Shown: positions 1 to 64,000, counted from the first letter of the stretch. The stretch: DNA of 64,000 bases from a virus (IMGVR_UViG_3300021256_000006:35954-99953); one strand, 5' to 3'. Notes: generated by a model from the letters alone, not told the origin. A program made the numbers and translations.

Positions 1-2
1 TG

Positions 3-488
3 AGGGCTGCACATGAGAAATACCACCGCCTCTATGTTAGAGAAATGGAGAAGAGAGAAAAGGAAAGACGATTGCAGGAACTTATTGCCCGTTCCAAGCC
101 CTATGCACAACGCATTGCTCCATTCCTTTCTCTTGCCTGGCACACCGACCAGTATGCCGTGTTTGTCTGCCCATCGGTGGAAGATATGGTGGAGGAAGGA
201 CAGAAGATGCACCACTGCGTAGGCATTATGGGCTACGACAAGAAGCCCGACTCCCTCATCCTCTTCTGCCGCACTCCACAAGGAGAGCGTATCAGCACGA
301 TTGAGTACAGCATCAGTCGTGGCAAGGTGTTGCAAAACCGAGCCGCCTGCAACAAAGTTCCCCTCTATCTTGACGAGGTGAACAAGATGCTTGAAAAGGA
401 TGCAGAGCGCATCAGGTCTTGCAAACTTATCAGCATCAACAAAAACAAAGTTCAACCAGCAGCCGAGGCAATCGCCTTGGCTGCATAA
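3..488 (+). CDS. PcfJ-like domain protein, C-terminal part (5' end outside window)
   Basis: Reading frame is open to the window edge. Motif 'VEEGQKMHHCVG' resembles the conserved EG..M.HCV core recalled for PcfJ-like proteins of conjugative elements and phages. Confidence 0.5.
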   Translation, partial: RAAHEKYHRLYVREMEKREKERRLQELIARSKPYAQRIAPFLSLAWHTDQYAVFVCPSVEDMVEEGQKMHHCVGIMGYDKKPDSLILFCRTPQGERISTIEYSISRGKVLQNRAACNKVPLYLDEVNKMLEKDAERIRSCKLISINKNKVQPAAEAIALAA

Positions 489-499
489 TACTACGAATT

Positions 500-991
500 A
501 TGGCACACAGCAAAATTTTTCAAGTTAGCGAAGCTCCTATCGACAAGGACGACTTCAAAAGCTCGTATGATTATTGCGATAACCATCAAGAATTTGCCGA
601 CTGGATTGGCGATAACGTGGAAGATGAAGTAGAACGAAAAAAGTATATTGAGTATCTCGTCAAAGAATTGGATGGCACATTCTCCATGGGTGAGAATGAC
701 ACATTGGTGTTCAATGGTAAAAAGCCGCTCAACAAATTCTTGGAGGCATGGGCAAACAAACTACAAGAACTTGCTAAAAGCATAACGAAAGATACAATCA
801 CAAGCAGCTCTGCCCTTAGCGACCTTCGCCATGTGGCAAGCGACACTCACAAGAACTCCGACTATAGATTTGACATTGAGAGCTGGACGGGTTATGCCGC
901 ACCTCTCTGCGAATTTATTGACTTTATATCAAATAGGTTAAAGAAAGGCGACAAAGTTTACATCGGAGCAATTATTGATTTTCACTATTAA
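500..991 (+). CDS. hypothetical protein
   Basis: ATG at 500, just after the preceding stop, in the long ORF 419..991. No recognisable motif. Confidence 0.6.
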   Translation: MAHSKIFQVSEAPIDKDDFKSSYDYCDNHQEFADWIGDNVEDEVERKKYIEYLVKELDGTFSMGENDTLVFNGKKPLNKFLEAWANKLQELAKSITKDTITSSSALSDLRHVASDTHKNSDYRFDIESWTGYAAPLCEFIDFISNRLKKGDKVYIGAIIDFHY

Positions 992-1003
992 AAAACAACA
1001 ACT

Positions 1004-1165
1004 ATGGCAATACAAATTTCAATTTACAACCTGCGAACAAAGCAAAAGGATATTCGTTATATATATGACGAATCAAAAAATGTCGAGATTTGGAACGCTC
1101 AAAGAATACTCACAAATGAGACTTCGTGCAAAGGCTTTGATATGGTATTAACTGAAATTGTATAA
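1004..1165 (+). CDS. small hypothetical protein (53 aa)
   Basis: Hand-translated ORF below the track cutoff. It starts in the recurrent 'CAACTATGGCA' start context and fills an otherwise empty gap. Confidence 0.3.
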   Translation: MAIQISIYNLRTKQKDIRYIYDESKNVEIWNAQRILTNETSCKGFDMVLTEIV

Positions 1166-1215
1166 AGTATGGCAATACGTTATAAGAACCTGATAAGAGA
1201 TAAGGAGGAACAGTT

Positions 1216-1752
1216 ATGGATAAAGAAATGAGAAAAAGACTCGAAAAGTTTGGTCGAGTTGAGGAAGATTCAAAAACTTGGGTGCATCCTTGGGAAACCT
1301 ATTGGAGATTGTATTGCAAGAAACATCACGGCTTACTTGTAAAGATTCTTAGCAAGATGTACCCAGACTACACATTTTCACTGGGTGAGAGCCATATTTG
1401 CGGAACGATTTTCCAAGTAATCATAATAAACAAAAAAGGAATGACTATGGCAAAGAAAAAAATATGGCTTGTCACACAAGAAAGCAATGTGGACGGAGAA
1501 ATAACATTCAATGTGACGCCTTGCAAGGATTTAGGTACAGCCATCCGAACAATGAAGAAGGAAATAGACACAATCCTGGACGAGTCGCAAAAGTACAAGG
1601 ATGCCCGCAGATGGATGGAAGGTGACGACACACTCAACTACGACGATTGCCCCTTTGTATGGGAAAATGAAAACCATGACTCGTGGTATCTTAAAGTCAT
1701 TAACGATGACTACTACGAAGACTTACGAATTGAAGAAAAGGAAATAATTTAG
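1216..1752 (+). CDS. hypothetical protein
   Basis: 178-aa ORF preceded by 'AAGGAGGAACAG'. No recognisable motif. Confidence 0.6.
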   Translation: MDKEMRKRLEKFGRVEEDSKTWVHPWETYWRLYCKKHHGLLVKILSKMYPDYTFSLGESHICGTIFQVIIINKKGMTMAKKKIWLVTQESNVDGEITFNVTPCKDLGTAIRTMKKEIDTILDESQKYKDARRWMEGDDTLNYDDCPFVWENENHDSWYLKVINDDYYEDLRIEEKEII

Positions 1753-1764
1753 GAGGACAACACC

Positions 1765-2244
1765 ATGCTAATAGATTTAATTCTCAATCGCAAAGACGGT
1801 CAGCCCTACAACGCAAAGAAGTTCTATGATGCCGTAACTTCTTACCTCGACACTTTCCACTGCTACATCGGATTGGCAAGGGCGCTCGACGGTGGCGAAG
1901 AAGAGGACGTTATCACCGAACTCTGCGACTACATCAAAAGTGGAAACTACAACCTCAACATCTGCGACTACATCAGCAGCGTGAAGTGGTTGGAAGACGA
2001 CGAGCCAGAAAAGACAGAACAGCGTTCCGTTTGGCTACGCATTGGAGTGGTGGTAACAGGAACAGCGGAAGAAATCGAAGCCTTGTTCCAAGAAGAGGGT
2101 GCAGATAAAGCACTCCAAAAATTGCTTGACAACAAGCAATATGAGTTTGATGGCGACACTTACATCCCAGAATATTGTGTCGAAACCTACAATGAGGAAT
2201 ATCACACCGACCATGAAGTCGGTGAATACGAATTTAATGTATAA
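1765..2244 (+). CDS. hypothetical acidic protein
   Basis: 159-aa ORF preceded by 'TAGGAGGACAAC' and packed tightly after the previous stop. Confidence 0.6.
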   Translation: MLIDLILNRKDGQPYNAKKFYDAVTSYLDTFHCYIGLARALDGGEEEDVITELCDYIKSGNYNLNICDYISSVKWLEDDEPEKTEQRSVWLRIGVVVTGTAEEIEALFQEEGADKALQKLLDNKQYEFDGDTYIPEYCVETYNEEYHTDHEVGEYEFNV

Positions 2245-2300
2245 CTAAAAAAATATAACCAATAGGAACAGAAATAACAGTAAAGAAAACAACATTCGAG

Positions 2301-2516
2301 GTGGAGGGTTGCAAAGAGCCCTGCATTGAAGTAAGCAATGGCTATTGCATGGTAAGAATCAGCAAGTGCCACAGGCTGATAGGGCGGAGCTCGCTCTATA
2401 TAAGAGAGTATCTGGACGGCTTCTACAATGGAGAAGACGAGTTTACGGGCAACTTTGACTCGCTATCCGATGAAGATGCAATCAGGTTGGCCAGGCAATA
2501 CTCAGCATATCTATAA
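2301..2516 (+). CDS. hypothetical protein
   Basis: 71-aa ORF with a GTG start. The start is uncertain. Confidence 0.4.
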   Translation: MEGCKEPCIEVSNGYCMVRISKCHRLIGRSSLYIREYLDGFYNGEDEFTGNFDSLSDEDAIRLARQYSAYL

Positions 2517-2518
2517 TC

Positions 2519-2785
2519 ATGTTCCATTTAAACACCGACAAAACAATGAAGAAACATATCAAGAACGCAATTCAATACGTGAAAGAAAATCACGAATGGA
2601 GCGAAGCGTGTGAGCAACACGCATTGGAAATCATTGACAAATGCAGATGCCCTATTTCTCAGGCCTCCGACGAAATCACCTATGAAATTCAGCAGTTGAT
2701 GAATGACTACGGCGATGATCATGACTTGCCTGAAGGCTGGTGGATGGAAGATATAGACGAGGATGAAATATTTATGAGAATATAA
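2519..2785 (+). CDS. hypothetical protein
   Basis: 88-aa ORF abutting its neighbours on both sides. Confidence 0.55.
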
Positions 2786-2786
2786 T

Positions 2787-3401
2787 ATGGAAAAGACAAT
2801 TATTCAGCAGTTCAATGAACTGAAAGAGAAGCACCCAACGGCAATCCTCCTGTTCCGGTGTGGCGACTTCTACGTAACCTACGAGGATGATGCTCAAATC
2901 TGTGCAAACGTGTTGGGCATCACCCTTACCAAACGAACAAGCGACGGCACTCGCACGGCAGGTTTTCCTTACCATGCTCTTGACACATATCTTCCCAAAT
3001 TGGTACGATACGTGAATCAACCCGAAAGCATTATGAAACGTATCGCTATCTGTGACCAGTTGGAAGACCCACAGACCCAAAAACTTGTGAAGCGAGGCAG
3101 TAACGAATTAACCAAACAAGGAGGACTAACAATGAAACTTTTCCACGATGTAGGCATTAACGAGCCTTGCCGTGACATCAAAGTCAACGGCAGAAAAATC
3201 ATGGCAAACGTGTGGGGAGGGCAGACGGAAGTCACCCTCACCACATGGAGCGAAATCCGACGACTGGGGTTCAAGAAAAGAGAGCGAGCCTTCGGCAACC
3301 TTAACGACGGAACTCCCGCACTCTACTTTCAAGCATGGGACGAACAAAACAATAACCACTGGTTTCTCACCACAGAGAAACTTGAAGAGCTGGAGGACTG
3401 A
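2787..3401 (+). CDS. MutS domain I (mismatch-binding domain)-like stand-alone protein
   Basis: The N-terminal ~110 aa ('[17 protein letters not shown]...GITLTKR...[16 protein letters not shown]...[10 protein letters not shown]') aligns by eye with the E. coli MutS N-terminus ('LLFYRMGDFYELFYDDAK...ISLTKRG...AGIPYHAVENYLAKLV...VAICEQIGDP'). No ATPase or clamp domains follow. Confidence 0.75.
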
Positions 3402-3403
3402 CA

Positions 3404-3532
3404 ATGACCTACAAACGATTTCACCGCATCATGAATGGTAGGAGTTACACCATCACAACCCACCAGCCTGACGTGCCGGACACACTCCGCATATCGAGAG
3501 ACAAAATGATTGTGTTTAACTATATCAAATAA
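3404..3532 (+). CDS. small hypothetical protein (42 aa)
   Basis: Hand-translated ORF. Its ATG lies just after the preceding TGA stop (3399-3401). Very short. Confidence 0.25.
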   Translation: MTYKRFHRIMNGRSYTITTHQPDVPDTLRISRDKMIVFNYIK

Positions 3533-3557
3533 ATTCATCATCTAAATCATCACAACT

Positions 3558-4658
3558 ATGGAAACTATGACAGCAAACGGAGTGACTTACTACCAAGATT
3601 GGGAAAAGTCAGAGGGTCACATCTATATGGTAAAGCCCAAGACCATCAATCGCTACATAAAAATTAAAGAAGAGCATCCACGAGAAGAAGCCTACGGTGT
3701 GTTTTTTGCTTTCAGCAAGGAACAGTTTCAGGAAGGCTACAAATCGCTGGTGCGACGTGGTTACATCAAGGATGGCGACAAGATAACACCCGGTGCTATG
3801 GGCATCTATGGCACCGCTGATGAAATAGCACGATTCTTCGATTTCTACAATGAACGAGACAAGCGCATCGCTAAGGAGTGCGACCCACAAGAGGTGTATT
3901 TCTACGAGTGGAACAACCACGAATGTATGTTTGGCGATGATGACGATGTGGTGAAACTCATTGCAGACTACTTCGGCAAGGAAGCAGCCCACAAAATTCA
4001 TCGGGTGGGAGGTGGAAGGGACATCAACATTCTTGTTCCAATTACCGAACGAGACCACCACCTGCAAGCCCATGAGCATGACATCCTGCTTCTCTCACGG
4101 CTGAAGTATGACTGCGAAGGATTCCTCAGCGAAGGTGACTGCCGACACGCCAGACCCAGTGACCTGTGGGCAAAGGATTTGAAAATGCAGATAAAAAAGA
4201 TGCGAGAGTTGTTAGGAGGACTGCCCGATGACATCAAGGGAGAATCGCCAGTTACCGAGTCTGACATTGACGACTACGAGAAGAGGATGGTTGACGAACT
4301 CTGCAAGGAATTTTCCAAACCCAAATACAATCCTGCACCTGATACAACATTTGACGAGTACCACAACGCAGAAATCAATGACGTAGATTTATATTACCAA
4401 GACGATGACGGGAAATGGCAACGACCTACCAATGTGTGGTTTTCCAATGATTCCAGACGCTGGCATCTCAATGATGCCAACACACACGGCAGAGCATTCA
4501 CATCCTACCTTGGCAAGCATGGCACCACGTTGGCTCCAGTCTATTACATGAGTTGGGGGTCATTGACGAGAAGGCCCTACGTCAACCAGAGATTCTGCAA
4601 CGTCACCGCCCGCTACGACCATGAATCCGAACGACTTTACGATTTTTACAGAGAATAG
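3558..4658 (+). CDS. hypothetical protein (possibly a polyvalent-protein-associated domain)
   Basis: 366-aa ORF preceded by the conserved leader AAATTCATCATCTAAATCATCACAACTATGG. No catalytic motif recognised. Confidence 0.65.
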   Translation: METMTANGVTYYQDWEKSEGHIYMVKPKTINRYIKIKEEHPREEAYGVFFAFSKEQFQEGYKSLVRRGYIKDGDKITPGAMGIYGTADEIARFFDFYNERDKRIAKECDPQEVYFYEWNNHECMFGDDDDVVKLIADYFGKEAAHKIHRVGGGRDINILVPITERDHHLQAHEHDILLLSRLKYDCEGFLSEGDCRHARPSDLWAKDLKMQIKKMRELLGGLPDDIKGESPVTESDIDDYEKRMVDELCKEFSKPKYNPAPDTTFDEYHNAEINDVDLYYQDDDGKWQRPTNVWFSNDSRRWHLNDANTHGRAFTSYLGKHGTTLAPVYYMSWGSLTRRPYVNQRFCNVTARYDHESERLYDFYRE

Positions 4659-4685
4659 AAACAACAATTCAAATTCATCACAACT

Positions 4686-5576
4686 ATGGCAAAAGATTTT
4701 ATCAAACAATGGGATGGCAGACGGCTTGAAGATTGGGGAAGTGTAGTTTCCAAGGAGTTCAACCAATTCCAAAACGCTTTCAAGCGTGAGGTGGAACGTC
4801 TGGCACAAGAGGGTGGGGCAAAGCTGGTGAGTTATAGCAAAGGGCATTACGATATGAGCGGTTTCATAGAAAAGGATGGAATCTATGTGTATTTCAGCTA
4901 TGGAGCACTTGACCGCACCAAAGTGCAACTCACATCTGCATCCGACTTTATCTCTCCACTCTTGATGCGAACGGCCAAGCATGAAAAGGATTTTAGTGGA
5001 GGGTCAAACAACCATATCCTCTTCACACAGTTCCTGCCCACCATGCAACGACTGTTTAAGCAACAGCAACCAAGTGTAGTCACTACACAACCCGAACCTG
5101 TAAAGGAGGTGAAACCAAGTGTAGTCACCCCACAAAAGAGTTTAGACCGACGCATCTATGACAAGCTGCTGGAATTGGCTCAATGGGAATTTGAACAGAA
5201 TATGGAACTTGTCGGGCTTCCCGTTACAATGACAGAAGCCACTTTCACACTGTATGAACTGACGCATGATAAACATTCCAAATATGGGCCATTTACCTTT
5301 GTGGAAAAAGACCGATGGAAAAAATTTCATATTGAAGAAGACAACTTTAAGTGTAACTTTTTATCAAGTGAAGTGTTTGCAATAGCCTATAAGTTTGAAA
5401 ATCTTTGCAACATCAAACCTAAAGACAAGGCTCGTTTCCATTACGAGAAAATGAAGAAACCGGCAACGCCACTTGTCAAACAATCTTTGACAACTGAAGC
5501 CATGTGGCTCCATTATGCTAACCTCTTCTTCCTTTTCTTCAACTTTAACCAAGCAGAGGCACAACAAGCTGCCTAA
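4686..5576 (+). CDS. hypothetical protein
   Basis: 296-aa ORF with the same conserved leader. The C-terminal 'HYANLFFLFFNF' is encoded by a degenerate promoter-like DNA element also seen at 6924-6972. Confidence 0.65.
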   Translation: MAKDFIKQWDGRRLEDWGSVVSKEFNQFQNAFKREVERLAQEGGAKLVSYSKGHYDMSGFIEKDGIYVYFSYGALDRTKVQLTSASDFISPLLMRTAKHEKDFSGGSNNHILFTQFLPTMQRLFKQQQPSVVTTQPEPVKEVKPSVVTPQKSLDRRIYDKLLELAQWEFEQNMELVGLPVTMTEATFTLYELTHDKHSKYGPFTFVEKDRWKKFHIEEDNFKCNFLSSEVFAIAYKFENLCNIKPKDKARFHYEKMKKPATPLVKQSLTTEAMWLHYANLFFLFFNFNQAEAQQAA

Positions 5577-5653
5577 CCCCCAGGGTGTGTGAGTGTAGCA
5601 AATATCTCACACATCCACTAATTTCAAATTCATCATCTAAATCATCAACAATT

Positions 5654-8600
5654 ATGGCAACAAAACTACAAAGGCTTCGCGACAACATCGAAGCCATCAG
5701 GCACGCCCTGACATCCCCGCATTACGATGCCGACATCATGAACAAGTACACGGGATTTGGCGGCATGACTTTTCTCCTCAACAACTTGGAGAAGAAATCA
5801 TGGAGCAAGACTGACAAGCCCTGCTATGACGACACCGTGAAACTGCGCCAGCTGCTGCATGACAAGAGCGAGAACGAGAAACAATACGAGGCATGGATAC
5901 AGAGTCTGAAGGCAAGCACATCTACCGCCTACTACACACCAAGGGAGATTCCTCAAACGCTCTTCGACAATCTCTACCACATGGCAAAAGGTTGGTACGA
6001 CAGCAACATCTATCCCAAAAAGGTGCTTGACCCATCAGCAGGAACTGGAGTCTTCATGTGCTCTGTCCTCCAAGCCTCTCTGGATTCCGGCAACATCCCT
6101 AAGCAAGTGGGCTACGAACTTGACCTACTCACAGGAACTATCCTCAAACAAAGACTCCTGGGGCATGACATCCGCATCAAGGGTTTTGAGACCATCCCGA
6201 ATGAAGACCTCGGCACATTCGACCTCGTGACCACCAATGTTCCCTTCGGCAACATCAACGTGTTTGACCCTCTCTACACCAATAGCAAGGAGCAAGTGAA
6301 AAGGGATGCAGCAAAGATGATCCACCGCTACTATGTGCTGAAAGGTCTTGATTGCCTCCGCAATGGAGGAGTGCTTGCCTACATCATCACCAGCAACTAC
6401 ATCAACCGTGACAACGACCAATTGGCAGAAGCGCTGAAGCACGCCAACCTCGTCACCGCCATCCGATTTCCGAACAACCTCTTCAAGGAGGCGGGAACAG
6501 AAGTAGGGACCGACCTTCTCATACTCCAGAAGGACGAGCACAAGCAAGCTCTCACAGAAGACGAGCAGCAACTCCTCACACCTATGGAAATGGACGATTG
6601 CCCAACCAACCTCTACTTCAACAATCATCCCGACCACATCATTGCCACCTCCACCGAGATAGGCACCGACCCCTACGGAAAGCCTGGCTATATCTACTAC
6701 CACAAAGACGGAGTGCAAGGCGTAGCCGCAGACATGGGCCGCTTGCTCAAAGCGGAATTGCCAAACATTGACAAGTCTGCCTTTCAAAAGGGCCCCTCAC
6801 TCTCTCCATCTTCCTCCCTTGCAGTCAGCGGTTCCCCCGCTGACACCACTTCCCCCGCTCCCACCGCCAAGCATCCCATTCCTAATTCCTCATTCCTCAT
6901 TCCTAATTCCGAACCCCTCTTCTTCCACTATGCCAACAAGTTTTTCCTCTTCTTCACCTTTGCACCAAGCAAGCATCAAGCACCTGCAAGCAAAGAACAG
7001 AAACTGAAAAACTTGCACAAGTTATACACCGACCTCTACAATTACGAGGCAAGCTATCAGAACGAGGACGAAGAAGGGCGCTGCAAGTTGAATGCTTCTT
7101 ATGATTTGTTCGTCAGGTCTTACGGTTTCCTGAACGATTCCAAGAATGCTTCTCTTGCCAAGCGTTTAGGCATTACCGACTTGCTTGCCATTGAGCGTTA
7201 CGAGAATGGCACATGGGTAAAGGCAGACATCATGCTGGCACCCGTCGCCTTCTCCACCGACGAGGAACCGAAAGCGAGCTCACCCCAAGAGGCATTGGCA
7301 GCATCGCTGAATAAATACGGAAAGCCCAATATTGATTATATGCTCTCCATCACCACCTGTACCCGTGACCAACTTCTCAGCGAACTGCATGACGAGGTGT
7401 TCCTCAACCCCATCAACGGGCAATACGAAGTCAGGGCAAAGTTCCTCAGCGGAAATGTGATTGAGAAGATTGATGCAATCGAAAAACTTTCAGCTTCTCA
7501 ACTGTCAACTGCGACCTGTCAACTTTCGCTGAAGGCTCTCAAGTCTGTCATCCCCGCTCCCATTCCTTTTGAGGAACTTGACTTCAACCTTGGCGAGCGC
7601 TGGATTGACTGCAAGGTGTATGAGCGCTTCGCCAACGACTTCTTCTCCATGCCTGGCAACACTCCCGACATCGAGGTGCGCTACAATCCTCTCCTCGACC
7701 AGTATGCAGCAGGTCTCAGGAAATGGGACTGGAATGAGAAGATACGCACTCAGTACGCGGTCAAGAGTGAAGCATCCAAGACGCTTGACGGACTTGAAAT
7801 ATTCACTCATGCCCTGCATAATACAATACCCAAGTTGATGAAGTATCAACGAGACAAGGAAGGGCGCATCATGACGGACGAGAACTACGATAAAATTAAA
7901 ATAGAGGACTCGGAGAATATGCAGTTGGCAGCAACCAAGATTGAAGAAATCAGACAGGCATTTGAGGAGTGGCTACGCCGACAGCCAAGGGAGTTCAGGG
8001 ATGATTTGGCCAGCGTATACAACCATCGCTTCAACTGCTTTGTCAAGCCTAAATATGACGGTAGCCATCAGACATTCCCGGACCTCAACATGAAAGGGCT
8101 GAAAGAAAAGTATGGCATTGACCACATCTACGACAGCCAAAAGGATTGCGTCTGGATGCTCTTGCTGAATGGTGGTGGCATCTGCGACCACGAGGTAGGA
8201 AGCGGAAAGACACTCATCATGTGTATTGCAGCCCACGAGATGAAACGTCTCGGACTGTGCCACAAGCCAATGATAATAGGCATGAAGGCCAACGTGAGTG
8301 CCATAGCAGAAACATATCGGACAGCATATCCCAATGCTCGCATCCTCTTCGCTACAGAGGCTGACTACTCGGCAAGCAACCGTATGGCGTTCTTCAACAA
8401 CGCCAAAAACAACGACTATGACTGCATCATCATGAGCCACGACCAGTTCGGACGTATTCCACAGAGCGAAAAAATACAGCTCGACATCATGTGCGACGAA
8501 CTGCGACAGGTAGAAGACAGTCTGACAGCAATGGAGGATTGGGGCTACAAAGTGACTTCAAAAATGCTCCGTGGATTGGAGATTAGAAAGCGCAACCTTC

Positions 8601-10675
8601 ACGCAAAAATCATGAACCTCCGCAATTCTATCAATTCGAGGAAGGATGATATTGTGGACTTCGAGAGGCTGGGCATTGACCACATCTTCATTGACGAGAG
8701 CCACCAGTTCAAGAACCTCGGCTTTGTGACACGGCATGACCGCGTGGCTGGCATTGGCAACACACAGGGCAGCAAGCGTGCTTTCAATCTGTTGATGGCC
8801 ATCCGCACCATACAGAACCGCACAGGGCGTGACCTCGGTGCCACCTTCCTCAGTGGCACCACCGTTACTAATTCCCTCACAGAACTGTTCCTTCTCTTCA
8901 AGTATCTCCGGCCCAATGCACTTCGCAAACAAGCCATCACTTGCTTCGATGCTTGGGCTGCTATATTCACGAAGAAGAGCACGGAGTTCGAGTTCAATGT
9001 CACCAACTGCATCGTTCAGAAGGAGCGCTTCCGTTACTTTATCAAGGTGCCGGAACTCGCCATGTTCTACAACGAGATTACAGACTTCCGAACGGCAGAG
9101 GATGTCGGCATCGAACGACCCCAAAAGCATGCAAGACTGCTGAACATAAAGCCGACACCGGACCAAGAGGGCTTCATTGAGCGTCTGATGAAGTTTGCGC
9201 AGGGAGGTTCCCCTTCCCTGATATTCCGTGAAAGCCTTTCCGACAACGAGGAAAAGGCGCGTATGCTTATCTGTACCGACCTCGCTCGAAAGATGTCTCT
9301 GGATATGCGGCTGATTGACCCTCGCTTTGGTGATCATCCATCCAACAAGGCAAGCCAATGCGCCAACCTCGTCAAGAAGTATTATGATGAATATGACGAC
9401 CAACGTGGCACACAGCTCATCTTCTCCGACATATCCACATGGCAAAACAATACCGATTGGAGTGTGTACAGCGAAATCAAGCGAAAGCTGATGGACATGG
9501 GCATACCTGGCAGCGAAATCAGGTTCATTCAGGAGTGTAAGAACGACCACCAAAAACAATTGCTCATTGAGCAGGTCAACCTCGGATATGTGCGTGTCCT
9601 CTTTGGCTCCACATCCATGCTGGGTACCGGAGTGAACCTCCAGCAGCGAGTGGTGGCCGTGCATCACCTCGACACACCGTGGCGACCTTCCGACCTCGAA
9701 CAGAGAGACGGACGGGCCATCCGGAAAGGAAACGAAGTGGCACGGCTCTATGCCAACAACCAAGTAGATGTTATCATCTATGCTGTTGAACGCTCGTTGG
9801 ACTCTTACAAGTTCAATCTCCTGCACCTCAAACAAACCTTCATCAACCAACTCAAACGAGGACAACTCGGAGTGAGAACGATTGACGAGGGCAGCATGGA
9901 CGAGAACGGCATGAACTTCTCGGAGTACATGGCTATTCTTTCCGGCAACACCGACTTGCTGGAACGTGCCAAACTGGAGAAGCGCATTGCCATGCTGGAG
10001 GCCGAACGCAAGAACTTCTACCGTGACCAGCGAGAACAAGAGGAAAAAATGGAAACGCTGAAAAAGGATAACGAGCTCTACAAAAATCACCTTGCAGACG
10101 CCCAAGCCGACTTTGCCAAGTTCAACAAAGCAAGGCGCCTCGATGAAGAGGGCAATGTAGTGAACGACCTCCGTCTGGATGGTCTCGCACTCAGCGGTTC
10201 CCCCGCTGAGATACAAACCCTCCTCGGCAACCACCTCATCAAAATTGCCAACACCGCCAGAACACAAGATGCCCACCTTCCCATCGGCTCCATCTATGGA
10301 TTCAAGGTGCTGGTCAAGACGGTGGAGACAGCAACGATGGACGGCAATCCGCAGTACGCTAATATGTTCTTTGTCAGCAGCGACACACTCATGTATTCTT
10401 ACAATAATGGCTACATCAATCGCAACTCTCCCAAGGCATCAGCACTCTACCCGCTGAACGCCTTGCAGCGCATCCCGGAAATCATCACTGGGTGGATGGA
10501 GAAAATCGAAAGCAACGAGAACAGCATCAAGCAGATTGCATCTATCCTTTCCGCAACGACTGAATGGTCAAAGGAGGACCGTTTGAAGCAGCTGAAGAAT
10601 GACCTCAAACTTCTTGACAAGAAGATTGAGGAAGACATGAAGAAAAAGGACGAGCCCACCAAGAAAGCAGCCTAA
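5654..10675 (+). CDS. fused N6-adenine DNA methyltransferase / SNF2(SF2)-like helicase (polyvalent-type)
   Basis: Start chosen at ATG 5654, behind the conserved leader. Methyltransferase-like motifs are 'DPSAGTGVF' and 'TTNVPFG'. Helicase motifs are 'EVGSGKTL' (Walker A), 'IDESHQFKN' (DExH), 'GSTSMLGTGVNLQ' and 'QRDGRAIRKGN'. Confidence 0.85.
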   Translation: MATKLQRLRDNIEAIRHALTSPHYDADIMNKYTGFGGMTFLLNNLEKKSWSKTDKPCYDDTVKLRQLLHDKSENEKQYEAWIQSLKASTSTAYYTPREIPQTLFDNLYHMAKGWYDSNIYPKKVLDPSAGTGVFMCSVLQASLDSGNIPKQVGYELDLLTGTILKQRLLGHDIRIKGFETIPNEDLGTFDLVTTNVPFGNINVFDPLYTNSKEQVKRDAAKMIHRYYVLKGLDCLRNGGVLAYIITSNYINRDNDQLAEALKHANLVTAIRFPNNLFKEAGTEVGTDLLILQKDEHKQALTEDEQQLLTPMEMDDCPTNLYFNNHPDHIIATSTEIGTDPYGKPGYIYYHKDGVQGVAADMGRLLKAELPNIDKSAFQKGPSLSPSSSLAVSGSPADTTSPAPTAKHPIPNSSFLIPNSEPLFFHYANKFFLFFTFAPSKHQAPASKEQKLKNLHKLYTDLYNYEASYQNEDEEGRCKLNASYDLFVRSYGFLNDSKNASLAKRLGITDLLAIERYENGTWVKADIMLAPVAFSTDEEPKASSPQEALAASLNKYGKPNIDYMLSITTCTRDQLLSELHDEVFLNPINGQYEVRAKFLSGNVIEKIDAIEKLSASQLSTATCQLSLKALKSVIPAPIPFEELDFNLGERWIDCKVYERFANDFFSMPGNTPDIEVRYNPLLDQYAAGLRKWDWNEKIRTQYAVKSEASKTLDGLEIFTHALHNTIPKLMKYQRDKEGRIMTDENYDKIKIEDSENMQLAATKIEEIRQAFEEWLRRQPREFRDDLASVYNHRFNCFVKPKYDGSHQTFPDLNMKGLKEKYGIDHIYDSQKDCVWMLLLNGGGICDHEVGSGKTLIMCIAAHEMKRLGLCHKPMIIGMKANVSAIAETYRTAYPNARILFATEADYSASNRMAFFNNAKNNDYDCIIMSHDQFGRIPQSEKIQLDIMCDELRQVEDSLTAMEDWGYKVTSKMLRGLEIRKRNLHAKIMNLRNSINSRKDDIVDFERLGIDHIFIDESHQFKNLGFVTRHDRVAGIGNTQGSKRAFNLLMAIRTIQNRTGRDLGATFLSGTTVTNSLTELFLLFKYLRPNALRKQAITCFDAWAAIFTKKSTEFEFNVTNCIVQKERFRYFIKVPELAMFYNEITDFRTAEDVGIERPQKHARLLNIKPTPDQEGFIERLMKFAQGGSPSLIFRESLSDNEEKARMLICTDLARKMSLDMRLIDPRFGDHPSNKASQCANLVKKYYDEYDDQRGTQLIFSDISTWQNNTDWSVYSEIKRKLMDMGIPGSEIRFIQECKNDHQKQLLIEQVNLGYVRVLFGSTSMLGTGVNLQQRVVAVHHLDTPWRPSDLEQRDGRAIRKGNEVARLYANNQVDVIIYAVERSLDSYKFNLLHLKQTFINQLKRGQLGVRTIDEGSMDENGMNFSEYMAILSGNTDLLERAKLEKRIAMLEAERKNFYRDQREQEEKMETLKKDNELYKNHLADAQADFAKFNKARRLDEEGNVVNDLRLDGLALSGSPAEIQTLLGNHLIKIANTARTQDAHLPIGSIYGFKVLVKTVETATMDGNPQYANMFFVSSDTLMYSYNNGYINRNSPKASALYPLNALQRIPEIITGWMEKIESNENSIKQIASILSATTEWSKEDRLKQLKNDLKLLDKKIEEDMKKKDEPTKKAA
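6824..6844 (+). repeat. 8-bp-stem hairpin (GTCAGCGG-TTCCC-CCGCTGAC) inside the MTase-helicase ORF
   Basis: The 17-nt core CAGCGGTTCCCCCGCTG is identical to the copies at 10190 and 43622. The outer base pair covaries. Confidence 0.8.
10190..10210 (+). repeat. 8-bp-stem hairpin (CTCAGCGG-TTCCC-CCGCTGAG) inside the MTase-helicase ORF
   Basis: Identical 17-nt core. It encodes 'SGSPA', as at 6824. Confidence 0.8.
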
Positions 10676-10820
10676 TAAAAAAATAGGAATTTGGAATGAG
10701 GAATGAGGAATGGTATGTTATGCTGATTGCATGGTATCAATTCCTATCTCCTCATTTCTCATTCCTAACTCCTCATTGTATCAACATTCCATTCCTAACT
10801 CCTAATTCCTAATTCCTCAT

Positions 10821-10852
10821 TTTGTATAATTCCTCATTTATTCTTACCTTTG
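10821..10852 (+). promoter_or_regulatory. canonical Bacteroidota promoter (TTTG-N20-TACCTTTG)
   Basis: The -33 TTTG sits at 10821-10824 and the -7 TACCTTTG at 10845-10852, with consensus spacing. Confidence 0.6.
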
Positions 10853-10857
10853 CACCG

Positions 10858-10950
10858 GAAATGCGATAGTTTCCGGTCATAGTAATCCTTGTTTCCAAGG
10901 ATGATTTGATGATGAGGAGGGCGGCGTGATGAACCGCCCTCCAACTTTTT
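10858..10950 (+). ncRNA. candidate ~90-nt structured small RNA
   Basis: Downstream of the promoter lie three perfect stem-loops: 10855-10876 (7 bp), 10885-10902 (7 bp) and 10916-10942 (9-bp GC-rich). A TTTTT run follows at 10946-10950. There is no ORF. Confidence 0.45.
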
Positions 10951-10963
10951 CCCATCCTTTGCT

Positions 10964-11032
10964 CCTGCGTACAGCGGTTTTCCCGCTGACACCGCTCAAT
11001 CACCCTCCCTGCGTACAGCGGTTTTCCCGCTG
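10964..11032 (+). repeat. two copies of the CCTGCG-YN-CAGCGG-TTTTC-CCGCTG hairpin element
   Basis: Two identical 25-mers, CCTGCGTACAGCGGTTTTCCCGCTG, at 10964-10988 and 11008-11032. Confidence 0.85.
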
Positions 11033-11060
11033 TCTCCCATCTTATATAAATAATGTGTAC

Positions 11061-11098
11061 TGCAACTTCAAGACAAAAAAGTTGCAAAACATGTTGCA
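11061..11098. promoter_or_regulatory. TGCAAC/GTTGCA inverted and direct repeat cluster (operator candidate)
   Basis: TGCAACTT-N10-AAGTTGCA (8-bp dyad) plus a third GTTGCA at 11093-11098. It lies 40 nt upstream of the TAACTTTG box at 11138. Confidence 0.35.
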
Positions 11099-11137
11099 TA
11101 ACATAAAAATGATGTAACAAAATACATCAAAACACGA

Positions 11138-11145
11138 TAACTTTG
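11138..11145 (+). promoter_or_regulatory. -7 box TAACTTTG
   Basis: Matches TAnnTTTG, 66 nt upstream of ATG 11212. Confidence 0.45.
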
Positions 11146-11211
11146 CAAACAGAATCAATAAACGCTGCGCCAGATAGCAAAACCAAATCCCAAGGGCATG
11201 GGTAACAGATT

Positions 11212-12327
11212 ATGAAAAAGTTCACAGCATCCGAGAACGCAACACGCAAGCAGGTTTTCGCCTACAACCGCGAGAGGTCAAAGAACTCATGGATGGACTC
11301 TTGCACCAAGGTATTCGGCAAGAGTAAGGTTGTTCGCCAGGCCATCGAAGACAGCAACAAGCGCATTGCTTCTCACACTACAGTTCTTACAGGTATCGAC
11401 GCTTACAAGGCTCGATTGAAGGACCGCCTCGAAGGTTTTGCCGCTTGCCTTCCTTCATCCGGTTACAGCATGGGCGAGTTCAAACACATTACTTGCCGCC
11501 ACCTGGGCATCGTTTCTTCTTACGACGCTACCGATGAATACGCAAGGTCTTGCAAGTTCCGCGCAACTCACGGACGTGTAGAGGTTGAGCTTCCCGTTCG
11601 CTTGCTCGCCAAGGCTGAGAACATGGACGGCATGATTACCATCCGCACCAAGCAGATTCAGAATCGCATCTGGAAGTGCCAGTGGGTAGAGTTTGACTAC
11701 ACCCGAAACGGTCGTGGCATCATCAACAGCGAGGTTGGCTACCATCTGGTAAGTGGTTACGTTGTACGCTATGAGAACCACCGAGTTGAGACTTACGCTT
11801 TCAAGAATGGTAAGAACAACACATCAGGCGTTGATTACATCGGAGGTTGGTATCACACCACATCACTTGACAAAGCTCGCAAGAACTTGAAGAGATACCT
11901 TGCTGAAGAGAAGTATTACACCAAGTGTCACGCCATCTTCGCAAAGCGTCGCGCTATCGAAGAGAAGGAGGACGAGAAACGCGCCAAGGCTGAAGCTCGT
12001 GCCAAGGCAAAGGCTGCCAAGGAGTTTGCCAAGCAGGTGAAGCGCGTACAGAAGAGCACCGAACTTTCCGACATCCTTCAGCACATGTACGTCTATCAGG
12101 ACAGCATCAAGGCTGGCAACTGTGTGCCCGGAACCGATGGATTCCTCAAAGCTCACAACCTTCAGAAGACTGACACCCGTAGCGGTGAGTTTCTTCTCCG
12201 CATCAGTCGCCACACATGGCAGCATAAGAACGTCATCCGCGTCCTTGTCCGCTACGCCGCTGACACTCACACCGATTTCTATCAGCAGAATCAGGAGGCT
12301 GTTCGTTCAATTCTTAATACTTTATAA
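11212..12327 (+). CDS. hypothetical protein
   Basis: 371-aa ORF downstream of the TAACTTTG box at 11138. It has a Lys/Ala/Glu-rich central segment. Confidence 0.65.
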   Translation: MKKFTASENATRKQVFAYNRERSKNSWMDSCTKVFGKSKVVRQAIEDSNKRIASHTTVLTGIDAYKARLKDRLEGFAACLPSSGYSMGEFKHITCRHLGIVSSYDATDEYARSCKFRATHGRVEVELPVRLLAKAENMDGMITIRTKQIQNRIWKCQWVEFDYTRNGRGIINSEVGYHLVSGYVVRYENHRVETYAFKNGKNNTSGVDYIGGWYHTTSLDKARKNLKRYLAEEKYYTKCHAIFAKRRAIEEKEDEKRAKAEARAKAKAAKEFAKQVKRVQKSTELSDILQHMYVYQDSIKAGNCVPGTDGFLKAHNLQKTDTRSGEFLLRISRHTWQHKNVIRVLVRYAADTHTDFYQQNQEAVRSILNTL

Positions 12328-12383
12328 TCCTACTTCATTATATAACCCAACAGCCCTCGACATCACGGTTAAGTCAGGAACTT

Positions 12384-13196
12384 ATGAAAACAATGGAATG
12401 GAAAGATTACCTGAATACTCAGCAAGATGCCTATTTGGATGAAGAAAATGGTGCTGACAACGAGGTTGCATATAAGAATGATGACTATACAGTATGGGCA
12501 CACCAGTCATTACACGCAGACGGAGAACATTTCTTCAGTGGTAGCGGCATTGATTTCGCGATGGTTAGCAACAACGCTGAATACGAATACCTGTGCTATG
12601 ACTGCACGCTGAATGAGATTATCAAGAGTCTGGCTCCCGATGCTGAGACTATGCAGGACGTAGCCGACTACTACAACAATTGCGAATCCCTCGACACCCA
12701 GGCTCTTGAAGCCATGATTGAGGCTAACGGATGGGTAAGCGATTGTGATACCGAGTGGGGTGTATGCCACAACGACACAGAGAGGGTGATCATCAACGAT
12801 GAAGGTCAGGCTGTAGTTGTTTCGATGGAAAAGAACTCAGCACTTGCCGCGCTCATGGATGTTAGACTTCAAATTGCGGTCGAAGGTTGGACTATCCCCA
12901 CCAATGACGAAGGTAGTGGCAGCGCAGGCGTGAACTTCCTGACAGACACCGAGGCTGTTGATGCTTACATCCGCTTTGCCTTGACAGGTGACAACACCGA
13001 TTGTCCTAACACTAACAGCATCGAGTATGTTCCTGTTGCTGATTTTGGCGACACCGAGAATGAAGTGCTCGACGAGATTATGCAGTACGCTCACATTTGC
13101 AACGTGGAACGTGACGAGGTTCTTGGATTCATCGTCTGTCACGAAGCATATCACGATATGCCTTACACATTCTACATCACTCACATTCGCGGATAA
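12384..13196 (+). CDS. hypothetical highly acidic protein
   Basis: 270-aa ORF, rich in D/E. No motif recognised. Confidence 0.6.
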   Translation: MKTMEWKDYLNTQQDAYLDEENGADNEVAYKNDDYTVWAHQSLHADGEHFFSGSGIDFAMVSNNAEYEYLCYDCTLNEIIKSLAPDAETMQDVADYYNNCESLDTQALEAMIEANGWVSDCDTEWGVCHNDTERVIINDEGQAVVVSMEKNSALAALMDVRLQIAVEGWTIPTNDEGSGSAGVNFLTDTEAVDAYIRFALTGDNTDCPNTNSIEYVPVADFGDTENEVLDEIMQYAHICNVERDEVLGFIVCHEAYHDMPYTFYITHIRG

Positions 13197-13226
13197 TAAC
13201 GAACGAAAGCATTATATCATATAATT

Positions 13227-13445
13227 ATGAATTTACTCCAACTATCAGCAGTTGCACAGGCATACTACGAGGGGCTTCGCGCCCCCAGCCTGGCGCAAGG
13301 GTGGGAAAAGTATGTCGCCACCAACGGCACAACGTGTATGTTTGTTCACAGCGACTACAACCCACAACCAGGCGAGGCAGTCTTTTTCCTCGCAACGAGA
13401 AACCGTCAAATCAGTTGTCAACTCTACAAACACGTTGAACCATGA
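13227..13445 (+). CDS. hypothetical protein
   Basis: 72-aa ORF whose stop overlaps the next start (ATGA at 13442). Confidence 0.5.
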   Translation: MNLLQLSAVAQAYYEGLRAPSLAQGWEKYVATNGTTCMFVHSDYNPQPGEAVFFLATRNRQISCQLYKHVEP

Positions 13446-13915
13446 AGGCTCCACAAAAACCGCTCTTCATCATCGACTCGTCTCACACTCATGGACGAGG
13501 GACAGAGACAGAATGGGTGAGCTGCACATCATCAAGCTGTCCATTTGTGGCAAGTGTTGTCGTTGTCAGTGAGCAAGAGTACAACAGGCACTATGACCCT
13601 GCTGATACAATGACCGCTTACTCGGACGTACAAAATGGTATGCGCCTGATGGTTCACGTCACCAACATTGACACCGAGCATGACCCTTCACAACTCCGTA
13701 CCTTGCTGCGCAAACTTGTGAAGGAGTTAATGCTTCGGAAAGCCATCGTTGAGTATTCACCAGAGGCACCGTCAGACGAAGCCATCATCAAGTTCATTGA
13801 GATTCTGCAAGGGCAGAACCGCGAGAACCTGCGCACGGAACCTAACGAGCAGACACACCGAACGGTGTATGCGCTCCTGAAGAAGATGCACGATGACTAC
13901 ACGAACAAGCAATAA
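13442..13915 (+). CDS. hypothetical protein
   Basis: 157-aa ORF followed by an 8-bp hairpin terminator at 13925-13948. Confidence 0.6.
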   Translation: MKAPQKPLFIIDSSHTHGRGTETEWVSCTSSSCPFVASVVVVSEQEYNRHYDPADTMTAYSDVQNGMRLMVHVTNIDTEHDPSQLRTLLRKLVKELMLRKAIVEYSPEAPSDEAIIKFIEILQGQNRENLRTEPNEQTHRTVYALLKKMHDDYTNKQ

Positions 13916-13924
13916 CAAACGAAG

Positions 13925-13948
13925 GGAGGGAGCCAACAGACTCCCTCC
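13925..13948. terminator. bidirectional stem-loop terminator
   Basis: GGAGGGAG-N8-CTCCCTCC, a perfect 8-bp stem. It lies 3' of the + gene 13442..13915 and 3' of the minus-strand Cas12a-repeat RNA. Confidence 0.5.
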
Positions 13949-14011
13949 TAAGATACTAATTTGTGAGCAATTCACATACCGCTTTTGCGGTTATCTACAA
14001 TAGTAGAAATT
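13925..14011 (-). ncRNA. solitary Cas12a (type V-A) crRNA repeat unit: Racr-like or crRNA-like small RNA
   Basis: Minus strand 14011->13993 reads AATTTCTACTATTGTAGAT, the 19-nt Cas12a handle (UCUAC-UAUU-GUAGA stem-loop). A TACCTTTG box lies 8 nt upstream. About 45 nt of unique sequence follow, then the terminator hairpin. There is no second repeat. Confidence 0.7.
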
Positions 14012-14019
14012 CAATGCTG

Positions 14020-14027
14020 CAAAGGTA
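14020..14027 (-). promoter_or_regulatory. Bacteroidota -7 box (TACCTTTG) upstream of the Cas12a-repeat RNA
   Basis: The reverse complement of 14020-14027 is TACCTTTG, matching TAnnTTTG. It could instead be a remnant of the 5' 'ACCUUUU' part of a native Cas12a repeat. Confidence 0.45.
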
Positions 14028-14089
14028 CTGAGTATGCACGGTGTGAACAAACAAAAAAAGATGTTTAACGACATAAAACCACTACAATT

Positions 14090-14251
14090 ATGACTGCAAA
14101 ACAACTCGACCGCCTCATTGACGAGCTTCTTAATCTAACAGAAGAAGAACGTAAGCAATTCCTAAGCCGGATGCGACAAGTGATAAAGTCCACAGCTTGC
14201 AACTGTGAAGACCTTGCCAAAGCCTTTTCTAATTTCACGCAAGAAGAATGA
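14090..14251 (+). CDS. small acidic protein (53 aa), candidate anti-CRISPR by context
   Basis: Hand-translated ORF (MTAKQLDRLIDELLNLTEEERKQ...). It is translationally coupled (ATGA overlap) to the downstream XRE HTH gene and is divergent from the Cas12a repeat unit. Confidence 0.45.
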   Translation: MTAKQLDRLIDELLNLTEEERKQFLSRMRQVIKSTACNCEDLAKAFSNFTQEE

Positions 14252-14469
14252 ATACAAGAACTAATATCGGCAAGCGCATTGCCGAACTCCGAGAACAACA
14301 AAATCTGTCGCAGAGAGAGCTGGCCCGTCGATGCAACATTGACCAGGCTCACATATCCAGAATAGAGCGAGGACTGTTATCGCCATCTCTCGACACGCTT
14401 GCAGAAATAGCGGAAACACTTGATGCCAAGGTGGAACTTGTCCCCTGCGCTCAACGGTTTTCCCGTTGA
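14248..14469 (+). CDS. XRE-family helix-turn-helix transcriptional regulator (Aca-like by context)
   Basis: 'IGKRIAELREQQNLSQRELARRCNIDQAHISRIERG' is a typical Cro/CI-type HTH. The C-terminus and stop codon lie inside hairpin element 14444-14468. Confidence 0.8.
   Translation: MNTRTNIGKRIAELREQQNLSQRELARRCNIDQAHISRIERGLLSPSLDTLAEIAETLDAKVELVPCAQRFSR
14444..14468 (+). repeat. hairpin element, CAACGG/CCGTTG stem variant
   Basis: CCTGCGCTCAACGGTTTTCCCGTTG, with a compensatory G->A / C->T change in the stem. Confidence 0.8.
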
Positions 14470-14505
14470 AAAATAAAAATACTAATCATCAAATCTCAAA
14501 CAACT

Positions 14506-14955
14506 ATGTTAACAATTATCGCAATCATCATCACAGCAGTAGTGGCAGCATCACTTACTTTTACAGCCACACGCTCACTCTACATTCACCGCTTTGCGGA
14601 ATGGTATCGCCAAGCCGTTGACAGCGAAGACATCAACGAAACAGCAAGAGCTGAAGGAGACGCCATGTATAATACGCTTTACAACAAGTGGCACATGATC
14701 CGGGAAGTGGACAATTCCATCATCCCAGAATATGTGTCCCAAAAATTTGACGTCGAAGGAGATGTGTTCACACAATGTGACCTGCGCTTCAATTGCCGTG
14801 TGGCCCGTTGGTTGGGTTATGACCTCACATTGACTAAGCGTGACGTTCCGCCACCACCACCATTCAAACCATCTTCCCCCAAAAACATACGCACCGAATT
14901 GGTGGAGTGCATAGATGCAACATTAAGCGCCGAAGATGAACAGGAAGAATCATGA
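14506..14955 (+). CDS. membrane-anchored hypothetical protein
   Basis: N-terminal hydrophobic helix 'LTIIAIIITAVVAASLTF' and a Pro-rich C-terminal part. Confidence 0.6.
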   Translation: MLTIIAIIITAVVAASLTFTATRSLYIHRFAEWYRQAVDSEDINETARAEGDAMYNTLYNKWHMIREVDNSIIPEYVSQKFDVEGDVFTQCDLRFNCRVARWLGYDLTLTKRDVPPPPPFKPSSPKNIRTELVECIDATLSAEDEQEES

Positions 14956-15135
14956 ATGTAACCGCAATTATGTTAAATACCGAGGGGAATGCCTAAAAAA
15001 GACGGCACCTTATAAGGGTGTCGCCACTTGTGCTTAGCAATCAAATGCAGAAACTCTTACCACTCCGTACACATAATTGCCATACAGCATAATATTGATT
15101 CCAGTTGCTTTATGTTTGGTGTTCTCGCAATCCCA

Positions 15136-15879
15136 TCACAGGGAGTCGCTAAAATCTTCTGCTACTTTCATGCTTTGCTCGTCCAGCTCACCAAGTGCAG
15201 CAGCAAGTTCACGGCTTTTCCTGCCAAGTGCTTGCCTGAGCCGTTCCACCTCCTGCTTCAGTTCAGCAACGGTCGCCCGCTCCTTATCCAGCTCTCTCAC
15301 AAGCCTTGCATTATAGGACATCACGTCAATATTGCGTGCCGAGAGCGCTTGTAGGCTCCCTTCTTTTCGCCCCATGTACCCGTCCAGCACAGGAACGTCA
15401 ACAGAATTGCTGGTGAAGAAGTCTAAAGGATAAGTCTTTGTCTTGTTGCACATCCTTAACCATTTCTGTATCGTGATGTTAGGCCCTATCGTGTTGCAAT
15501 TGCGGAAATTGCCGTAAAATGTGGTCGCGCTGATGCCCACAAGAGAACAGAAGTCTAAGACCTGCCTTCCTTGGATGGTTGTCACCTCTTCCCCAAATTC
15601 TTTGTTCAAGAATCGGATGCGGGTAAAAGAATCGGAGCGTTCTATGTAGTGTCGTCTTCCCACATGCACCTTTGTGGACTCTTGGGTGCAGATGAAATGT
15701 CCGATTTGTATTTTCAACGTGTTGCACAAGTTCAAAAGATTAACGATGGGCAGGTCGCCAGAGCGACGCCACCGTCTCAGGGTCGTGTCGGTTACTCCAA
15801 TCGCTTGTGCTACCGAGTGCGCACTCATTTCCAGCAAGGTTGGCAACGAACAGAAAAGACTCTCATTAAAATAATACAT
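15136..15879 (-). CDS. HTH-domain regulator with C-terminal coiled coil
   Basis: Start moved to ATG 15879 (MYYFNES...). 'SAHSVAQAIGVTDTTLRRWRRSG' is HTH-like, and a second HTH-like segment is 'CSLVGISATTFYGNF'. The tail is heptad-like. A TAAATTTG box (minus) sits at 15888-15895. Confidence 0.6.
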   Translation of the reverse strand: MYYFNESLFCSLPTLLEMSAHSVAQAIGVTDTTLRRWRRSGDLPIVNLLNLCNTLKIQIGHFICTQESTKVHVGRRHYIERSDSFTRIRFLNKEFGEEVTTIQGRQVLDFCSLVGISATTFYGNFRNCNTIGPNITIQKWLRMCNKTKTYPLDFFTSNSVDVPVLDGYMGRKEGSLQALSARNIDVMSYNARLVRELDKERATVAELKQEVERLRQALGRKSRELAAALGELDEQSMKVAEDFSDSL

Positions 15880-15887
15880 AATCACAA

Positions 15888-15895
15888 CAAATTTA
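15888..15895 (-). promoter_or_regulatory. -7 box TAAATTTG immediately upstream of the ATG at 15879
   Basis: The reverse complement matches TAnnTTTG and lies 8 nt from the start codon, implying a leaderless or near-leaderless mRNA. Confidence 0.4.
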
Positions 15896-16074
15896 CATAA
15901 AAACAATATACTGGGGACGTTATCCTGTCTAAAAATCCTCTGTTTACGAACAAACTTAGGGCTAAAATCCAATTCATGTGCGAATGAGTTAAGCCGTCAT
16001 AATTAAATTACTTCATCCGGTTTCTCACTTTTTTGGCTACAAATTTATGCGCACATATTGTATATATATGTATG

Positions 16075-16082
16075 CAAAAGTA
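16075..16082 (-). promoter_or_regulatory. -7 box TACTTTTG (minus strand)
   Basis: The reverse complement matches TAnnTTTG. It lies upstream of the HTH regulator gene. Confidence 0.35.
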
Positions 16083-16217
16083 TGTTTTGCAGCATGTTTT
16101 TCCTGTTGAGAACTTGGCTTCCTAAAGCAAAGTTCTCAAAATTTTTTCATCACCCCAACCACCAAAGGCCAAACTATGCCCTTTTGTCACTTACCCCCCC
16201 CTTTCTCCCTCCTCTCT

Positions 16218-16242
16218 CCTGCGTCCAGCGGTTTTCCCGCTG
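16218..16242 (+). repeat. hairpin element
   Basis: CCTGCGTCCAGCGGTTTTCCCGCTG. The flanking genes are on the minus strand, but the element is still in + orientation. Confidence 0.85.
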
Positions 16243-16262
16243 TCTCTCCCTCCCCCTCACCC

Positions 16263-16294
16263 AAAAAGCGCCCGACTTTCACAAGCCGGGCGCT
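16263..16294 (-). terminator. Rho-independent terminator of the tape measure gene
   Basis: On the minus strand, AGCGCCCG-N12-CGGGCGCT (8-bp GC stem) is followed by TTTTT, 33 nt after the stop at 16327. Confidence 0.7.
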
Positions 16295-16326
16295 CCCCAA
16301 AACAATCAATTAAAAAAAGAAAACGA

Positions 16327-19300
16327 TTACAAATCTATACCTCGTCTTTGCGCAAACCTGTCGCCTTTCTTCCCCGTTGCTCTCATGCCATACTTTCCAT
16401 AGTAGTCCACGATGGCGGGGATTCCAGTTTGCTTGATGTCTGCAAGCACAGAAGACAGTTCAGAAAGAGTTTGTCTCATGCTCTCCATAGTGCCATCGGT
16501 TGAAGGCATAGATGCAGGACTGATAACCTCTCCGATATTTCCGTCTGCATACGCGCGTACACCTCCACGATTCATCACCACCTCATTGCCCATTCTTGCA
16601 GTCTTGGAGAAGTCAATGCTCCGCATTCCATACTGCTTCATGGCATAAATGCGTCGCAGAGTCTCGGGGTCATACCGTTTCAGTCCTTCGTAAGTCTGGT
16701 GGTCGATAATGACTTCTGCCCCTTTCTCGCCCACGATGCCTAAATGAGGCCCGTTCACCACGCCCGTCTTCAAGTTGGGCTGGTACTTGGCAGCATACGT
16801 CTGCCCGTCATTGCCCCTCACACTCACCAACTGGCCCTGCACACGTCCGTTTCCATCATCCGCATACGCTCCATTCGCATACACTGGATAACGGCCCTTG
16901 CCGTAGGTCAGCATACCTGTAGCAAGTTTGCCAGCACTGCCACTGCTCACGCCAGTTGCAGCAGAAATAGCGCTTCTCGCTTTGGCTGACAATGCGCTGA
17001 ACACCATGGTCATTAAGAGAGAAAGCCCGGCACCAATAGCCCAGCCAATCCAACCAGCTCTTGATGCTTCTTTGGCTTGTGCGCTGGCTGCATCTGTGGC
17101 ATTCTGTGCCAATTTCACGGTCTCTTCGGCTTGTGCAGTCTGTCCCCATACTTTCATTTTTGCCGCTTGTGCTTCAAGTTCGATAGCAAGGAGTTGCTGC
17201 TGCTTGACTTGCTCGTTCAATACTTCCATTTTGTCGAACATCTGCTTGGTGGAGACATAAACAAGCCATTGTGTCAGCATCTTTCCTGTTGTTTGAATCA
17301 AATTGGCGAGTGCTTCTCTTGCGGCTTGTTGTCTGTCCTCTTTTTTGCCAAACATATTGGCACCAAAATCTTCAGCGAATGAATGAAGATTGTCATAATA
17401 GGGCTTAATCTGTTCAACGCTATTGGTCATCAGCTCAAACTGCGCTTGAGTTGCATTTCGCTGGGCTTCTTCCACATCATGCCATGCTTCTGCCTCTGCT
17501 TTCATAGAGGCGGTCTTCAGCGCCTCTGCCTCTTGCATCAGTAAAGCCTTCTCTTTCGGGTCGCCTTCCAGTTCAATTCTTTTCTGAATAGCGGCTATCT
17601 CCTTAGCATATCGCTCCTTGTCGAGCAGGTATTGCTCTTTCTTGATGGCAAGTTCTTCTTTAAGGATGTCGATGTTTGAATACTCTGAAGTGGTCACTCC
17701 TGCAACGTCATTTCCAGCCATTCCCCACGATTCTGCCACGCCTTCCGTCTGCTGGCGCCTTGATAGGCGGTTCGTTCTTTCTTCCCATCGCTGATTTTGC
17801 GATAGACCATCTTCTCCAACCATGCTCCGCTCCAGTTCAATTCTTCGCTCAATCTTCTTAATCATCTTTCGAGTGGCATCTTCATAATCATCGTAGAAAC
17901 TTTGTGTTTTGAGCACAAGGGCCGACAGCGCATCGGGTGAAAGGCTTTCAATCCATGCGTTAATGGCTGGGTTGCCGTTCTTTTTGGCGTCTTCTTTCAG
18001 TTCTTCGGCAGTCAACGCATATCCTTTTTTGGCTTCCTCCATTAAGAACGACATGCGCTCAATCATCATCTTCCGTGTTTCTTCTTCCGTGTGCAGCATG
18101 GCTTCATCGGCATCGTTCCAAAGCACACCGAGGTCTGCAAGGTCTTTGGTGAACGATTCCGCAACTTTGGCAATTGGGCGCTCGTCCAGCAGCACCTTCA
18201 GGATTTTTTCTCTATTAGCACGGATATTTTTCTCCAACTCATTCTCGTCTTTGGCAATGTTCAGCTTGATGCCATCCACCATATTCTGCCCCATACCTTT
18301 CAAGAATTCACTCAATGCAGGGAAATCAACCCCCTTCATCAGGTCTTTCACACCCTCTGTTGCAAACTCATGACTGCTGTCAAGCCATTTCTTGCGAAGG
18401 TTCTCACGTTCTAACAGGTGCTCTTGCTCGTTGGCATACATATAGCGGTTGTATTCATCCTCGCCAATCATCCCCTCATTCAGATACTTCTCTGCCATCA
18501 TCTTTCTCCGTTCGTAATATTCTTCTAACTTCTTCAAGGTGGCATCCATCAGTTCCTTCATTTCGGTTTCTTTCTTCCCTCCCTTCTTGTCTGTAAAGTC
18601 TTTGAAGTCACCTTTAGGGTTGGCAAAGTTATCTGTTTCTTGCATTTTCTTTGCTTCTTGCCAGTTGGTATATGCCCAATTTCTGATCTGCTCCTTGGTC
18701 CAGAAGTTGATGTCGGACGGAATGGTTACGCCTGCAGGTGTCTTGTGGGCGCTGGTCCGCTGAATGTCTTGCCCTGACCTCCAGTTTTTATAGATGTCAT
18801 TGAAGAAGTCAACAACGTCGGCCAGGTCTGCTCCGGCCTGCTCGGAAAGGTCAAAGGAAGTCTTTCCCCACGGCTTGATGTATTCAAGCAACTGGGGGAT
18901 TGCTTTCGCGAACTCTTTGGAATACTTGTCTCCGTATTTATTGCGTGGGTCTTTATCGTATTTCTCGTTTAATTCTCTGTACTTTGTGATATTGGCATAC
19001 AGCTCTCTGTATTCCATGCCAGTCTTTTGGGGATTTTGCTGGGCTGCTACAATCTGCTTCCTCAGTTCTGTCATAAGACGGATTTCCTCGTCTTGTGCCA
19101 TTTGTTTCTGACCTTTGGCTTGCTCCACAAACGGTGCCCTCACCATTTCTCCTTCAAACACAGCGTTGATATAATCATTCACGGCTTTTTGAAGGCGTGT
19201 GGTCCGTGATTGGGATTTGGCAGCGACGCGCTTTCCCCCGCGCACCATCATGATTTGACCAGTCAATTGATTGGTTTCGTACTTGGTGTTGCTGTCTCCT

Positions 19301-22300
19301 CCTGTTCCCCAGGTGGTTGCCACCAGTCTTTGGTCATTGCCAAGTCGTCTGCCAAGTTCGGCTTGTATGCGCTGTTTCAGCTTTTCTTGTTCCGACTTGC
19401 TTTGCGGAATACCTTCTTCTGTCATTTGCAGCACCACGCTCTGTATGCTCGATGCGATATTGCTGCGGTCGTAGGAGGAAATACCTTTCCGTTTGGCCCA
19501 GTTCTCGCCCAGATTACCTTGCATGAGCGCTTCTATCATGGCGCCGATGGCTTCTCTTTGGTCGTCCCCACTGGCTTCTTCTGCTGCTTGTTTGCCTTTT
19601 TCTTCCATGGCTGCTGCGTTCTTTTCGCGGATGGCTGCGGCAGCTTCATGATAGGCTATTTTCAACCGTTTGGCAACGTCTTCTTCACGGAGAAGTTTCG
19701 AGAGGTAGCCTCCGAACATACGGTTAAAGGCGTTGATTTTGTTGGTTCTGTCTTGCTGGGCAAGGTTCACATTCTTCAAACTGCGGTACAGGGAATTAAG
19801 GCTTGCGATTTCATCCTCGACCTTGTTTTGAAGTTCACCAAGACTCTTCCTTGCGTCTGCTGTGGCTTTGGCTGTGCGCATGAGATACCCTATCAGCATG
19901 CCTAACGCAGTCAGTACAAGTCCAATCCAGTTACTGCTCCACGCAATCTTAAAGCGCTCTGTTGCCTGTCGCGCTTTTTCTGCAGCGACGGCGCTTCCCA
20001 GCAATGCGGCGGTCTTTAAGGCAAGGACCTTGACGCCTTGATACATGATTTGTATAAGCCCGAACAATGTTCCCTTGAATCCTTTATAGGTGGATTCGTT
20101 CAATGCGGCAGCGACTGAATCCTGCCACCACGCTTTGGCGTTGACAATAAGTTGTTTGGTCAGTACGAGCAATGTGGCAATGACAACTCCGCCAAGGATA
20201 TTCCACTCTCTCAGCCATTTTACAAAGCCGAGCAGCGTATTGGCCGCAGTCAGCATTGAGCTATTGGTTCCTTCTACACTGGTGGTCATCTCGTAGAACT
20301 CATTGCCTACCTGTGCCATCACACCGGCCAGGTTGTTGTTGGCTCGCTCAAATTCTTGCGTGACAAGGGTGCCTTCCGCAAATCCTTCCTCTGCAAGGGC
20401 AACTTGATAGTTAAGTTCGCCTATGTGTTGGCTTAACAATGCCATGGCGTTTCTTGCCTGAACATTGTTTCTGCCTCCTATGGCTTTGAAGAAATTGTCA
20501 TATACGGCAGGACCTTGCTCGCCCAGTTCTGTCAACACAAGCTCTAACGCCTCAAAGGTTTTGCCAGCTTGTATCATCTGGTCAAGTTCGTCATAACCGA
20601 TATTCAGGGCTTGTGCCACGTCTTTGGTATGAGACACAATGCCGAGAACCACACGCTGTGTGGCGGTTGAGGAGCGTTCCATGGTCTCGCCTAACGAGCT
20701 GAAGGCTCCGCCTAAACCGAAGATTTGCTGCATGGTCAGTCCGGTCACACTTCCTGTTGCGCCTAATCGCTTGGTGAACTCTACAACGTCTGCGTAGGTG
20801 GCTTTGGAGTTGTTACCGACATTCAAAATAGCAGAGCCAATCTTGTTCAGGTCTTTTTCCAAACCCTCGCTCTGCTTGTTGACAACATCATTCACCTTCA
20901 GCAGGTCGTTGATGGCCTCTGCGCCGCCAATATCACCAAGGGTGTTAAGAATCTTCTGTCCTTCTTTCACGAAAGAGACAAGACCGTCTGCACCTTCTCG
21001 GGTCGCAATACCCAGTTTACCTGCCTGTTCTGCCATCTCCATCAACTGCTGATTGCTCATTCGGGTGTCAATGGACTGAATGGCATTGGTCATGTGCTCG
21101 ATTTCTTCTGTTGTCAACTGCGTGACTTTTTGTACATTGGTCATTTGGTCACTCAGCTCAATCGTGTTATGGATGATTTCTCGTGTCTTGTTCATCAAGG
21201 CATTAAAGCCAATATAAATCATCACATAGTTTTTGAGTCGGCTGAAAGCATTTTCAAGCGTAGAGACATGATGTGCCATGTGGCCGTTCAACCGCTTCAC
21301 TTGCTCGTTGATGGCTTTGAGTTGCATCGCCTTCTCGTTGTACTCTTTCTGTGCAGGACTCAGGCTTTCTATCTCTTTTTTCAGCGTCTCGTAGGCGTTC
21401 TTCAACTCTGTCAAACTGCGCTTCTTTAACTCGCTTCCTCTGTATTTCTCCCACTTGATTTCGCTGGATGCCACCTGCTTTGTCTTCCGGTCAATGGCAG
21501 TCAGCATGGTCTCTATTTGCTTCAATTGCTCCGGATCTGCGTTTTTAAGACTCTTCTTGAAGGCTTCAAGGTTGGTCCGAATGGCTTGCAGTTCCTTGGT
21601 AGAGGAAGGCAATATTTTGACAACGCGACCAACTCCTTCTATTGCTGCGTCGTGAAGATTATTGAAGGCTTGTTCTCCGTCAATTACATCTTGCTTGGTT
21701 TGTGCAAGGGCCTCGTTGAGTTTGTTGATGGCGTTAGTCGTCGCTTCCAGTCCAGAACGGTCGTCTGTGCGCAGTTCACTCTTGTATGCCTGTATCTTTT
21801 TGATGGCTTCTTCGGTCTCCTTGATGGTGCCTTGGAACTGCCCATTGTTGACCTGCGTAACTAATGCTTGACCTTCACTAATAGTCGATAATTGTTTGCG
21901 ATATTCAAGTTCTGCATTAAGTGCTTTTAGGTGGACTGTAGCCGTTTCTATCTCCTGACTTCCCTGCTTTGCCTTTTCCTGTACCGTCGTCCAATATTTC
22001 TGCAGGTTGGCTATTTCTGATTTGCTAAGTTCTGAAACGTGATCCATCTCTACAGACATTTGTGTAAACATGCTTGTTCCAGCCTTGTATTTCGATGCGT
22101 CTTGGTAGGTCTGTAGATATTGTGTGCCACGAGCAATGGCGCTGTTCAATTTGTTGGCATATTCTTCTGTAAGGTTTGTCTGCTGCGCAAATTTTTGGAG
22201 ATACTCCACAGATTTCTGTACTTCTTCAGGCGTTCGGAGGTCCATAATGCCTTTTTGGAGACTTTTTAGGCTTTTTTCAAGAAGAAGACCTCTGGCCTCT

Positions 22301-23067
22301 TTGTATTTGTCATTGAATAGTTCAATTTGCTTTGCGCTTGCACCACTATACTCACCCATCTCTTTCCAAAACATGGCAGACCGTTCTAAATCTTCCCGAC
22401 TCATGCTTTCTGTCAGTTTCTTCAACGAGCCATTGAGATACCCAATGCGTAATTTTGCATTGGTAGCGTTCTCGCCCATCTGCGCAAATGCCTTGTTGCT
22501 GTTTTCGTAATTGTCAGCAAGTGCTTTTCCGCTTTGTTCGTAGGTCTTAATATATCGTGTCAATTCCTCTACTCCCAACGAACTCGTCTTCAGTTTTGCC
22601 GTCATGTCCTGGAACCCTTGCCCAATAGCATTGGCTTGTGCTTGCAGTCCTGTCATTTCCTTAACAAGTCCTGCGATATGGCCTCTCAACTTTTCTGCTT
22701 CGGCTGCATCAAGGTCTTTGAGGCTGATGCTCTTGACACCCTTAATGATAGACTTAGTGGCTGTCTCCAGTTTCTTGCCCGACTCCACCGTCTTGTTGTT
22801 GATGATGTCAAGAACGGTGCTTGCTTGTTTCCCAAGGTCCTGAAGAAGTTTCTTCTGTCGCTCATAATAGGCGTTTGCTTTATCCACGTTCTTTGCCTGA
22901 GCCTTGTAAGCCTCAGTACCTGCAGAAAGTGTTTTCAGCAATTCCTTTTGGTCTTTCAAAGAATCCTTTGCGTTCTTTGCAATCTTCTTCTGAGCTTCAT
23001 ACACGGCATCCATTCCGCTGATGCCGAACTTGACCACCCTCTCCTGTAAAATTCGTTTGTCTGCCAT
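16327..23067 (-). CDS. tail tape measure protein
   Basis: 2246 aa and coiled-coil rich. The central block '...AEQAGKLGIATREGADGLVSFVKEGQKILNTLGDIGGAEAINDL...GLGGAFSSLGETMERSSTATQRV' resembles the TP901-type tape measure core. There are several hydrophobic segments. Confidence 0.85.
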   Translation of the reverse strand: MADKRILQERVVKFGISGMDAVYEAQKKIAKNAKDSLKDQKELLKTLSAGTEAYKAQAKNVDKANAYYERQKKLLQDLGKQASTVLDIINNKTVESGKKLETATKSIIKGVKSISLKDLDAAEAEKLRGHIAGLVKEMTGLQAQANAIGQGFQDMTAKLKTSSLGVEELTRYIKTYEQSGKALADNYENSNKAFAQMGENATNAKLRIGYLNGSLKKLTESMSREDLERSAMFWKEMGEYSGASAKQIELFNDKYKEARGLLLEKSLKSLQKGIMDLRTPEEVQKSVEYLQKFAQQTNLTEEYANKLNSAIARGTQYLQTYQDASKYKAGTSMFTQMSVEMDHVSELSKSEIANLQKYWTTVQEKAKQGSQEIETATVHLKALNAELEYRKQLSTISEGQALVTQVNNGQFQGTIKETEEAIKKIQAYKSELRTDDRSGLEATTNAINKLNEALAQTKQDVIDGEQAFNNLHDAAIEGVGRVVKILPSSTKELQAIRTNLEAFKKSLKNADPEQLKQIETMLTAIDRKTKQVASSEIKWEKYRGSELKKRSLTELKNAYETLKKEIESLSPAQKEYNEKAMQLKAINEQVKRLNGHMAHHVSTLENAFSRLKNYVMIYIGFNALMNKTREIIHNTIELSDQMTNVQKVTQLTTEEIEHMTNAIQSIDTRMSNQQLMEMAEQAGKLGIATREGADGLVSFVKEGQKILNTLGDIGGAEAINDLLKVNDVVNKQSEGLEKDLNKIGSAILNVGNNSKATYADVVEFTKRLGATGSVTGLTMQQIFGLGGAFSSLGETMERSSTATQRVVLGIVSHTKDVAQALNIGYDELDQMIQAGKTFEALELVLTELGEQGPAVYDNFFKAIGGRNNVQARNAMALLSQHIGELNYQVALAEEGFAEGTLVTQEFERANNNLAGVMAQVGNEFYEMTTSVEGTNSSMLTAANTLLGFVKWLREWNILGGVVIATLLVLTKQLIVNAKAWWQDSVAAALNESTYKGFKGTLFGLIQIMYQGVKVLALKTAALLGSAVAAEKARQATERFKIAWSSNWIGLVLTALGMLIGYLMRTAKATADARKSLGELQNKVEDEIASLNSLYRSLKNVNLAQQDRTNKINAFNRMFGGYLSKLLREEDVAKRLKIAYHEAAAAIREKNAAAMEEKGKQAAEEASGDDQREAIGAMIEALMQGNLGENWAKRKGISSYDRSNIASSIQSVVLQMTEEGIPQSKSEQEKLKQRIQAELGRRLGNDQRLVATTWGTGGDSNTKYETNQLTGQIMMVRGGKRVAAKSQSRTTRLQKAVNDYINAVFEGEMVRAPFVEQAKGQKQMAQDEEIRLMTELRKQIVAAQQNPQKTGMEYRELYANITKYRELNEKYDKDPRNKYGDKYSKEFAKAIPQLLEYIKPWGKTSFDLSEQAGADLADVVDFFNDIYKNWRSGQDIQRTSAHKTPAGVTIPSDINFWTKEQIRNWAYTNWQEAKKMQETDNFANPKGDFKDFTDKKGGKKETEMKELMDATLKKLEEYYERRKMMAEKYLNEGMIGEDEYNRYMYANEQEHLLERENLRKKWLDSSHEFATEGVKDLMKGVDFPALSEFLKGMGQNMVDGIKLNIAKDENELEKNIRANREKILKVLLDERPIAKVAESFTKDLADLGVLWNDADEAMLHTEEETRKMMIERMSFLMEEAKKGYALTAEELKEDAKKNGNPAINAWIESLSPDALSALVLKTQSFYDDYEDATRKMIKKIERRIELERSMVGEDGLSQNQRWEERTNRLSRRQQTEGVAESWGMAGNDVAGVTTSEYSNIDILKEELAIKKEQYLLDKERYAKEIAAIQKRIELEGDPKEKALLMQEAEALKTASMKAEAEAWHDVEEAQRNATQAQFELMTNSVEQIKPYYDNLHSFAEDFGANMFGKKEDRQQAAREALANLIQTTGKMLTQWLVYVSTKQMFDKMEVLNEQVKQQQLLAIELEAQAAKMKVWGQTAQAEETVKLAQNATDAASAQAKEASRAGWIGWAIGAGLSLLMTMVFSALSAKARSAISAATGVSSGSAGKLATGMLTYGKGRYPVYANGAYADDGNGRVQGQLVSVRGNDGQTYAAKYQPNLKTGVVNGPHLGIVGEKGAEVIIDHQTYEGLKRYDPETLRRIYAMKQYGMRSIDFSKTARMGNEVVMNRGGVRAYADGNIGEVISPASMPSTDGTMESMRQTLSELSSVLADIKQTGIPAIVDYYGKYGMRATGKKGDRFAQRRGIDL

Positions 23068-23140
23068 AGCTGTGCTTGTTATTTGTGCTTGTGTTATTTG
23101 TGTCTGTTTTTGTATGGTTATACAATTTTAATTGCTTCTC

Positions 23141-23165
23141 CCTGCGTCCAGCGGTTTTCCAGCTG
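23141..23165 (+). repeat. hairpin element (one stem mismatch)
   Basis: CCTGCGTCCAGCGGTTTTCCAGCTG, lying between terL and the tape measure gene (both minus). Confidence 0.75.
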
Positions 23166-23301
23166 TCTCTCTCCTTTCCCCTCTCTTCGTCTTCGTTTTC
23201 GTCCTCCTCCCTCCTGCGCCCGCCGGTCCTCTCTCCCCTCTCCTCTCTTCCCTCATCCCTCATCCCTCATACATCTTCCCTCATCCCTCTTCCCTCTTCC
23301 C

Positions 23302-25221
23302 TCACCATCTCCGGCTCCCCCATCTTCCGTTCTTCCATGCGTTATGACTTCTTCCGCTCCACATCGTCTGCTCTTTCATACCAAACTTGCAAAGTCCTCG
23401 CATGATATTGTCGAAGGCATCGCTCATGTCGGTGTAGTTGTTGCTGCCCAGTTCATCATCTGTACTCATCCCATCACCGCTTGTGCGCTTCTCTGGAGCC
23501 TTGTACTTGTGCAACTTGCCCATCTTTGTCGTCGTCTTTGAGTTCTCCAGCGAGGCCACAAGATAGTCATTGCGAATAGCGTTAATTCGTGGCATATACC
23601 GCTCTTTACCGGCAAAGCACGCATTGATAAACTCAAACTTCACATCGTGGAACATCGGATTGCCCATGTCAATCATGATGACATTCCATCCATGATTTTC
23701 GAGTGATTCACGGATGATATTGTAGAAGTAGTATCGTTCATCGTTTCCAGCGCGACTGGCATACGAGCGCCCTTGCTTGCCTGTGCTGTCATAGTATAGC
23801 ACGACGTCTTTGCAGGTGTACTGGTGTGGAGCGTAGTAATTGTGCCACTTCTCCATAAGGTCTTCCAGCATCTTTGGATTCTTCATGAACATGCTGGATA
23901 GGATGATGGCGCTTTCTGTGCCATCCATCATGCCCGTCTGTGCAGTCACCACCGTATTCACGTTGGAGTTGTAGTCATGAGCAATATAGAGTGGCTTGCC
24001 CGGCTGCATATCCACGTCAAGGGTGCAGTTGCCGCCTACGGCACCGAGTTCCTGAAGGTCTGGCGCCTCATAATCGTAGGTCTTGCTGTAAGCTCCGAGG
24101 TCAATGTTGGCCTTGTGCTTGGACTGAAACTTGCTGTAAATACGGTTGGTCTCATCGCTTTGGCTTGGCGTGTAGCCGTGAATATCCATGTCGAAGTTCG
24201 GATAAAAGCGCTGTGACTTGTCTAACGTGGCTTTCTTTCCAAGAATCTGCACGTTGTACAAGAGGTCTGGCATGTCTCGTTTTCGGTCTGCCATGTACTG
24301 CATTCCTAAAATGCTGGCATTGTAAAACGAAGAGAACCTAAAGAACACTCTGGACTGGCACCTCAAATAGCGGAGCCGTTCTACAAACTTGGGCGCATGG
24401 GATAATTGCCAGGCTGCATCCGTCGTGTATCGACCGTCTTTCTTGTTGGCTTCATCATATTCTTCTGCATATTTCAGTTGCGCCAGCATCTCGCAGATGA
24501 GGTCATTGTAGTCTCCCGTTTGGTCTTCTTCCATGCATTCCCACTCTTGCTGCTTCTTGATGACTCCTGCATCGGAGAAGAAGGACTCGGAGAGGTAAAA
24601 CGGGTTTTCGTTCCGTCTGTAACCGGGGTGATCATATACTTCGCCACGCAGAGCAGGACGCACAGACTCCACATAGTTCCTCCAGTTGGCATATCTTGCC
24701 TCGTCCATCAACGAATAGCTGAGGTTCAGACCATTTGCTGGGGCGTAGGAATTGGTGGAGATGCACATCAGGATATTCCCGTTGATGAACGACAGCACGT
24801 TCTCCCATCGGCGAGGAACAGCCATAGGTTTGTCCCATCCCCACCGCGCGTTGGGCTTTCCGCGCACAAAGTCACGGCCCTCTATGATGCCAAAAGTCTC
24901 CATCGACTTCACAAGGTTGGGCATCAGGATGGCAAACACCTGCTTGATGGTGGCGCCAAACAACGCACCTGTTGCCCTCGGCAAGGTGGCTACGCACCCA
25001 TGTAGCCGGGTGGATTCAAAGGTGGTCTTGCCCAGACCACGACCGCCGCACATAGCCATTGACTTGCTGCCCATGTTGTGTGCCAGCCGTTGTGCGGGAT
25101 TAAGATACACCTGTTTGGTCCCACTCGCCATAGGTGTCTCTTCCGTCTCGCTAAACATCAATGGGTACTGCTTGGCCACGTCTTTGATGTTATCCTCTAA
25201 TGTAAGCCCATTTCTTGCCAT
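23302..25221 (-). CDS. terL: terminase large subunit
   Basis: 639 aa. Walker A-like 'CGGRGLGKTT', Walker B-like 'LSYSLMDEA', and a C-terminal half with Asp-containing nuclease-like blocks ('YIAHDYNSN', 'MIDMGNP'). Confidence 0.7.
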   Translation of the reverse strand: MARNGLTLEDNIKDVAKQYPLMFSETEETPMASGTKQVYLNPAQRLAHNMGSKSMAMCGGRGLGKTTFESTRLHGCVATLPRATGALFGATIKQVFAILMPNLVKSMETFGIIEGRDFVRGKPNARWGWDKPMAVPRRWENVLSFINGNILMCISTNSYAPANGLNLSYSLMDEARYANWRNYVESVRPALRGEVYDHPGYRRNENPFYLSESFFSDAGVIKKQQEWECMEEDQTGDYNDLICEMLAQLKYAEEYDEANKKDGRYTTDAAWQLSHAPKFVERLRYLRCQSRVFFRFSSFYNASILGMQYMADRKRDMPDLLYNVQILGKKATLDKSQRFYPNFDMDIHGYTPSQSDETNRIYSKFQSKHKANIDLGAYSKTYDYEAPDLQELGAVGGNCTLDVDMQPGKPLYIAHDYNSNVNTVVTAQTGMMDGTESAIILSSMFMKNPKMLEDLMEKWHNYYAPHQYTCKDVVLYYDSTGKQGRSYASRAGNDERYYFYNIIRESLENHGWNVIMIDMGNPMFHDVKFEFINACFAGKERYMPRINAIRNDYLVASLENSKTTTKMGKLHKYKAPEKRTSGDGMSTDDELGSNNYTDMSDAFDNIMRGLCKFGMKEQTMWSGRSHNAWKNGRWGSRRW

Positions 25222-25235
25222 ATCAATTCCCTAAT

Positions 25236-25291
25236 TGTCAACTATCAACTGTCAACTATCAACTGTCAGCTATCAACTGTCAATTATCAAT
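25236..25291. repeat. heptamer microsatellite (TGTCAAC/TATCAAC) x8
   Basis: Eight contiguous 7-mers alternate TGTCAAC and TATCAAC, giving a 14-nt period. Confidence 0.9.
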
Positions 25292-25942
25292 TCCCTCCTC
25301 CCCTGCGTCCAGCGGTTCGCCCGCTGGTTCATCCATCTTGTGTGTAATACGGTTCCCAACTTCCACTTCCTGCTTCTCCTTCAACTTATCCAGTGCTTTT
25401 TCAATCTTCTCATCATGTTCATCAATATGCGCATCCCATTGTCGCATAATGCCCAGCAAAGTCTTGTCGCCAATCGTTTTGCGGTCAGGGTCAAGCACCT
25501 CGACGTAGGGAGTGTACACAAAGGCTTGTGGTCTGATTTGCTTGTCTTCAACCTCCGGCTCTGGCTTGTCAAGTTGATTGGCTCTTGTCAGCACCTTGGC
25601 AGCATCGAGCATGCCTTTTCGGTCGTTCACTGCCGCAGAATCTCGCATGACCTTTTCGCTGGCCCAGTTCACCAGGTCTTTCGCCTTCTGCCGTGTCATG
25701 CGCTGAAAGTTGTTGCGGATATACTCGAAGTAAACCATGTCCTCAGCAATCATGGACGGTGAATGTTTGAACTTCCACCGTAGGCACTGAACCACATCCA
25801 TGCAAGGATTCTCGTTGTACATGTCGTACAGCGAAAACAAGTCATTAAGCCTCTTGCGAACGTGCACAAGTTCCGTCAGTTCGTGTGCCGGAATGCCGTT
25901 CACGAAGTGTGACTGAATAAAAGGTGTCAAATCTGTCTTCAT
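25280..25942 (-). CDS. hypothetical protein (terminase small subunit candidate by position only)
   Basis: Start moved to ATG 25942, because the track's TTG start lies inside a heptamer array. It sits directly upstream of terL. No motif support. Confidence 0.5.
   Translation of the reverse strand: MKTDLTPFIQSHFVNGIPAHELTELVHVRKRLNDLFSLYDMYNENPCMDVVQCLRWKFKHSPSMIAEDMVYFEYIRNNFQRMTRQKAKDLVNWASEKVMRDSAAVNDRKGMLDAAKVLTRANQLDKPEPEVEDKQIRPQAFVYTPYVEVLDPDRKTIGDKTLLGIMRQWDAHIDEHDEKIEKALDKLKEKQEVEVGNRITHKMDEPAGEPLDAGEEGIDN
25302..25327 (+). repeat. hairpin element (loop TTCGC)
   Basis: CCTGCGTCCAGCGGTTCGCCCGCTGG, a 7-bp stem overlapping the 3' end of the minus gene 25280..25942. Confidence 0.8.
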
Positions 25943-25947
25943 ATAAC

Positions 25948-26045
25948 TGTCAACTATCAACTATCAACTATCAACTATCAATTCCTCATTCCTAATTCCT
26001 AACTCCTAATTCCTAACTCCTCACTCCTAACTCCTCACTCCTAAC
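25948..26045. repeat. heptamer microsatellites: (TRTCAAY)x5 then (TCCTMAY)x9
   Basis: Hand-phased contiguous 7-mers, 25948-25982 and 25983-26045. Confidence 0.9.
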
Positions 26046-26349
26046 TCATCATTCTCAATTTCATCTCTTTCTCTATCTCTTTCAGCAGTATTTTTTTTTC
26101 TGCCTTTTCGTCTGCGAGGCTCTTGATGGCTGTGTCGTATTGGTCCTGTGCCATCTTCATGTGGCGGTCAAGTTCTTCAATCGCGCCCTCGGCCCATGGA
26201 AGGAATGAGGCAAGCGCTTTCACTTCCGTATCCATTGCTTTTTCCTCTTCGTCCGTGAATGGCACCATGGGGCGCTCATGCATGACTCTTAAATACTCTT
26301 GTTCCATCTCTTTCAGGTATTTACACTTTGCGCACAACGCTCTCCACAA
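26041..26349 (-). CDS. hypothetical coiled-coil protein
   Basis: 102-aa ORF. The start is uncertain (alternative ATG at 26307), and the stop lies in the heptamer array. Confidence 0.5.
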   Translation of the reverse strand: MWRALCAKCKYLKEMEQEYLRVMHERPMVPFTDEEEKAMDTEVKALASFLPWAEGAIEELDRHMKMAQDQYDTAIKSLADEKAEKKILLKEIEKEMKLRMMS

Positions 26350-26776
26350 ACACCATCATTGATTTTTGGTCGTAGATTCCGACATACAAAGGCTTTACGT
26401 CTTGGTCAACGACCGTGAAATGCAGCAAGTGCACTTCTTCTTTCTTCACACCGTCCGATTCTCCTGCACTTCTGCGCTCATGATTCACATGGGCGAGAAT
26501 ACGGTCTAAATAGAACTTGACCTGCTCTTCAAACACCAGCTCTTCAAACCATGAGTGATTCAAGATGGCAACAATTTTGAGCAGCCATTTCTTCCAGCGT
26601 GCCATTTTGTGCGCACGCAAAGCAAAGTCAAACATACTTGTATCAAGGAGTTCCTGATACAAGTCCTGACGGATAAAGACATGAGGCGTGTCAACGTCCA
26701 CCGCCAAACGGTCATTTTTTAATTCGTCCCTAATATTCATATTCCTAATTATCAATTGTCTAATGTCTAATGTCAA
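26321..26776 (-). CDS. hypothetical protein
   Basis: 151-aa ORF in the minus-strand morphogenesis block. Confidence 0.55.
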   Translation of the reverse strand: MTLDIRQLIIRNMNIRDELKNDRLAVDVDTPHVFIRQDLYQELLDTSMFDFALRAHKMARWKKWLLKIVAILNHSWFEELVFEEQVKFYLDRILAHVNHERRSAGESDGVKKEEVHLLHFTVVDQDVKPLYVGIYDQKSMMVFVESVVRKV

Positions 26777-26798
26777 AAGTCACAGGCCGAATGGCAAT

Positions 26799-26861
26799 TA
26801 TCAACTGTCAACTGTCAACTATCAACTATCAATTCCTAATTCCTCATTCCTAATTCCTAAT
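26799..26861. repeat. heptamer microsatellites: (TRTCAAY)x5 then (TCCTMAT)x4
   Basis: Hand-phased 7-mers. The array overlaps the stop codon of 26857..27489. Confidence 0.9.
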
Positions 26862-27489
26862 TCCGATAAGGCCTACTTTTCACGTCCACATAATTGTCCT
26901 CCAGCGTATAATCATCGGTGGACCCGTTCTTAAACGGAGCGTGCAGGAGCCGTGCAACCTCTCCCCCAATCTCTGCACCAATTAGGTTAGCGATATGGAT
27001 GTCAATCAGCACGCCAGCCTCGCTCATCAGCTTATAACTGATACGCTCAACTTGTCTTCTAATCTCGCTTCGCAGAAACGGTCTGGGTCTGTGGGTCTCC
27101 TCACGTCTCGCGTTTTGTGGCACCCCGCTGAAGGATGCTTTCAAGGCGCTATATCCGTATGTCGAAATCTGTGGCGCTTGAATGTTCTTACTCTTTACAC
27201 CAACCTTTTTCCCAAGGTCTTTATCCACGCCATAATACTTACCTACGGCCTGTTCCACGCAGTCTCCGTAGTTCCAGTAAAAAAACTCAACAAGAGCCTC
27301 GTTCCCTCCGGCGTTGGTGTGAACAAGCGCCCTTATGCTGTCGCGCAAAGCTCCGGTGTTATAGATATTCATGCGGTCTATATGGTCAAAAATTTTTCCG
27401 ACCGTATCTACCACAAAATAATGAAGGATAATGTAAACTTCCGAGGAAAATTTACGCTCCAGGTCTATTCTGCTATCTAATTGCGCCAT
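26857..27489 (-). CDS. hypothetical virion morphogenesis protein (weak HK97 gp10-like resemblance)
   Basis: 'NTGALRDSI' resembles the tG.Lr.Si signature recalled for the HK97 gp10 tail-completion family. Context is structural. Confidence 0.5.
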   Translation of the reverse strand: MAQLDSRIDLERKFSSEVYIILHYFVVDTVGKIFDHIDRMNIYNTGALRDSIRALVHTNAGGNEALVEFFYWNYGDCVEQAVGKYYGVDKDLGKKVGVKSKNIQAPQISTYGYSALKASFSGVPQNARREETHRPRPFLRSEIRRQVERISYKLMSEAGVLIDIHIANLIGAEIGGEVARLLHAPFKNGSTDDYTLEDNYVDVKSRPYRN

Positions 27490-27497
27490 ACACTAAC

Positions 27498-27633
27498 CGT
27501 TTTCGTTTTCGTCTTCGTTTTGGTTTTCGTTTCTCCTGCGCTCAGCGGTTTTCCCGCTGGCCCTCTCTCCTCGTCTCTCCCGCCGTTTTCGTTTTCGTTT
27601 TCGTTTCTACTGCGCTCAGCGGTTTTCCCGCTG
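27498..27633 (+). repeat. composite cassette: (TTTTCG)n - hairpin - CT-rich - (TTTTCG)n - hairpin
   Basis: Hairpins at 27535-27559 and 27609-27633, each preceded by CGTTTTCGTTTTCG-type hexamer runs. Confidence 0.85.
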
Positions 27634-27650
27634 ATTCTCTCCCCCCCCCA

Positions 27651-28148
27651 TCAGCAATAATTGAACGGCATAACCACATTGACGTGCAGCACCACACTCT
27701 CCCAACCGTCTCCAAACGGACCGGTTGTGTCCCAGCTTAGATTGTCCACATCAATCCAGAAAGCCAGCCCCATTGTATGATTCTTTTTGGCATCTTTGTG
27801 CGCAGAGACAAGGTCTTTGACAAACGCCTCAGTCATGTTTTGGGCGCGGTCAAGCGCTGCCGCCAGCCCTTGTGCGTTGGCATAGTCTGGCTCTCGGGCA
27901 TTCATGTACAGTTCAAACGTGGCATACTTGAAGTCGCCTCTTTTCCCACCGCCATAATTGAGGTCCATCATGGTAGAGTGAAATATCTCATTGCTCGCAT
28001 GCTGCAGCATGTCCATCTTGCCCGCAAAGCCGTTGGCCAAAAAGCACGCATCACGTTCTTCTTGGTTGCCAGTGATTCCCAATGCCTGGTGCATTCTGTC
28101 TGCAGTCCATATCTGCAAATACTCGAACATTTCTTCTCGCAGTGTCAT
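27651..28148 (-). CDS. hypothetical protein
   Basis: 165-aa ORF. No motif recognised. Confidence 0.55.
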   Translation of the reverse strand: MTLREEMFEYLQIWTADRMHQALGITGNQEERDACFLANGFAGKMDMLQHASNEIFHSTMMDLNYGGGKRGDFKYATFELYMNAREPDYANAQGLAAALDRAQNMTEAFVKDLVSAHKDAKKNHTMGLAFWIDVDNLSWDTTGPFGDGWESVVLHVNVVMPFNYC

Positions 28149-28166
28149 ATTGATAACCGTTAATTG

Positions 28167-29174
28167 TTACTTTTTTCTTTTGACTTTTTTCCACTCCTTG
28201 CTTTCTTTCGCCATAGCGTCCAGCCGTTCAAGAATCACGCCTACTGGCTCCTGATTCACGGCTTCCACATTGGGATAGCCAGCATACTTCATCACCGCAT
28301 TGTCTGTGCCGAGCTTGGCCACATACATGTCTGTGTTCTTTCCAGAAGTTCCACCCTTGGAAATCAAATCGGGGAACCGCCCGTGGTAATAAGCAAGACT
28401 GCTCTGTACTAATTGCCACAGAATAGCAAATAGCCATGCAGGTGCTTTATCCATTTTCTCTGCAATACGCTCATGTGAAGAGCTGGAATAAGGGAATACT
28501 CTCCTTTGTGTGACAAAAGAGAAGCCGCGCTTGTCGTTTGCATCGTCAATCTTCTGCTCTTCTTTCACGGTTGGCAACAGCAACGATGCCAGGAAACTGT
28601 TTTTGTACACCTTCAGCAACTTCAGCAGTTCGGCATTGTTGGATTGGTCAAGTTTCTCCATCACATTCATCATGCCCATCATGTAAATCTGCATCGTACC
28701 GTATTGACCATACCGTACAGACCGTTCGTCGTTCCCTATGAATGAAGGCAATGCAAATGTCTCTCCGTCAATCGTGACAAACTTCTCCGGAAGTTTCAGC
28801 AGACCTTCTTTTTTTTCCAGCCATCGTGTCGATTCATGCACAAGCTCCACAAACGAACGCTTGTCCATCACAAGAACCTCACTCTGTTCTTTACGTTTCA
28901 TCCACACGCAACTCCCAGACTTCGTGGTCTCGTTCTCCAGCCAGCGTACTAACTCGTCTAAACGTGAATCTTCTTTGTCGAGAGGGCTAACACCCAGACC
29001 AAGCACGCTGACATTGGAGACAATCTCGAACTCTTGAACACGCTCCATCAGGTTTAATGCTTGCTTCTTGTCTTCAGGCACCGTATAGTTCCGTTCAATG
29101 GAATGGTAGCGTACCAATTCGTCCCACGAAAGGTCTGTCCATCTTGTTTTATATGCAAGCGCTGTCGTTTTCAT
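28167..29174 (-). CDS. hypothetical protein
   Basis: Start moved to ATG 29174 (MKTTALAYK...). A TATATTTG box (minus, 29179-29186) lies immediately upstream. Confidence 0.6.
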   Translation of the reverse strand: MKTTALAYKTRWTDLSWDELVRYHSIERNYTVPEDKKQALNLMERVQEFEIVSNVSVLGLGVSPLDKEDSRLDELVRWLENETTKSGSCVWMKRKEQSEVLVMDKRSFVELVHESTRWLEKKEGLLKLPEKFVTIDGETFALPSFIGNDERSVRYGQYGTMQIYMMGMMNVMEKLDQSNNAELLKLLKVYKNSFLASLLLPTVKEEQKIDDANDKRGFSFVTQRRVFPYSSSSHERIAEKMDKAPAWLFAILWQLVQSSLAYYHGRFPDLISKGGTSGKNTDMYVAKLGTDNAVMKYAGYPNVEAVNQEPVGVILERLDAMAKESKEWKKVKRKK

Positions 29175-29270
29175 GCGCCAAATATAATAAAAAGTTTGCT
29201 GAAACAAACAAAAAAGAGAATCAAATTACATAAATGGTTTATATTTGTACGCATAACAAAAAATAATTAC

Positions 29271-29278
29271 TATTTTTG
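29271..29278 (+). promoter_or_regulatory. -7 box TATTTTTG within the shared motif AATTACTATTTTTGCAC
   Basis: Matches TAnnTTTG, 41 nt upstream of ATG 29319. A near-identical motif occurs at 35001-35017. A second box, TATATTTG, sits at 29240-29247. Confidence 0.55.
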
Positions 29279-29318
29279 CACAAACTTATGGCAACATCAA
29301 ACGAAAAAACGAAACAGG

Positions 29319-30542
29319 ATGTATCATAATCTTATCCCAGTCAATCAGCGTCAGCAATATTTGGAATTGCTCGAAAATGCGGAAAGGCTTTTGCCTCTTT
29401 TGGCAAGGCATCCGGAACACTTTTCAATCATCCGTCGTGCAGCTTCGGCAGTGCGGGGCTCTGATACCGTGCTGGCGCGAATGAAACCACCATTGACTGC
29501 ACAGCAAAGGGTGGCATTGTCACAACTGATTCAGAAATCTCGTGCTTATGTGGATAATTTCTGGCCTCAAAATAAGGCACAAGGGAAGGAGAATCTGGAG
29601 AAGCCTGCAATCACGGGCGAAACGGACAAGCATGAAGCCGTCCCCCCTTCGCCAATTCCTTCTCCTGCGGCCATGAACGTGGTGCAGGTAGCACCGCGTA
29701 CTGCTGTCCAGCAGCCCGCACAAGCACCAGCTGAACCTAATACACCTCAAACGCTTGCACAATATATGCATACGCTATCGCATAAATTGCAGTGCCAGGC
29801 ATCTGTGCTCCCCATGAAATATGCAGAGCTGAATGACTTGCATGAGACATTGGATAGGCTGGTGCGCAGCCAACTGTCAAGCGACGGTCAATCGCTGAAT
29901 GTATCTGACAAGCCACACGCTCGTGAGTATTCTTATTATGCGAATAAGATTGACCTTCTTGTGCGCACAATTGATGCGTTTTGGAATCGTGTGCATGCTG
30001 AGAGAAAGGCTTTGGCCGGAGAACCTGTCACTCCTGAATACATGCAATTTCTTCAGGACGAGGAGAAAAAGTACCCGATGGATGATGCTGAACGGGCGTG
30101 GGGAGATTACACCAAAGCCGAAATTGAACAGCTCGCCGCCAAGGTGCAGAATGACACCGTGCCGCTCTTCCCTACTCCTGATGCACCATGTGCGCAGCAA
30201 CTCATTTATGCTCGGCAAGAAAGAAATAAGAAACTGCTTCGCAGAAGCCCGCAGCACACAAGCGAACGTGCTGTGCGTGAACGGGTGCTGGCCATGAATG
30301 AATTGTACGAATGGGGCATATTGCTGACGAAAAAGCAATGGGAGGTGCTGCAGTCGCTCGATATTGATGTCCCTAAAGAGTACATTGACCCATTTGTCAC
30401 CATGACTGACGAGGAGAGACGGGCGCATAAGCAGGAGCGTGAACGGAAGTATTACCACGAGAACAAGCCTGACGCTGTGAAAATGAAAGTGGGCCTCAAA
30501 CAGCGCCACTCAAAGACGCAGGATAACCCCTACAAATCATAA
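29319..30542 (+). CDS. hypothetical protein
   Basis: The in-frame ATG at 29319 is downstream of the promoter box. The upstream part of the track ORF overlaps the divergent gene. The product is 407 aa. Confidence 0.6.
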   Translation: MYHNLIPVNQRQQYLELLENAERLLPLLARHPEHFSIIRRAASAVRGSDTVLARMKPPLTAQQRVALSQLIQKSRAYVDNFWPQNKAQGKENLEKPAITGETDKHEAVPPSPIPSPAAMNVVQVAPRTAVQQPAQAPAEPNTPQTLAQYMHTLSHKLQCQASVLPMKYAELNDLHETLDRLVRSQLSSDGQSLNVSDKPHAREYSYYANKIDLLVRTIDAFWNRVHAERKALAGEPVTPEYMQFLQDEEKKYPMDDAERAWGDYTKAEIEQLAAKVQNDTVPLFPTPDAPCAQQLIYARQERNKKLLRRSPQHTSERAVRERVLAMNELYEWGILLTKKQWEVLQSLDIDVPKEYIDPFVTMTDEERRAHKQERERKYYHENKPDAVKMKVGLKQRHSKTQDNPYKS

Positions 30543-30552
30543 GCACCTGCTT

Positions 30553-30577
30553 CCTGCGCCCAACGGTTTCCCCGTTG
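30553..30577 (+). repeat. hairpin element, CAACGG/CCGTTG variant
   Basis: CCTGCGCCCAACGGTTTCCCCGTTG, 11 nt after the stop at 30542. Confidence 0.8.
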
Positions 30578-30591
30578 TCCCAATTCCCAAC

Positions 30592-30668
30592 TCTCAACTG
30601 TCAACTCTCAATTGTCAACTATCAATTCCTCATTCCCAATTCCTCATTCCTAATTCCTCATTCCTAAT
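30592..30668. repeat. heptamer microsatellites: (TNTCAAY)x5 then (TCCYMAT)x6
   Basis: Hand-phased 7-mers lying between hairpin 30553-30577 and gene 30683. Confidence 0.9.
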
Positions 30669-30682
30669 TATAAATTCTCCCC

Positions 30683-33646
30683 ATGCTATCACTTCAAATT
30701 TATATCCAAGAAGCCTGGAGCGAACTGGTGCTTGACCCAGAAACAAGTATCCCAATTGAGGATGTGAACCCTATCTTTGACATCAAAGGTGGTGGGTCAT
30801 TTTCGCGCCAGTTCACAGTTCCATTGGAACTGAATCAGCATATCTTCCCGACGGTTGTCAATCATCATGGCCGGGATGTGTACAAGTGTGTATATCACAA
30901 GCCTTTCCGTTTGTATAGCGGAGGAGAACCGCTGATGCAGGGAATCGTGGATTTGGATGAGGAGGTTGAAATCGAAGAACGGGATGACGGGACACACGAA
31001 ATAGAAATCTCGCTCTGCGCAAAGAATCAGGACTTGTCGGAACTGCTTGATGGCGTCGAGGCGCAGGACATACCGCTGAAGGACAGAATACCTGTGGGTA
31101 GCGAGGTGCACTCGCTGGAAGGCACGGTTTCTGGGCACTATTATCTGACTCCGGAAACTGTGTACACGTCAAAAATATCTATCGACTTGCCGCCAAAGGT
31201 GTTCTCGCTGAATAAGTATAAGCCGAACATGGATGGCACCGGCGCGTGGATTGATGCGACAAATGTCAGCGAGCCTTATCCGGCAAAACCGTATTGCAAT
31301 GTAGAGGTCTGTGTGCAGAAACGGGAGAAGCAGTCAGACGGTTCTTATAAGACGCTGCGTGAATATGAGGTGTTCGGCGCGGACAGACCAAACTCGGGTC
31401 TCTGTTTCTATGTGCAGTATTTCTTGGATTGCCTCTTTGCCCATATCGGAGTGGCATATGACAATGCGGCGTTGAGGGCTGTGGAGGATTTGAACAGACT
31501 GGCGTTCTTTAACACAAAATGTGAATGCGATGCACAGCAAACTGCTTTCCAATTAAGGGAAGAGTTTGACTGGCCAGGAGAAGTGGCTATCAGGGAGTTT
31601 TCTGCATTGTTTGACAAGGTGACTGTCGAGGCTAAGAACTCGAGTCCTAAAGGATACTTAATGGTGGGCTCGTCGTTGCATGAATACATCTATTCCACAA
31701 GACTAAAAGCAAATGTGTGGACGAAGTATGCAAGTCCAAGGAATTTCCCGAAAGAGAAAGCGGTTGATATTTTGAACAGCATCCAAGAGGCTTTTGGCAT
31801 TCGGTTTATCTTTGACTCGCAGCGCCAAAGGTGTAAGGCTGTTCTGGTGAAAGATGTGATGAGGAAGATGAACGCAGTCCGTCATGGCGCAATATTGCAT
31901 GACGTGTATCACATCGACAACGATGTGCGGGGCGTGAAGATGTCTTACGGACAGGAAGGAACGGATTATAACTATAACCCCGACGACGACAATTCGGTGG
32001 TGGATGTGCGACTGGGATATAGCAAAATACGCGACGAGCGTGGAATATATGACAAGCGCACATTCTACGACCAGCAGACGGGAAATATGTACCGAATTAA
32101 GGTGGATGAAGATGCAAAAACCGTGGAGGAATTGTACCCTTCTCTTTTTGAGGTCGGACAATTTCAGGATGCTATAGTGGGCGACACGACGGATGAGGAA
32201 AAGACTAAAAATGTTGAGGTGTCTTTTACCCCGGTTGTCAGCAACGTCGTGGAGTATGTGGATAAAAAGCAGGATGTGGTAACGACGAACAGTTCAAGCA
32301 GCCGAGGGCGTGGCGTACAGTTAAGAACTGCAGCGCCAACAAGTCAGGATTGCCACTATGCTGTATTTCTTCCCGTTGAAATGGATGACGAAGAAAAACA
32401 GACGGTTTCTGCGTCTGTCTATTCTGTCATGTCGGGCAGGGGTGTACACCCTGAGCTTTATATTTTTCAGTATTACGAGCTGAAGGCAACGTATGTAACA
32501 AGGTATGGCTATGCTGATAACTATCTTTCTGCGAACAAGAAATATAGTGAATCGCAACGGGATTCATACACAAATAGCAGAAGGCGGACGAGTGCTCTAA
32601 ACCAAAACGGAATAACGAACAGGGATGCGCTGAAGCCTATTGCTGCATACGACGAGGATCCGCTGGAGTCTTATGATGCTGGATTCATGCTGGGCATCAT
32701 GCGGGGTCCTGGCAATGAGGCAGGTGTCGATGTGGTGAATGAGAATTATGATAACAACGGAAATGCACAATGGGCACAGGTGTCTGCGCTCCCTGCCTTT
32801 ACAGCGGATTCGATTGACCAATACGGGAACGATTTTGACTACAACGGTCAAGGAGAAGGGGGTGTCTCTGGTGAAGGTCGTTTCTCCCTTAAACTGCAGG
32901 TGGAGAAAAGAAGCAAGGTGCAAACAATGTCGATTGAGAATAATTCGGCATGGGTTCGCACAAAGAAGGAGGCGGAATATTGGATTGCTTATCTGTTTTC
33001 ACCAGAGCAAGAACAGAATCTGTTTACGTTTGCTCCACGAAAAATGACTGATGTACAAAATGCTGGATGGGATGTGACGGGATTCACAGACGAATACACG
33101 GCTTTTTATCCAGTCTTGCGCACAATCGTGGTGGGCGAGTATCAATATACGGTACTTCTCAATGCTATCATGCATGATGGCACGATTCTCACGCCACAAG
33201 AAATTCAAGAGTACATAGATGACCAAGGTGGAAGTCGCGCTCCTGCTGCTGTGAATGACAGTCTTGGCATCTTGATAAAGGATGATGCTACGGAAAAGGA
33301 CGGCACGGACTTGTATGCGCTGATGCAGTTGTTTTATATGCCTGACACCGCACAGCCGTATCTTCTTACAGGCTTGCCTGAAACAGCAACAACGAACTTC
33401 TATCCCATTAACTCGTCTGCCGCGCATCGTGGGTTGCTGCATAAGTTTAATTATGAATATTTCAAGTTCTTGGTGGAATCAAGGGTTGCGGTCATCACCA
33501 CAACAATGACGGTCCAGGAGCTGAGAGAGCTTGACATGATGGAGTGGCACACGTTTGGCACCTATACGGGGCTAATAGAAAAGACGTCTTACCGAGTCAC
33601 GGACAACGGCCTCTCCACGGTCATTATCCATCTCCGCTATCTGTAA
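30683..33646 (+). CDS. large virion-associated protein (tail/baseplate candidate by context)
   Basis: 987-aa ORF at the head of the + strand structural block. No motif recognised. Confidence 0.6.
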   Translation: MLSLQIYIQEAWSELVLDPETSIPIEDVNPIFDIKGGGSFSRQFTVPLELNQHIFPTVVNHHGRDVYKCVYHKPFRLYSGGEPLMQGIVDLDEEVEIEERDDGTHEIEISLCAKNQDLSELLDGVEAQDIPLKDRIPVGSEVHSLEGTVSGHYYLTPETVYTSKISIDLPPKVFSLNKYKPNMDGTGAWIDATNVSEPYPAKPYCNVEVCVQKREKQSDGSYKTLREYEVFGADRPNSGLCFYVQYFLDCLFAHIGVAYDNAALRAVEDLNRLAFFNTKCECDAQQTAFQLREEFDWPGEVAIREFSALFDKVTVEAKNSSPKGYLMVGSSLHEYIYSTRLKANVWTKYASPRNFPKEKAVDILNSIQEAFGIRFIFDSQRQRCKAVLVKDVMRKMNAVRHGAILHDVYHIDNDVRGVKMSYGQEGTDYNYNPDDDNSVVDVRLGYSKIRDERGIYDKRTFYDQQTGNMYRIKVDEDAKTVEELYPSLFEVGQFQDAIVGDTTDEEKTKNVEVSFTPVVSNVVEYVDKKQDVVTTNSSSSRGRGVQLRTAAPTSQDCHYAVFLPVEMDDEEKQTVSASVYSVMSGRGVHPELYIFQYYELKATYVTRYGYADNYLSANKKYSESQRDSYTNSRRRTSALNQNGITNRDALKPIAAYDEDPLESYDAGFMLGIMRGPGNEAGVDVVNENYDNNGNAQWAQVSALPAFTADSIDQYGNDFDYNGQGEGGVSGEGRFSLKLQVEKRSKVQTMSIENNSAWVRTKKEAEYWIAYLFSPEQEQNLFTFAPRKMTDVQNAGWDVTGFTDEYTAFYPVLRTIVVGEYQYTVLLNAIMHDGTILTPQEIQEYIDDQGGSRAPAAVNDSLGILIKDDATEKDGTDLYALMQLFYMPDTAQPYLLTGLPETATTNFYPINSSAAHRGLLHKFNYEYFKFLVESRVAVITTTMTVQELRELDMMEWHTFGTYTGLIEKTSYRVTDNGLSTVIIHLRYL

Positions 33647-33654
33647 GCCCCCGC

Positions 33655-33760
33655 CCTGCGTCCAGCGGTTTTCCCGCTGGCCCTCTCGTTTTCGTCTTCG
33701 TTTTCGTCTTCGTTTTCGTCCCCTCGTCCTTCTCCCCTGCGCTCAGCGGTTTTCCCGCTG
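33655..33760 (+). repeat. composite cassette: hairpin - (TTTTCG/TCTTCG)n - hairpin
   Basis: Hairpins at 33655-33679 and 33736-33760 flank CGTTTTCGTCTTCGTTTTCGTCTTCGTTTTCG. Confidence 0.85.
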
Positions 33761-33807
33761 AATCTACAAAATAAAACCAACAACTACACACCTAATCCCA
33801 AAAACAA

Positions 33808-34956
33808 ATGACTATCTCAACAGACATCCTCAACAATTACAAGCACATTTTTGCTGGCGACCCCATCATCGTCAGGGCACAAACCAGCAATGCTGACGCT
33901 CCAGCTTCTGCGGTGCTGGCGCAATTGGTTGTTAGAGTGCTTGTGCATCTGCCTAACGAAATCACACACACGCATGATATTGCACAGCAGTTTATGCCGG
34001 GCGACACGGTGTTTGCTGACATATCATCTGCCTTGCAAACAGAATATCAACTGATGGATAGGACCAATGAGCCTTCTGCAGACGTCCTTGATAACCTGGA
34101 GCCGGGCGTCACATCAACGGAATATTATTATCCGTTTAGTTTCTCGTTGCAGGCGTTTGTGCGATACTTGCAGAATGGCACAGAGTATTCGGGAGAGAAC
34201 AACCCTGTCACAGTGATTGAAAACGTGCATGTTCTTAGGGGGCATCTTCTTCCTAATCTGCGAAGGATTATCAATAGCCCGTCTGCGGCAGTCGCTGAGT
34301 TCGCGCCTCTCTTAACGACAAAGCCTCACATCCCTGTTGATGTTATCTACCCTGCTCCTGCTGCTCCTGTTCTCTTGGAGACCGTCAACGCTGGAGACCC
34401 TTATGCTTATTCTGTATTTGATACGGAACCTACGCCGACAGTCACATCCTCGTATATGATTGCAGATGCTGATAGCGATGAGCCTTATCCACAAATCGTT
34501 CCTGTTGATGGGCTCTCTTCTGTCTTGGTAATTGACCCGTCTCCTGACCGACAACTGCTTGTGTTTAGAAATTCAATGGGTGTGCTTGAGACATTCTCTT
34601 CCATCACATTGAAGAAAACGTCTGTGAATAGAACATCGGAGCGGCTGGCATCTGTTCTCCCTCCTTCTTACGCTCAAAAGGAGAATGTGCTGAACAGCTC
34701 TGTATTTCCTAATCAAACCATCGAAATGTCAACGGGATTCTTGCCTACTGAATGGGCTGATTGGTTTGTCGGGGAAGTGCTGACCGCTGAATATGTGTGG
34801 ATACCGATGAAGACCCGTCACCCAAAGACAGGTACGGAATCATTTTTGTTTGTCCCTGTATATTTGGAGGTGGATAACGAGTTGGTAATGGAAGACTTAA
34901 AGACCACAAGCATACCGGAGGTCAAATTTAAGGTGAAAATAAAACAAAAAGTGTAA
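33808..34956 (+). CDS. hypothetical structural protein
   Basis: 382-aa ORF lying between large structural genes. Confidence 0.6.
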   Translation: MTISTDILNNYKHIFAGDPIIVRAQTSNADAPASAVLAQLVVRVLVHLPNEITHTHDIAQQFMPGDTVFADISSALQTEYQLMDRTNEPSADVLDNLEPGVTSTEYYYPFSFSLQAFVRYLQNGTEYSGENNPVTVIENVHVLRGHLLPNLRRIINSPSAAVAEFAPLLTTKPHIPVDVIYPAPAAPVLLETVNAGDPYAYSVFDTEPTPTVTSSYMIADADSDEPYPQIVPVDGLSSVLVIDPSPDRQLLVFRNSMGVLETFSSITLKKTSVNRTSERLASVLPPSYAQKENVLNSSVFPNQTIEMSTGFLPTEWADWFVGEVLTAEYVWIPMKTRHPKTGTESFLFVPVYLEVDNELVMEDLKTTSIPEVKFKVKIKQKV

Positions 34957-35006
34957 AGTGTATTTCTTTTTTGTTTTTGTTTGTACACAAACAAAAAAAG
35001 AATTAC

Positions 35007-35014
35007 TATATTTG
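35007..35014 (+). promoter_or_regulatory. -7 box TATATTTG within the shared motif AATTACTATATTTGCAAC
   Basis: Matches TAnnTTTG, 21 nt upstream of ATG 35035. Confidence 0.55.
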
Positions 35015-35034
35015 CAACATCCAAACCGCATGAT

Positions 35035-38000
35035 ATGATTAAGCCGGAAAATTACTTCTTTTCACCGTCTGCCATCAGCATTGAACTGAACACAAACCTC
35101 GGTCACGAAGGGATTAACAAGTCTGAGACTTGTGCGGTCTCTGTTGCTGCTGGCTCTGCTGTTCGTTTGACGAATGAATTGACGACAAAGGCTGGTGTGA
35201 AGGTAAATGTGGGATATAATGCGCAATTGGGGTATCGCCAGTTCGTCTTTACTGGCTACAACACGGCTTTTGGCTATCCGGGAAACAAATATATTGGCGC
35301 GGCTATTCGAGTGTATGTCAGGATTGATGCTTCTAATAATGCGTCAACGGGTACTCTGGTGTTCCTACCCTATGAGGTGGACTATGATGGACGTATCTTG
35401 GACGAGGATTTTGTGGCGTATGTTGATATTGCGACAGAGCAGCACACAGAGGTGGTTGGCGGCCAAGAAAGAACTTACTACACGCTGGCAAATACGAATG
35501 AGGATAATGACTCTCACTTGTCATTCTATTATGTGCATATAGGAACCATCGCTGCACCGGAGGACGGGAACCGTATATGGGAGGAGCCACTGAATAGCGG
35601 ACGTCTCGATACGGCAAAGGGGGAGAATGAGGATGGAACGGGGGCCTGGACAAAGATGTTCAGGCTGGTCAACGGCTTGATTGAGTTGCTGCTACCTTTT
35701 AACCGCATTTTCTTCGCAACGGGGAATGCCTACATCAACCGAATCACTGAACAGGTGAATGAAGCGGTAAGCGATTTTGGCTCGTTTACCGAATGGGCGT
35801 ATGCACATACGGTTGCAACGACTCGCTCTGTGGCTTCTTATGTGGAAACGAAGTTGCAGCAACTTGATGGCAGGTTCTTCCGGAAGGATCGCCCGGATGT
35901 TTCTCCGCACATGGCCACTTTTGGCGATATGCGGATTGAGGCTGGATTGGAAAAAGGCGAAGGTGCTTCTTCCGGCTCTCTTGTTGTCGATGGCAACGCT
36001 TCTGTTGATGGAAACGCTCTCGTCAAAGGCACTTCCCGTCTGCAACGAGAACTGACGTTTGGCACAGAAGGGCAAACCGACGATTATGTACAGAACATAA
36101 AGGGCTGCAAGATTTTTTGGGATGGCTCAGGCTGGATGGTGGAGGCCGACTACATGAACATCCACAAGAAACTGTATGCAAAAACCATACAGGCAGATGA
36201 GGTGACTCATGTAGGTGGCGAGAATATCCTTTCCGATGCGAGTTGTATTGCAGATGCCGTCATTCCTTATACCGTGAATGGAACGGTAGTCTTTTGGCGA
36301 GTGTTGTTCCGCAAGAAGAACGGTGAGGACAAGACGGTATATAACCGATGGAAACGTGGAGATATGGCTTATTGTCAGGTCTTTAACGTCCAAGCAGGTA
36401 CCACGTCAGACTTTGAGAACAAATACTATTGGCGAAAGGTCATTGGTACGAACCTTTCCCCGAATCCCGAAATTGAGAATGACTCATTTAGCTCTGACGA
36501 GTACCACTACATAGACCTGTCTAACCAAGCTGGAGAGTTTGACAATGCTGGAGTAATGAGGGTAGATGTTAATGCGGGCTCGATTCCCGCAGCTGAAGAC
36601 CCGATTATTCAAGTCGGTCACATCGCTTCACCCAACGATGACCCTGCAACGGTTATCGAGCGACAAGGTGTGACCATCGTGTCAGGCGGTGGCCAATACA
36701 AGCGTTCAATCATGATGTGGGAAGGTATTGGTGGCGGCACAAATCCGTGGACGTTCCCAGAACCCAAGGTGAAGTTAAGCCCTTACGATGTACGAATCAT
36801 CGCCAATAAGTTCCTCATCAAGACCGACTACGGAGTAACATACCAACCGCCAATTAACAGAGGTGTGTGGGCTAATCTCCCTCCCGAACCAGGGCAATCA
36901 GACAACTTGCACCGTTGCTACAAGGACGATGTTTTGCAGCACAACGGAGCGACTTGGATATGTACCTACATTCAAGTGAGCGGACAGCCAGCATATACCA
37001 CCGAGGAACCTTCCGAAAATGCCGTGAACTGGCAAGTGTATGCCCAGAAAGGAATCAATGGTACTAATGCAGACGTGTGGACCATCGGCCAAGATGGCTA
37101 CTGGTATAAGAACGGAGTCAAGCAGTCAACGAAAGCCGAGGGCAAGGATGGCACGGGTATTGAACTTAGCGGTACGGTGGATGTGCTATTTATCGCAGAC
37201 AAGACCACTCAATCCCAAATTGCATTGGAAGAATTGACTGGCGTGCCCGTTGGTCAATGTTGGACGGTTAGTGCCACACGTCACTTGTATTTTTATAATG
37301 GCACACAACCTGCAGAGGCTGGCGTGAACCCACAAGGTTGGAATGACGTGGGTCTATTCCAAGGACAAGATGGTAAATCGTCCTATATGCACATTGTCTA
37401 TGCAGATAACGTCACCTTTGATGCGCAAGGGAATCCAACTTCCGCAACAGGCTTCACCATTACAAAGCAGAAGGAGGCCTATGCGTGGATGGGCTTATGC
37501 ACGAATGATTCGCAAACAGACCCCACTACCTACACGGCTTACGAATGGAACAAAGTAGAAGGTGCACAAGGCGCACAGGGAACATCTAACGCATCGCTTG
37601 TCATTTCCGACCCGATGATTGTTGTTAATGCTGATTCTTCTGGACGAGCAAAGACCGCTGTTGATAAGACCGTGACCATTACGTTCAGAGTTGGTGACAC
37701 ACAAGCAGCCCTCGTTGATTCACAAAGCAGTGGTGTGACGGGTGTTCCTACGGGTGTGCAAACAACGCTTAACTATGTGGTATATAGCGGAATACTTGTA
37801 CAGGCAACGGTGCGAATACAAATACCTTACAATAACTCTACCTTCCCCTCCACGCTCACCGTCACACTTAGCGGCATTGACCCCACAACAGGACTAACAC
37901 GCACCACAAAAGGTACAATCACATTGGTAGCACAGAGAGACGGAGACAACGGAGAAGATGCCATCAATCCCGTCCTTGACCCTCCATCTTTGCTGATTAA

Positions 38001-39921
38001 CCAAGACATTACAAGTGGACTTTTTGACTTGCCTATATACAGCACTCTGAAGGTGTATAAAGGCGGTGTAGATGATTCCGCCAACGCAAACATTGAGGGG
38101 GTGTCGGCCACTGGTTGTAGTGCTACCTATGAGCAGAACACCAAGCGCATTATTATTAACGGGTGGAGTACAGACTCACAAGGCAATTACTACCAAAGTG
38201 CGACTGTTAATGTTGTTTTCTTGTACGGTGGCGCACCACGCACCATCCAACTCAAAGTTTTTGCTAATCTCGTAGGCACTTGGAAGCAGACCATTGAGGG
38301 GGATGTAAACACTGCTATTGCACAGAAAACTACCTACACCGTCAATGGGCACAGTTACACCGTTTCGGAGAATTTGGGCACGTTTATCCAATCTTCCAGC
38401 GAAAGCATTACCAAACTTGAAGAAACCGTAGGCGACCCCGAAGACCCGACTTCGGGAACGTTGGCTTACCGCACCTCTGCCATTGAACAACACGTAGATA
38501 GAATTGACTTGTCCGTTGCAGAGGGAAATCGCAATTTGCACCCCAATCCCACATTTGCCAACTACAACCCCTACACCAACGGAACAAACCACGAATCGGG
38601 CACATTAGTAGGCAGCGTGGAATATGGCAGCACAATCGGAGCCCACACATCTATCTGGGCGAACGAAGGCGCACAACTTGTAGCCTTGAAGGTGCTTACT
38701 AACACCACAACTGCGGCAACCGTCTTGTATGCCTACAATAGCCCGACTGCCAATCCTCGCATACGTCTGACTGCTGGAAAGACCTATACATGGTCTGTGC
38801 TTGTAGCAGGGGATTTTGAGATGATTTCCGCATCCTCTGTCTTGGTTGAAGGTTCGCTGTACAACTCCAAAACAGGCGACCAACGCCAATCGCCCTGGGA
38901 ATACATTCGTGCAAACGACGCAGTTCTGTGGCGAGATTCAGCGTGGAAACAACTTTACGCCACATTCGAGATTCCTGCCAATTCCGAATACGTTTGGTTT
39001 TCATGGATCCCACTTATTGAAGTCCTTGCTGGCGCAACAGGTAGAATTGTGTATGGCGGCATCCGTCTTGAAGAAGGAACAAAGCCAACCATCATCAACT
39101 ACAACGGTACAGAAGACAAACTTGTCAAAACGGGCATCAATATTGAGAACCACACGATTCGACACACTGCCGACAACTTCATCGTGGAGAACAATCAAGG
39201 TGAACGCACAGCGTGGATAGACAGGTTGGGCAACTTGGGCACGAGCGGAAATGTCTTTACTGGCTTGACGGAGATTAAATCCTCGTCCTTTAATGCTTAT
39301 TTCACAAGTGCGGAATATGATGATATATGGCAAGATGGGGGTGAATATGATTATATCGAGGAAAATGAATATCGTCTCGTTAAAGCAGGAGATGATTATT
39401 TCATTGCCGCTGGCTTGTTTCTCATTCCTGACATCTTCTTGCTTTCCGACATTGTTGTGTTTGACAATTCGTTGCCAACGAGCGGAGACCCCAGGCAAAT
39501 CCTTCTTCCATTCGCCTTGCCACGTTTGTACAGCAATACTGGATATATAGCTGATGTGGTGCGGACAAAGACCAATTACAAGGTAGGTACAGCGCACTTG
39601 CTTGATATGATGGAGTTGTATATGCTTGAAGGGAAGGAATTTACATTTATGACAAAACAAACCATTCAGAACATGTGGCTATTCCGCTTCCCTCGCCTTG
39701 AAGAGCATACAGACAGCGATGGCATGAAATACTACACGCTTGACGAAGAGCACCCGTTTGATACAAAAGACTTTGGAACAAATCCTTTATTAACTATTCA
39801 ATATAAACGATTGCGATTCCAAATCCCCAACGGTGCAGGAGTACTCTACACAGACGGGATAGTGCCAGTCATAAGTCAAACGGGCAACGGATTTTTGTAC
39901 AACAATATAACAGGATTCTAA
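35035..39921 (+). CDS. large tail fibre / host-recognition protein
   Basis: 1628 aa from ATG 35035. It has short collagen-like and G-x-y stretches ('GKDGTGIEL', 'GQDGKSSY', 'GAQGAQGTS'), a beta-rich repetitive composition, and sits upstream of small fibre-like genes. Confidence 0.65.
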   Translation: MIKPENYFFSPSAISIELNTNLGHEGINKSETCAVSVAAGSAVRLTNELTTKAGVKVNVGYNAQLGYRQFVFTGYNTAFGYPGNKYIGAAIRVYVRIDASNNASTGTLVFLPYEVDYDGRILDEDFVAYVDIATEQHTEVVGGQERTYYTLANTNEDNDSHLSFYYVHIGTIAAPEDGNRIWEEPLNSGRLDTAKGENEDGTGAWTKMFRLVNGLIELLLPFNRIFFATGNAYINRITEQVNEAVSDFGSFTEWAYAHTVATTRSVASYVETKLQQLDGRFFRKDRPDVSPHMATFGDMRIEAGLEKGEGASSGSLVVDGNASVDGNALVKGTSRLQRELTFGTEGQTDDYVQNIKGCKIFWDGSGWMVEADYMNIHKKLYAKTIQADEVTHVGGENILSDASCIADAVIPYTVNGTVVFWRVLFRKKNGEDKTVYNRWKRGDMAYCQVFNVQAGTTSDFENKYYWRKVIGTNLSPNPEIENDSFSSDEYHYIDLSNQAGEFDNAGVMRVDVNAGSIPAAEDPIIQVGHIASPNDDPATVIERQGVTIVSGGGQYKRSIMMWEGIGGGTNPWTFPEPKVKLSPYDVRIIANKFLIKTDYGVTYQPPINRGVWANLPPEPGQSDNLHRCYKDDVLQHNGATWICTYIQVSGQPAYTTEEPSENAVNWQVYAQKGINGTNADVWTIGQDGYWYKNGVKQSTKAEGKDGTGIELSGTVDVLFIADKTTQSQIALEELTGVPVGQCWTVSATRHLYFYNGTQPAEAGVNPQGWNDVGLFQGQDGKSSYMHIVYADNVTFDAQGNPTSATGFTITKQKEAYAWMGLCTNDSQTDPTTYTAYEWNKVEGAQGAQGTSNASLVISDPMIVVNADSSGRAKTAVDKTVTITFRVGDTQAALVDSQSSGVTGVPTGVQTTLNYVVYSGILVQATVRIQIPYNNSTFPSTLTVTLSGIDPTTGLTRTTKGTITLVAQRDGDNGEDAINPVLDPPSLLINQDITSGLFDLPIYSTLKVYKGGVDDSANANIEGVSATGCSATYEQNTKRIIINGWSTDSQGNYYQSATVNVVFLYGGAPRTIQLKVFANLVGTWKQTIEGDVNTAIAQKTTYTVNGHSYTVSENLGTFIQSSSESITKLEETVGDPEDPTSGTLAYRTSAIEQHVDRIDLSVAEGNRNLHPNPTFANYNPYTNGTNHESGTLVGSVEYGSTIGAHTSIWANEGAQLVALKVLTNTTTAATVLYAYNSPTANPRIRLTAGKTYTWSVLVAGDFEMISASSVLVEGSLYNSKTGDQRQSPWEYIRANDAVLWRDSAWKQLYATFEIPANSEYVWFSWIPLIEVLAGATGRIVYGGIRLEEGTKPTIINYNGTEDKLVKTGINIENHTIRHTADNFIVENNQGERTAWIDRLGNLGTSGNVFTGLTEIKSSSFNAYFTSAEYDDIWQDGGEYDYIEENEYRLVKAGDDYFIAAGLFLIPDIFLLSDIVVFDNSLPTSGDPRQILLPFALPRLYSNTGYIADVVRTKTNYKVGTAHLLDMMELYMLEGKEFTFMTKQTIQNMWLFRFPRLEEHTDSDGMKYYTLDEEHPFDTKDFGTNPLLTIQYKRLRFQIPNGAGVLYTDGIVPVISQTGNGFLYNNITGF

Positions 39922-39940
39922 CCATTAAAACGAATACATT

Positions 39941-40573
39941 ATGAGCGAAAATAGACAAATGACAATGGGCGGCATCCCTGTTGATGTAGCCGACGAAACA
40001 GCAAGAGCAGCCATCGCCGCCATTCAAGCCCTTATTCCCTCCGAAGCATCGGAAAGCAACCAGCTCGCAGACAAGAATTTTGTCAACTCTACGGTTGCAA
40101 CCAACACGGCGACCTTCCGTGGCACATATAACCTTGTTTCCGACTTAGGCTTGACCATATCTGCCACGCAACAACAGATTGCTGCCGCATTGGCTACCGA
40201 GGTGGACGTGGCAGACAACAACGACTACGCCTATGTGCAGATTCCCACATCCGCACAAAGACCTACGGAGATAGCAAGGATAGACCGATACAAGTTCAAC
40301 GGCACAGCATGGGGGTTTGAGTACACGCTAAATAATTCTGGCTTTACGGCAGACCAATGGGCTGCAATCAACTCCTACATCACGTCCGACTTGGTTTACA
40401 AGTTGCAACGCCTACCCGATTCCAATACTCTGAGCACCTTGCTGAGCGGCAAGCAAGACGTTATTTCAGACCTCGCAGCGATTCGTGCTGGCGCACAAGC
40501 AGGTGCAACGGCACTCCAACCTTCTGACATTTCTGTAGGGGCAGTGATAACCGATATAACAACAATACTATAA
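39941..40573 (+). CDS. fibre-associated protein with C-terminal VITDITTIL motif
   Basis: 210 aa with an Ala-rich coiled N-terminus. It shares a C-terminal peptide with the next gene product. Confidence 0.55.
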   Translation: MSENRQMTMGGIPVDVADETARAAIAAIQALIPSEASESNQLADKNFVNSTVATNTATFRGTYNLVSDLGLTISATQQQIAAALATEVDVADNNDYAYVQIPTSAQRPTEIARIDRYKFNGTAWGFEYTLNNSGFTADQWAAINSYITSDLVYKLQRLPDSNTLSTLLSGKQDVISDLAAIRAGAQAGATALQPSDISVGAVITDITTIL

Positions 40574-40583
40574 CTATAAGACT

Positions 40584-41156
40584 ATGGCAGACTCAGTAAA
40601 TATCAAGCACGTATTTGGCAACCCTCTCCAAATAGCCATCCCTCTCACACAAAGAATAAGAACGTTGGAGGGCGGGCAAGAGATTGAACGCACGGAGGAT
40701 TTCTTCCCTTCTGGTGATGTAAAAGTCGTATTGTGGAGTAACATAAGGACATACGAATACATCGCCACTATGGATGGAAATGTGGCGATTATAACCGATG
40801 ATAAGGGAGAGGTGAGTAGCGGTCTATATGGGGTGACGATTACTTGTTTAGACCAAGAGGGAAAATCGCGAAGATTTGCAATTGCTGATGCAATAAAGAT
40901 AGTCACCTATACAGCAGATGCAGGGATAGTTGCAGGAGTTGAGTTTAATGCGGAAACATATACACTTGAAGGTGCGGTCTTCTTTTATGCCAAGGGAGAA
41001 AAGGGTGATAAAGGCGACCCATTCACTTATGAAGACTTTACTCCTGCACAGATAGCGGAATTGCAAAAGCCTGCAACCGATGCTGCACAAATGGTAAATG
41101 AAACATTATCACACTACATTGGGAACGTGATAACCGACATAACTGATATTCTTTAA
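40584..41156 (+). CDS. fibre-associated protein with a collagen-like triplet run and C-terminal VITDITDIL motif
   Basis: 190 aa, with 'GEKGDKGDP' and a shared C-terminal peptide. Confidence 0.55.
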   Translation: MADSVNIKHVFGNPLQIAIPLTQRIRTLEGGQEIERTEDFFPSGDVKVVLWSNIRTYEYIATMDGNVAIITDDKGEVSSGLYGVTITCLDQEGKSRRFAIADAIKIVTYTADAGIVAGVEFNAETYTLEGAVFFYAKGEKGDKGDPFTYEDFTPAQIAELQKPATDAAQMVNETLSHYIGNVITDITDIL

Positions 41157-41175
41157 CTAATTAAATTATAAGACT

Positions 41176-43065
41176 ATGACTAAAGAAATAAGACCATTGC
41201 AGCGGTATAATGCGAATACCGAACAGACAGAAATTTTCTATCCTGCCACAACGACCGACGCGATTGCGCACCCCACAAAAAGAAAGTCGCTAACAAACGT
41301 GATTTCTGACATAGAAGCAAGTATTGCCGACATCGAGACGATTGCCGAGGGCTATGTGCGTGTGGCTGGTTCGTCAAGTCCTGCTCTCTCTTACAAGTCA
41401 TACAAGTATCACGAACAGGGCGGCTTCGGACGTGAATCTGTGTTCTCGCTGTTCTACCCCTGTCTGGTGGGAACACCGCTGACAGGCAGTGGCACAGAAG
41501 GCAAGGTGCTTCATGTGCTTCAGAAGTTCGGTGCAAGAACTATCGACGGAAGCCCGAAATGGCTTGACATCTACGGAACACCTCATGCCATCGACGGCTC
41601 GGAGGGTGACGTGCTGATTGTGAACATTGAACCATTTTACAGCATCAACGGCAAGCACACAATCGAGGGCACGGAGTATGATGTATTCCTGATGTCGCGC
41701 TCACCATTCACCTGGCAGGGCATCGAGGCAGAGCACATGGAGAAGTTCGGATGGAGCCCTGACTACTGCGTGAGCCATACGGACACCGACAACGTGGTGC
41801 GTATGCACTCAGTTTATAACCCTGCGTGGAACGGATCATACCAAGCACCTCAAGGCGTGACTGGCAAGTACGTCTATACCACCGACCCTGAGACGGGCGA
41901 CATTGTGGAAACCTATGATGCAAACGAGACACTGCTGGGTGGTGCAGGTGGCTTGCACTCTACTGACATCGACCTGACTACGGGTGAACAACGAGCCATG
42001 AACATGAACGCTGACCCGACGAAGACCGTGCCATGGATGAACCAGACGGCAGAGGGTTGCAACCGACTGATGTCGCTGATACTGGCAGAGGGTGGCACGT
42101 TCGATGCGCACAACGCAGCTCGTATGGGTAGTGGTTTCTCATCCAATGACCCCGCCACCGCAGCAGGCGACTGGGAACAGGCGGGCAGCGGTGCGAAGAA
42201 CGGTTTGCGCGTGAAGGACAAGAACGACGCATGGAAGTACTACGGAATGAACGGCAACGTCCGCTTCCTGACGGGTGCAACGTCGGGTGCGGTGTATGCT
42301 GCCAACGTTATCAACTCTTGGCGAAATCCGTGGCACATTCTGGAGGCGCACCGTGCGATGTCGTATGCTATTGAGAACGACGTGCACGAGCTGGAGTGGT
42401 TTGTGTTCGAGGGCAACAAGTACAAGTACCGCAGCGTGCAAGGCTTCAACGGTCCGAGTCACGGAGAAATGACCTGTGTGGTGTGGAAGCTCATGGCAAC
42501 ACAGGCTGGTGCCAATGCCATCGACCCGACAGACAACGCAACGAGCATCGCAGGCAATCGCGTGGAAATACTCGTCAGCACAGCACTCGTTCACGGCATG
42601 ACTACGCAGGTATCACCTTCGTGGTGGACTTCAGGACTGCTGTTCACGGAAGATGAGAGCGGACAGTATGAGTGCTTCATTGAGCGCGACCAGGCAGAAC
42701 TGGTGAAGGGCATTGCCGCTGACAATTACGACCCAGCAACACCACGAAACTTCGAGACTATCTACGATCATGTGCTCACCGTACAGAAGGGCGAAGGCTA
42801 CGCTAAGAACTATCTGAACGGAGCGCTGATGCTGCCTGATACCAATGCCAACAAGACTGGGGCAGGCTTGCATACCTATGTTGGCAAATACAACTGGTTT
42901 ACGGGTAGCAATGCAAGTGCTGGGAAGCGGTCGGTCCGTGGCTTCCGGCGCGGCGCCCTCGCTAACTACGCGGTCCTGTCTCCGTTGGCGCTGAACGCTT
43001 ACTACTCGCCCTCGGGCGCGGGCACGGGCCTCGGCTTCGGCACCTGTTGTCGCATAGCGGAATAG
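41176..43065 (+). CDS. DGR target protein with a C-terminal variable (C-type-lectin-like) region
   Basis: The last ~40 codons (42927-43049) form the variable repeat matching the template repeat at 43299-43421. The TR-encoded 'RGFRRGNNANNTN...NIGFGN' follows the usual Asn(AAC)-rich CLec-type pattern. Confidence 0.85.
   Translation: MTKEIRPLQRYNANTEQTEIFYPATTTDAIAHPTKRKSLTNVISDIEASIADIETIAEGYVRVAGSSSPALSYKSYKYHEQGGFGRESVFSLFYPCLVGTPLTGSGTEGKVLHVLQKFGARTIDGSPKWLDIYGTPHAIDGSEGDVLIVNIEPFYSINGKHTIEGTEYDVFLMSRSPFTWQGIEAEHMEKFGWSPDYCVSHTDTDNVVRMHSVYNPAWNGSYQAPQGVTGKYVYTTDPETGDIVETYDANETLLGGAGGLHSTDIDLTTGEQRAMNMNADPTKTVPWMNQTAEGCNRLMSLILAEGGTFDAHNAARMGSGFSSNDPATAAGDWEQAGSGAKNGLRVKDKNDAWKYYGMNGNVRFLTGATSGAVYAANVINSWRNPWHILEAHRAMSYAIENDVHELEWFVFEGNKYKYRSVQGFNGPSHGEMTCVVWKLMATQAGANAIDPTDNATSIAGNRVEILVSTALVHGMTTQVSPSWWTSGLLFTEDESGQYECFIERDQAELVKGIAADNYDPATPRNFETIYDHVLTVQKGEGYAKNYLNGALMLPDTNANKTGAGLHTYVGKYNWFTGSNASAGKRSVRGFRRGALANYAVLSPLALNAYYSPSGAGTGLGFGTCCRIAE
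42927..43049 (+). repeat. DGR variable repeat (VR)
   Basis: 123 nt collinear with the TR at a constant offset of 372 nt. All 24 differences fall at TR adenines. Confidence 0.9.
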
Positions 43066-43109
43066 AAAACGTAAACCCCGCGAGCAAGGCGAGCGCGAAA
43101 ACGAAAACT

Positions 43110-43126
43110 GCGCGGCTGAGCCGCGC
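43110..43126 (+). other. GC-rich hairpin downstream of the VR
   Basis: GCGCGGC-TGA-GCCGCGC, a 7-bp stem about 60 nt after the VR end. It may be the DGR target-recognition hairpin or cruciform. Confidence 0.4.
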
Positions 43127-43155
43127 CCGCTGAGCAATAGCGAAGGCTATAATAC

Positions 43156-43174
43156 TGCCGCAAGGCGGCATTTT
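43156..43174 (+). terminator. Rho-independent terminator after the DGR target gene
   Basis: TGCCGC-AAG-GCGGCA followed by TTTT. Confidence 0.5.
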
Positions 43175-43298
43175 GCCCGAATAGTGTGGAGATGTGGTGC
43201 GACATCGTTGAAGCAAAAATCCATGCCACCGACCAAAGCGCACAAGGGAATCGGAGTACCCGTCAGGTGGTGAGGTTGAAATAAGGCGGCTGCACTGT

Positions 43299-43421
43299 AC
43301 GGTCGGTCCGTGGCTTCCGGCGCGGCAACAACGCTAACAACACGAACCTGTCTCCGTTGACGATGAACGCTAACAACTCGCCCTCGAACGCGAACACGAA
43401 CATCGGCTTCGGCAACTGAAA
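43299..43421 (+). repeat. DGR template repeat (TR)
   Basis: Non-coding copy of the VR. It holds 33 adenines, 24 of which differ in the VR. In the VR frame it is rich in AAC codons. Confidence 0.9.
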
Positions 43422-43621
43422 CGCAGTAACGAAATACATAAGCCCTCCAATGCTTGACCTGAGCATGAAGAGGCAGGTGCAGAGCCTCGCTGACGAAGAG
43501 AGCGGAACAACGCAGGAAAAGGTGCTAAGACCACCAGCCGACCGCGCAAGAATGAGCGAAGGAAAGGGTAGGCTGCAAGGCGTTCAAAAACCTTGCTATC
43601 GGCGCAACAGGTCATAAAGCG

Positions 43622-43642
43622 TTCAGCGGTTCCCCCGCTGAA
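43622..43642 (+). repeat. 8-bp-stem hairpin (TTCAGCGG-TTCCC-CCGCTGAA) 18 nt upstream of the RT start
   Basis: Identical 17-nt core, located in the TR-RT spacer. Confidence 0.8.
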
Positions 43643-43659
43643 AAACAAAGAAAAGAACA

Positions 43660-44988
43660 ATGGGGACATCCACATGGAACAACATCACCACCGGCCTTCA
43701 CGCTGCTGTATATGACAGCTACATGGCCAAGAGCTCACGCCAACGCGCCAAGCGTGAGGTGGTGGAGGTCATGGCAGATGTGGACGGGTTCTGCCAACGG
43801 AAGCAGGCAGAGCTGGCAAGCGGCAGCTACCATGTGGGTGACTATCGTCACTTCCAGTTGAAGGACAAGAAGAAGGAGCGTAGCATCTCTGTACTGCCCT
43901 ATGAAGACCGCTGCGTGCAGAATGCTATCAAGGATGCCATAGAGCCGCTATTGCTCCGTCAGATGACCGACGACATGATGGGAGGTCTGCCTGGTTGCGG
44001 CGTGCTGGCAAGCGACAAGCGGCACCAGGTGGTGGCACGGATGCGGGTGATGCTGAACGACCGCTCGCTGAGGTATTGCTTGCAAGGTGACATCGAGAAG
44101 TTCTACGACCATGTGGATAATGTCATCAGTATGCGGCTCATTGAGAAGCAGGTGAAAGACAAGCGCACAAGGGCGGTTATCCGTCAACACCTCTTCAACC
44201 AGAAGCGGCTCGCTATTGGTGATCCATTCAGTCACCTTATCGCCAATCTCAATACGTCGGTCATTATTCGCAAGGCAAAGGAGTTGTACGGCAATAGCAT
44301 CAAGGTGGTCAATTTTGCCGACGACTTCATAGCCTTCAGCAGAGACAAGACAATCCTCAATGCCCTGCGGAAAGATATGAAGATATGGGCAAAGGCGATG
44401 CGGTTGCATTACAAGCCGATGTACGTGCGTCCCATAGACCCGCAACCAGGAAAGGAATACAACCCTATTATCTTCTGCGGCTACAAGTGCGGGCGTGGTT
44501 ATGTTCACCTCACCCCGCGCACTAAGAAACGATACGTCAAGACCCGACACAAGGAACGCAGTATTGGCTCCTATCAGGGCATTATCGGCGTGGCTGACAC
44601 GAAACATCTGAGACTAAAAGTACAAATTAACGATAACAAAACTATGAGCGAGAAAATCAGGCGACCATTTGCAGGACGCCCCATGAAGATAGAAACGATG
44701 GAAGGTATCAACCACACCATTGTGGACTTTCAGAAACGCAGCAGCAATCAGAAGGACTGCGACAGTTACTATCACATCCAGGCACTTGCCGACGGGCTGG
44801 GGCTAATAGTCTATTCGACGGGCGCACAGAAAATCTGCAAGTATCTCGACACCAAGAGAAGGACGGACATCCCATTGCGTGACATGAAGATAGTGCACGA
44901 CTGGAGTGGATTCTACTACGATGGCACCGTATATACCGATGCCGAGGAAGAGGAAATGATTCGCAAACAATTTAACATATCGAAATAA
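43660..44988 (+). CDS. DGR reverse transcriptase
   Basis: RT motifs 'ISVLPYEDRCVQNAI', 'LQGDIEKFYDHVD', 'IGDPFSHLIANL' and 'VNFADDFIAF' (YxDD equivalent). It lies directly downstream of the TR. Confidence 0.9.
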   Translation: MGTSTWNNITTGLHAAVYDSYMAKSSRQRAKREVVEVMADVDGFCQRKQAELASGSYHVGDYRHFQLKDKKKERSISVLPYEDRCVQNAIKDAIEPLLLRQMTDDMMGGLPGCGVLASDKRHQVVARMRVMLNDRSLRYCLQGDIEKFYDHVDNVISMRLIEKQVKDKRTRAVIRQHLFNQKRLAIGDPFSHLIANLNTSVIIRKAKELYGNSIKVVNFADDFIAFSRDKTILNALRKDMKIWAKAMRLHYKPMYVRPIDPQPGKEYNPIIFCGYKCGRGYVHLTPRTKKRYVKTRHKERSIGSYQGIIGVADTKHLRLKVQINDNKTMSEKIRRPFAGRPMKIETMEGINHTIVDFQKRSSNQKDCDSYYHIQALADGLGLIVYSTGAQKICKYLDTKRRTDIPLRDMKIVHDWSGFYYDGTVYTDAEEEEMIRKQFNISK

Positions 44989-44989
44989 T

Positions 44990-45331
44990 ATGAGACAAGA
45001 ACGATTTTCAGAGCCTCACAAGCAAGGCTTGATGAAGCTCACTGGTGACAACACAGGACTGGTGTACTGCAACGAGCGCACCGAAGTAGTAACCGACGAA
45101 GAGGGCAACGAAAAGACGGAGTACGTGTACGACGTGTACGAGGTCACAGATGCCCGCGACCCTCACAAGGTGAAGAATGAGGTGATAGAGAATGAGCACC
45201 CCTTCGGCGATGAGACGAAGATACTGCGCAAGACCATTGCCAAGATGCTAAAGGCATCAGGTCAGTATAACAGCGAGGACTTCCGAGAGTTTAAGCAATA
45301 CAACGAATTTGTCGAAAGCATCGACGTATAG
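44990..45331 (+). CDS. hypothetical acidic protein downstream of the RT
   Basis: 113-aa ORF starting 2 nt after the RT stop. No motif recognised. Confidence 0.55.
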   Translation: MRQERFSEPHKQGLMKLTGDNTGLVYCNERTEVVTDEEGNEKTEYVYDVYEVTDARDPHKVKNEVIENEHPFGDETKILRKTIAKMLKASGQYNSEDFREFKQYNEFVESIDV

Positions 45332-45355
45332 CCAAACGCAAATAACACTCCTATC

Positions 45356-45835
45356 ATGTTCCATACTCTCACACACACCTATGACAAGCTGTGCAACATC
45401 CTGCAACGCCCCGCAGGATGGGCACTTGGCATCCTATTTGCCATCGCAAACTACTTTGAGGGACACTCTTTTGTCGTATTCCTCGTCGTCGCTGTCACAC
45501 TCATTGACGCGGCCTGGGGAATAGCGGTCAGTATTCATCAAGGACACTTCACGCTTTCAGAACTCCTGCGGCTCACCATTGCCAAACTCGGCGTGTACGG
45601 TTCAGCCCTCTTTGTATTCGTGGGCCTCGACAAGTTCATGAACAGCACCATCACCACATCCGTCGTCGCTGGTGCCATCGTCCTTGTGGAGTTTTGGAGT
45701 TCCTGCGGAAGTATGCTGATTCTCTTCCCCAACTTTCTCTTCCTCCGTTTATTGAAGAAAGCCCTCACGGGAGAGATAGCAAGCAAATTGAACATTCCCG
45801 AAGAGGATGTTGAAAAAGTGTTGCGCAATGGATAA
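45356..45835 (+). CDS. holin-like membrane protein
   Basis: Three to four hydrophobic helices. 'LIDAAWGIAVSI...KLGVY' resembles the phage holin family 4 pattern. It lies upstream of the endolysin. Confidence 0.55.
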   Translation: MFHTLTHTYDKLCNILQRPAGWALGILFAIANYFEGHSFVVFLVVAVTLIDAAWGIAVSIHQGHFTLSELLRLTIAKLGVYGSALFVFVGLDKFMNSTITTSVVAGAIVLVEFWSSCGSMLILFPNFLFLRLLKKALTGEIASKLNIPEEDVEKVLRNG

Positions 45836-45971
45836 GGTACTCGGATTCTGCGAAATTGATAAGGTGCTTGGCTTTTGCACAATGGATAAGATAGGCGGTT
45901 TCTTGATGATAGCCTTTCTCGTCTGGCTCATGTACGAGGCATACAAATATGACAAGCGAAATCACGGATAA
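45828..45971 (+). CDS. small membrane protein (47 aa)
   Basis: Hand-translated ORF overlapping the holin stop. It has one hydrophobic helix, 'GGFLMIAFLVWLMY'. Confidence 0.35.
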   Translation: MDKVLGFCEIDKVLGFCTMDKIGGFLMIAFLVWLMYEAYKYDKRNHG

Positions 45972-46052
45972 AATCCTTCTTGCTGCCTACACGCTCGCGC
46001 TCTGCGCAATGTTTTGGGCGTGGGCAAAGGACAAGGAATAAATAAGAAAAAT

Positions 46053-46490
46053 ATGAAGTACTTTACTATTACTGAGTTGACAAAAAGCTCGACGGCTCAA
46101 CGGAAAGGCATCAAGAACACACCCAGCGATGAGGTGCGCAAAAGCCTCACGGCCCTCATTGAGAAGGTGCTTGACCCTCTCCGTGAAGCATACGGTAAAC
46201 CTATAGTTGTTAATTCGGGTTACAGGTGCCCAAAACTGAATGCGGCTGTAGGAGGTTCTGCTTCCTCTCAGCACGTCAAAGGAGAAGCAGCCGACATCAG
46301 GAGTGTGGCCGACACGCCCGAAGAAAATAAGAAGCTCTACGACCTCATCGTGAAGTTGAAACTCCCCTTTGACCAACTCATCAATGAGTATAATTTCGAT
46401 TGGGTGCACGTCTCGTTCGGTCCTCGGCATCGACGCCAACGATTGAAAGCGGTAAAGAAAAATGGCAGGACATCTTACATTCCGGCATAA
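46053..46490 (+). CDS. peptidase M15 (D-Ala-D-Ala carboxypeptidase-like) endolysin
   Basis: 'SGYRCPKLNAAVGGSASSQHVKGEAADI' and 'DWVHVS' match the zinc-ligand H..D...H pattern of M15 phage endolysins. Start set at MKYF. Confidence 0.85.
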   Translation: MKYFTITELTKSSTAQRKGIKNTPSDEVRKSLTALIEKVLDPLREAYGKPIVVNSGYRCPKLNAAVGGSASSQHVKGEAADIRSVADTPEENKKLYDLIVKLKLPFDQLINEYNFDWVHVSFGPRHRRQRLKAVKKNGRTSYIPA

Positions 46491-46497
46491 TCTCATA

Positions 46498-46513
46498 ACT
46501 GACAGCGGTCAGT
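46498..46513 (+). terminator. stem-loop after the endolysin gene
   Basis: ACTGAC-AGCG-GTCAGT, 8 nt after the stop. There is no clear U tract. Confidence 0.35.
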
Positions 46514-46623
46514 CGATTCTTTCATATACGTTTAAGGTTAATAATAAGATTAGTGTTTTTTCACGGTTGGCTAACCACTTGGGAAAGCCGTTAGCCATTT
46601 TCAACTCTTAAAAAATAAATGTT

Positions 46624-47220
46624 ATGACAAACTTTGCAAAAAAACACCCAAACATCGCCTCCGTAGTGAGCGTGATTTTATTCTTTGTGTTCATGGCTGT
46701 GCTTTCCGCCCTGACGGGATGCAAGAGCTCGCACCAGGTAGTGACCGTCGTCACAACAGACACGCTGCATGTGTACCACACGGACACGCTGAAGGTGGTG
46801 CACAATGATACCATTCGGGAAGTAATAACCAAAGTGGTGCATGACTCCATCGTTAAGGGGACGATTATCAAGGAGGTGGTGAATGAATTGGGAGAAGTAA
46901 TCCATTCGGAAAAGGAGACCAACAGCGAAGTGTGGCACAACAGCGACACCAATTCATCCCTCATTCAGCATACCGTTGACAGCATCCTTCAAGTCAAGAT
47001 GGATTCTATCTACAATTCCAAGTACAACGAGAAGCCTGTAATTGTTGAGGTGGAGAAACCTACGCCCTGGTATAGGAAGGCTTGGAACTGGATAGTAAAC
47101 AGGTTTGCCCATCTGATGGGTACTTTGGCTTTCTTCTTGCTCCTGTATTTCTTGCCGGATATTCGGAAGGTTATCGGATGGATCATCTCAAAAAGAACAA
47201 GGAATGACTCCGGAACTTAA
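46624..47220 (+). CDS. lipoprotein with a C-terminal transmembrane helix (unimolecular spanin candidate)
   Basis: Signal peptide with lipobox 'LSALTGC' and a C-terminal helix 'LMGTLAFFLLLYFL'. It lies directly after the endolysin. Confidence 0.55.
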   Translation: MTNFAKKHPNIASVVSVILFFVFMAVLSALTGCKSSHQVVTVVTTDTLHVYHTDTLKVVHNDTIREVITKVVHDSIVKGTIIKEVVNELGEVIHSEKETNSEVWHNSDTNSSLIQHTVDSILQVKMDSIYNSKYNEKPVIVEVEKPTPWYRKAWNWIVNRFAHLMGTLAFFLLLYFLPDIRKVIGWIISKRTRNDSGT

Positions 47221-47246
47221 TTAGCAGGTGCTGAACTTGCCGCTTC

Positions 47247-47272
47247 ACCAAGGACAAAAAAATCCTTGGTGT
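47247..47272 (+). terminator. stem-loop terminator
   Basis: CACCAAGGA-N8-TCCTTGGTG, a 9-bp stem 27 nt after the spanin stop. Confidence 0.5.
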
Positions 47273-47300
47273 AATAAATCTCTTACCTTTCATTACACAT

Positions 47301-47386
47301 AAAATGCCCTACAGCATGACCAAGGATTTTTTAACCTTTCTTGCTGTACGGGCATATATTGTTTTTGTGTATGTCGGTTGGTAAGA
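47301..47386 (-). ncRNA. candidate small RNA (minus strand)
   Basis: A minus-strand TACTTTTG box (47393-47400) is followed by about 85 nt ending in a long stem (47306-47353) plus ATTTT. The architecture matches the Cas12a-repeat RNA at 14 kb. There is no ORF. Confidence 0.3.
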
Positions 47387-47423
47387 GTGATGCAAAAGTA
47401 TGGATTAAAAATTAAATAACCAA

Positions 47424-47651
47424 ATGAAAGCGGCAAAATTATTAAAAATCGGTGCAGAAATTCTAAAAATGATGTCAGAAAATGACCTTAGAGTGAAAGA
47501 TGTAGAACATTTAGACCTTTATGTTGACTACAAAAATGCACGCAAAAATAAGGTAAAATATAATGCGATTGTCTATGACCTCTCTATACGGTATAATATT
47601 TCGGAAAGCACAGTAAAACGCATCATCCGGCGGTTTGAAAGGGAGGTATGA
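47424..47651 (+). CDS. small HTH-like protein
   Basis: 75 aa. 'YNISESTVKRIIRRFE' resembles a C-terminal HTH, as in Mor or sigma region 4-like regulators. Confidence 0.5.
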   Translation: MKAAKLLKIGAEILKMMSENDLRVKDVEHLDLYVDYKNARKNKVKYNAIVYDLSIRYNISESTVKRIIRRFEREV

Positions 47652-47783
47652 AGGGGGTCAACGGCTGAACCTTGCATTTTGCCTGTTTGTTTGTTCGTGT
47701 TTGTTTCTTCTACGATATTTGCCATCGTCATTGCGCATGGCAATAGCAAATCATTTTATTAACAAACACAAACACCAAAGATT

Positions 47784-48338
47784 ATGGCATTAGATTCTAA
47801 CGACCTGATGATGCTGAAGGAGATGAATGGCAACATGTCTCCATACGAGCAGTTTAAGGTGGGCCACATGCAGTCACGACGCGCTTCTGGAACGTCTATC
47901 GGTGCACTGGGCGTCGGCATCGGCGCTGCCGTGTTGGGCATCGGAGCATGGGTGTTCGCTCCTCTTTATGGCAATGCAAAGGCTGCACAGGCTAAAGAGG
48001 TGGCTAATGCGGCTAAGGAACAAGCAACACTCCTGGCCGCTGGCACACAGCGACAACTCGACCAGCTCACTAACCTTTTTGCTGCCGAACGTCAAGAACG
48101 CATCAACGGAGATTACTCCATTACGCAAACAGTCAACGACACCGTTTCTTCTGCACAGCAGGGAACGCTGACTGCACAGCAGGCCGCAGAACTCGCCGCT
48201 TCACAGGCTACACAGCAGGTGATGCAGCAGACTTTTGCGGACGCAGTAACCGGACGTTCTTCGCTGAACGCAACTCCTGTGCAGATTTATTCTGCACCAC
48301 AGCCTTGTGGCTGCCCCGGTTGCGGATGCAATGGCTAA
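47784..48338 (+). CDS. membrane protein with a Cys-rich C-terminus
   Basis: 184 aa with a Gly-rich TM helix 'IGALGVGIGAAVLGIGAWVF', a Gln/Ala-rich coiled region and a terminal 'PQPCGCPGCGCNG'. Confidence 0.6.
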   Translation: MALDSNDLMMLKEMNGNMSPYEQFKVGHMQSRRASGTSIGALGVGIGAAVLGIGAWVFAPLYGNAKAAQAKEVANAAKEQATLLAAGTQRQLDQLTNLFAAERQERINGDYSITQTVNDTVSSAQQGTLTAQQAAELAASQATQQVMQQTFADAVTGRSSLNATPVQIYSAPQPCGCPGCGCNG

Positions 48339-48354
48339 ATCTCTTCGAGGGAAT

Positions 48355-48379
48355 GGTATGCCGGACCTTCCGGCATACC
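48355..48379 (+). terminator. GC-rich stem-loop terminator
   Basis: GGTATGCCGG-ACCTT-CCGGCATACC, a 10-bp stem 17 nt after the stop. Confidence 0.55.
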
Positions 48380-48402
48380 TCTCTCTCTAAAAACACGGCA
48401 AA

Positions 48403-48771
48403 ATGTTATGGCTTAATAAGGATAAGGAACGTAAATTGGCTATCATGCAAGCAATAACTCCAACAAGCAAGACCTCTCTAAAAAGACAATGCCTATTTGC
48501 AGCAAAAGGAAACCTGAAAGAGGCAAGGGAACTCTATGATTTCTTTGCTGAGGACTTGAAGGACTTACCTGACTGTGACCCAGTTGCACCTACATGGCAG
48601 GAAAATGCTGCTAATACCGTGAATGGTATTATGGGATGGCTGAAGGAGAACCAGGGAACGCTGGTGGACGCATACTCGTTTGTGCAGGGCATTATCACAA
48701 ACAAGGGAGTGCTGCCGGTCATGAACGTGGCGGAGGATGCGGAACAGGCACTGGAGCCAATCAATGAATAA
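48403..48771 (+). CDS. hypothetical protein
   Basis: 122-aa ORF. The start is uncertain (alternative ATG at 48445, 'MQAITP'). Confidence 0.5.
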   Translation: MLWLNKDKERKLAIMQAITPTSKTSLKRQCLFAAKGNLKEARELYDFFAEDLKDLPDCDPVAPTWQENAANTVNGIMGWLKENQGTLVDAYSFVQGIITNKGVLPVMNVAEDAEQALEPINE

Positions 48772-48782
48772 GGCACGGCAAT

Positions 48783-48995
48783 ATGGCACAGAATAATGTG
48801 AAAAGAATCGCTTTTAATATCTATGCGGACTCTGACGAGGAAGCGGAAAGCGGAAGACAAGCCATCATCATGTTTATCAACATGGTCGGACAGCATGGAT
48901 ATAAGGTCAGCGGAAACAAAATAGCAGAGGCTGTCAATAAAATGAAATCTAATCATTTTATTGCAACACAAGTAATCAATTTCTTTAAAAGGTAA
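48783..48995 (+). CDS. hypothetical protein
   Basis: 70-aa ORF, tightly packed. Confidence 0.5.
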   Translation: MAQNNVKRIAFNIYADSDEEAESGRQAIIMFINMVGQHGYKVSGNKIAEAVNKMKSNHFIATQVINFFKR

Positions 48996-48998
48996 ACT

Positions 48999-49328
48999 AT
49001 GGCAGACAACGGAACAACGGCAACGAATGCCCAGCAAACATCACACTGCACCGGGGATTGCAGGAAATGTATGCCAATACAGAGAGCTTACTGCTCGTCT
49101 CAAATTGCTTACAGCAACATGAAGTTGCTGGATGCACTCACACAGTCTGTGGCAGCGCTTGACAATTCTGTTAAAATGATTCAGGCAAAAGTGGAGGCAA
49201 TTCAAGGCAACGAGGCGCTTCTCTTTGCTCCATCGCATACAGATAGTTTGCCAACACAACAAACTCAAGAACAAGAGGGTCACGTATGCACCGATGCCAT
49301 CGGCGCAGAAACTCCATCTGCAGAATAG
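48999..49328 (+). CDS. hypothetical Cys-containing protein
   Basis: 109-aa ORF with 'HCTGDCRKCMPIQRAYC'. Confidence 0.5.
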   Translation: MADNGTTATNAQQTSHCTGDCRKCMPIQRAYCSSQIAYSNMKLLDALTQSVAALDNSVKMIQAKVEAIQGNEALLFAPSHTDSLPTQQTQEQEGHVCTDAIGAETPSAE

Positions 49329-49427
49329 GCGCACCGCCATACCCCATCGGATGAACATACCATAGCGCAGAGTGGGAGGCGGCGCAGAAAATAGGCCTCC
49401 AAAAACAAACAAACACAAAGTAATATT

Positions 49428-49874
49428 ATGAATTGTAACAACAACGGAAAGACATTTGTGGTAAGTCTTACTACGGTGCCAGGCGGCACAGCTGCCAATG
49501 CCAACTATCTGCTGGCGCTTGAACATTACACTTGCGGGAACCGCAAACTCTGCACACAGGAGGTTTTCCCGGTTACCGCTGACTTGAAAGCACAGGTGAT
49601 TGGAACGCCTGTCAGCGTGGGCAACGGTACATTCTGCTGCGAGGTGCTGGTGAGTGGAACCGTCACATACATGCCTTACGTTTGCGGATGCAACTGCAAC
49701 GTGTGCCCTCGCACGGAAAATATCCACACAACTATTTGCGTGCCTTGCTCATCAGCAGCCGTGCCTACCCTTGCCATCGGCGAGAGTGTGGCTACGCCTA
49801 CTAACGTGCAGCCTTGCTACAACCTTACAAACGCAGTGGCCATCACCACTTCGCTGAATGTAACCACAGCGTAA
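49428..49874 (+). CDS. Cys-rich hypothetical protein
   Basis: 148 aa with 12 Cys, including 'FCCEV' and 'VCGCNCNVCP'. Confidence 0.55.
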   Translation: MNCNNNGKTFVVSLTTVPGGTAANANYLLALEHYTCGNRKLCTQEVFPVTADLKAQVIGTPVSVGNGTFCCEVLVSGTVTYMPYVCGCNCNVCPRTENIHTTICVPCSSAAVPTLAIGESVATPTNVQPCYNLTNAVAITTSLNVTTA

Positions 49875-49877
49875 GGC

Positions 49878-50246
49878 ATGATACAGTGGGAGGATATTGC
49901 TATGCTGGTGTTTGCCTGTGTGTCAGCAAACCACCTCGGGCTGATCGAGGCAATGGAACGTGCTATACGGCACCGCATCCCCATTGCCAACTGCCCTAAG
50001 TGCTTCACATTTTGGAGCGTGCTGTTCACTACCTACTTGACAGGCTGGAATATGATAGCAGCATTGGCAATATCTTTCCTCTGTGCATACCTTGCCATTT
50101 GGCTTGAACTATTGATGGCTTTCATTGACTTAATTTTTCAGAAACTCTATGAAACGATTTATCCCAACACTGGCACCGACGAGACTGCCACAGACAGCAA
50201 CAATGATTTTCCCGACCGCACCATGCCCAACATGCCAAAAAACTAA
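49878..50246 (+). CDS. membrane protein
   Basis: 122 aa with three hydrophobic helices. Confidence 0.55.
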   Translation: MIQWEDIAMLVFACVSANHLGLIEAMERAIRHRIPIANCPKCFTFWSVLFTTYLTGWNMIAALAISFLCAYLAIWLELLMAFIDLIFQKLYETIYPNTGTDETATDSNNDFPDRTMPNMPKN

Positions 50247-50365
50247 AGGAAGAATGAGAAATGCAACAAAGAAGTGAGGATGGACTACCGCCCACAAACC
50301 GAGGAGAAACCTACAAAACAGCAAGGTAATTGCTGTCAAGAAACTGCACCACCCTTCTGCCCCAC

Positions 50366-50474
50366 CCCTGCGTCCAGCGGTTTTCCCGCTGGCCCTCTCT
50401 CCTCCCTCTCTCCTCCCTCTCGTCTTCGTTTTCGTTTTCGTTTCTTCCCCCTGCGCTCAACGGTTTACCCGTTG
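50366..50474 (+). repeat. composite cassette: hairpin - CT-rich/(TTTTCG)n - hairpin (CAACGG variant)
   Basis: Hairpins at 50366-50390 and 50450-50474. Confidence 0.85.
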
Positions 50475-50593
50475 ACCCAACTCCCAATCACCGCATCCTC
50501 ACACCTTCGCATTATCACATCTTCACATTTTAGTATTTCTACATTCTTACATCATTATATTATCAATCTTTCAAATTATCAAATTATTAAATT

Positions 50594-51100
50594 ATGAAAA
50601 CTCCTGAACAAATGAAAGAGCAGTTTGACGAACTGTACAACCTCATGTCGAACAGCAACAATGTTGCTTTCATGCGCACGTTTGGTCATGTGCACAAGGA
50701 AATGATGAACTGGTTCATCGCTAACAAGCCCGAGGCGGCAGAGGAATGGTTGTGCAAACTGGAGAGCATCAAGTGGCATAACTATCTCACGCAGAAGGAA
50801 GCGGACAAGATTGTCGCAGGAATGACCCCTAAAGCGCCATGGAGCCGAGACGCATGGAAACAGGCCATGGACGGACTTGGCATCTCAACGGAAGAGGCAC
50901 CATACTATAACTCTTGTGCGCTCTATACAGAGATGAACAAGATGTATAGCGACCATGCCGAAACCTTGGCTAAGTTGATGGGCAAGACCATTGCTGAAAT
51001 TCCAGCCGAGACAATGGTCAAGGCCATGTACGGCTTTGCCATTGACAACTTGAAGGACAAGGACCACGTGTACAACATCCGCTCCTACTTCAAACTCTAA
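50594..51100 (+). CDS. hypothetical protein
   Basis: 168-aa ORF flanked on both sides by hairpin and repeat cassettes. Confidence 0.6.
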   Translation: MKTPEQMKEQFDELYNLMSNSNNVAFMRTFGHVHKEMMNWFIANKPEAAEEWLCKLESIKWHNYLTQKEADKIVAGMTPKAPWSRDAWKQAMDGLGISTEEAPYYNSCALYTEMNKMYSDHAETLAKLMGKTIAEIPAETMVKAMYGFAIDNLKDKDHVYNIRSYFKL

Positions 51101-51114
51101 CCACACATCTCCTA

Positions 51115-51139
51115 CTTGCGTATGACGGTTTACCCGTCA
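51115..51139 (+). repeat. hairpin element, TGACGG/CCGTCA variant
   Basis: CTTGCGTATGACGGTTTACCCGTCA, with a doubly compensated stem. Confidence 0.7.
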
Positions 51140-51338
51140 CCCCAGCACCCACACACTTGCCGTGTAATTCGGGCACCGACTGAGCATGCCAGCCGGTGCC
51201 CTTCCATTATCAAATGATTACATCATCGCATCGTCACATCATCGCATTTCCGCATTTCCCCGTTTCCGCATCTTCACATTTCCACATTTTCCCATCTTCC
51301 CCCCCCACCCTTTTTTTTATCTCCGTTTTCGCCTTCTC

Positions 51339-51363
51339 CCTGCGTCCAGCGGTTTTCCCGCTG
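51339..51363 (+). repeat. hairpin element
   Basis: CCTGCGTCCAGCGGTTTTCCCGCTG. Confidence 0.85.
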
Positions 51364-51491
51364 GCTCTCCCTCCTCCACCTCCCCGTCTCCCCCTCCTTC
51401 GTCTTCGTCCCCTCATCCCTCATCCCTCATCCCTCATACATCTTCCCTCTTCCCCCCCCCCTCCTCTCTCCCCATCTTCACATTTTCAAAT

Positions 51492-51505
51492 GATGTTATA
51501 TAACA
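51492..51505. promoter_or_regulatory. perfect 14-bp palindrome ATGTTATATAACAT upstream of the parA promoter
   Basis: Perfect dyad 36 nt upstream of the TAACTTTG box at 51541. Candidate operator. Confidence 0.4.
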
Positions 51506-51540
51506 TATAAAAATGTAATCACATTTTCACATTTTCACAC

Positions 51541-51548
51541 TAACTTTG
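51541..51548 (+). promoter_or_regulatory. -7 box TAACTTTG upstream of parA
   Basis: Matches TAnnTTTG, 73 nt upstream of ATG 51622, and is preceded by CACATTTT iterons. Confidence 0.5.
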
Positions 51549-51621
51549 CACCCAGTGAGAAAAATACTGCTGCATCGCATAGCAGCCATTCATCAATAAT
51601 CATTATAAACAACATCAAATT

Positions 51622-52383
51622 ATGGCAAAAACTATCGCAATCCTCAACTTCAAGGGTGGGGTAGGGAAGACGACCACAGCCATCAACCTGGCCGCAGCCC
51701 TGCATAACCACAAAAAGAAAGTCCTTGTAATCGACATTGACTTCCAGTGTAACGCATCTTCCACATTAGGGTACAGACCCAAGGACGGAGACAGCATCTA
51801 CGAGTTGTTTACGGTCAAAGACATCAAGTCTCTTCCTCTCTATGAACGGGAAAAAGGTTTTGACTTTATCCCTTCGTCCATGAACATGAAGAACTTCAAT
51901 GAAATCATGTCTTCACGGAACCGACGTGAGTACATCCTAAAGAAGCTCGTCGATATGGTGCGTGACAATTATGATTTCATCTTTATTGATTGCCCGCCTA
52001 ACGGTGGCCTCTTGAATACAAATGCAATGTGTGCAGCGGACTCTATCATCATCCCTCTTGATTGTGAGCCGTATTCCCTGCAGGGAGTTATCACCATCTT
52101 GGATGAAATCAAATCCATACAGGAGGATGAGGTGAATCCTGACATCAATATCCTTGGTTTTCTCCTTACTCGCTACGACTCTGTGCTGTCTATCCATAAG
52201 GAAGCAGCCAGCATGATGCGTGACCGCTATCCCGGGAAAGTCTTTAACGCAAAGATACGAAAGAACACAGCGCTCTCCAAAGCATCAGCACAGGGAAAGA
52301 CCATCTTCGAGTATGCACCTGACTCTGCCGGAGCCGCCGATTACGACCAACTGGCCCGCGAAATCCTCAAAGCAAAGAAATAA
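51622..52383 (+). CDS. parA: ParA/Soj-family partition ATPase
   Basis: Deviant Walker A 'NFKGGVGKTTTAINLA' plus 'IFIDCPP'. At 253 aa it is typical of small type Ib ParA proteins. Confidence 0.9.
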   Translation: MAKTIAILNFKGGVGKTTTAINLAAALHNHKKKVLVIDIDFQCNASSTLGYRPKDGDSIYELFTVKDIKSLPLYEREKGFDFIPSSMNMKNFNEIMSSRNRREYILKKLVDMVRDNYDFIFIDCPPNGGLLNTNAMCAADSIIIPLDCEPYSLQGVITILDEIKSIQEDEVNPDINILGFLLTRYDSVLSIHKEAASMMRDRYPGKVFNAKIRKNTALSKASAQGKTIFEYAPDSAGAADYDQLAREILKAKK

Positions 52384-52393
52384 CATCTTTCAC

Positions 52394-52418
52394 CAAGCGT
52401 CCATCGGTTCCCCGATGG
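52394..52418 (+). repeat. hairpin element, CCATCGG/CCGATGG variant
   Basis: CAAGCGTCCATCGGTTCCCCGATGG, 11 nt after the parA stop. Confidence 0.7.
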
Positions 52419-52438
52419 GACAAATAAAAATACTAATT

Positions 52439-52765
52439 ATGGCAACAAAGAAAAAACAAGTCCTGACTACAGGATTCCTCGTAGAAACAGAGGAAGATAA
52501 ATATACGGAAAGAAACAAACAGAAGAAACTTGAAGCACAGAAGGGTGGGGGAGTGAACAGCCCAAAAGGGAAGGGCTCCCGATGGAGAGAAACACAACGC
52601 CCTCATGCCAAGTCTATCCATTTTGACGAGGCGCTGCATCAAAAAATAAACTTACTGAAGCACCTCACCAACAAGCCTGTCGAGGATATTATCTACGACA
52701 TCATCCACGAATGGTTTGACACCAACTTTGAAAATAAGAAAAAGGAACTGCTCGGTCAACTATGA
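52439..52765 (+). CDS. small basic protein, candidate centromere-binding partner (ParG/RHH-like)
   Basis: 108 aa from ATG 52439, directly downstream of parA. It has a basic disordered N-terminus, then 'KSIHFDEALHQKINLLK', consistent with a ribbon-helix-helix. The call rests on position. Confidence 0.45.
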   Translation: MATKKKQVLTTGFLVETEEDKYTERNKQKKLEAQKGGGVNSPKGKGSRWRETQRPHAKSIHFDEALHQKINLLKHLTNKPVEDIIYDIIHEWFDTNFENKKKELLGQL

Positions 52766-52883
52766 CCGGGCAGTTCCCATACTAACACATTTCCACATTT
52801 TCACATTTTTACACTTTCCCATTTCCGTATCTCCCCATCCCCCCGTTTTCGTCTTCGTTTTCGTTTTCGTTTTCGTTCTCTCA

Positions 52884-52908
52884 CCCGCGCCCAACGGTTT
52901 ACCCGTTG
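52884..52908 (+). repeat. hairpin element, CAACGG/CCGTTG variant
   Basis: CCCGCGCCCAACGGTTTACCCGTTG, preceded by a TTTTCG hexamer run at 52843-52878. Confidence 0.75.
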
Positions 52909-53120
52909 CCTGTATCCTCCCAAAAACTGCTCATTAAGTCCCATTTGCATTCCTTTTTCCATCTTGTGCCATTCAGTCCACAACGATTTCTGCGGGCCAA
53001 ATAGCAGTCTTGTTGTAAGCAAGGATAGCCATCCTTGACCACGCTCTTTGTCTCTTCCATTTTTTCTGCAATCATCCTATCAAGTTTGTTTATTGCGTTA
53101 TAAAAAATAATATTGTTCAC
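52899..53120 (-). CDS. hypothetical protein (doubtful)
   Basis: 73-aa ORF with a GTG start. Its 3' end runs into the repeat region. Confidence 0.3.
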   Translation of the reverse strand: MNNIIFYNAINKLDRMIAEKMEETKSVVKDGYPCLQQDCYLARRNRCGLNGTRWKKECKWDLMSSFWEDTGNG

Positions 53121-53144
53121 CTTCTCTTATATTCGTTTTCGTTA

Positions 53145-53516
53145 TCACACCTTTTCCGTGATTAAGGTCCTGCGCTCCACAAAGTAGCACTCCACACTCA
53201 TGAGCTTGCCTTTCTTGTTTCGCTGATGGTTTCGGTACCGTATCTCCGTTCCGTCAAGAAAGAGTTGCATATGCCTCTTGTCCTGTGTGATGAATTTCCA
53301 AAAGGTGTCAAGATATATCCAGTCTTCGCCCTTGGGCTTATCTCCCTCTATCAGCTGTCTCGTCACCTCTTGCACAGCTTGAATGGCACCTAAATAGTAG
53401 GCGCCATAATAAGTAACCATCTGCGCATTCAGTGGCAGGTCATGGCTCGTCGCAAAACGTCTTGCCTGGATGTCACGAGCCATCTCAATAATTCTATTCT
53501 CTTCTTCTGTTGTCAT
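53145..53516 (-). CDS. hypothetical protein
   Basis: Start set at ATG 53516 (MTTEEENRII...). Confidence 0.55.
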   Translation of the reverse strand: MTTEEENRIIEMARDIQARRFATSHDLPLNAQMVTYYGAYYLGAIQAVQEVTRQLIEGDKPKGEDWIYLDTFWKFITQDKRHMQLFLDGTEIRYRNHQRNKKGKLMSVECYFVERRTLITEKV

Positions 53517-53520
53517 TGTC

Positions 53521-53638
53521 AATTGTCAACGTTTGTAGCAGCGAGAGCAGTGTCAAGTTTACTTGAACTATGCCGAGTCGCGCCCAAACCTCAGCGAAGC
53601 TAATTCTCAACGTTTGTAGCAGCGAGAGCAGAGTCAAG
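53521..53638. repeat. two 37-nt direct repeats separated by a 44-nt unique spacer
   Basis: AATTGTCAACGTTTGTAGCAGCGAGAGCAGTGTCAAG (53521-53557) versus AATTCTCAACGTTTGTAGCAGCGAGAGCAGAGTCAAG (53602-53638), with 35 of 37 positions identical. The spacer is GC-rich and non-repetitive. Confidence 0.8.
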
Positions 53639-53643
53639 CCAAC

Positions 53644-53707
53644 TGTCAATTGTCAACTGTCAACTGTCAATTGAATAATTCCTCATTCCTCATTCCTAAT
53701 TCCTAAT
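53644..53707. repeat. heptamer microsatellites: (TGTCAAY)x4 and (TCCTMAT)x4
   Basis: Arrays at 53644-53671 and 53680-53707. Confidence 0.85.
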
Positions 53708-53710
53708 TAA

Positions 53711-54562
53711 CTAAAAATGATTAAAACTTAATGCCAAAATATTTCTCCAGGAACTCCCGATAATGGGGGGGGTAAATTGTGTAACCGTCTTGTGGTCATT
53801 CCAGTAGTTCTGCCTTTCAAAGAAGACTTCACGGGTGAACCACTCATACACATCAGCGTACTTCTGCACCGTGGCATTATTAGGATGTGCGTCTATAAAC
53901 TTCTGCGCTGCACGGCAGTACGCCTTCACCATGTTAGGGTATTTTTTGAAGTACTCAATGCGCTTTTTGTAATAAGCCAGCGGACAGCACATGCAGCCTA
54001 AGCGACGCTTGGCGTCGATGGTTCCGTCCTCTCGATAATAGAGAGGATGAATCTTGATGTGCCGTGCCTCTATAAAGTCCACAACATCCTCGTCCGTCCA
54101 GTCAAGAATAGGGTAGAATACTTCTGCACTTGTCTCCTTGCGACCTTTACCATAAATGCGACACTCTGTTGGCTCTTCGTAATTCTTTGCACGGGAAGTG
54201 CTCTCGGATTTGCGGATGCCTTGAATGCTCCGGTCAAGCACCTTGTACTCCTTCAGCACCCTACAGCATGACCGCTGAAACCGATTCGGGAAACCGTTGT
54301 TAGCAAGATACTGAAAGAACGTGTATTGGGGTTGAATAACCTCGGCCCCATTCTCCTTGGCGTGCTTGATTGTCCCGGGTGGGTCAATCGTTGTATTCTT
54401 ATAGATGGCACGATACTTAATGCCCGCCATCTTTGTCAGTTCAAGAATAATGTCGCTATCCTTCCCGCCTGAATAGGCTACTTCTACAACTTCTCCATCC
54501 GAACCGGCCGACCGTATTAACCGTATCGCCCTTTCCACTTTCTTCTGTAATTCTTCTGTCAT
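53711..54562 (-). CDS. PAPS reductase-like PP-loop ATPase family protein
   Basis: PP-loop 'VAYSGGKDSDI' and Cys pairs 'RSCCRVLK' and 'LGCMCCP', typical of phage PAPS-reductase/DndC-like proteins. Confidence 0.8.
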   Translation of the reverse strand: MTEELQKKVERAIRLIRSAGSDGEVVEVAYSGGKDSDIILELTKMAGIKYRAIYKNTTIDPPGTIKHAKENGAEVIQPQYTFFQYLANNGFPNRFQRSCCRVLKEYKVLDRSIQGIRKSESTSRAKNYEEPTECRIYGKGRKETSAEVFYPILDWTDEDVVDFIEARHIKIHPLYYREDGTIDAKRRLGCMCCPLAYYKKRIEYFKKYPNMVKAYCRAAQKFIDAHPNNATVQKYADVYEWFTREVFFERQNYWNDHKTVTQFTPPIIGSSWRNILALSFNHF

Positions 54563-54656
54563 AGTTTCTTATTCGTATCAATTCGTTAAATCCGTGGGCC
54601 AATATTTGTTTTATACCTCCCACGAATCAAACAAATTTTGATTTATTTTTCTTTCG

Positions 54657-55238
54657 TCAGTCCTCCTGCTTACTTTCTTCCTTATCCGGCCACCAAAACA
54701 ACGCTGCATGCTCAGCCCTGCTGATCATCCACGGAGCGATACCTTTGACAACCTCATCGTAGTATGCCCACGCCACTGGTAACTGCTTGCGCCCATCGCT
54801 ATCGTGAAATTCACACGAGGCAGGCTGCACGCTGGCTGAGAAGAACTGCACGGGTTTAAACACGTACTGACCTTCTTTCAGGTCTTTTCTCGTAAATGCC
54901 ATCAGTACACGTCGCTTTCCAGGACTCTCCGTTGCAGGCTGCCATGTGAATGCGGTTGGCTTCAAGTCGGGATATTTATTCTCTACCATTGTATAGGGCA
55001 ACTCCAGTCCGTGCTTCTTATCCCACGTTCTCAGTCGAGGACATGACACGTCTGAGGTGCAGCCATACAATACGCCACCGTCAACGTAGCACTTATATCC
55101 TTTCTCGCATAACGTGCCCAACTTATTGTACTTGCACTTCTCTCGGAACTTGATGCGCTCCTTGGGCTCCAATATCCATCTGTGTCCGTACTGGTTCTTC
55201 TTCAGAACCTTGAACTCTATTTGTTTCTTTTCTGCCAT
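54657..55238 (-). CDS. hypothetical protein, paralogue A of 60892..61464
   Basis: 193 aa, roughly 85-90% identical by eye to the 190-aa product of 60892..61464. The N-terminal half is Cys-rich. Confidence 0.7.
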   Translation of the reverse strand: MAEKKQIEFKVLKKNQYGHRWILEPKERIKFREKCKYNKLGTLCEKGYKCYVDGGVLYGCTSDVSCPRLRTWDKKHGLELPYTMVENKYPDLKPTAFTWQPATESPGKRRVLMAFTRKDLKEGQYVFKPVQFFSASVQPASCEFHDSDGRKQLPVAWAYYDEVVKGIAPWMISRAEHAALFWWPDKEESKQED

Positions 55239-55311
55239 AATTTCTAATTCTCAATTGTCAACTGTCAATTAACTAAGATTCTCTAATTCTTGCTAATTCT
55301 TGATAAATTTG

Positions 55312-55914
55312 CTACCGCTTGAAAAGCGATGGCTCTGCCTGATATTCGGCCAATTTCTTTTTGAGGTTCCATACACGCATTCCGAGCAATCGCAACAGCT
55401 TCAGCTCTTCGTCGGTGTTCAGCTTGTAGTCGTGCATCAGTTGTGCCGGTACATTAAGACTACATGAGCCGATGTGGGTGTATCTTGCTCTCGATTCTTC
55501 TGAGTCGGCATAGATAATGAGTCCGCAGCGGTTCGGGTTGTGTTCCGTGTACCCCGTCACCTCCGACCGCTCGTAGTAGATGAAGCCAGGTTTGCACTTG
55601 TAGGCGCCTTCGTAGAGCCAATGGAACACGCGCTCGCCGATGCTCAGCGGCACGGCATAGTAGAAGCGCGACAGCTTGGGGTCGTCGTGCGTGTGGCTCT
55701 TCTTGAAGTCGGCCATAAAGTCTGACCATGTGCGCTTGATTTCTATCTCCACGAGCCGCTTGGTCTTATTCAGCACCAGAAGGTCGGCTTCGTGGTTCAG
55801 GAATCCCCAGTTGCAGTTGGGAACCACGATGTTCTGCCGGATATAGTACGGCGCATCGGGATAGCCCGTGATGATTGTCTCTATCTGCTCTATCGTGAGG
55901 GTTGTTTCCTTCAT
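55312..55914 (-). CDS. PD-(D/E)xK nuclease-fold protein (MmcB-like)
   Basis: 'HEADLLVLNKTKRLVEIEIKRTWSDFMAD' fits the D...E.K motif recalled for the MmcB family. Confidence 0.5.
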   Translation of the reverse strand: MKETTLTIEQIETIITGYPDAPYYIRQNIVVPNCNWGFLNHEADLLVLNKTKRLVEIEIKRTWSDFMADFKKSHTHDDPKLSRFYYAVPLSIGERVFHWLYEGAYKCKPGFIYYERSEVTGYTEHNPNRCGLIIYADSEESRARYTHIGSCSLNVPAQLMHDYKLNTDEELKLLRLLGMRVWNLKKKLAEYQAEPSLFKR

Positions 55915-56108
55915 AGTTCCTTCTCTACCGTGATACTTATTGTTCCGTTGTTTGGTAAGCGGTCAATCTCGTTGGTTAGCATTGTGACAAACGTTCCGAT
56001 TGATTCGCCAAAGCCTGTTGCAAGCTCGTTGGCGCACGTCCTGTCATGCTTATGCAATGATACGATGTGCGAAGACTTGTCGAAATAAAATGTTACCGTC
56101 TTCTTCAT
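55911..56108 (-). CDS. hypothetical protein
   Basis: 65-aa ORF overlapping the next start by 4 nt. Confidence 0.5.
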   Translation of the reverse strand: MKKTVTFYFDKSSHIVSLHKHDRTCANELATGFGESIGTFVTMLTNEIDRLPNNGTISITVEKEL

Positions 56109-56192
56109 AATTCCTAATTCTCCAATTCTCTAATTCTTGATAGACTTCTCTCTCATAGTTCCTTCTAATTATCAATTGTCAATTATCAACTG

Positions 56193-56552
56193 TCAATTAT
56201 CCAAGTACTTGTTCATTGCCACCGTCTGCCCTTTCGATTCTTCGGGGTTTTCATCGTAAATCTCATATCCGTGTCGCTGATACCAGGGAATGAGGAACGT
56301 CCCCCTTCTCGCACCCAGCGCAACTTGTTTCAGTCCTAACTTCTTTGCCTTTTCCTCGGCAAACATCAGCATGACGTTGCCGCGCCCCTGCTGTCGTACC
56401 GATTCATGCACAAGCAATGACTGTATAGTACCGCAGTCGTTGCGCTCTTCATTATCTTCGATGACAAGTTCTATCATGCTCTTGCCATCGTCGGCTATCA
56501 TGGTGTAACTCTTACCCCACCACCATTCGTTTTCGTGAGTTATTATCTTCAT
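56193..56552 (-). CDS. GNAT-family N-acetyltransferase (paralogue 1)
   Basis: 'LLVHESVRQQGRGNVMLMFAEEKAKKLG' is the acetyl-CoA-binding motif A (R/Q-x-x-G-x-G/A). Paralogous to 61596..61949. Confidence 0.75.
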   Translation of the reverse strand: MKIITHENEWWWGKSYTMIADDGKSMIELVIEDNEERNDCGTIQSLLVHESVRQQGRGNVMLMFAEEKAKKLGLKQVALGARRGTFLIPWYQRHGYEIYDENPEESKGQTVAMNKYLDN

Positions 56553-56815
56553 GACGGTCTTTCTTCAATATATACGTTAGTGAAGACAAACGTGATGCTG
56601 CCAATACGACATTGCCCGTCTATGATACTCACACCATCGAAGAACTTGCTCAGCTTGTCTACAATCTCATGTCGTTCATACTTTCGTTTGTCGAGCATAA
56701 ATGTTGCCGTGTCGTTCTCATTCTCGGTCAACATCGAAGCGTTATCCGCTTCTCCCGTGTTCGTTTCAAACATGCCCTTGATTGCATCAATGGCTTCTCT
56801 CCTTGTAATTCTCAT
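56549..56815 (-). CDS. hypothetical protein
   Basis: 88-aa ORF with a 4-nt overlap with the downstream gene. Confidence 0.5.
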   Translation of the reverse strand: MRITRREAIDAIKGMFETNTGEADNASMLTENENDTATFMLDKRKYERHEIVDKLSKFFDGVSIIDGQCRIGSITFVFTNVYIEERPS

Positions 56816-56857
56816 AGTTCCTTGTAATTTGATTCTCCAATTCTCAATAAGTTATTC

Positions 56858-57022
56858 CTAAGCATACCACTTGTCAATCTTTTCCCATTCAGCCACCACG
56901 TCTTGATAGCCAAGCTCGGTAAGCAAATCTGTGAGTACGCCGTCTGCATCTACATGTGCTGCTTCAATATCAAAGTTTGACTGACATTGGCGCAACTTTA
57001 TAATAGCTTCTTCTCTTGTCAT
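56858..57022 (-). CDS. small hypothetical protein (54 aa)
   Basis: Hand-translated ORF (MTREEAIIKLRQCQSNFDIEAAH...) starting in the conserved AAGGAACTATG context. Confidence 0.4.
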   Translation of the reverse strand: MTREEAIIKLRQCQSNFDIEAAHVDADGVLTDLLTELGYQDVVAEWEKIDKWYA

Positions 57023-57102
57023 AGTTCCTTAATTTATTCAATTCTCAATTGTAAATTCCCAATTGTCAATTAACTAAGATTCTCCAATTCTTGATAGATT
57101 TT

Positions 57103-57291
57103 CTACCGCTGCATCTGGTCGATAGCCTCCTTTATTTCGTCCTTGTTGGCATCACGATATTCAAACATGTGTGCCATCAGTTCCATGAACTCAACACGAT
57201 TGAGGAACACAAGCAACTGCATGTTGTCGGTGACGATGTTCAAAGCGATGCGGTCTTTGTGTATCTTTGTGATTGATGATGTTGCTCTCAT
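57103..57291 (-). CDS. hypothetical protein
   Basis: 62-aa ORF. Confidence 0.45.
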   Translation of the reverse strand: MRATSSITKIHKDRIALNIVTDNMQLLVFLNRVEFMELMAHMFEYRDANKDEIKEAIDQMQR

Positions 57292-57749
57292 AGTTCTTTA
57301 TGCTTTTTAAGTTCGTCTAAAATTGCTTCAAGTACGGGTGCATTATCCTCATCCTCCCATTCCTTTGCCACGTTCCAACTTATAGACTTCTTTGGAGTCC
57401 AGTTGTCGAGCCGCATGGAGTGATGCGATAATCTTCCCTCTGTCGGTTTCAGTCCTTTGTCGTGAAGTTCGCAAAGTCCGTCATGGTAGAACGTACACCA
57501 ATCACCCTCGGTTGTGGCTTGCACCATCCCGACAATGTGGTCAGTACATCCCATGATGATACCCGCCGCCCAATCAGTCCACGAAAGGCGGTCGGCATAT
57601 CCCGCTTTTATCAGTTTCAAGATGTCTTGCGGAGTGCCCAAGCATGGCGTGTGGCACTGCTGTCGACATTGTTTGCACTTGCATTGTATCGGTTTGCGTC
57701 CTGTCTTTCGGATGATACGTTGCAACTGGCTTTCGCCCATTCTCTTCAT
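57288..57749 (-). CDS. Cys-rich hypothetical protein
   Basis: 153 aa with 'CKCKQCRQQCHTPC', a possible metal-binding segment. Confidence 0.55.
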   Translation of the reverse strand: MKRMGESQLQRIIRKTGRKPIQCKCKQCRQQCHTPCLGTPQDILKLIKAGYADRLSWTDWAAGIIMGCTDHIVGMVQATTEGDWCTFYHDGLCELHDKGLKPTEGRLSHHSMRLDNWTPKKSISWNVAKEWEDEDNAPVLEAILDELKKHKEL

Positions 57750-57757
57750 AGTTCCTT

Positions 57758-57991
57758 TTATTTTGTCAAATTCTTAAATAACATTTTGATTACTGTATAA
57801 ATCATCGCGACACACATGATAACAAACCATATCGGCCACACTGACAATATGGATATGCGAATCAATGTCCGCCAAATGCGTGAAAGATTGTTCCACCATT
57901 CTTCTGTCTCTAAAACTTCGCTCTGAAAGTCGACATATGCCGTGCAAAAGAATAGTATAGCAATCAGAACGTAAATGAAAACGATAATCAT
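57758..57991 (-). CDS. small membrane protein
   Basis: 77 aa with two hydrophobic helices. Confidence 0.5.
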   Translation of the reverse strand: MIIVFIYVLIAILFFCTAYVDFQSEVLETEEWWNNLSRIWRTLIRISILSVWPIWFVIMCVAMIYTVIKMLFKNLTK

Positions 57992-58032
57992 AGTTCCTTA
58001 TAATTCGTTAAATTCGTGATAATCCGTGGTCG

Positions 58033-58755
58033 TTACTCTCTCCCAAACTTCTCCTTGCGTATCTCGGTCAGCTTGTCGATGAGCTGCTGGCGCAGTTCGG
58101 GTGTGGCAAACTTAACGTAGCGGTCAACGATGTCCTCCACCTTCAGCGATGCGTCCTTCACGTCCTCCGCCATGCGAGCCATCAGTTCAGCCGCCTTGTC
58201 CTCTGCGGTGTACTCGAACACGTCCACCAGCTGTGTCTCGCCTACGTTGGCCTGCACATAGTCAATCATCGTACCCTTCATCACCGTGTCAATGTTGTCG
58301 AGCGCATTGTGCAGCGAGCAAGCCTGCACCAGATACGTCACGTTGGTACGCTTCTCCTTCTCCGTCCGCTCGTCGATGGTGATAAACTGGAGCTTCGCCT
58401 TGTACCAGCGGGTGTCGGCATTGTTCGGGTTCCAGTCCATCGGCTTGTCGTACTGCTCCATAGCGGCCTCTCTGCCCTTGTTCATGGCACGGCTCAGCTT
58501 CTCCGTCTCGTGCGACAGGATCTTCTCGCCGTCCTGCATGAAGAACACCTCCTTGTAGGCCGCCTTCTTCACGTCCACTACTTCAAATCCGCCGCTGATG
58601 TACTGCGACATCTCCTCAATGATGCGCTTCTCCGCCTCTGCAAACGACAGGGCATCGACCACGTACTGCTCCACGACCTGCTTCTGCAGTCCGTCTTCCA
58701 TCACCTTTTCGTACTTGATTTTGCACTCAAACCATTGTGCTGATATACTTTTCAT
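58033..58755 (-). CDS. DUF4494-like protein
   Basis: 'WFECKIKYEKVMEDGLQKQVVEQYVVDALSFAEAE' matches my recollection of the Bacteroidota DUF4494 N-terminus. A second similar half follows ('WYKAKLQFITIDERTEKEKR'). Confidence 0.6.
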   Translation of the reverse strand: MKSISAQWFECKIKYEKVMEDGLQKQVVEQYVVDALSFAEAEKRIIEEMSQYISGGFEVVDVKKAAYKEVFFMQDGEKILSHETEKLSRAMNKGREAAMEQYDKPMDWNPNNADTRWYKAKLQFITIDERTEKEKRTNVTYLVQACSLHNALDNIDTVMKGTMIDYVQANVGETQLVDVFEYTAEDKAAELMARMAEDVKDASLKVEDIVDRYVKFATPELRQQLIDKLTEIRKEKFGRE

Positions 58756-58780
58756 AATCGCAAATGTTTTAATAGGGTTG

Positions 58781-59470
58781 TTATTTTATTAACTCAAACT
58801 CATAAGCAAATACCCAAGGATTGCTCTGCCATGTGCCCTTGCCACTGATGCGGTCTATGAGTGCGGCGAAGGCTTCGCGGGGAGAGTTGAACTTAAAATC
58901 TCTGTATCTGTCGCTATAGTAATGTTTGCCGTCTGCGGTCTGAGCGATTGGAGGCATCTTTCCCTTGGGGATAGTCATGCCAATGCCATGAACACACCAT
59001 CCATCGAAATACTCTTGTATTCCCTCTTTCAGACAATCCTCTTCGCTTATATCTTGCAATCGCTCTACTTTGATGTTGGTGAAGAGAATGCGGTGCGGCA
59101 TCCAGTTGGCTTTGACAAACATCTTATTGTGGCATCCCTTTTCGTCTTGGATACACTCCAATGGGAATGTAGGGTCAGCCTTTTCTAATGCCTCATAGAA
59201 TGCGTCACAATTCCGCAAATCCCAATATTTTTGAGCAATGGCCACCTCTTCGCCTATCTGATATTGAGGAGAGATGTCGCGCTGCTCGCAGTTGATAAAA
59301 TCAAAGGTAAAATACACCTTGCCTCGGTTGTCAATGTCCTTGACTGGGTTCCACATATCAGAGGGCGTGATACCGTCAGGCAGTTTTATCACTCTCCGTG
59401 TCATCGTCTTTTCCCCTTCCAATACGGCTTGCGTCAGCCCATATCGGTCATTAAACATTATTTTCTTCAT
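58781..59470 (-). CDS. ASCH-domain-like protein
   Basis: 'MFNDRYGLTQAVLEGEKTMTRR' and 'VERLQDISEEDCLKEGI' resemble ASCH/PUA-like proteins common in phages. Confidence 0.6.
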   Translation of the reverse strand: MKKIMFNDRYGLTQAVLEGEKTMTRRVIKLPDGITPSDMWNPVKDIDNRGKVYFTFDFINCEQRDISPQYQIGEEVAIAQKYWDLRNCDAFYEALEKADPTFPLECIQDEKGCHNKMFVKANWMPHRILFTNIKVERLQDISEEDCLKEGIQEYFDGWCVHGIGMTIPKGKMPPIAQTADGKHYYSDRYRDFKFNSPREAFAALIDRISGKGTWQSNPWVFAYEFELIK

Positions 59471-59473
59471 ACG

Positions 59474-59950
59474 TCAGTCCTCCTCATCATCAATCCTCGT
59501 CACCTTCACCCAGACGGGGAACACCGAACCCTCTGCAATGTCGGGGAAGTGGTCGCAGTTGCACCACTGTTCGATGTACACCGAGCCGTTCTTGATCTCC
59601 GCAATCGTCGAGTCCTCGCCCCGCTCCACGCTGCGCGGCTTGTGCTCCGTAATGCAGCGCGAGCGACCCACGAATCCGAACACCCACATCTGGCGCCAGC
59701 CCTCACGCTCCACGCGGCTCACGTGCAGGTCCACCGCAATACCCTGACGCGGCGACCGCTTGCCGTTGGGGTTCTCCATGTCAGCCTCACGCGGCTTCAA
59801 GTCCGGCAGCAGGTCAATCGCCCACAGGCCGTCAAAACTCATGAATGTCTTGCCACCCCGCGACCGGTTGGGGAATCCACTCGTCAAAAACTGGTAGCCA
59901 TCCGCCGCCGTGCAGATGCGCTTCCGCACTGTAAATTCTTGGTCTTGCAT
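59474..59950 (-). CDS. hypothetical protein
   Basis: 158-aa ORF in a locally GC-rich segment. The minus strand is chosen for collinearity and start context. Confidence 0.5.
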   Translation of the reverse strand: MQDQEFTVRKRICTAADGYQFLTSGFPNRSRGGKTFMSFDGLWAIDLLPDLKPREADMENPNGKRSPRQGIAVDLHVSRVEREGWRQMWVFGFVGRSRCITEHKPRSVERGEDSTIAEIKNGSVYIEQWCNCDHFPDIAEGSVFPVWVKVTRIDDEED

Positions 59951-59965
59951 AATTATTCCTCCATT

Positions 59966-60139
59966 TTAATCGTCTATTGGTTTTGATATTACTTGCGGAT
60001 TAGTGCAAACCGTAACCATGTTGTTACAATTCTCGCACCGCACCTTACCTTCGTACATACAATCTGCATCCCGCAAGTAGTCTGGCATTTCAACGTCAAA
60101 TTCGTGGTCACACCACGGGCATTTTATTTTCTCTATCAT
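59966..60139 (-). CDS. zinc-ribbon protein
   Basis: Start at ATG 60139 (MIEKIKCPWCDHEF...CENCNN), with two CxxC pairs. Confidence 0.5.
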   Translation of the reverse strand: MIEKIKCPWCDHEFDVEMPDYLRDADCMYEGKVRCENCNNMVTVCTNPQVISKPIDD

Positions 60140-60141
60140 CG

Positions 60142-60681
60142 TCAGTCCTCCGTTATATAAATGTAACACAACAGCCAAACGATGTTGAATACCATGCTGG
60201 AGGTGATGCTGTCAAGACCGCAGTACAATCCAAACAACTTATGCGATAGAATGTTGGCACCGATTGCCACCGCGAAATAGAGCAGACACAGCAGCAGCGC
60301 GTAGAACATACTGAGCATCTTCGGGCGTTTCTTCTTTGGTCGTTCCTCTTCGTCAGCAGACACGGATGATTCGTGAAGTTCATTGACGGTCTTGTCAGGA
60401 TTGCCCTCTTGTTCACTGCCAAGCGTTTCAAGTTCATGCTTACATCTTTCCAACTCTCGCTCTACCACCTCCATCAGTGGCTTATTGAGCCATGTCGGTA
60501 GGTCTTGCATGTCTTCTGGGGCGTGGCCCCAGTCCTTGCAAAACTCAAAATGGTATAAGCTCGCATTGTTATTTAAACTCCAATAACTCCACTGTCCTCG
60601 CTTGTAATAGGACAAAGCGAACTCCATCTGTTGAATGTCTTTTTCGAGCTCCTTTGCTCTTGCTAATGTATCTTTGTCCAT
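60142..60681 (-). CDS. membrane protein with an N-terminal coiled coil
   Basis: 179 aa with C-terminal hydrophobic helices. Confidence 0.55.
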   Translation of the reverse strand: MDKDTLARAKELEKDIQQMEFALSYYKRGQWSYWSLNNNASLYHFEFCKDWGHAPEDMQDLPTWLNKPLMEVVERELERCKHELETLGSEQEGNPDKTVNELHESSVSADEEERPKKKRPKMLSMFYALLLCLLYFAVAIGANILSHKLFGLYCGLDSITSSMVFNIVWLLCYIYITED

Positions 60682-60687
60682 AGTTTC

Positions 60688-60849
60688 TTATTCGGGTAAT
60701 TCTTTAATAGCGTCGCTGAGATAGTCGAATATATTCATACAAAGTCGAGCCATATATTCTTCAGGTGTCCTTCGTTCCGCGCAGTTGTGGTCTGATTTTG
60801 CTTTCATATAAGCAGAATCGAGAGCTTCAATCCATTCTTTCTTTGTCAT
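60688..60849 (-). CDS. small hypothetical protein
   Basis: Start moved to ATG 60849 in the CATAGTT context. The track's upstream extension translates the heptamer array. Confidence 0.45.
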   Translation of the reverse strand: MTKKEWIEALDSAYMKAKSDHNCAERRTPEEYMARLCMNIFDYLSDAIKELPE

Positions 60850-60891
60850 AGTTTCTCTAATTATCAATTGCCAATTGTCAATTATCAACTG

Positions 60892-61464
60892 TCAATTATC
60901 CAAGTTCTTATCAGGCCACCAAAACAACGCTGCATTCTCAGCCCTGCTGAACATCCACGGAGCGATACCTTTGATAACCTCATCGTAGTATGCCCACGCC
61001 ACAGGCAACTGCTTACGTCCCTCGCTATCGTGAAACTCACACGAGGCAGGCTGCACGCCGGCTGAGAAGAACCGCACGGGTCCAAACACGTACTGACCTT
61101 CTTTCAGGTCTTTTCTCGTAAATGCCATCAGCACGCGCCGCTTTCCAGGACTCTCCGTGGCAGGCTGCCATGTGAATGTGGTCGGCTTCAAGTCGGGATA
61201 CTTGTTCTCTACCATCGTAAAAGGCCTCTCCAGCCCGTGTTTTTTATCCCACGCCTTCAGTCGCGGACATGACACGTTTGGGGTGCATCCTAACAGCACG
61301 CCACCGTAAATGTAGCACTTATAGCCTTTCTCGCAGAGCGTACCCAGCTTGTTGGACTTGCACTTCTTGCGGAACTTGAGGCGCTCCTTGGGCTCTAATA
61401 TCCACCTATGTCCGTACTGGTTCTTCTTTAGAACCTTAAACTCTATTTGTTTCTTTTCTGCCAT
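60892..61464 (-). CDS. hypothetical protein, paralogue B of 54657..55238
   Basis: 190 aa, near-identical to paralogue A over its whole length. Confidence 0.7.
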   Translation of the reverse strand: MAEKKQIEFKVLKKNQYGHRWILEPKERLKFRKKCKSNKLGTLCEKGYKCYIYGGVLLGCTPNVSCPRLKAWDKKHGLERPFTMVENKYPDLKPTTFTWQPATESPGKRRVLMAFTRKDLKEGQYVFGPVRFFSAGVQPASCEFHDSEGRKQLPVAWAYYDEVIKGIAPWMFSRAENAALFWWPDKNLDN

Positions 61465-61551
61465 AATTCGTTTGTTTTTTAACTGTCAAATGTCAAATAA
61501 ATGTCTAATGTCAAATGCTAATTATGAATTTTGAATTATGAATTAAACCAT

Positions 61552-61600
61552 TCCTCATTCCTAATTCCTAACTGTCAATTGTCAATTATCAACTGTCAAT
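61552..61600. repeat. heptamer microsatellites: (TCCTMAY)x3 then (TRTCAAY)x4
   Basis: Same two 7-mer families, in the opposite order to the other arrays. Confidence 0.85.
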
Positions 61601-61949
61601 TATCCAAGTACTTGTTCATTGCTACCGTCTGCCCTTTCGATTCTTCGGGGTTTTCATCATATATCTTGTAGCCGCGTCGCTCGTACAAAGGTATGAGGAA
61701 CGTGCCTTTTCGGGCGCACAGATATGCTTGCTTGCACCCTGCTTTCTTCGCCTTTTCCTCGGCAAAGGTCAGCATTGCATTGGCTATGCCCTGCTGCCTT
61801 ACCGATTCATGCACCATGAGCGACTGGATGTACGCAGCGTCGGGGTGGTCAGCATCAATGCTCACCTCTATTATGGCTTTGCCGTTGTCAGTGATGAGCG
61901 TGTAACTCTTGCCCCACCACCATAGGTTTTCGTGAGTTATTATTTTCAT
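61596..61949 (-). CDS. GNAT-family N-acetyltransferase (paralogue 2)
   Basis: 'LMVHESVRQQGIANAMLTFAEEKAKKAG'. Both termini are identical to paralogue 1 ('MKIITHEN', 'ENPEESKGQTVAMNKYLDN'). Confidence 0.75.
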   Translation of the reverse strand: MKIITHENLWWWGKSYTLITDNGKAIIEVSIDADHPDAAYIQSLMVHESVRQQGIANAMLTFAEEKAKKAGCKQAYLCARKGTFLIPLYERRGYKIYDENPEESKGQTVAMNKYLDN

Positions 61950-61975
61950 GGTCCCTTTAATTTATAAATCCGTGT

Positions 61976-62659
61976 TCAGAACGGCTCTGGCTCTGCGTAT
62001 GACCGCAGTAGTGTTTTTGTATTGCCAATGAATTTCAGCATGGCAGTGGCGTAGAAGTCCCTCATGCGATGTGTGGCACCGTTTGAACATTCCAACATGG
62101 CTGACACGGCATCAAGGCAAGCCACAGACTTGCGTAGATAGTCCTCTATGTCTTCCGCTTGCTTGCAATTCTTCTGCTGCTCGGCACTCAACTTCTGCTC
62201 CAGTTCACGCATCTTGCCGTTCAATGCGCTCACCTCACGGAAGTATTCGTTCTGAGTGACGGTCTTTGTCTGTGGCTCAGATTCGGGTACGTTGTCAGGT
62301 GGTGTGTTTGGTGCCGTTGAACGCTCCACCAGTTCTGCTTGATACTCCGGCAATATCAAGCAGATGCCATCCTCGGCTTCCACGATGTACACATGGTTTC
62401 CGTCATAAAATCTAAATACCACACGCAGATTGTCGTGGTACTGCTTGCCCGTGTCAACCGGTGACAATAGATAGGTGTCTGGGTCGTTCACCTTCAAGAT
62501 GTCGCCAATGTTGTACTTGAAGTTGTCGGGTGCCACCTTCCCCTCTTGTGGTCCGGATTGCACGTCCTCCATGTTTCGATACTCTTGCTTTGGTGCTGAA
62601 GGCAGACATATTTCCTCGCGCACGTCGTCTTCCATTTTAATGTGCGTTGAATTGCTCAT
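61976..62659 (-). CDS. hypothetical protein
   Basis: 227-aa ORF with a coiled-coil C-terminal half. Confidence 0.55.
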   Translation of the reverse strand: MSNSTHIKMEDDVREEICLPSAPKQEYRNMEDVQSGPQEGKVAPDNFKYNIGDILKVNDPDTYLLSPVDTGKQYHDNLRVVFRFYDGNHVYIVEAEDGICLILPEYQAELVERSTAPNTPPDNVPESEPQTKTVTQNEYFREVSALNGKMRELEQKLSAEQQKNCKQAEDIEDYLRKSVACLDAVSAMLECSNGATHRMRDFYATAMLKFIGNTKTLLRSYAEPEPF

Positions 62660-62686
62660 AGTTCCTCTAATTTATTCAATTCGTGT

Positions 62687-63559
62687 TCAGAAGTCAAACA
62701 TATTCCAATCCTTGCCGACTGCATTAGGCTGGTCGAGTATTTCGTCAACTGCTGCTGGAGCGTAAACGGTGCCGAGTAAATCACGCACAGACTGTTTCCA
62801 ATAGACGGTAGCCTTGCCGTTAGTTATTGTCAGCACGTCGGTAATGAATCCCATGCACTCTATAACGTCAAACTTCTTGCGGCATACCCGTGTATTCTCC
62901 GTAAGTAGCCCGATTTTGAAGTGCTTGCAACCTACGTCAACGGCTTTCGCTATCATGGTAAGTGACGATTTGAAATCAATCACAGGCTCAATGCTTGCCC
63001 ATGTCTTGAAACCATCACGGCTGACAATATCCATGTCGCGCAGACGTGCTCCGTTGGTTGGCGCGTTTGGTTCCAGCTCGTCATGCCCTGTAAGTGTCCA
63101 TCCGAATGCCGTAAGCCTCTTGCGGTCTTTCATGTCTAAGTCATAGTTAGGATAATGCGGATTGCCAGCTATACACTTATAGCGGAAGGTGTTCCAGATG
63201 TTGACCGACTTAGTTAGGATGGTCACTGGTATGCCTCTCGCTGCGGCGAAAGCAATATATCCCCAAAACAGCGGACGGTTCTGCTCACACATCGGGTCAG
63301 TGACAAACGACATGAATAACCCTCCGTCTCGGATGATTTCATCTTTGTGCTCGATAATCTCAACCGCAAACAAGTGGAAGGCATGGTCTTTGTTCACGAT
63401 TCCCTTTTTGAATGTCGGCTCATTACCTCCGAGCGCGTTCTTCCATACGCCCTTCTTCAGATAGCAGTATTCGCAGCCATGAGGACACCCCACAACGGGA
63501 TTGACACTCCAGCGGCCATACTCTTCTGCATTTCCTTTTGGCTTTGATAAAATCTTCAT
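62687..63559 (-). CDS. radical SAM protein (SplB / DNA-photolyase-like, COG1533-like)
   Basis: 'VNPVVGCPHGCEYCYLKKG' carries the CxxxCxxC cluster in the context recalled for SplB-like radical SAM enzymes. Confidence 0.65.
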   Translation of the reverse strand: MKILSKPKGNAEEYGRWSVNPVVGCPHGCEYCYLKKGVWKNALGGNEPTFKKGIVNKDHAFHLFAVEIIEHKDEIIRDGGLFMSFVTDPMCEQNRPLFWGYIAFAAARGIPVTILTKSVNIWNTFRYKCIAGNPHYPNYDLDMKDRKRLTAFGWTLTGHDELEPNAPTNGARLRDMDIVSRDGFKTWASIEPVIDFKSSLTMIAKAVDVGCKHFKIGLLTENTRVCRKKFDVIECMGFITDVLTITNGKATVYWKQSVRDLLGTVYAPAAVDEILDQPNAVGKDWNMFDF

Positions 63560-63618
63560 TGTTCCTTAATTCTCCAATTCTCTAATTCTTGACAACATTG
63601 TGAAGAGTAAATAATTTG

Positions 63619-64000
63619 CTACCGCCAAAGCACGACAATAATCATCAGCACGGCCAACGCCCAGCCGACAATCGTCCAGATGATGAACTTGTTGACCATC
63701 TGCTGCTGTTTGTTCTTTAGCCGCTCGATTTCGTTCAGGTTCAGCATGTGTTCGCCGAAGTAGTAATAGAAAGCATCTTCAACGATACTCTTTACATGCT
63801 TTGCAATCCGCTTGCGGTCTTTCTCCGGCACTTTGAAGAATGTCTCCTCGTAGTCGCCAGATGACGAAATACTCCACTCCCGACAGTCGCATTGAAACTC
63901 GTGGCGGTCGCTCTCCACTTCTCCGTAGCTTTTTCGATATAGGTTGCATGAGAAGTCAATCTTCACCACGCCCTCCTTCTCGTAAATCTCACGGGCACGT
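63619..64000 (-). CDS. hypothetical membrane-anchored protein (5' end outside window)
   Basis: The frame stays open to the window edge. C-terminal TM helix 'IIWTIVGWALAVLMIIVVLW'. Confidence 0.5.
   Translation of the reverse strand, partial: RAREIYEKEGVVKIDFSCNLYRKSYGEVESDRHEFQCDCREWSISSSGDYEETFFKVPEKDRKRIAKHVKSIVEDAFYYYFGEHMLNLNEIERLKNKQQQMVNKFIIWTIVGWALAVLMIIVVLWR

Follow-up and report, generated by a model that had tools for sequence, protein, structure and literature searches.

A very probably functional and recently active diversity-generating retroelement without Avd in an uncultured Bacteroidales/Prevotella phage

The DNA analysed here (the window) is a stretch of 64,000 nt from a virus, IMGVR_UViG_3300021256_000006:35954-99953, and positions are counted from its first letter. 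A tail-fibre-like module on the plus strand ends with a gene encoding 629 aa (41176..43065), whose last ∼40 codons carry the VR (42928..43046, residues 585-624). It is followed on the same strand by a non-coding TR (43300..43418), a structured RNA segment (43436..43615), a gene for a 442-aa reverse transcriptase (RT, 43660..44988) and an ORF for an acidic protein of 113 aa with a pI of 4.8 (44990..45331), which abuts the RT stop codon. The order target-VR, TR, RT is kept in 19/19 loci of the family of related viral contigs. The system is of a well-known kind, a diversity-generating retroelement (DGR), here as a variant without the helper protein Avd. DGRs that act on receptor-binding genes of phages are a well-established phenomenon and frequent in gut and rumen viromes, so one in the window comes as no surprise.

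VR and TR form an ungapped repeat of 119 nt at an offset of 372. All 20 mismatches in this core lie at TR adenines (20 of 29), and the chance of 20 random mismatches all falling on 29 adenines among 119 positions is 4e-16. In the VR frame the TR reads RSVRGFRRGNNANNTNLSPLTMNANNSPSNANTNIGFGN, with each of its 29 adenines at codon position 1 or 2 and with 12 AAC codons, not ten as the initial annotation had counted. This annotation had placed the pair at 42927-43049 and 43299-43421, and the collinearity at offset 372 was recovered, as was the lack of any non-A difference (zero in the window). Its 24 mismatches at 24 of 33 TR adenines also reappeared in a recount over 123 nt, all of them TR-A to VR-non-A, but four of these (42927 and 43047-43049) are no evidence because the flanks are not homologous there, which leaves the 20/29 of the homologous core. 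The evidence for homology continuing with indels past 43049/43421 is weak: aligned locally, the 3' flanks agree at 15/20 at best, with one gap, and relatives show no such homology. A second VR was not found in the 64 kb, where the next-best TR-like site agrees at 45 of 90 non-A positions. The prototype DGR, that of the Bordetella phage BPP-1 (mtd-avd-TR-brt), shares this layout: a tail-fibre gene carries the VR at its 3' end, an AAC-rich non-coding TR precedes the RT, and the two repeats differ at adenines only.

The VR closes with a constant segment TCGGCTTCGGCACCTG (43031..43046, plus strand), which is IMH-like according to a per-column table of the 19 loci and a listing of their flanks. The A at 43042 is never mutated in the VRs of these loci, and CCTG is fixed in all of them, while the TRs differ there: the VR ends with GGCACCTG in 19/19 family loci, the TR with GGCAACTG, GGCACATG or GGCAAATA. 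Mutagenesis as the origin of the mismatch at 43043 (TR A, VR C) is ruled out, since all 19 family VRs read GGCACCTG; what is seen here is a fixed difference at the VR/TR boundary, of the IMH/IMH* type. Therefore the zone that was truly mutagenised extends from 42955 to 43030 (plus strand) and holds 19 substitutions and 11 of the 12 AAC codons. By analogy with BPP-1, the constant segment may serve as the IMH. A GC-rich hairpin, GCGCGGC-TGA-GCCGCGC (43110..43126, no strand assigned), is located 64 nt downstream of the VR, and such hairpins, varying in sequence, occur 31-176 nt past the VR in 17/19 family loci. In BPP-1, by contrast, the hairpin lies directly 3' of the IMH. Possible roles of the window hairpin are those of a terminator or of a DGR-associated cruciform.

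An independent assembly, L037 (ENA ERZ12302812, 99,478 nt), shares 13,890 nt with the window, identical save 15 differences, all within 42955-43030 and at TR-A positions. Thus the TR and the backbone are the same in both while the VR varies, and the target proteins are identical over residues 1-593 and carry 10 substitutions between residues 594 and 619. As these 15 A-templated differences stand alone in 13.9 kb, at least one homing event is newer than any other mutation in this region. The initial annotation had proposed testing whether population variation is confined to A-templated positions, and the part of this test that was run, a comparison of assemblies, was positive for 15/15 L037 differences. 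It is an unusually clean natural case of DGR activity, with an identical backbone of this length and differences at A-templated VR positions only.

The same signature extends over the family. Across the 19 related viral contigs TR and VR disagree in 314 of 495 A cells and in 2 of 968 non-A cells; a VR assembled from metagenomic data can be a mosaic of several variants in the population. TR adenine columns hardly vary in the family, and the VRs show all four bases there. Where the TRs themselves differ at non-A positions (21 columns), each VR agrees with its own TR in every cell (396/396), and this implies repeated TR-to-VR transfer in each lineage. Of five additional loci from MAGs or isolates, four show the same pattern.

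The 442-aa RT matches Pfam RVT_1 (1.9e-15) and PHROG 1423 (1.9e-42). Its residues 1-324 span the whole of bRT, and residues 325-442 form an extra conserved C-terminal domain of 118 aa. The best PDB match by sequence (4.9e-11) and by Foldseek (TM 0.76 on the target) is in both cases 8ub7_A, the RT of the BPP-1 DGR RNP, and hhalign gives a probability of 98.4% to the alignment with BPP-1 Brt residues 10-322 (mean pLDDT of the AF2 model 77). The IGDPFSH (residues 186-192) and VNFADDF (217-223) motifs named in the initial annotation are located in this ORF. DGR RTs are characterised by [I/V/L]GxxxSQ in place of QGxxxSP (PMC7826257). The motif of the window RT reads IGxxxSH instead of IGxxxSQ: I, G and S are kept, the His is invariant in 48 homologues, and the Q...P residues of the group II motif are absent. 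D144, D221/D222, R74 and I186 align with D138, D215/216, R74 and I181 of bRT, of which R74 and I181 promote A-mutagenesis (PMC7826257). Alignability over the whole of bRT, the catalytic Asp residues and the R74 and I181 equivalents are thus shared with BPP-1, at an identity of only 23-26% and with SH for SQ.

An RT of the group II intron, retron or defence type next to an unrelated duplication, whose copies drifted apart through ordinary mutation or recombination among phage variants, would be another explanation for the locus. The only NCBIfam models that the RT matches are of this kind, and RTs of related phages carry the label 'retron-type' in GenBank annotation. However, these matches remain far below the cut-offs (67 vs 300 bits for the group II intron model TIGR04416, 23 vs 235 for the retron model NF038233 and 21 vs 200 for Drt3a), bRT is ahead of group II intron RTs by sequence and fold, and retron RT structures rank below bRT in Foldseek. 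An Rfam search of 42800-45400 yielded no match at E ≤ 1, including intron or retron RNA. Moreover, ordinary divergence cannot place 20/20 mismatches in the window, or 314/316 in the family, on the adenines of one copy while the copies co-vary perfectly elsewhere. This explanation has a negligible probability and is already effectively refuted; the grouping with group II intron or retron RTs, which the initial annotation had named as the outcome that would speak against a DGR, does not apply, since the closest RT by sequence and fold is that of the BPP-1 DGR.

We count the adenine-specific pattern, the tracking of its own TR by each VR, the recent diversification, the DGR-type RT and the conserved RNA structure as established. 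A decayed element, whose TR/VR pair merely records past mutagenesis and which no longer works in this phage, is very improbable. Decay does exist in the family (an RT palm deletion in L006; TR, spacer RNA and most of the RT missing in L003 and L005), and the window lacks Avd. Against a relic stand the intact RT ORF with every catalytic residue, the 13.9-kb backbone, identical save for 15 A-templated positions of the VR, and the zero non-A mismatches between TR and VR. We are confident that the window contains a functional, recently active DGR of an uncultured tailed Bacteroidales/Prevotella phage, which works without Avd. The central proposal of the initial annotation, namely a DGR whose TR and VR diverge specifically at adenines and which diversifies a protein of the tail-fibre module, agrees with the window, ∼20 relatives, the RT type and the gene position. 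Its description as complete applies in the sense of an accessory-less TR-RT architecture only, because no Avd is present.

The TR is embedded in conserved RNA elements. Upstream, a conserved element AATCGGAGTACCCGTCAGGTGGTGAGGTTGA (43249..43279, plus strand) is kept in the family though the length of the VR-TR spacer varies. A long-range duplex brackets the TR: its upstream strand GGCGGCTGCAC (43285..43295, plus strand) ends 4 nt before the TR and pairs with the Sp strand GUGCAGAGCC (43477..43486, plus strand). The duplex can form in 19/19 loci, and compensatory changes affect three of its pairs; C:G is replaced by U:A at two pairs in L009 and L013 and at one in L022, and L044 shows a change to A:U. 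The Sp-like structured RNA 3' of the TR (43436..43615, plus strand) extends over ∼180 nt from ATAAGCCCUC to ACAGGUC. RNAalifold predicts 32 pairs, 10 of them with compensatory changes (10-16 covarying pairs over the analyses), and 98.8% of the cells are paired, compared to 23-37% with the partners slid. An ORF over this RNA (43450-43617) has a broken frame in relatives. The covariance model detects a single copy in the window and likewise in each DGR locus, that of Prevotella sp. MGM1 among them, and no copy in BPP-1 or in RT-deleted relatives. A pairing between TR and Sp, UCGGC:GCCGA, was considered as a candidate priming site; the divergent L044 sequence does not support it, and the priming site was not located.

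BPP-1 likewise has a structured RNA 3' of the TR, the Sp RNA, and pairing between segments on either side of the TR (bioRxiv 10.1101/2023.10.23.563531). TR-flanking structured RNA with such pairing was predicted in 207 Avd-containing DGRs, the only kind that the published survey of RNA elements covered. The BPP-1 element differs in that the ∼180-nt spacer RNA of the window family is undetectable there by the family model. The covariation-supported RNA architecture around the TR of an Avd-less element bears on RNP assembly in DGRs of this type.

By analogy with BPP-1, a non-coding RNA (∼43285-43615) comprising the upstream segment, the TR and the ∼180-nt structured spacer would be transcribed. 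The duplex 43285-43295:43477-43486 would bracket the TR, and the folded spacer would recruit the RT. The RT would then produce cDNA of the TR, faithfully at U, C and G and with misincorporation opposite adenines, and this cDNA would replace the VR at the 3' end of the target gene. Directionality could come from the constant 3' segment TCGGCTTCGGCA followed by the VR-specific CCTG. In this way up to 16 codons among the last ∼40 residues of the target would be randomised, with changed receptor binding and host range as the likely outcome. The order of these steps, the priming site, the role of the constant 3' segment and the receptor-binding function are all modelled on BPP-1.

None of the 19 loci has an ORF between target and RT, hence there is no cassette Avd, and a phmmer search with BPP-1 Avd against all 597 ORFs of the window gave E ≥ 0.68. 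Avd is present in ∼74% of DGRs and is thus not universal. The accessory-less architecture A1 accounts for 29% of catalogued DGRs, Lineage 3A occurs only in Bacteroides and relatives, and C-terminal extensions of up to ∼150 aa are found in about 20% of DGR RTs (Wu et al. 2018, PMC5758913). The element of the window resembles A1 (TR-RT core) and the Avd-less 'Lineage 3' in having target-VR, TR and RT and no avd, HRDC or MSL gene, a likeness by cassette and host names. The 113-aa ORF is found directly 3' of the RT in every family locus (50-87% identity), while the gene after it in the window is matched only in L037. It is also kept in two contigs without TR and RT, and its 277 homologous clusters include none with a name. 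By length, the only feature compared, CH1 accessory proteins are larger (160-169 aa). This ORF may be an accessory gene, or no more than a conserved gene of the phage.

Tentatively, the 118-aa domain of the RT, possibly with the 113-aa ORF, and the lineage-specific ∼180-nt spacer RNA with its closing long-range helix GACCUG:CAGGUC might replace the roles of Avd, while the C-terminal scaffold of the target might fall outside the known CLec/Ig VR classes; we regard this combination as possible rather than probable. If Avd is indeed replaced, the family would offer a tractable system for studying mutagenic retrohoming that is independent of Avd.

The target itself has no Pfam, PHROG, NCBIfam or PDB sequence match, and its C-terminus has no match in Pfam, NCBIfam or PHROG even at E 10. 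The C-type-lectin (CLec) scaffold that the initial annotation had assumed was thus not confirmed: neither the C-terminal domain nor 31 diverse relatives matched the CLec, FGE-sulfatase or DUF1566 families, and a profile search retrieved nothing from the PDB. Unlike in BPP-1, there is no similarity to Mtd (hhalign probability 0.1%). The AF2 model is unusable over residues 538-629 (pLDDT <35), and its Foldseek matches are meaningless. Only the motif pattern R-G-F ... GFG, GGGFRV in distant members, is reminiscent of CLec VRs.

Thus ligand or receptor binding is suggested by the position of the gene and the analogy with BPP-1. The DGR could be active on a product with another role, e.g. a non-structural or counter-defence protein, since the target has no recognisable domain and its immediate upstream neighbours show weak tail-fibre PHROG matches only. 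Non-structural DGR targets were described in 'Quimbyviridae' phages (PMC8008677), and some gut phages have a second target for which a role of this sort, non-structural or in counter-defence, was proposed. We consider such a role improbable, as the target gene directly follows co-oriented large structural-type genes and precedes the endolysin gene, which also agrees with its earlier placement at the end of the fibre cluster, between fibre-like genes and the lysis module. Many of the homologues (396 protein clusters) have 850-1095 aa with N-terminal extensions, and relatives fuse the target domain to extensions homologous to the window ORF 39941-40573. Collagen repeats and Phage_fiber_rpt were each detected in one of 32 family representatives, and PF02839 in six of the target homologues listed. 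A receptor-binding protein is the favoured product, and due to its location at the end of the tail-fibre-like module the likely effect of diversification is altered receptor binding and host range.

With DGRs of gut Bacteroidetes phages (Hankyphage p00, 'Quimbyviridae', crAss-like and Bacteroides uniformis siphophages) the element shares the host phylum and a target after tail-fibre genes, and activity was there likewise deduced from A-site variation among near-identical genomes (PMC8008677). In contrast, compared with the RTs of 50,697 deposited phage genomes, the window RT shows an identity of only 23-30%, and neither the target nor the cassette 41000-45400 (4.4 kb) as DNA has a match in these genomes. 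MAG and isolate names of the relatives are Bacteroidales, Bacteroidaceae and Prevotella, and the cultured strain Prevotella sp. MGM1 holds a distantly related locus (RT 46% identical). The lineage is abundant (264-396 protein clusters) and represents Bacteroidales/Prevotella phages with no close counterpart among deposited phage genomes. Its natural decay states, i.e. TR-RT deletion, RT palm deletion and VR/TR fusion, are usable for studying DGR loss: the palm-deleted RT of L006 has 275 aa and no ADD motif, and in L003 and L005 nearly all of the RT is gone together with TR and spacer RNA.

The cassette is a genuine and recently active diversity-generating retroelement (DGR) with an Avd-less TR-RT architecture, and it resides in a phage lineage that is uncharacterised but abundant. 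This architecture is already known. Two features add some further interest: the RNA architecture, which has covariation support in a DGR that lacks Avd, and a conserved domain at the C-terminus of the reverse transcriptase (RT). Between the variable repeat (VR, 42927-43049) and the template repeat (TR, 43299-43421), which lie at a constant offset of 372 nt, we counted 24 differences, each an A in the downstream copy, and 33 adenines in that copy, in agreement with the initial annotation. A repeat finder and BLAST independently confined the ungapped homology to 119 nt (42928-43046 and 43300-43418, 83% identity). This core holds 29 TR adenines and 20 mismatches, all 20 of them at such adenines, and the probability that 20 randomly placed mismatches among 119 positions all fall on adenines is 4e-16. 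The four additional mismatches counted previously (42927 and 43047-43049) cannot serve as evidence, since the flanking sequence there is otherwise unrelated. Translated in the VR frame the TR reads RSVRGFRRGNNANNTNLSPLTMNANNSPSNANTNIGFGN, with 12 AAC codons instead of the ten claimed before, and all TR adenines fall on codon position 1 or 2. The 64-kb window contains a single VR.

Position 43030 is the equivalent of the last mutagenised adenine. The 12 nt that follow, TCGGCTTCGGCA, are the same in VR and TR, and their final A (43042) is unchanged in every VR. Since all VRs continue with CCTG after 43042, while the TRs read ACTG, CATG or AATA, the mismatch at 43043 is best regarded as a fixed, IMH/IMH*-like boundary difference between VR and TR and not as a product of mutagenesis. 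The A-only character of the divergence stands, with 4 of the 24 mismatches lying outside the homology and one belonging to the boundary. The homology with indels that was thought to continue 3' of the repeats is weak (15/20 with one gap), and relatives are without such similarity.

IMG/VR searches with the target and RT proteins gave 25 and 11 loci, respectively, and placed the same cassette on 19 distinct contigs, in each of which VR and TR differ almost wholly by A-to-N changes. With these loci aligned in register over the 77-nt mutagenised zone, VR and TR mismatch in 314 of 495 A-templated cells and in only 2 of 968 non-A cells. At the 21 non-A columns that are polymorphic among the TRs of these phages the VR base agrees with the TR of the same locus in all 396 cells. 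Repeated copying of TR information into the VR in each lineage is the sole possible origin of this match. The initial annotation had proposed a check for polymorphism confined to A-templated VR positions, which could be run in part with one near-identical assembly (L037; ENA ERZ12302812, NODE_360, 99,478 nt) and was positive. This contig is the decisive evidence. It is identical to window positions 35176-49065 over 13,890 nt except for 15 substitutions, all 15 of which lie within 42955-43030, a stretch with 27 adenine-templated positions, and where the TR has an A. Its target protein is the same as ours in residues 1-593, and its 10 substitutions all fall within residues 594-619. The genome of a cultured isolate, Prevotella sp. 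MGM1, contains a prophage-like locus distantly related to the cassette as a whole (NZ_BEWV01000204.1, a contig of 90 kb), with an RT 46% identical to that of the window and a VR/TR pair showing 12 A-to-N differences and one non-A difference; this isolate is a possible experimental handle.

Several related contigs carry altered forms of the element. Two of them (L003:2717-3055 and L005:3072-3426, corresponding to approximately 43280-44922 of the window) are without the TR, the spacer RNA and the RT gene except for its last ∼65 nt, but still have the target gene, the conserved stretch ahead of the TR and the ORF of 113 aa behind the RT. In these contigs the DGR core was deleted naturally, and the VR has been left frozen. 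In another contig (L006:6313-7140) the RT is internally deleted to 275 aa, with the palm including the ADD motif gone. A-to-N differences persist in the VR of this contig, accompanied at the edges by a small number of non-A differences, and this suggests that the element was inactivated recently. In a fourth (L021:1203-1321) the target gene passes directly into TR-type sequence (...RGNNANNTNLSPLTMNANNSPSN...), followed by spacer RNA and RT, and the VR-to-TR interval is absent. The database proteins P0106 and P0257 have C-terminal ends like the L021 target. This arrangement is either a real deletion by VR/TR recombination or a repeat collapsed in assembly.

The RT (43660-44988, 442 aa) matches Pfam RVT_1 and the phage RT family PHROG 1423, while the group II intron, retron and Drt3a models of NCBIfam were matched far under their cut-offs. 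Both its best PDB sequence match (4.9e-11) and its best fold match (Foldseek E 1.8e-16, TM 0.76 on target) are 8ub7_A, the reverse transcriptase chain of the Bordetella phage DGR ribonucleoprotein, with group II intron RTs next. Together with the A-only divergence and the L037 contig, this DGR-type RT supports the DGR reading of the initial annotation, with corrected counts. The RT family profile aligned with residues 10-322 of the 328 residues of BPP-1 Brt at 98.4% probability; therefore, residues 1-324 span the entire bRT and residues 325-442 form an extra domain. The aligned residues are D144 for bRT D138, D221/D222 for D215/D216, R74 for R74 and I186 for I181, of which bRT R74 and I181 favour adenine mutagenesis (PMC7826257). 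The DGR signature [I/V/L]GxxxSQ appears as IGDPFSH, with the His invariant across the family; in bRT a Q-to-P change at the signature Q left misincorporation unaltered (PMC7826257). The extra domain (325-442) is strongly conserved in the family and beta-rich in the predicted model at moderate confidence. No significant Pfam or PDB sequence match was obtained for residues 320-442, and a BFVD search gave long alignments to other phage RTs and nothing interpretable for the C-terminal domain. C-terminal extensions occur in ∼20% of DGR RTs (Wu et al. 2018, PMC5758913).

The order target-VR, TR, RT is kept in 19 of 19 loci, with 169-416 nt between the target stop codon and the TR and 207-297 nt between TR and RT, and neither spacer contains a conserved ORF in these loci. 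A search with BPP-1 Avd against 597 window ORFs found nothing (best E 0.68). A 55-aa ORF (43450-43617) was considered as a small accessory protein and rejected, as its frame is broken in most relatives and what is conserved is nucleotide sequence and pairing. Minus-strand ORFs of the VR-TR spacer were likewise dismissed as a reverse-oriented avd, given the variable spacer length (169-416 nt) and the insignificant Avd match. The cassette fits the accessory-less Architecture A, which accounts for 29% of catalogued DGRs; of the Avd-less Lineage 3, sublineage 3A is confined to Bacteroides and relatives (Wu et al. 2018, PMC5758913). An acidic ORF of 113 aa (44990-45331, pI 4.8) starts 2 nt past the RT stop codon and directly follows the RT in every family locus, while the next window gene is matched in the near-identical L037 only. 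In being small and acidic it is reminiscent of the CH1 accessory proteins found with Avd-less Bacteroides DGRs, those proteins being longer (160-169 aa). Its homologues form 277 clusters, all inside this phage group, a distribution that would suit an accessory gene as well as any of the phage's ordinary genes. The ORF is a candidate accessory gene, and since RT-deleted contigs also retain it, its role in the DGR is unproven.

An element of ∼180 nt in the TR-RT spacer (43436-43615) is conserved far above its surroundings. RNAalifold predicted 32 pairs, and compensatory changes were seen at 10 of these; 98.8% of the cells are paired compared to 23-37% with the partners slid, and the covariation score is 0.212 compared to 0.075 in shuffles. 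Inclusion of the Prevotella sp. MGM1 locus raised the support to 16 of 28 pairs with compensatory changes in an alignment that is model-fitted and thus leans towards structure. With a covariance model, the window and every DGR locus, including the MGM1 locus (56 bits), each gave a single copy, and BPP-1 and relatives that have lost the RT gave none. The domain is closed by a near-invariant long-range helix, GACCUG:CAGGUC. In addition, GGCGGCUGCAC (43285-43295), which ends 4 nt upstream of the TR, can form a duplex with GUGCAGAGCC (43477-43486) in every one of the 19 loci; three pairs show compensatory changes, and the MGM1 locus has a further A:U replacement. Both features resemble BPP-1, where a duplex of sequences upstream and downstream of the TR stops cDNA synthesis and the structured Sp RNA envelops bRT; the survey of such RNA elements was limited to Avd-containing DGRs (bioRxiv 10.1101/2023.10.23.563531). 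Rfam had no match in the cassette and no family corresponding to the spacer RNA. The structure is apparent by comparative analysis only, as a single-sequence fold of the TR-spacer RNA was no better than shuffled sequence (z = +0.95). An RNAalifold helix AGGC:GCCU (alignment columns 47-50 with 60-63), which shows no variation except one unpaired cell in locus L009, was left out of the model because it competes with the better-supported duplex between upstream strand and Sp. A template:primer pairing of TR UCGGC with Sp GCCGA was rejected for now, as this Sp segment already belongs to a helix that shows compensatory changes, and the MGM1 locus does not preserve the pairing; the priming nucleotide was sought and not located.

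Two further elements lie between VR and TR. Every family locus has, ahead of the TR, a conserved stretch (43249-43279, AATCGGAGTA[C/G]CCG...GGTGGTGAGGTTGA) with hints of a covarying hairpin, even though spacer lengths vary; it might form the 5' portion of the DGR RNA or serve as its promoter region. In 17 of 19 family loci the VR is followed, at a distance of 31-176 nt, by GC-rich hairpins without conserved sequence (43110-43126 in the window), which could be target-gene terminators or could correspond to the BPP-1 cruciform. Scans for sigma-70 promoters and for terminators were uninformative for a Bacteroidales phage.

Pfam, NCBIfam, PHROGs and PDB gave no hit for the 629-aa target (41176-43065). 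Its last 200 residues, searched exhaustively with HMMER against 1.84 billion representatives, yielded 39 clusters only. None of 31 diverse relatives scanned with Pfam carried a C-type-lectin (CLec), FGE-sulfatase or DUF1566 annotation, and the target profile against PDB and hhalign of the target against Mtd were negative. An AF2 model from a 55-sequence alignment reached a pLDDT of 53, with the C-terminus below 35, and its Foldseek matches were meaningless. The motif pattern comprises a constant RGF... start, LSPL and SPS islands and a GFG end, with GGGFRV in distant members; this pattern is the only feature resembling known CLec VRs. The C-type-lectin scaffold of the initial annotation is therefore an assumption.

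The gene position supports a fibre role for the target, as judged from its neighbours, fused extensions and fibre repeats in relatives. Upstream lie a 1646-aa protein and then two small ORFs, one with weak tail-fibre PHROG matches; the ORF at 39941-40573 is homologous to N-terminal extensions fused to the target domain in relatives, and some target relatives contain collagen or phage-fibre repeats. Both small ORFs (39941-40573 and 40584-41156) end in ...VITDIT(T/D)IL; a similar NVISDIEASIADIETI occurs close to the N-terminus of the target (41176-41350). Due to this shared junction motif and the longer fused homologues of the first ORF, the fibre appears to be split here into separate ORFs at a conserved junction.

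Two other products of the window, a DarB-like antirestriction, methyltransferase/helicase protein of 1696 aa (5585-10675; PHROG 10089, E 1e-261) and, on the minus strand, a 2245-aa tape-measure protein (16327-23067), indicate a large long-tailed phage; no tRNA genes were found in the window. Relatives occur in MAGs whose names indicate Bacteroidales and Prevotella of rumen or gut. Neither a near-identity DNA search with 41000-45400 nor tblastn with the target protein found a match among 50,697 phage records, and RT identity to deposited phage genomes is at most 30%, with none close. Downstream of the cassette lie a putative holin-like ORF, without family match, and an endolysin. Just past the putative holin-like ORF, three tandem 27-nt copies (TTGCGCAATGGATAAGGTACTCGGATTCT-like, 45821-45903) are located within a small ORF coding for repeated MDKVLGFC peptides.
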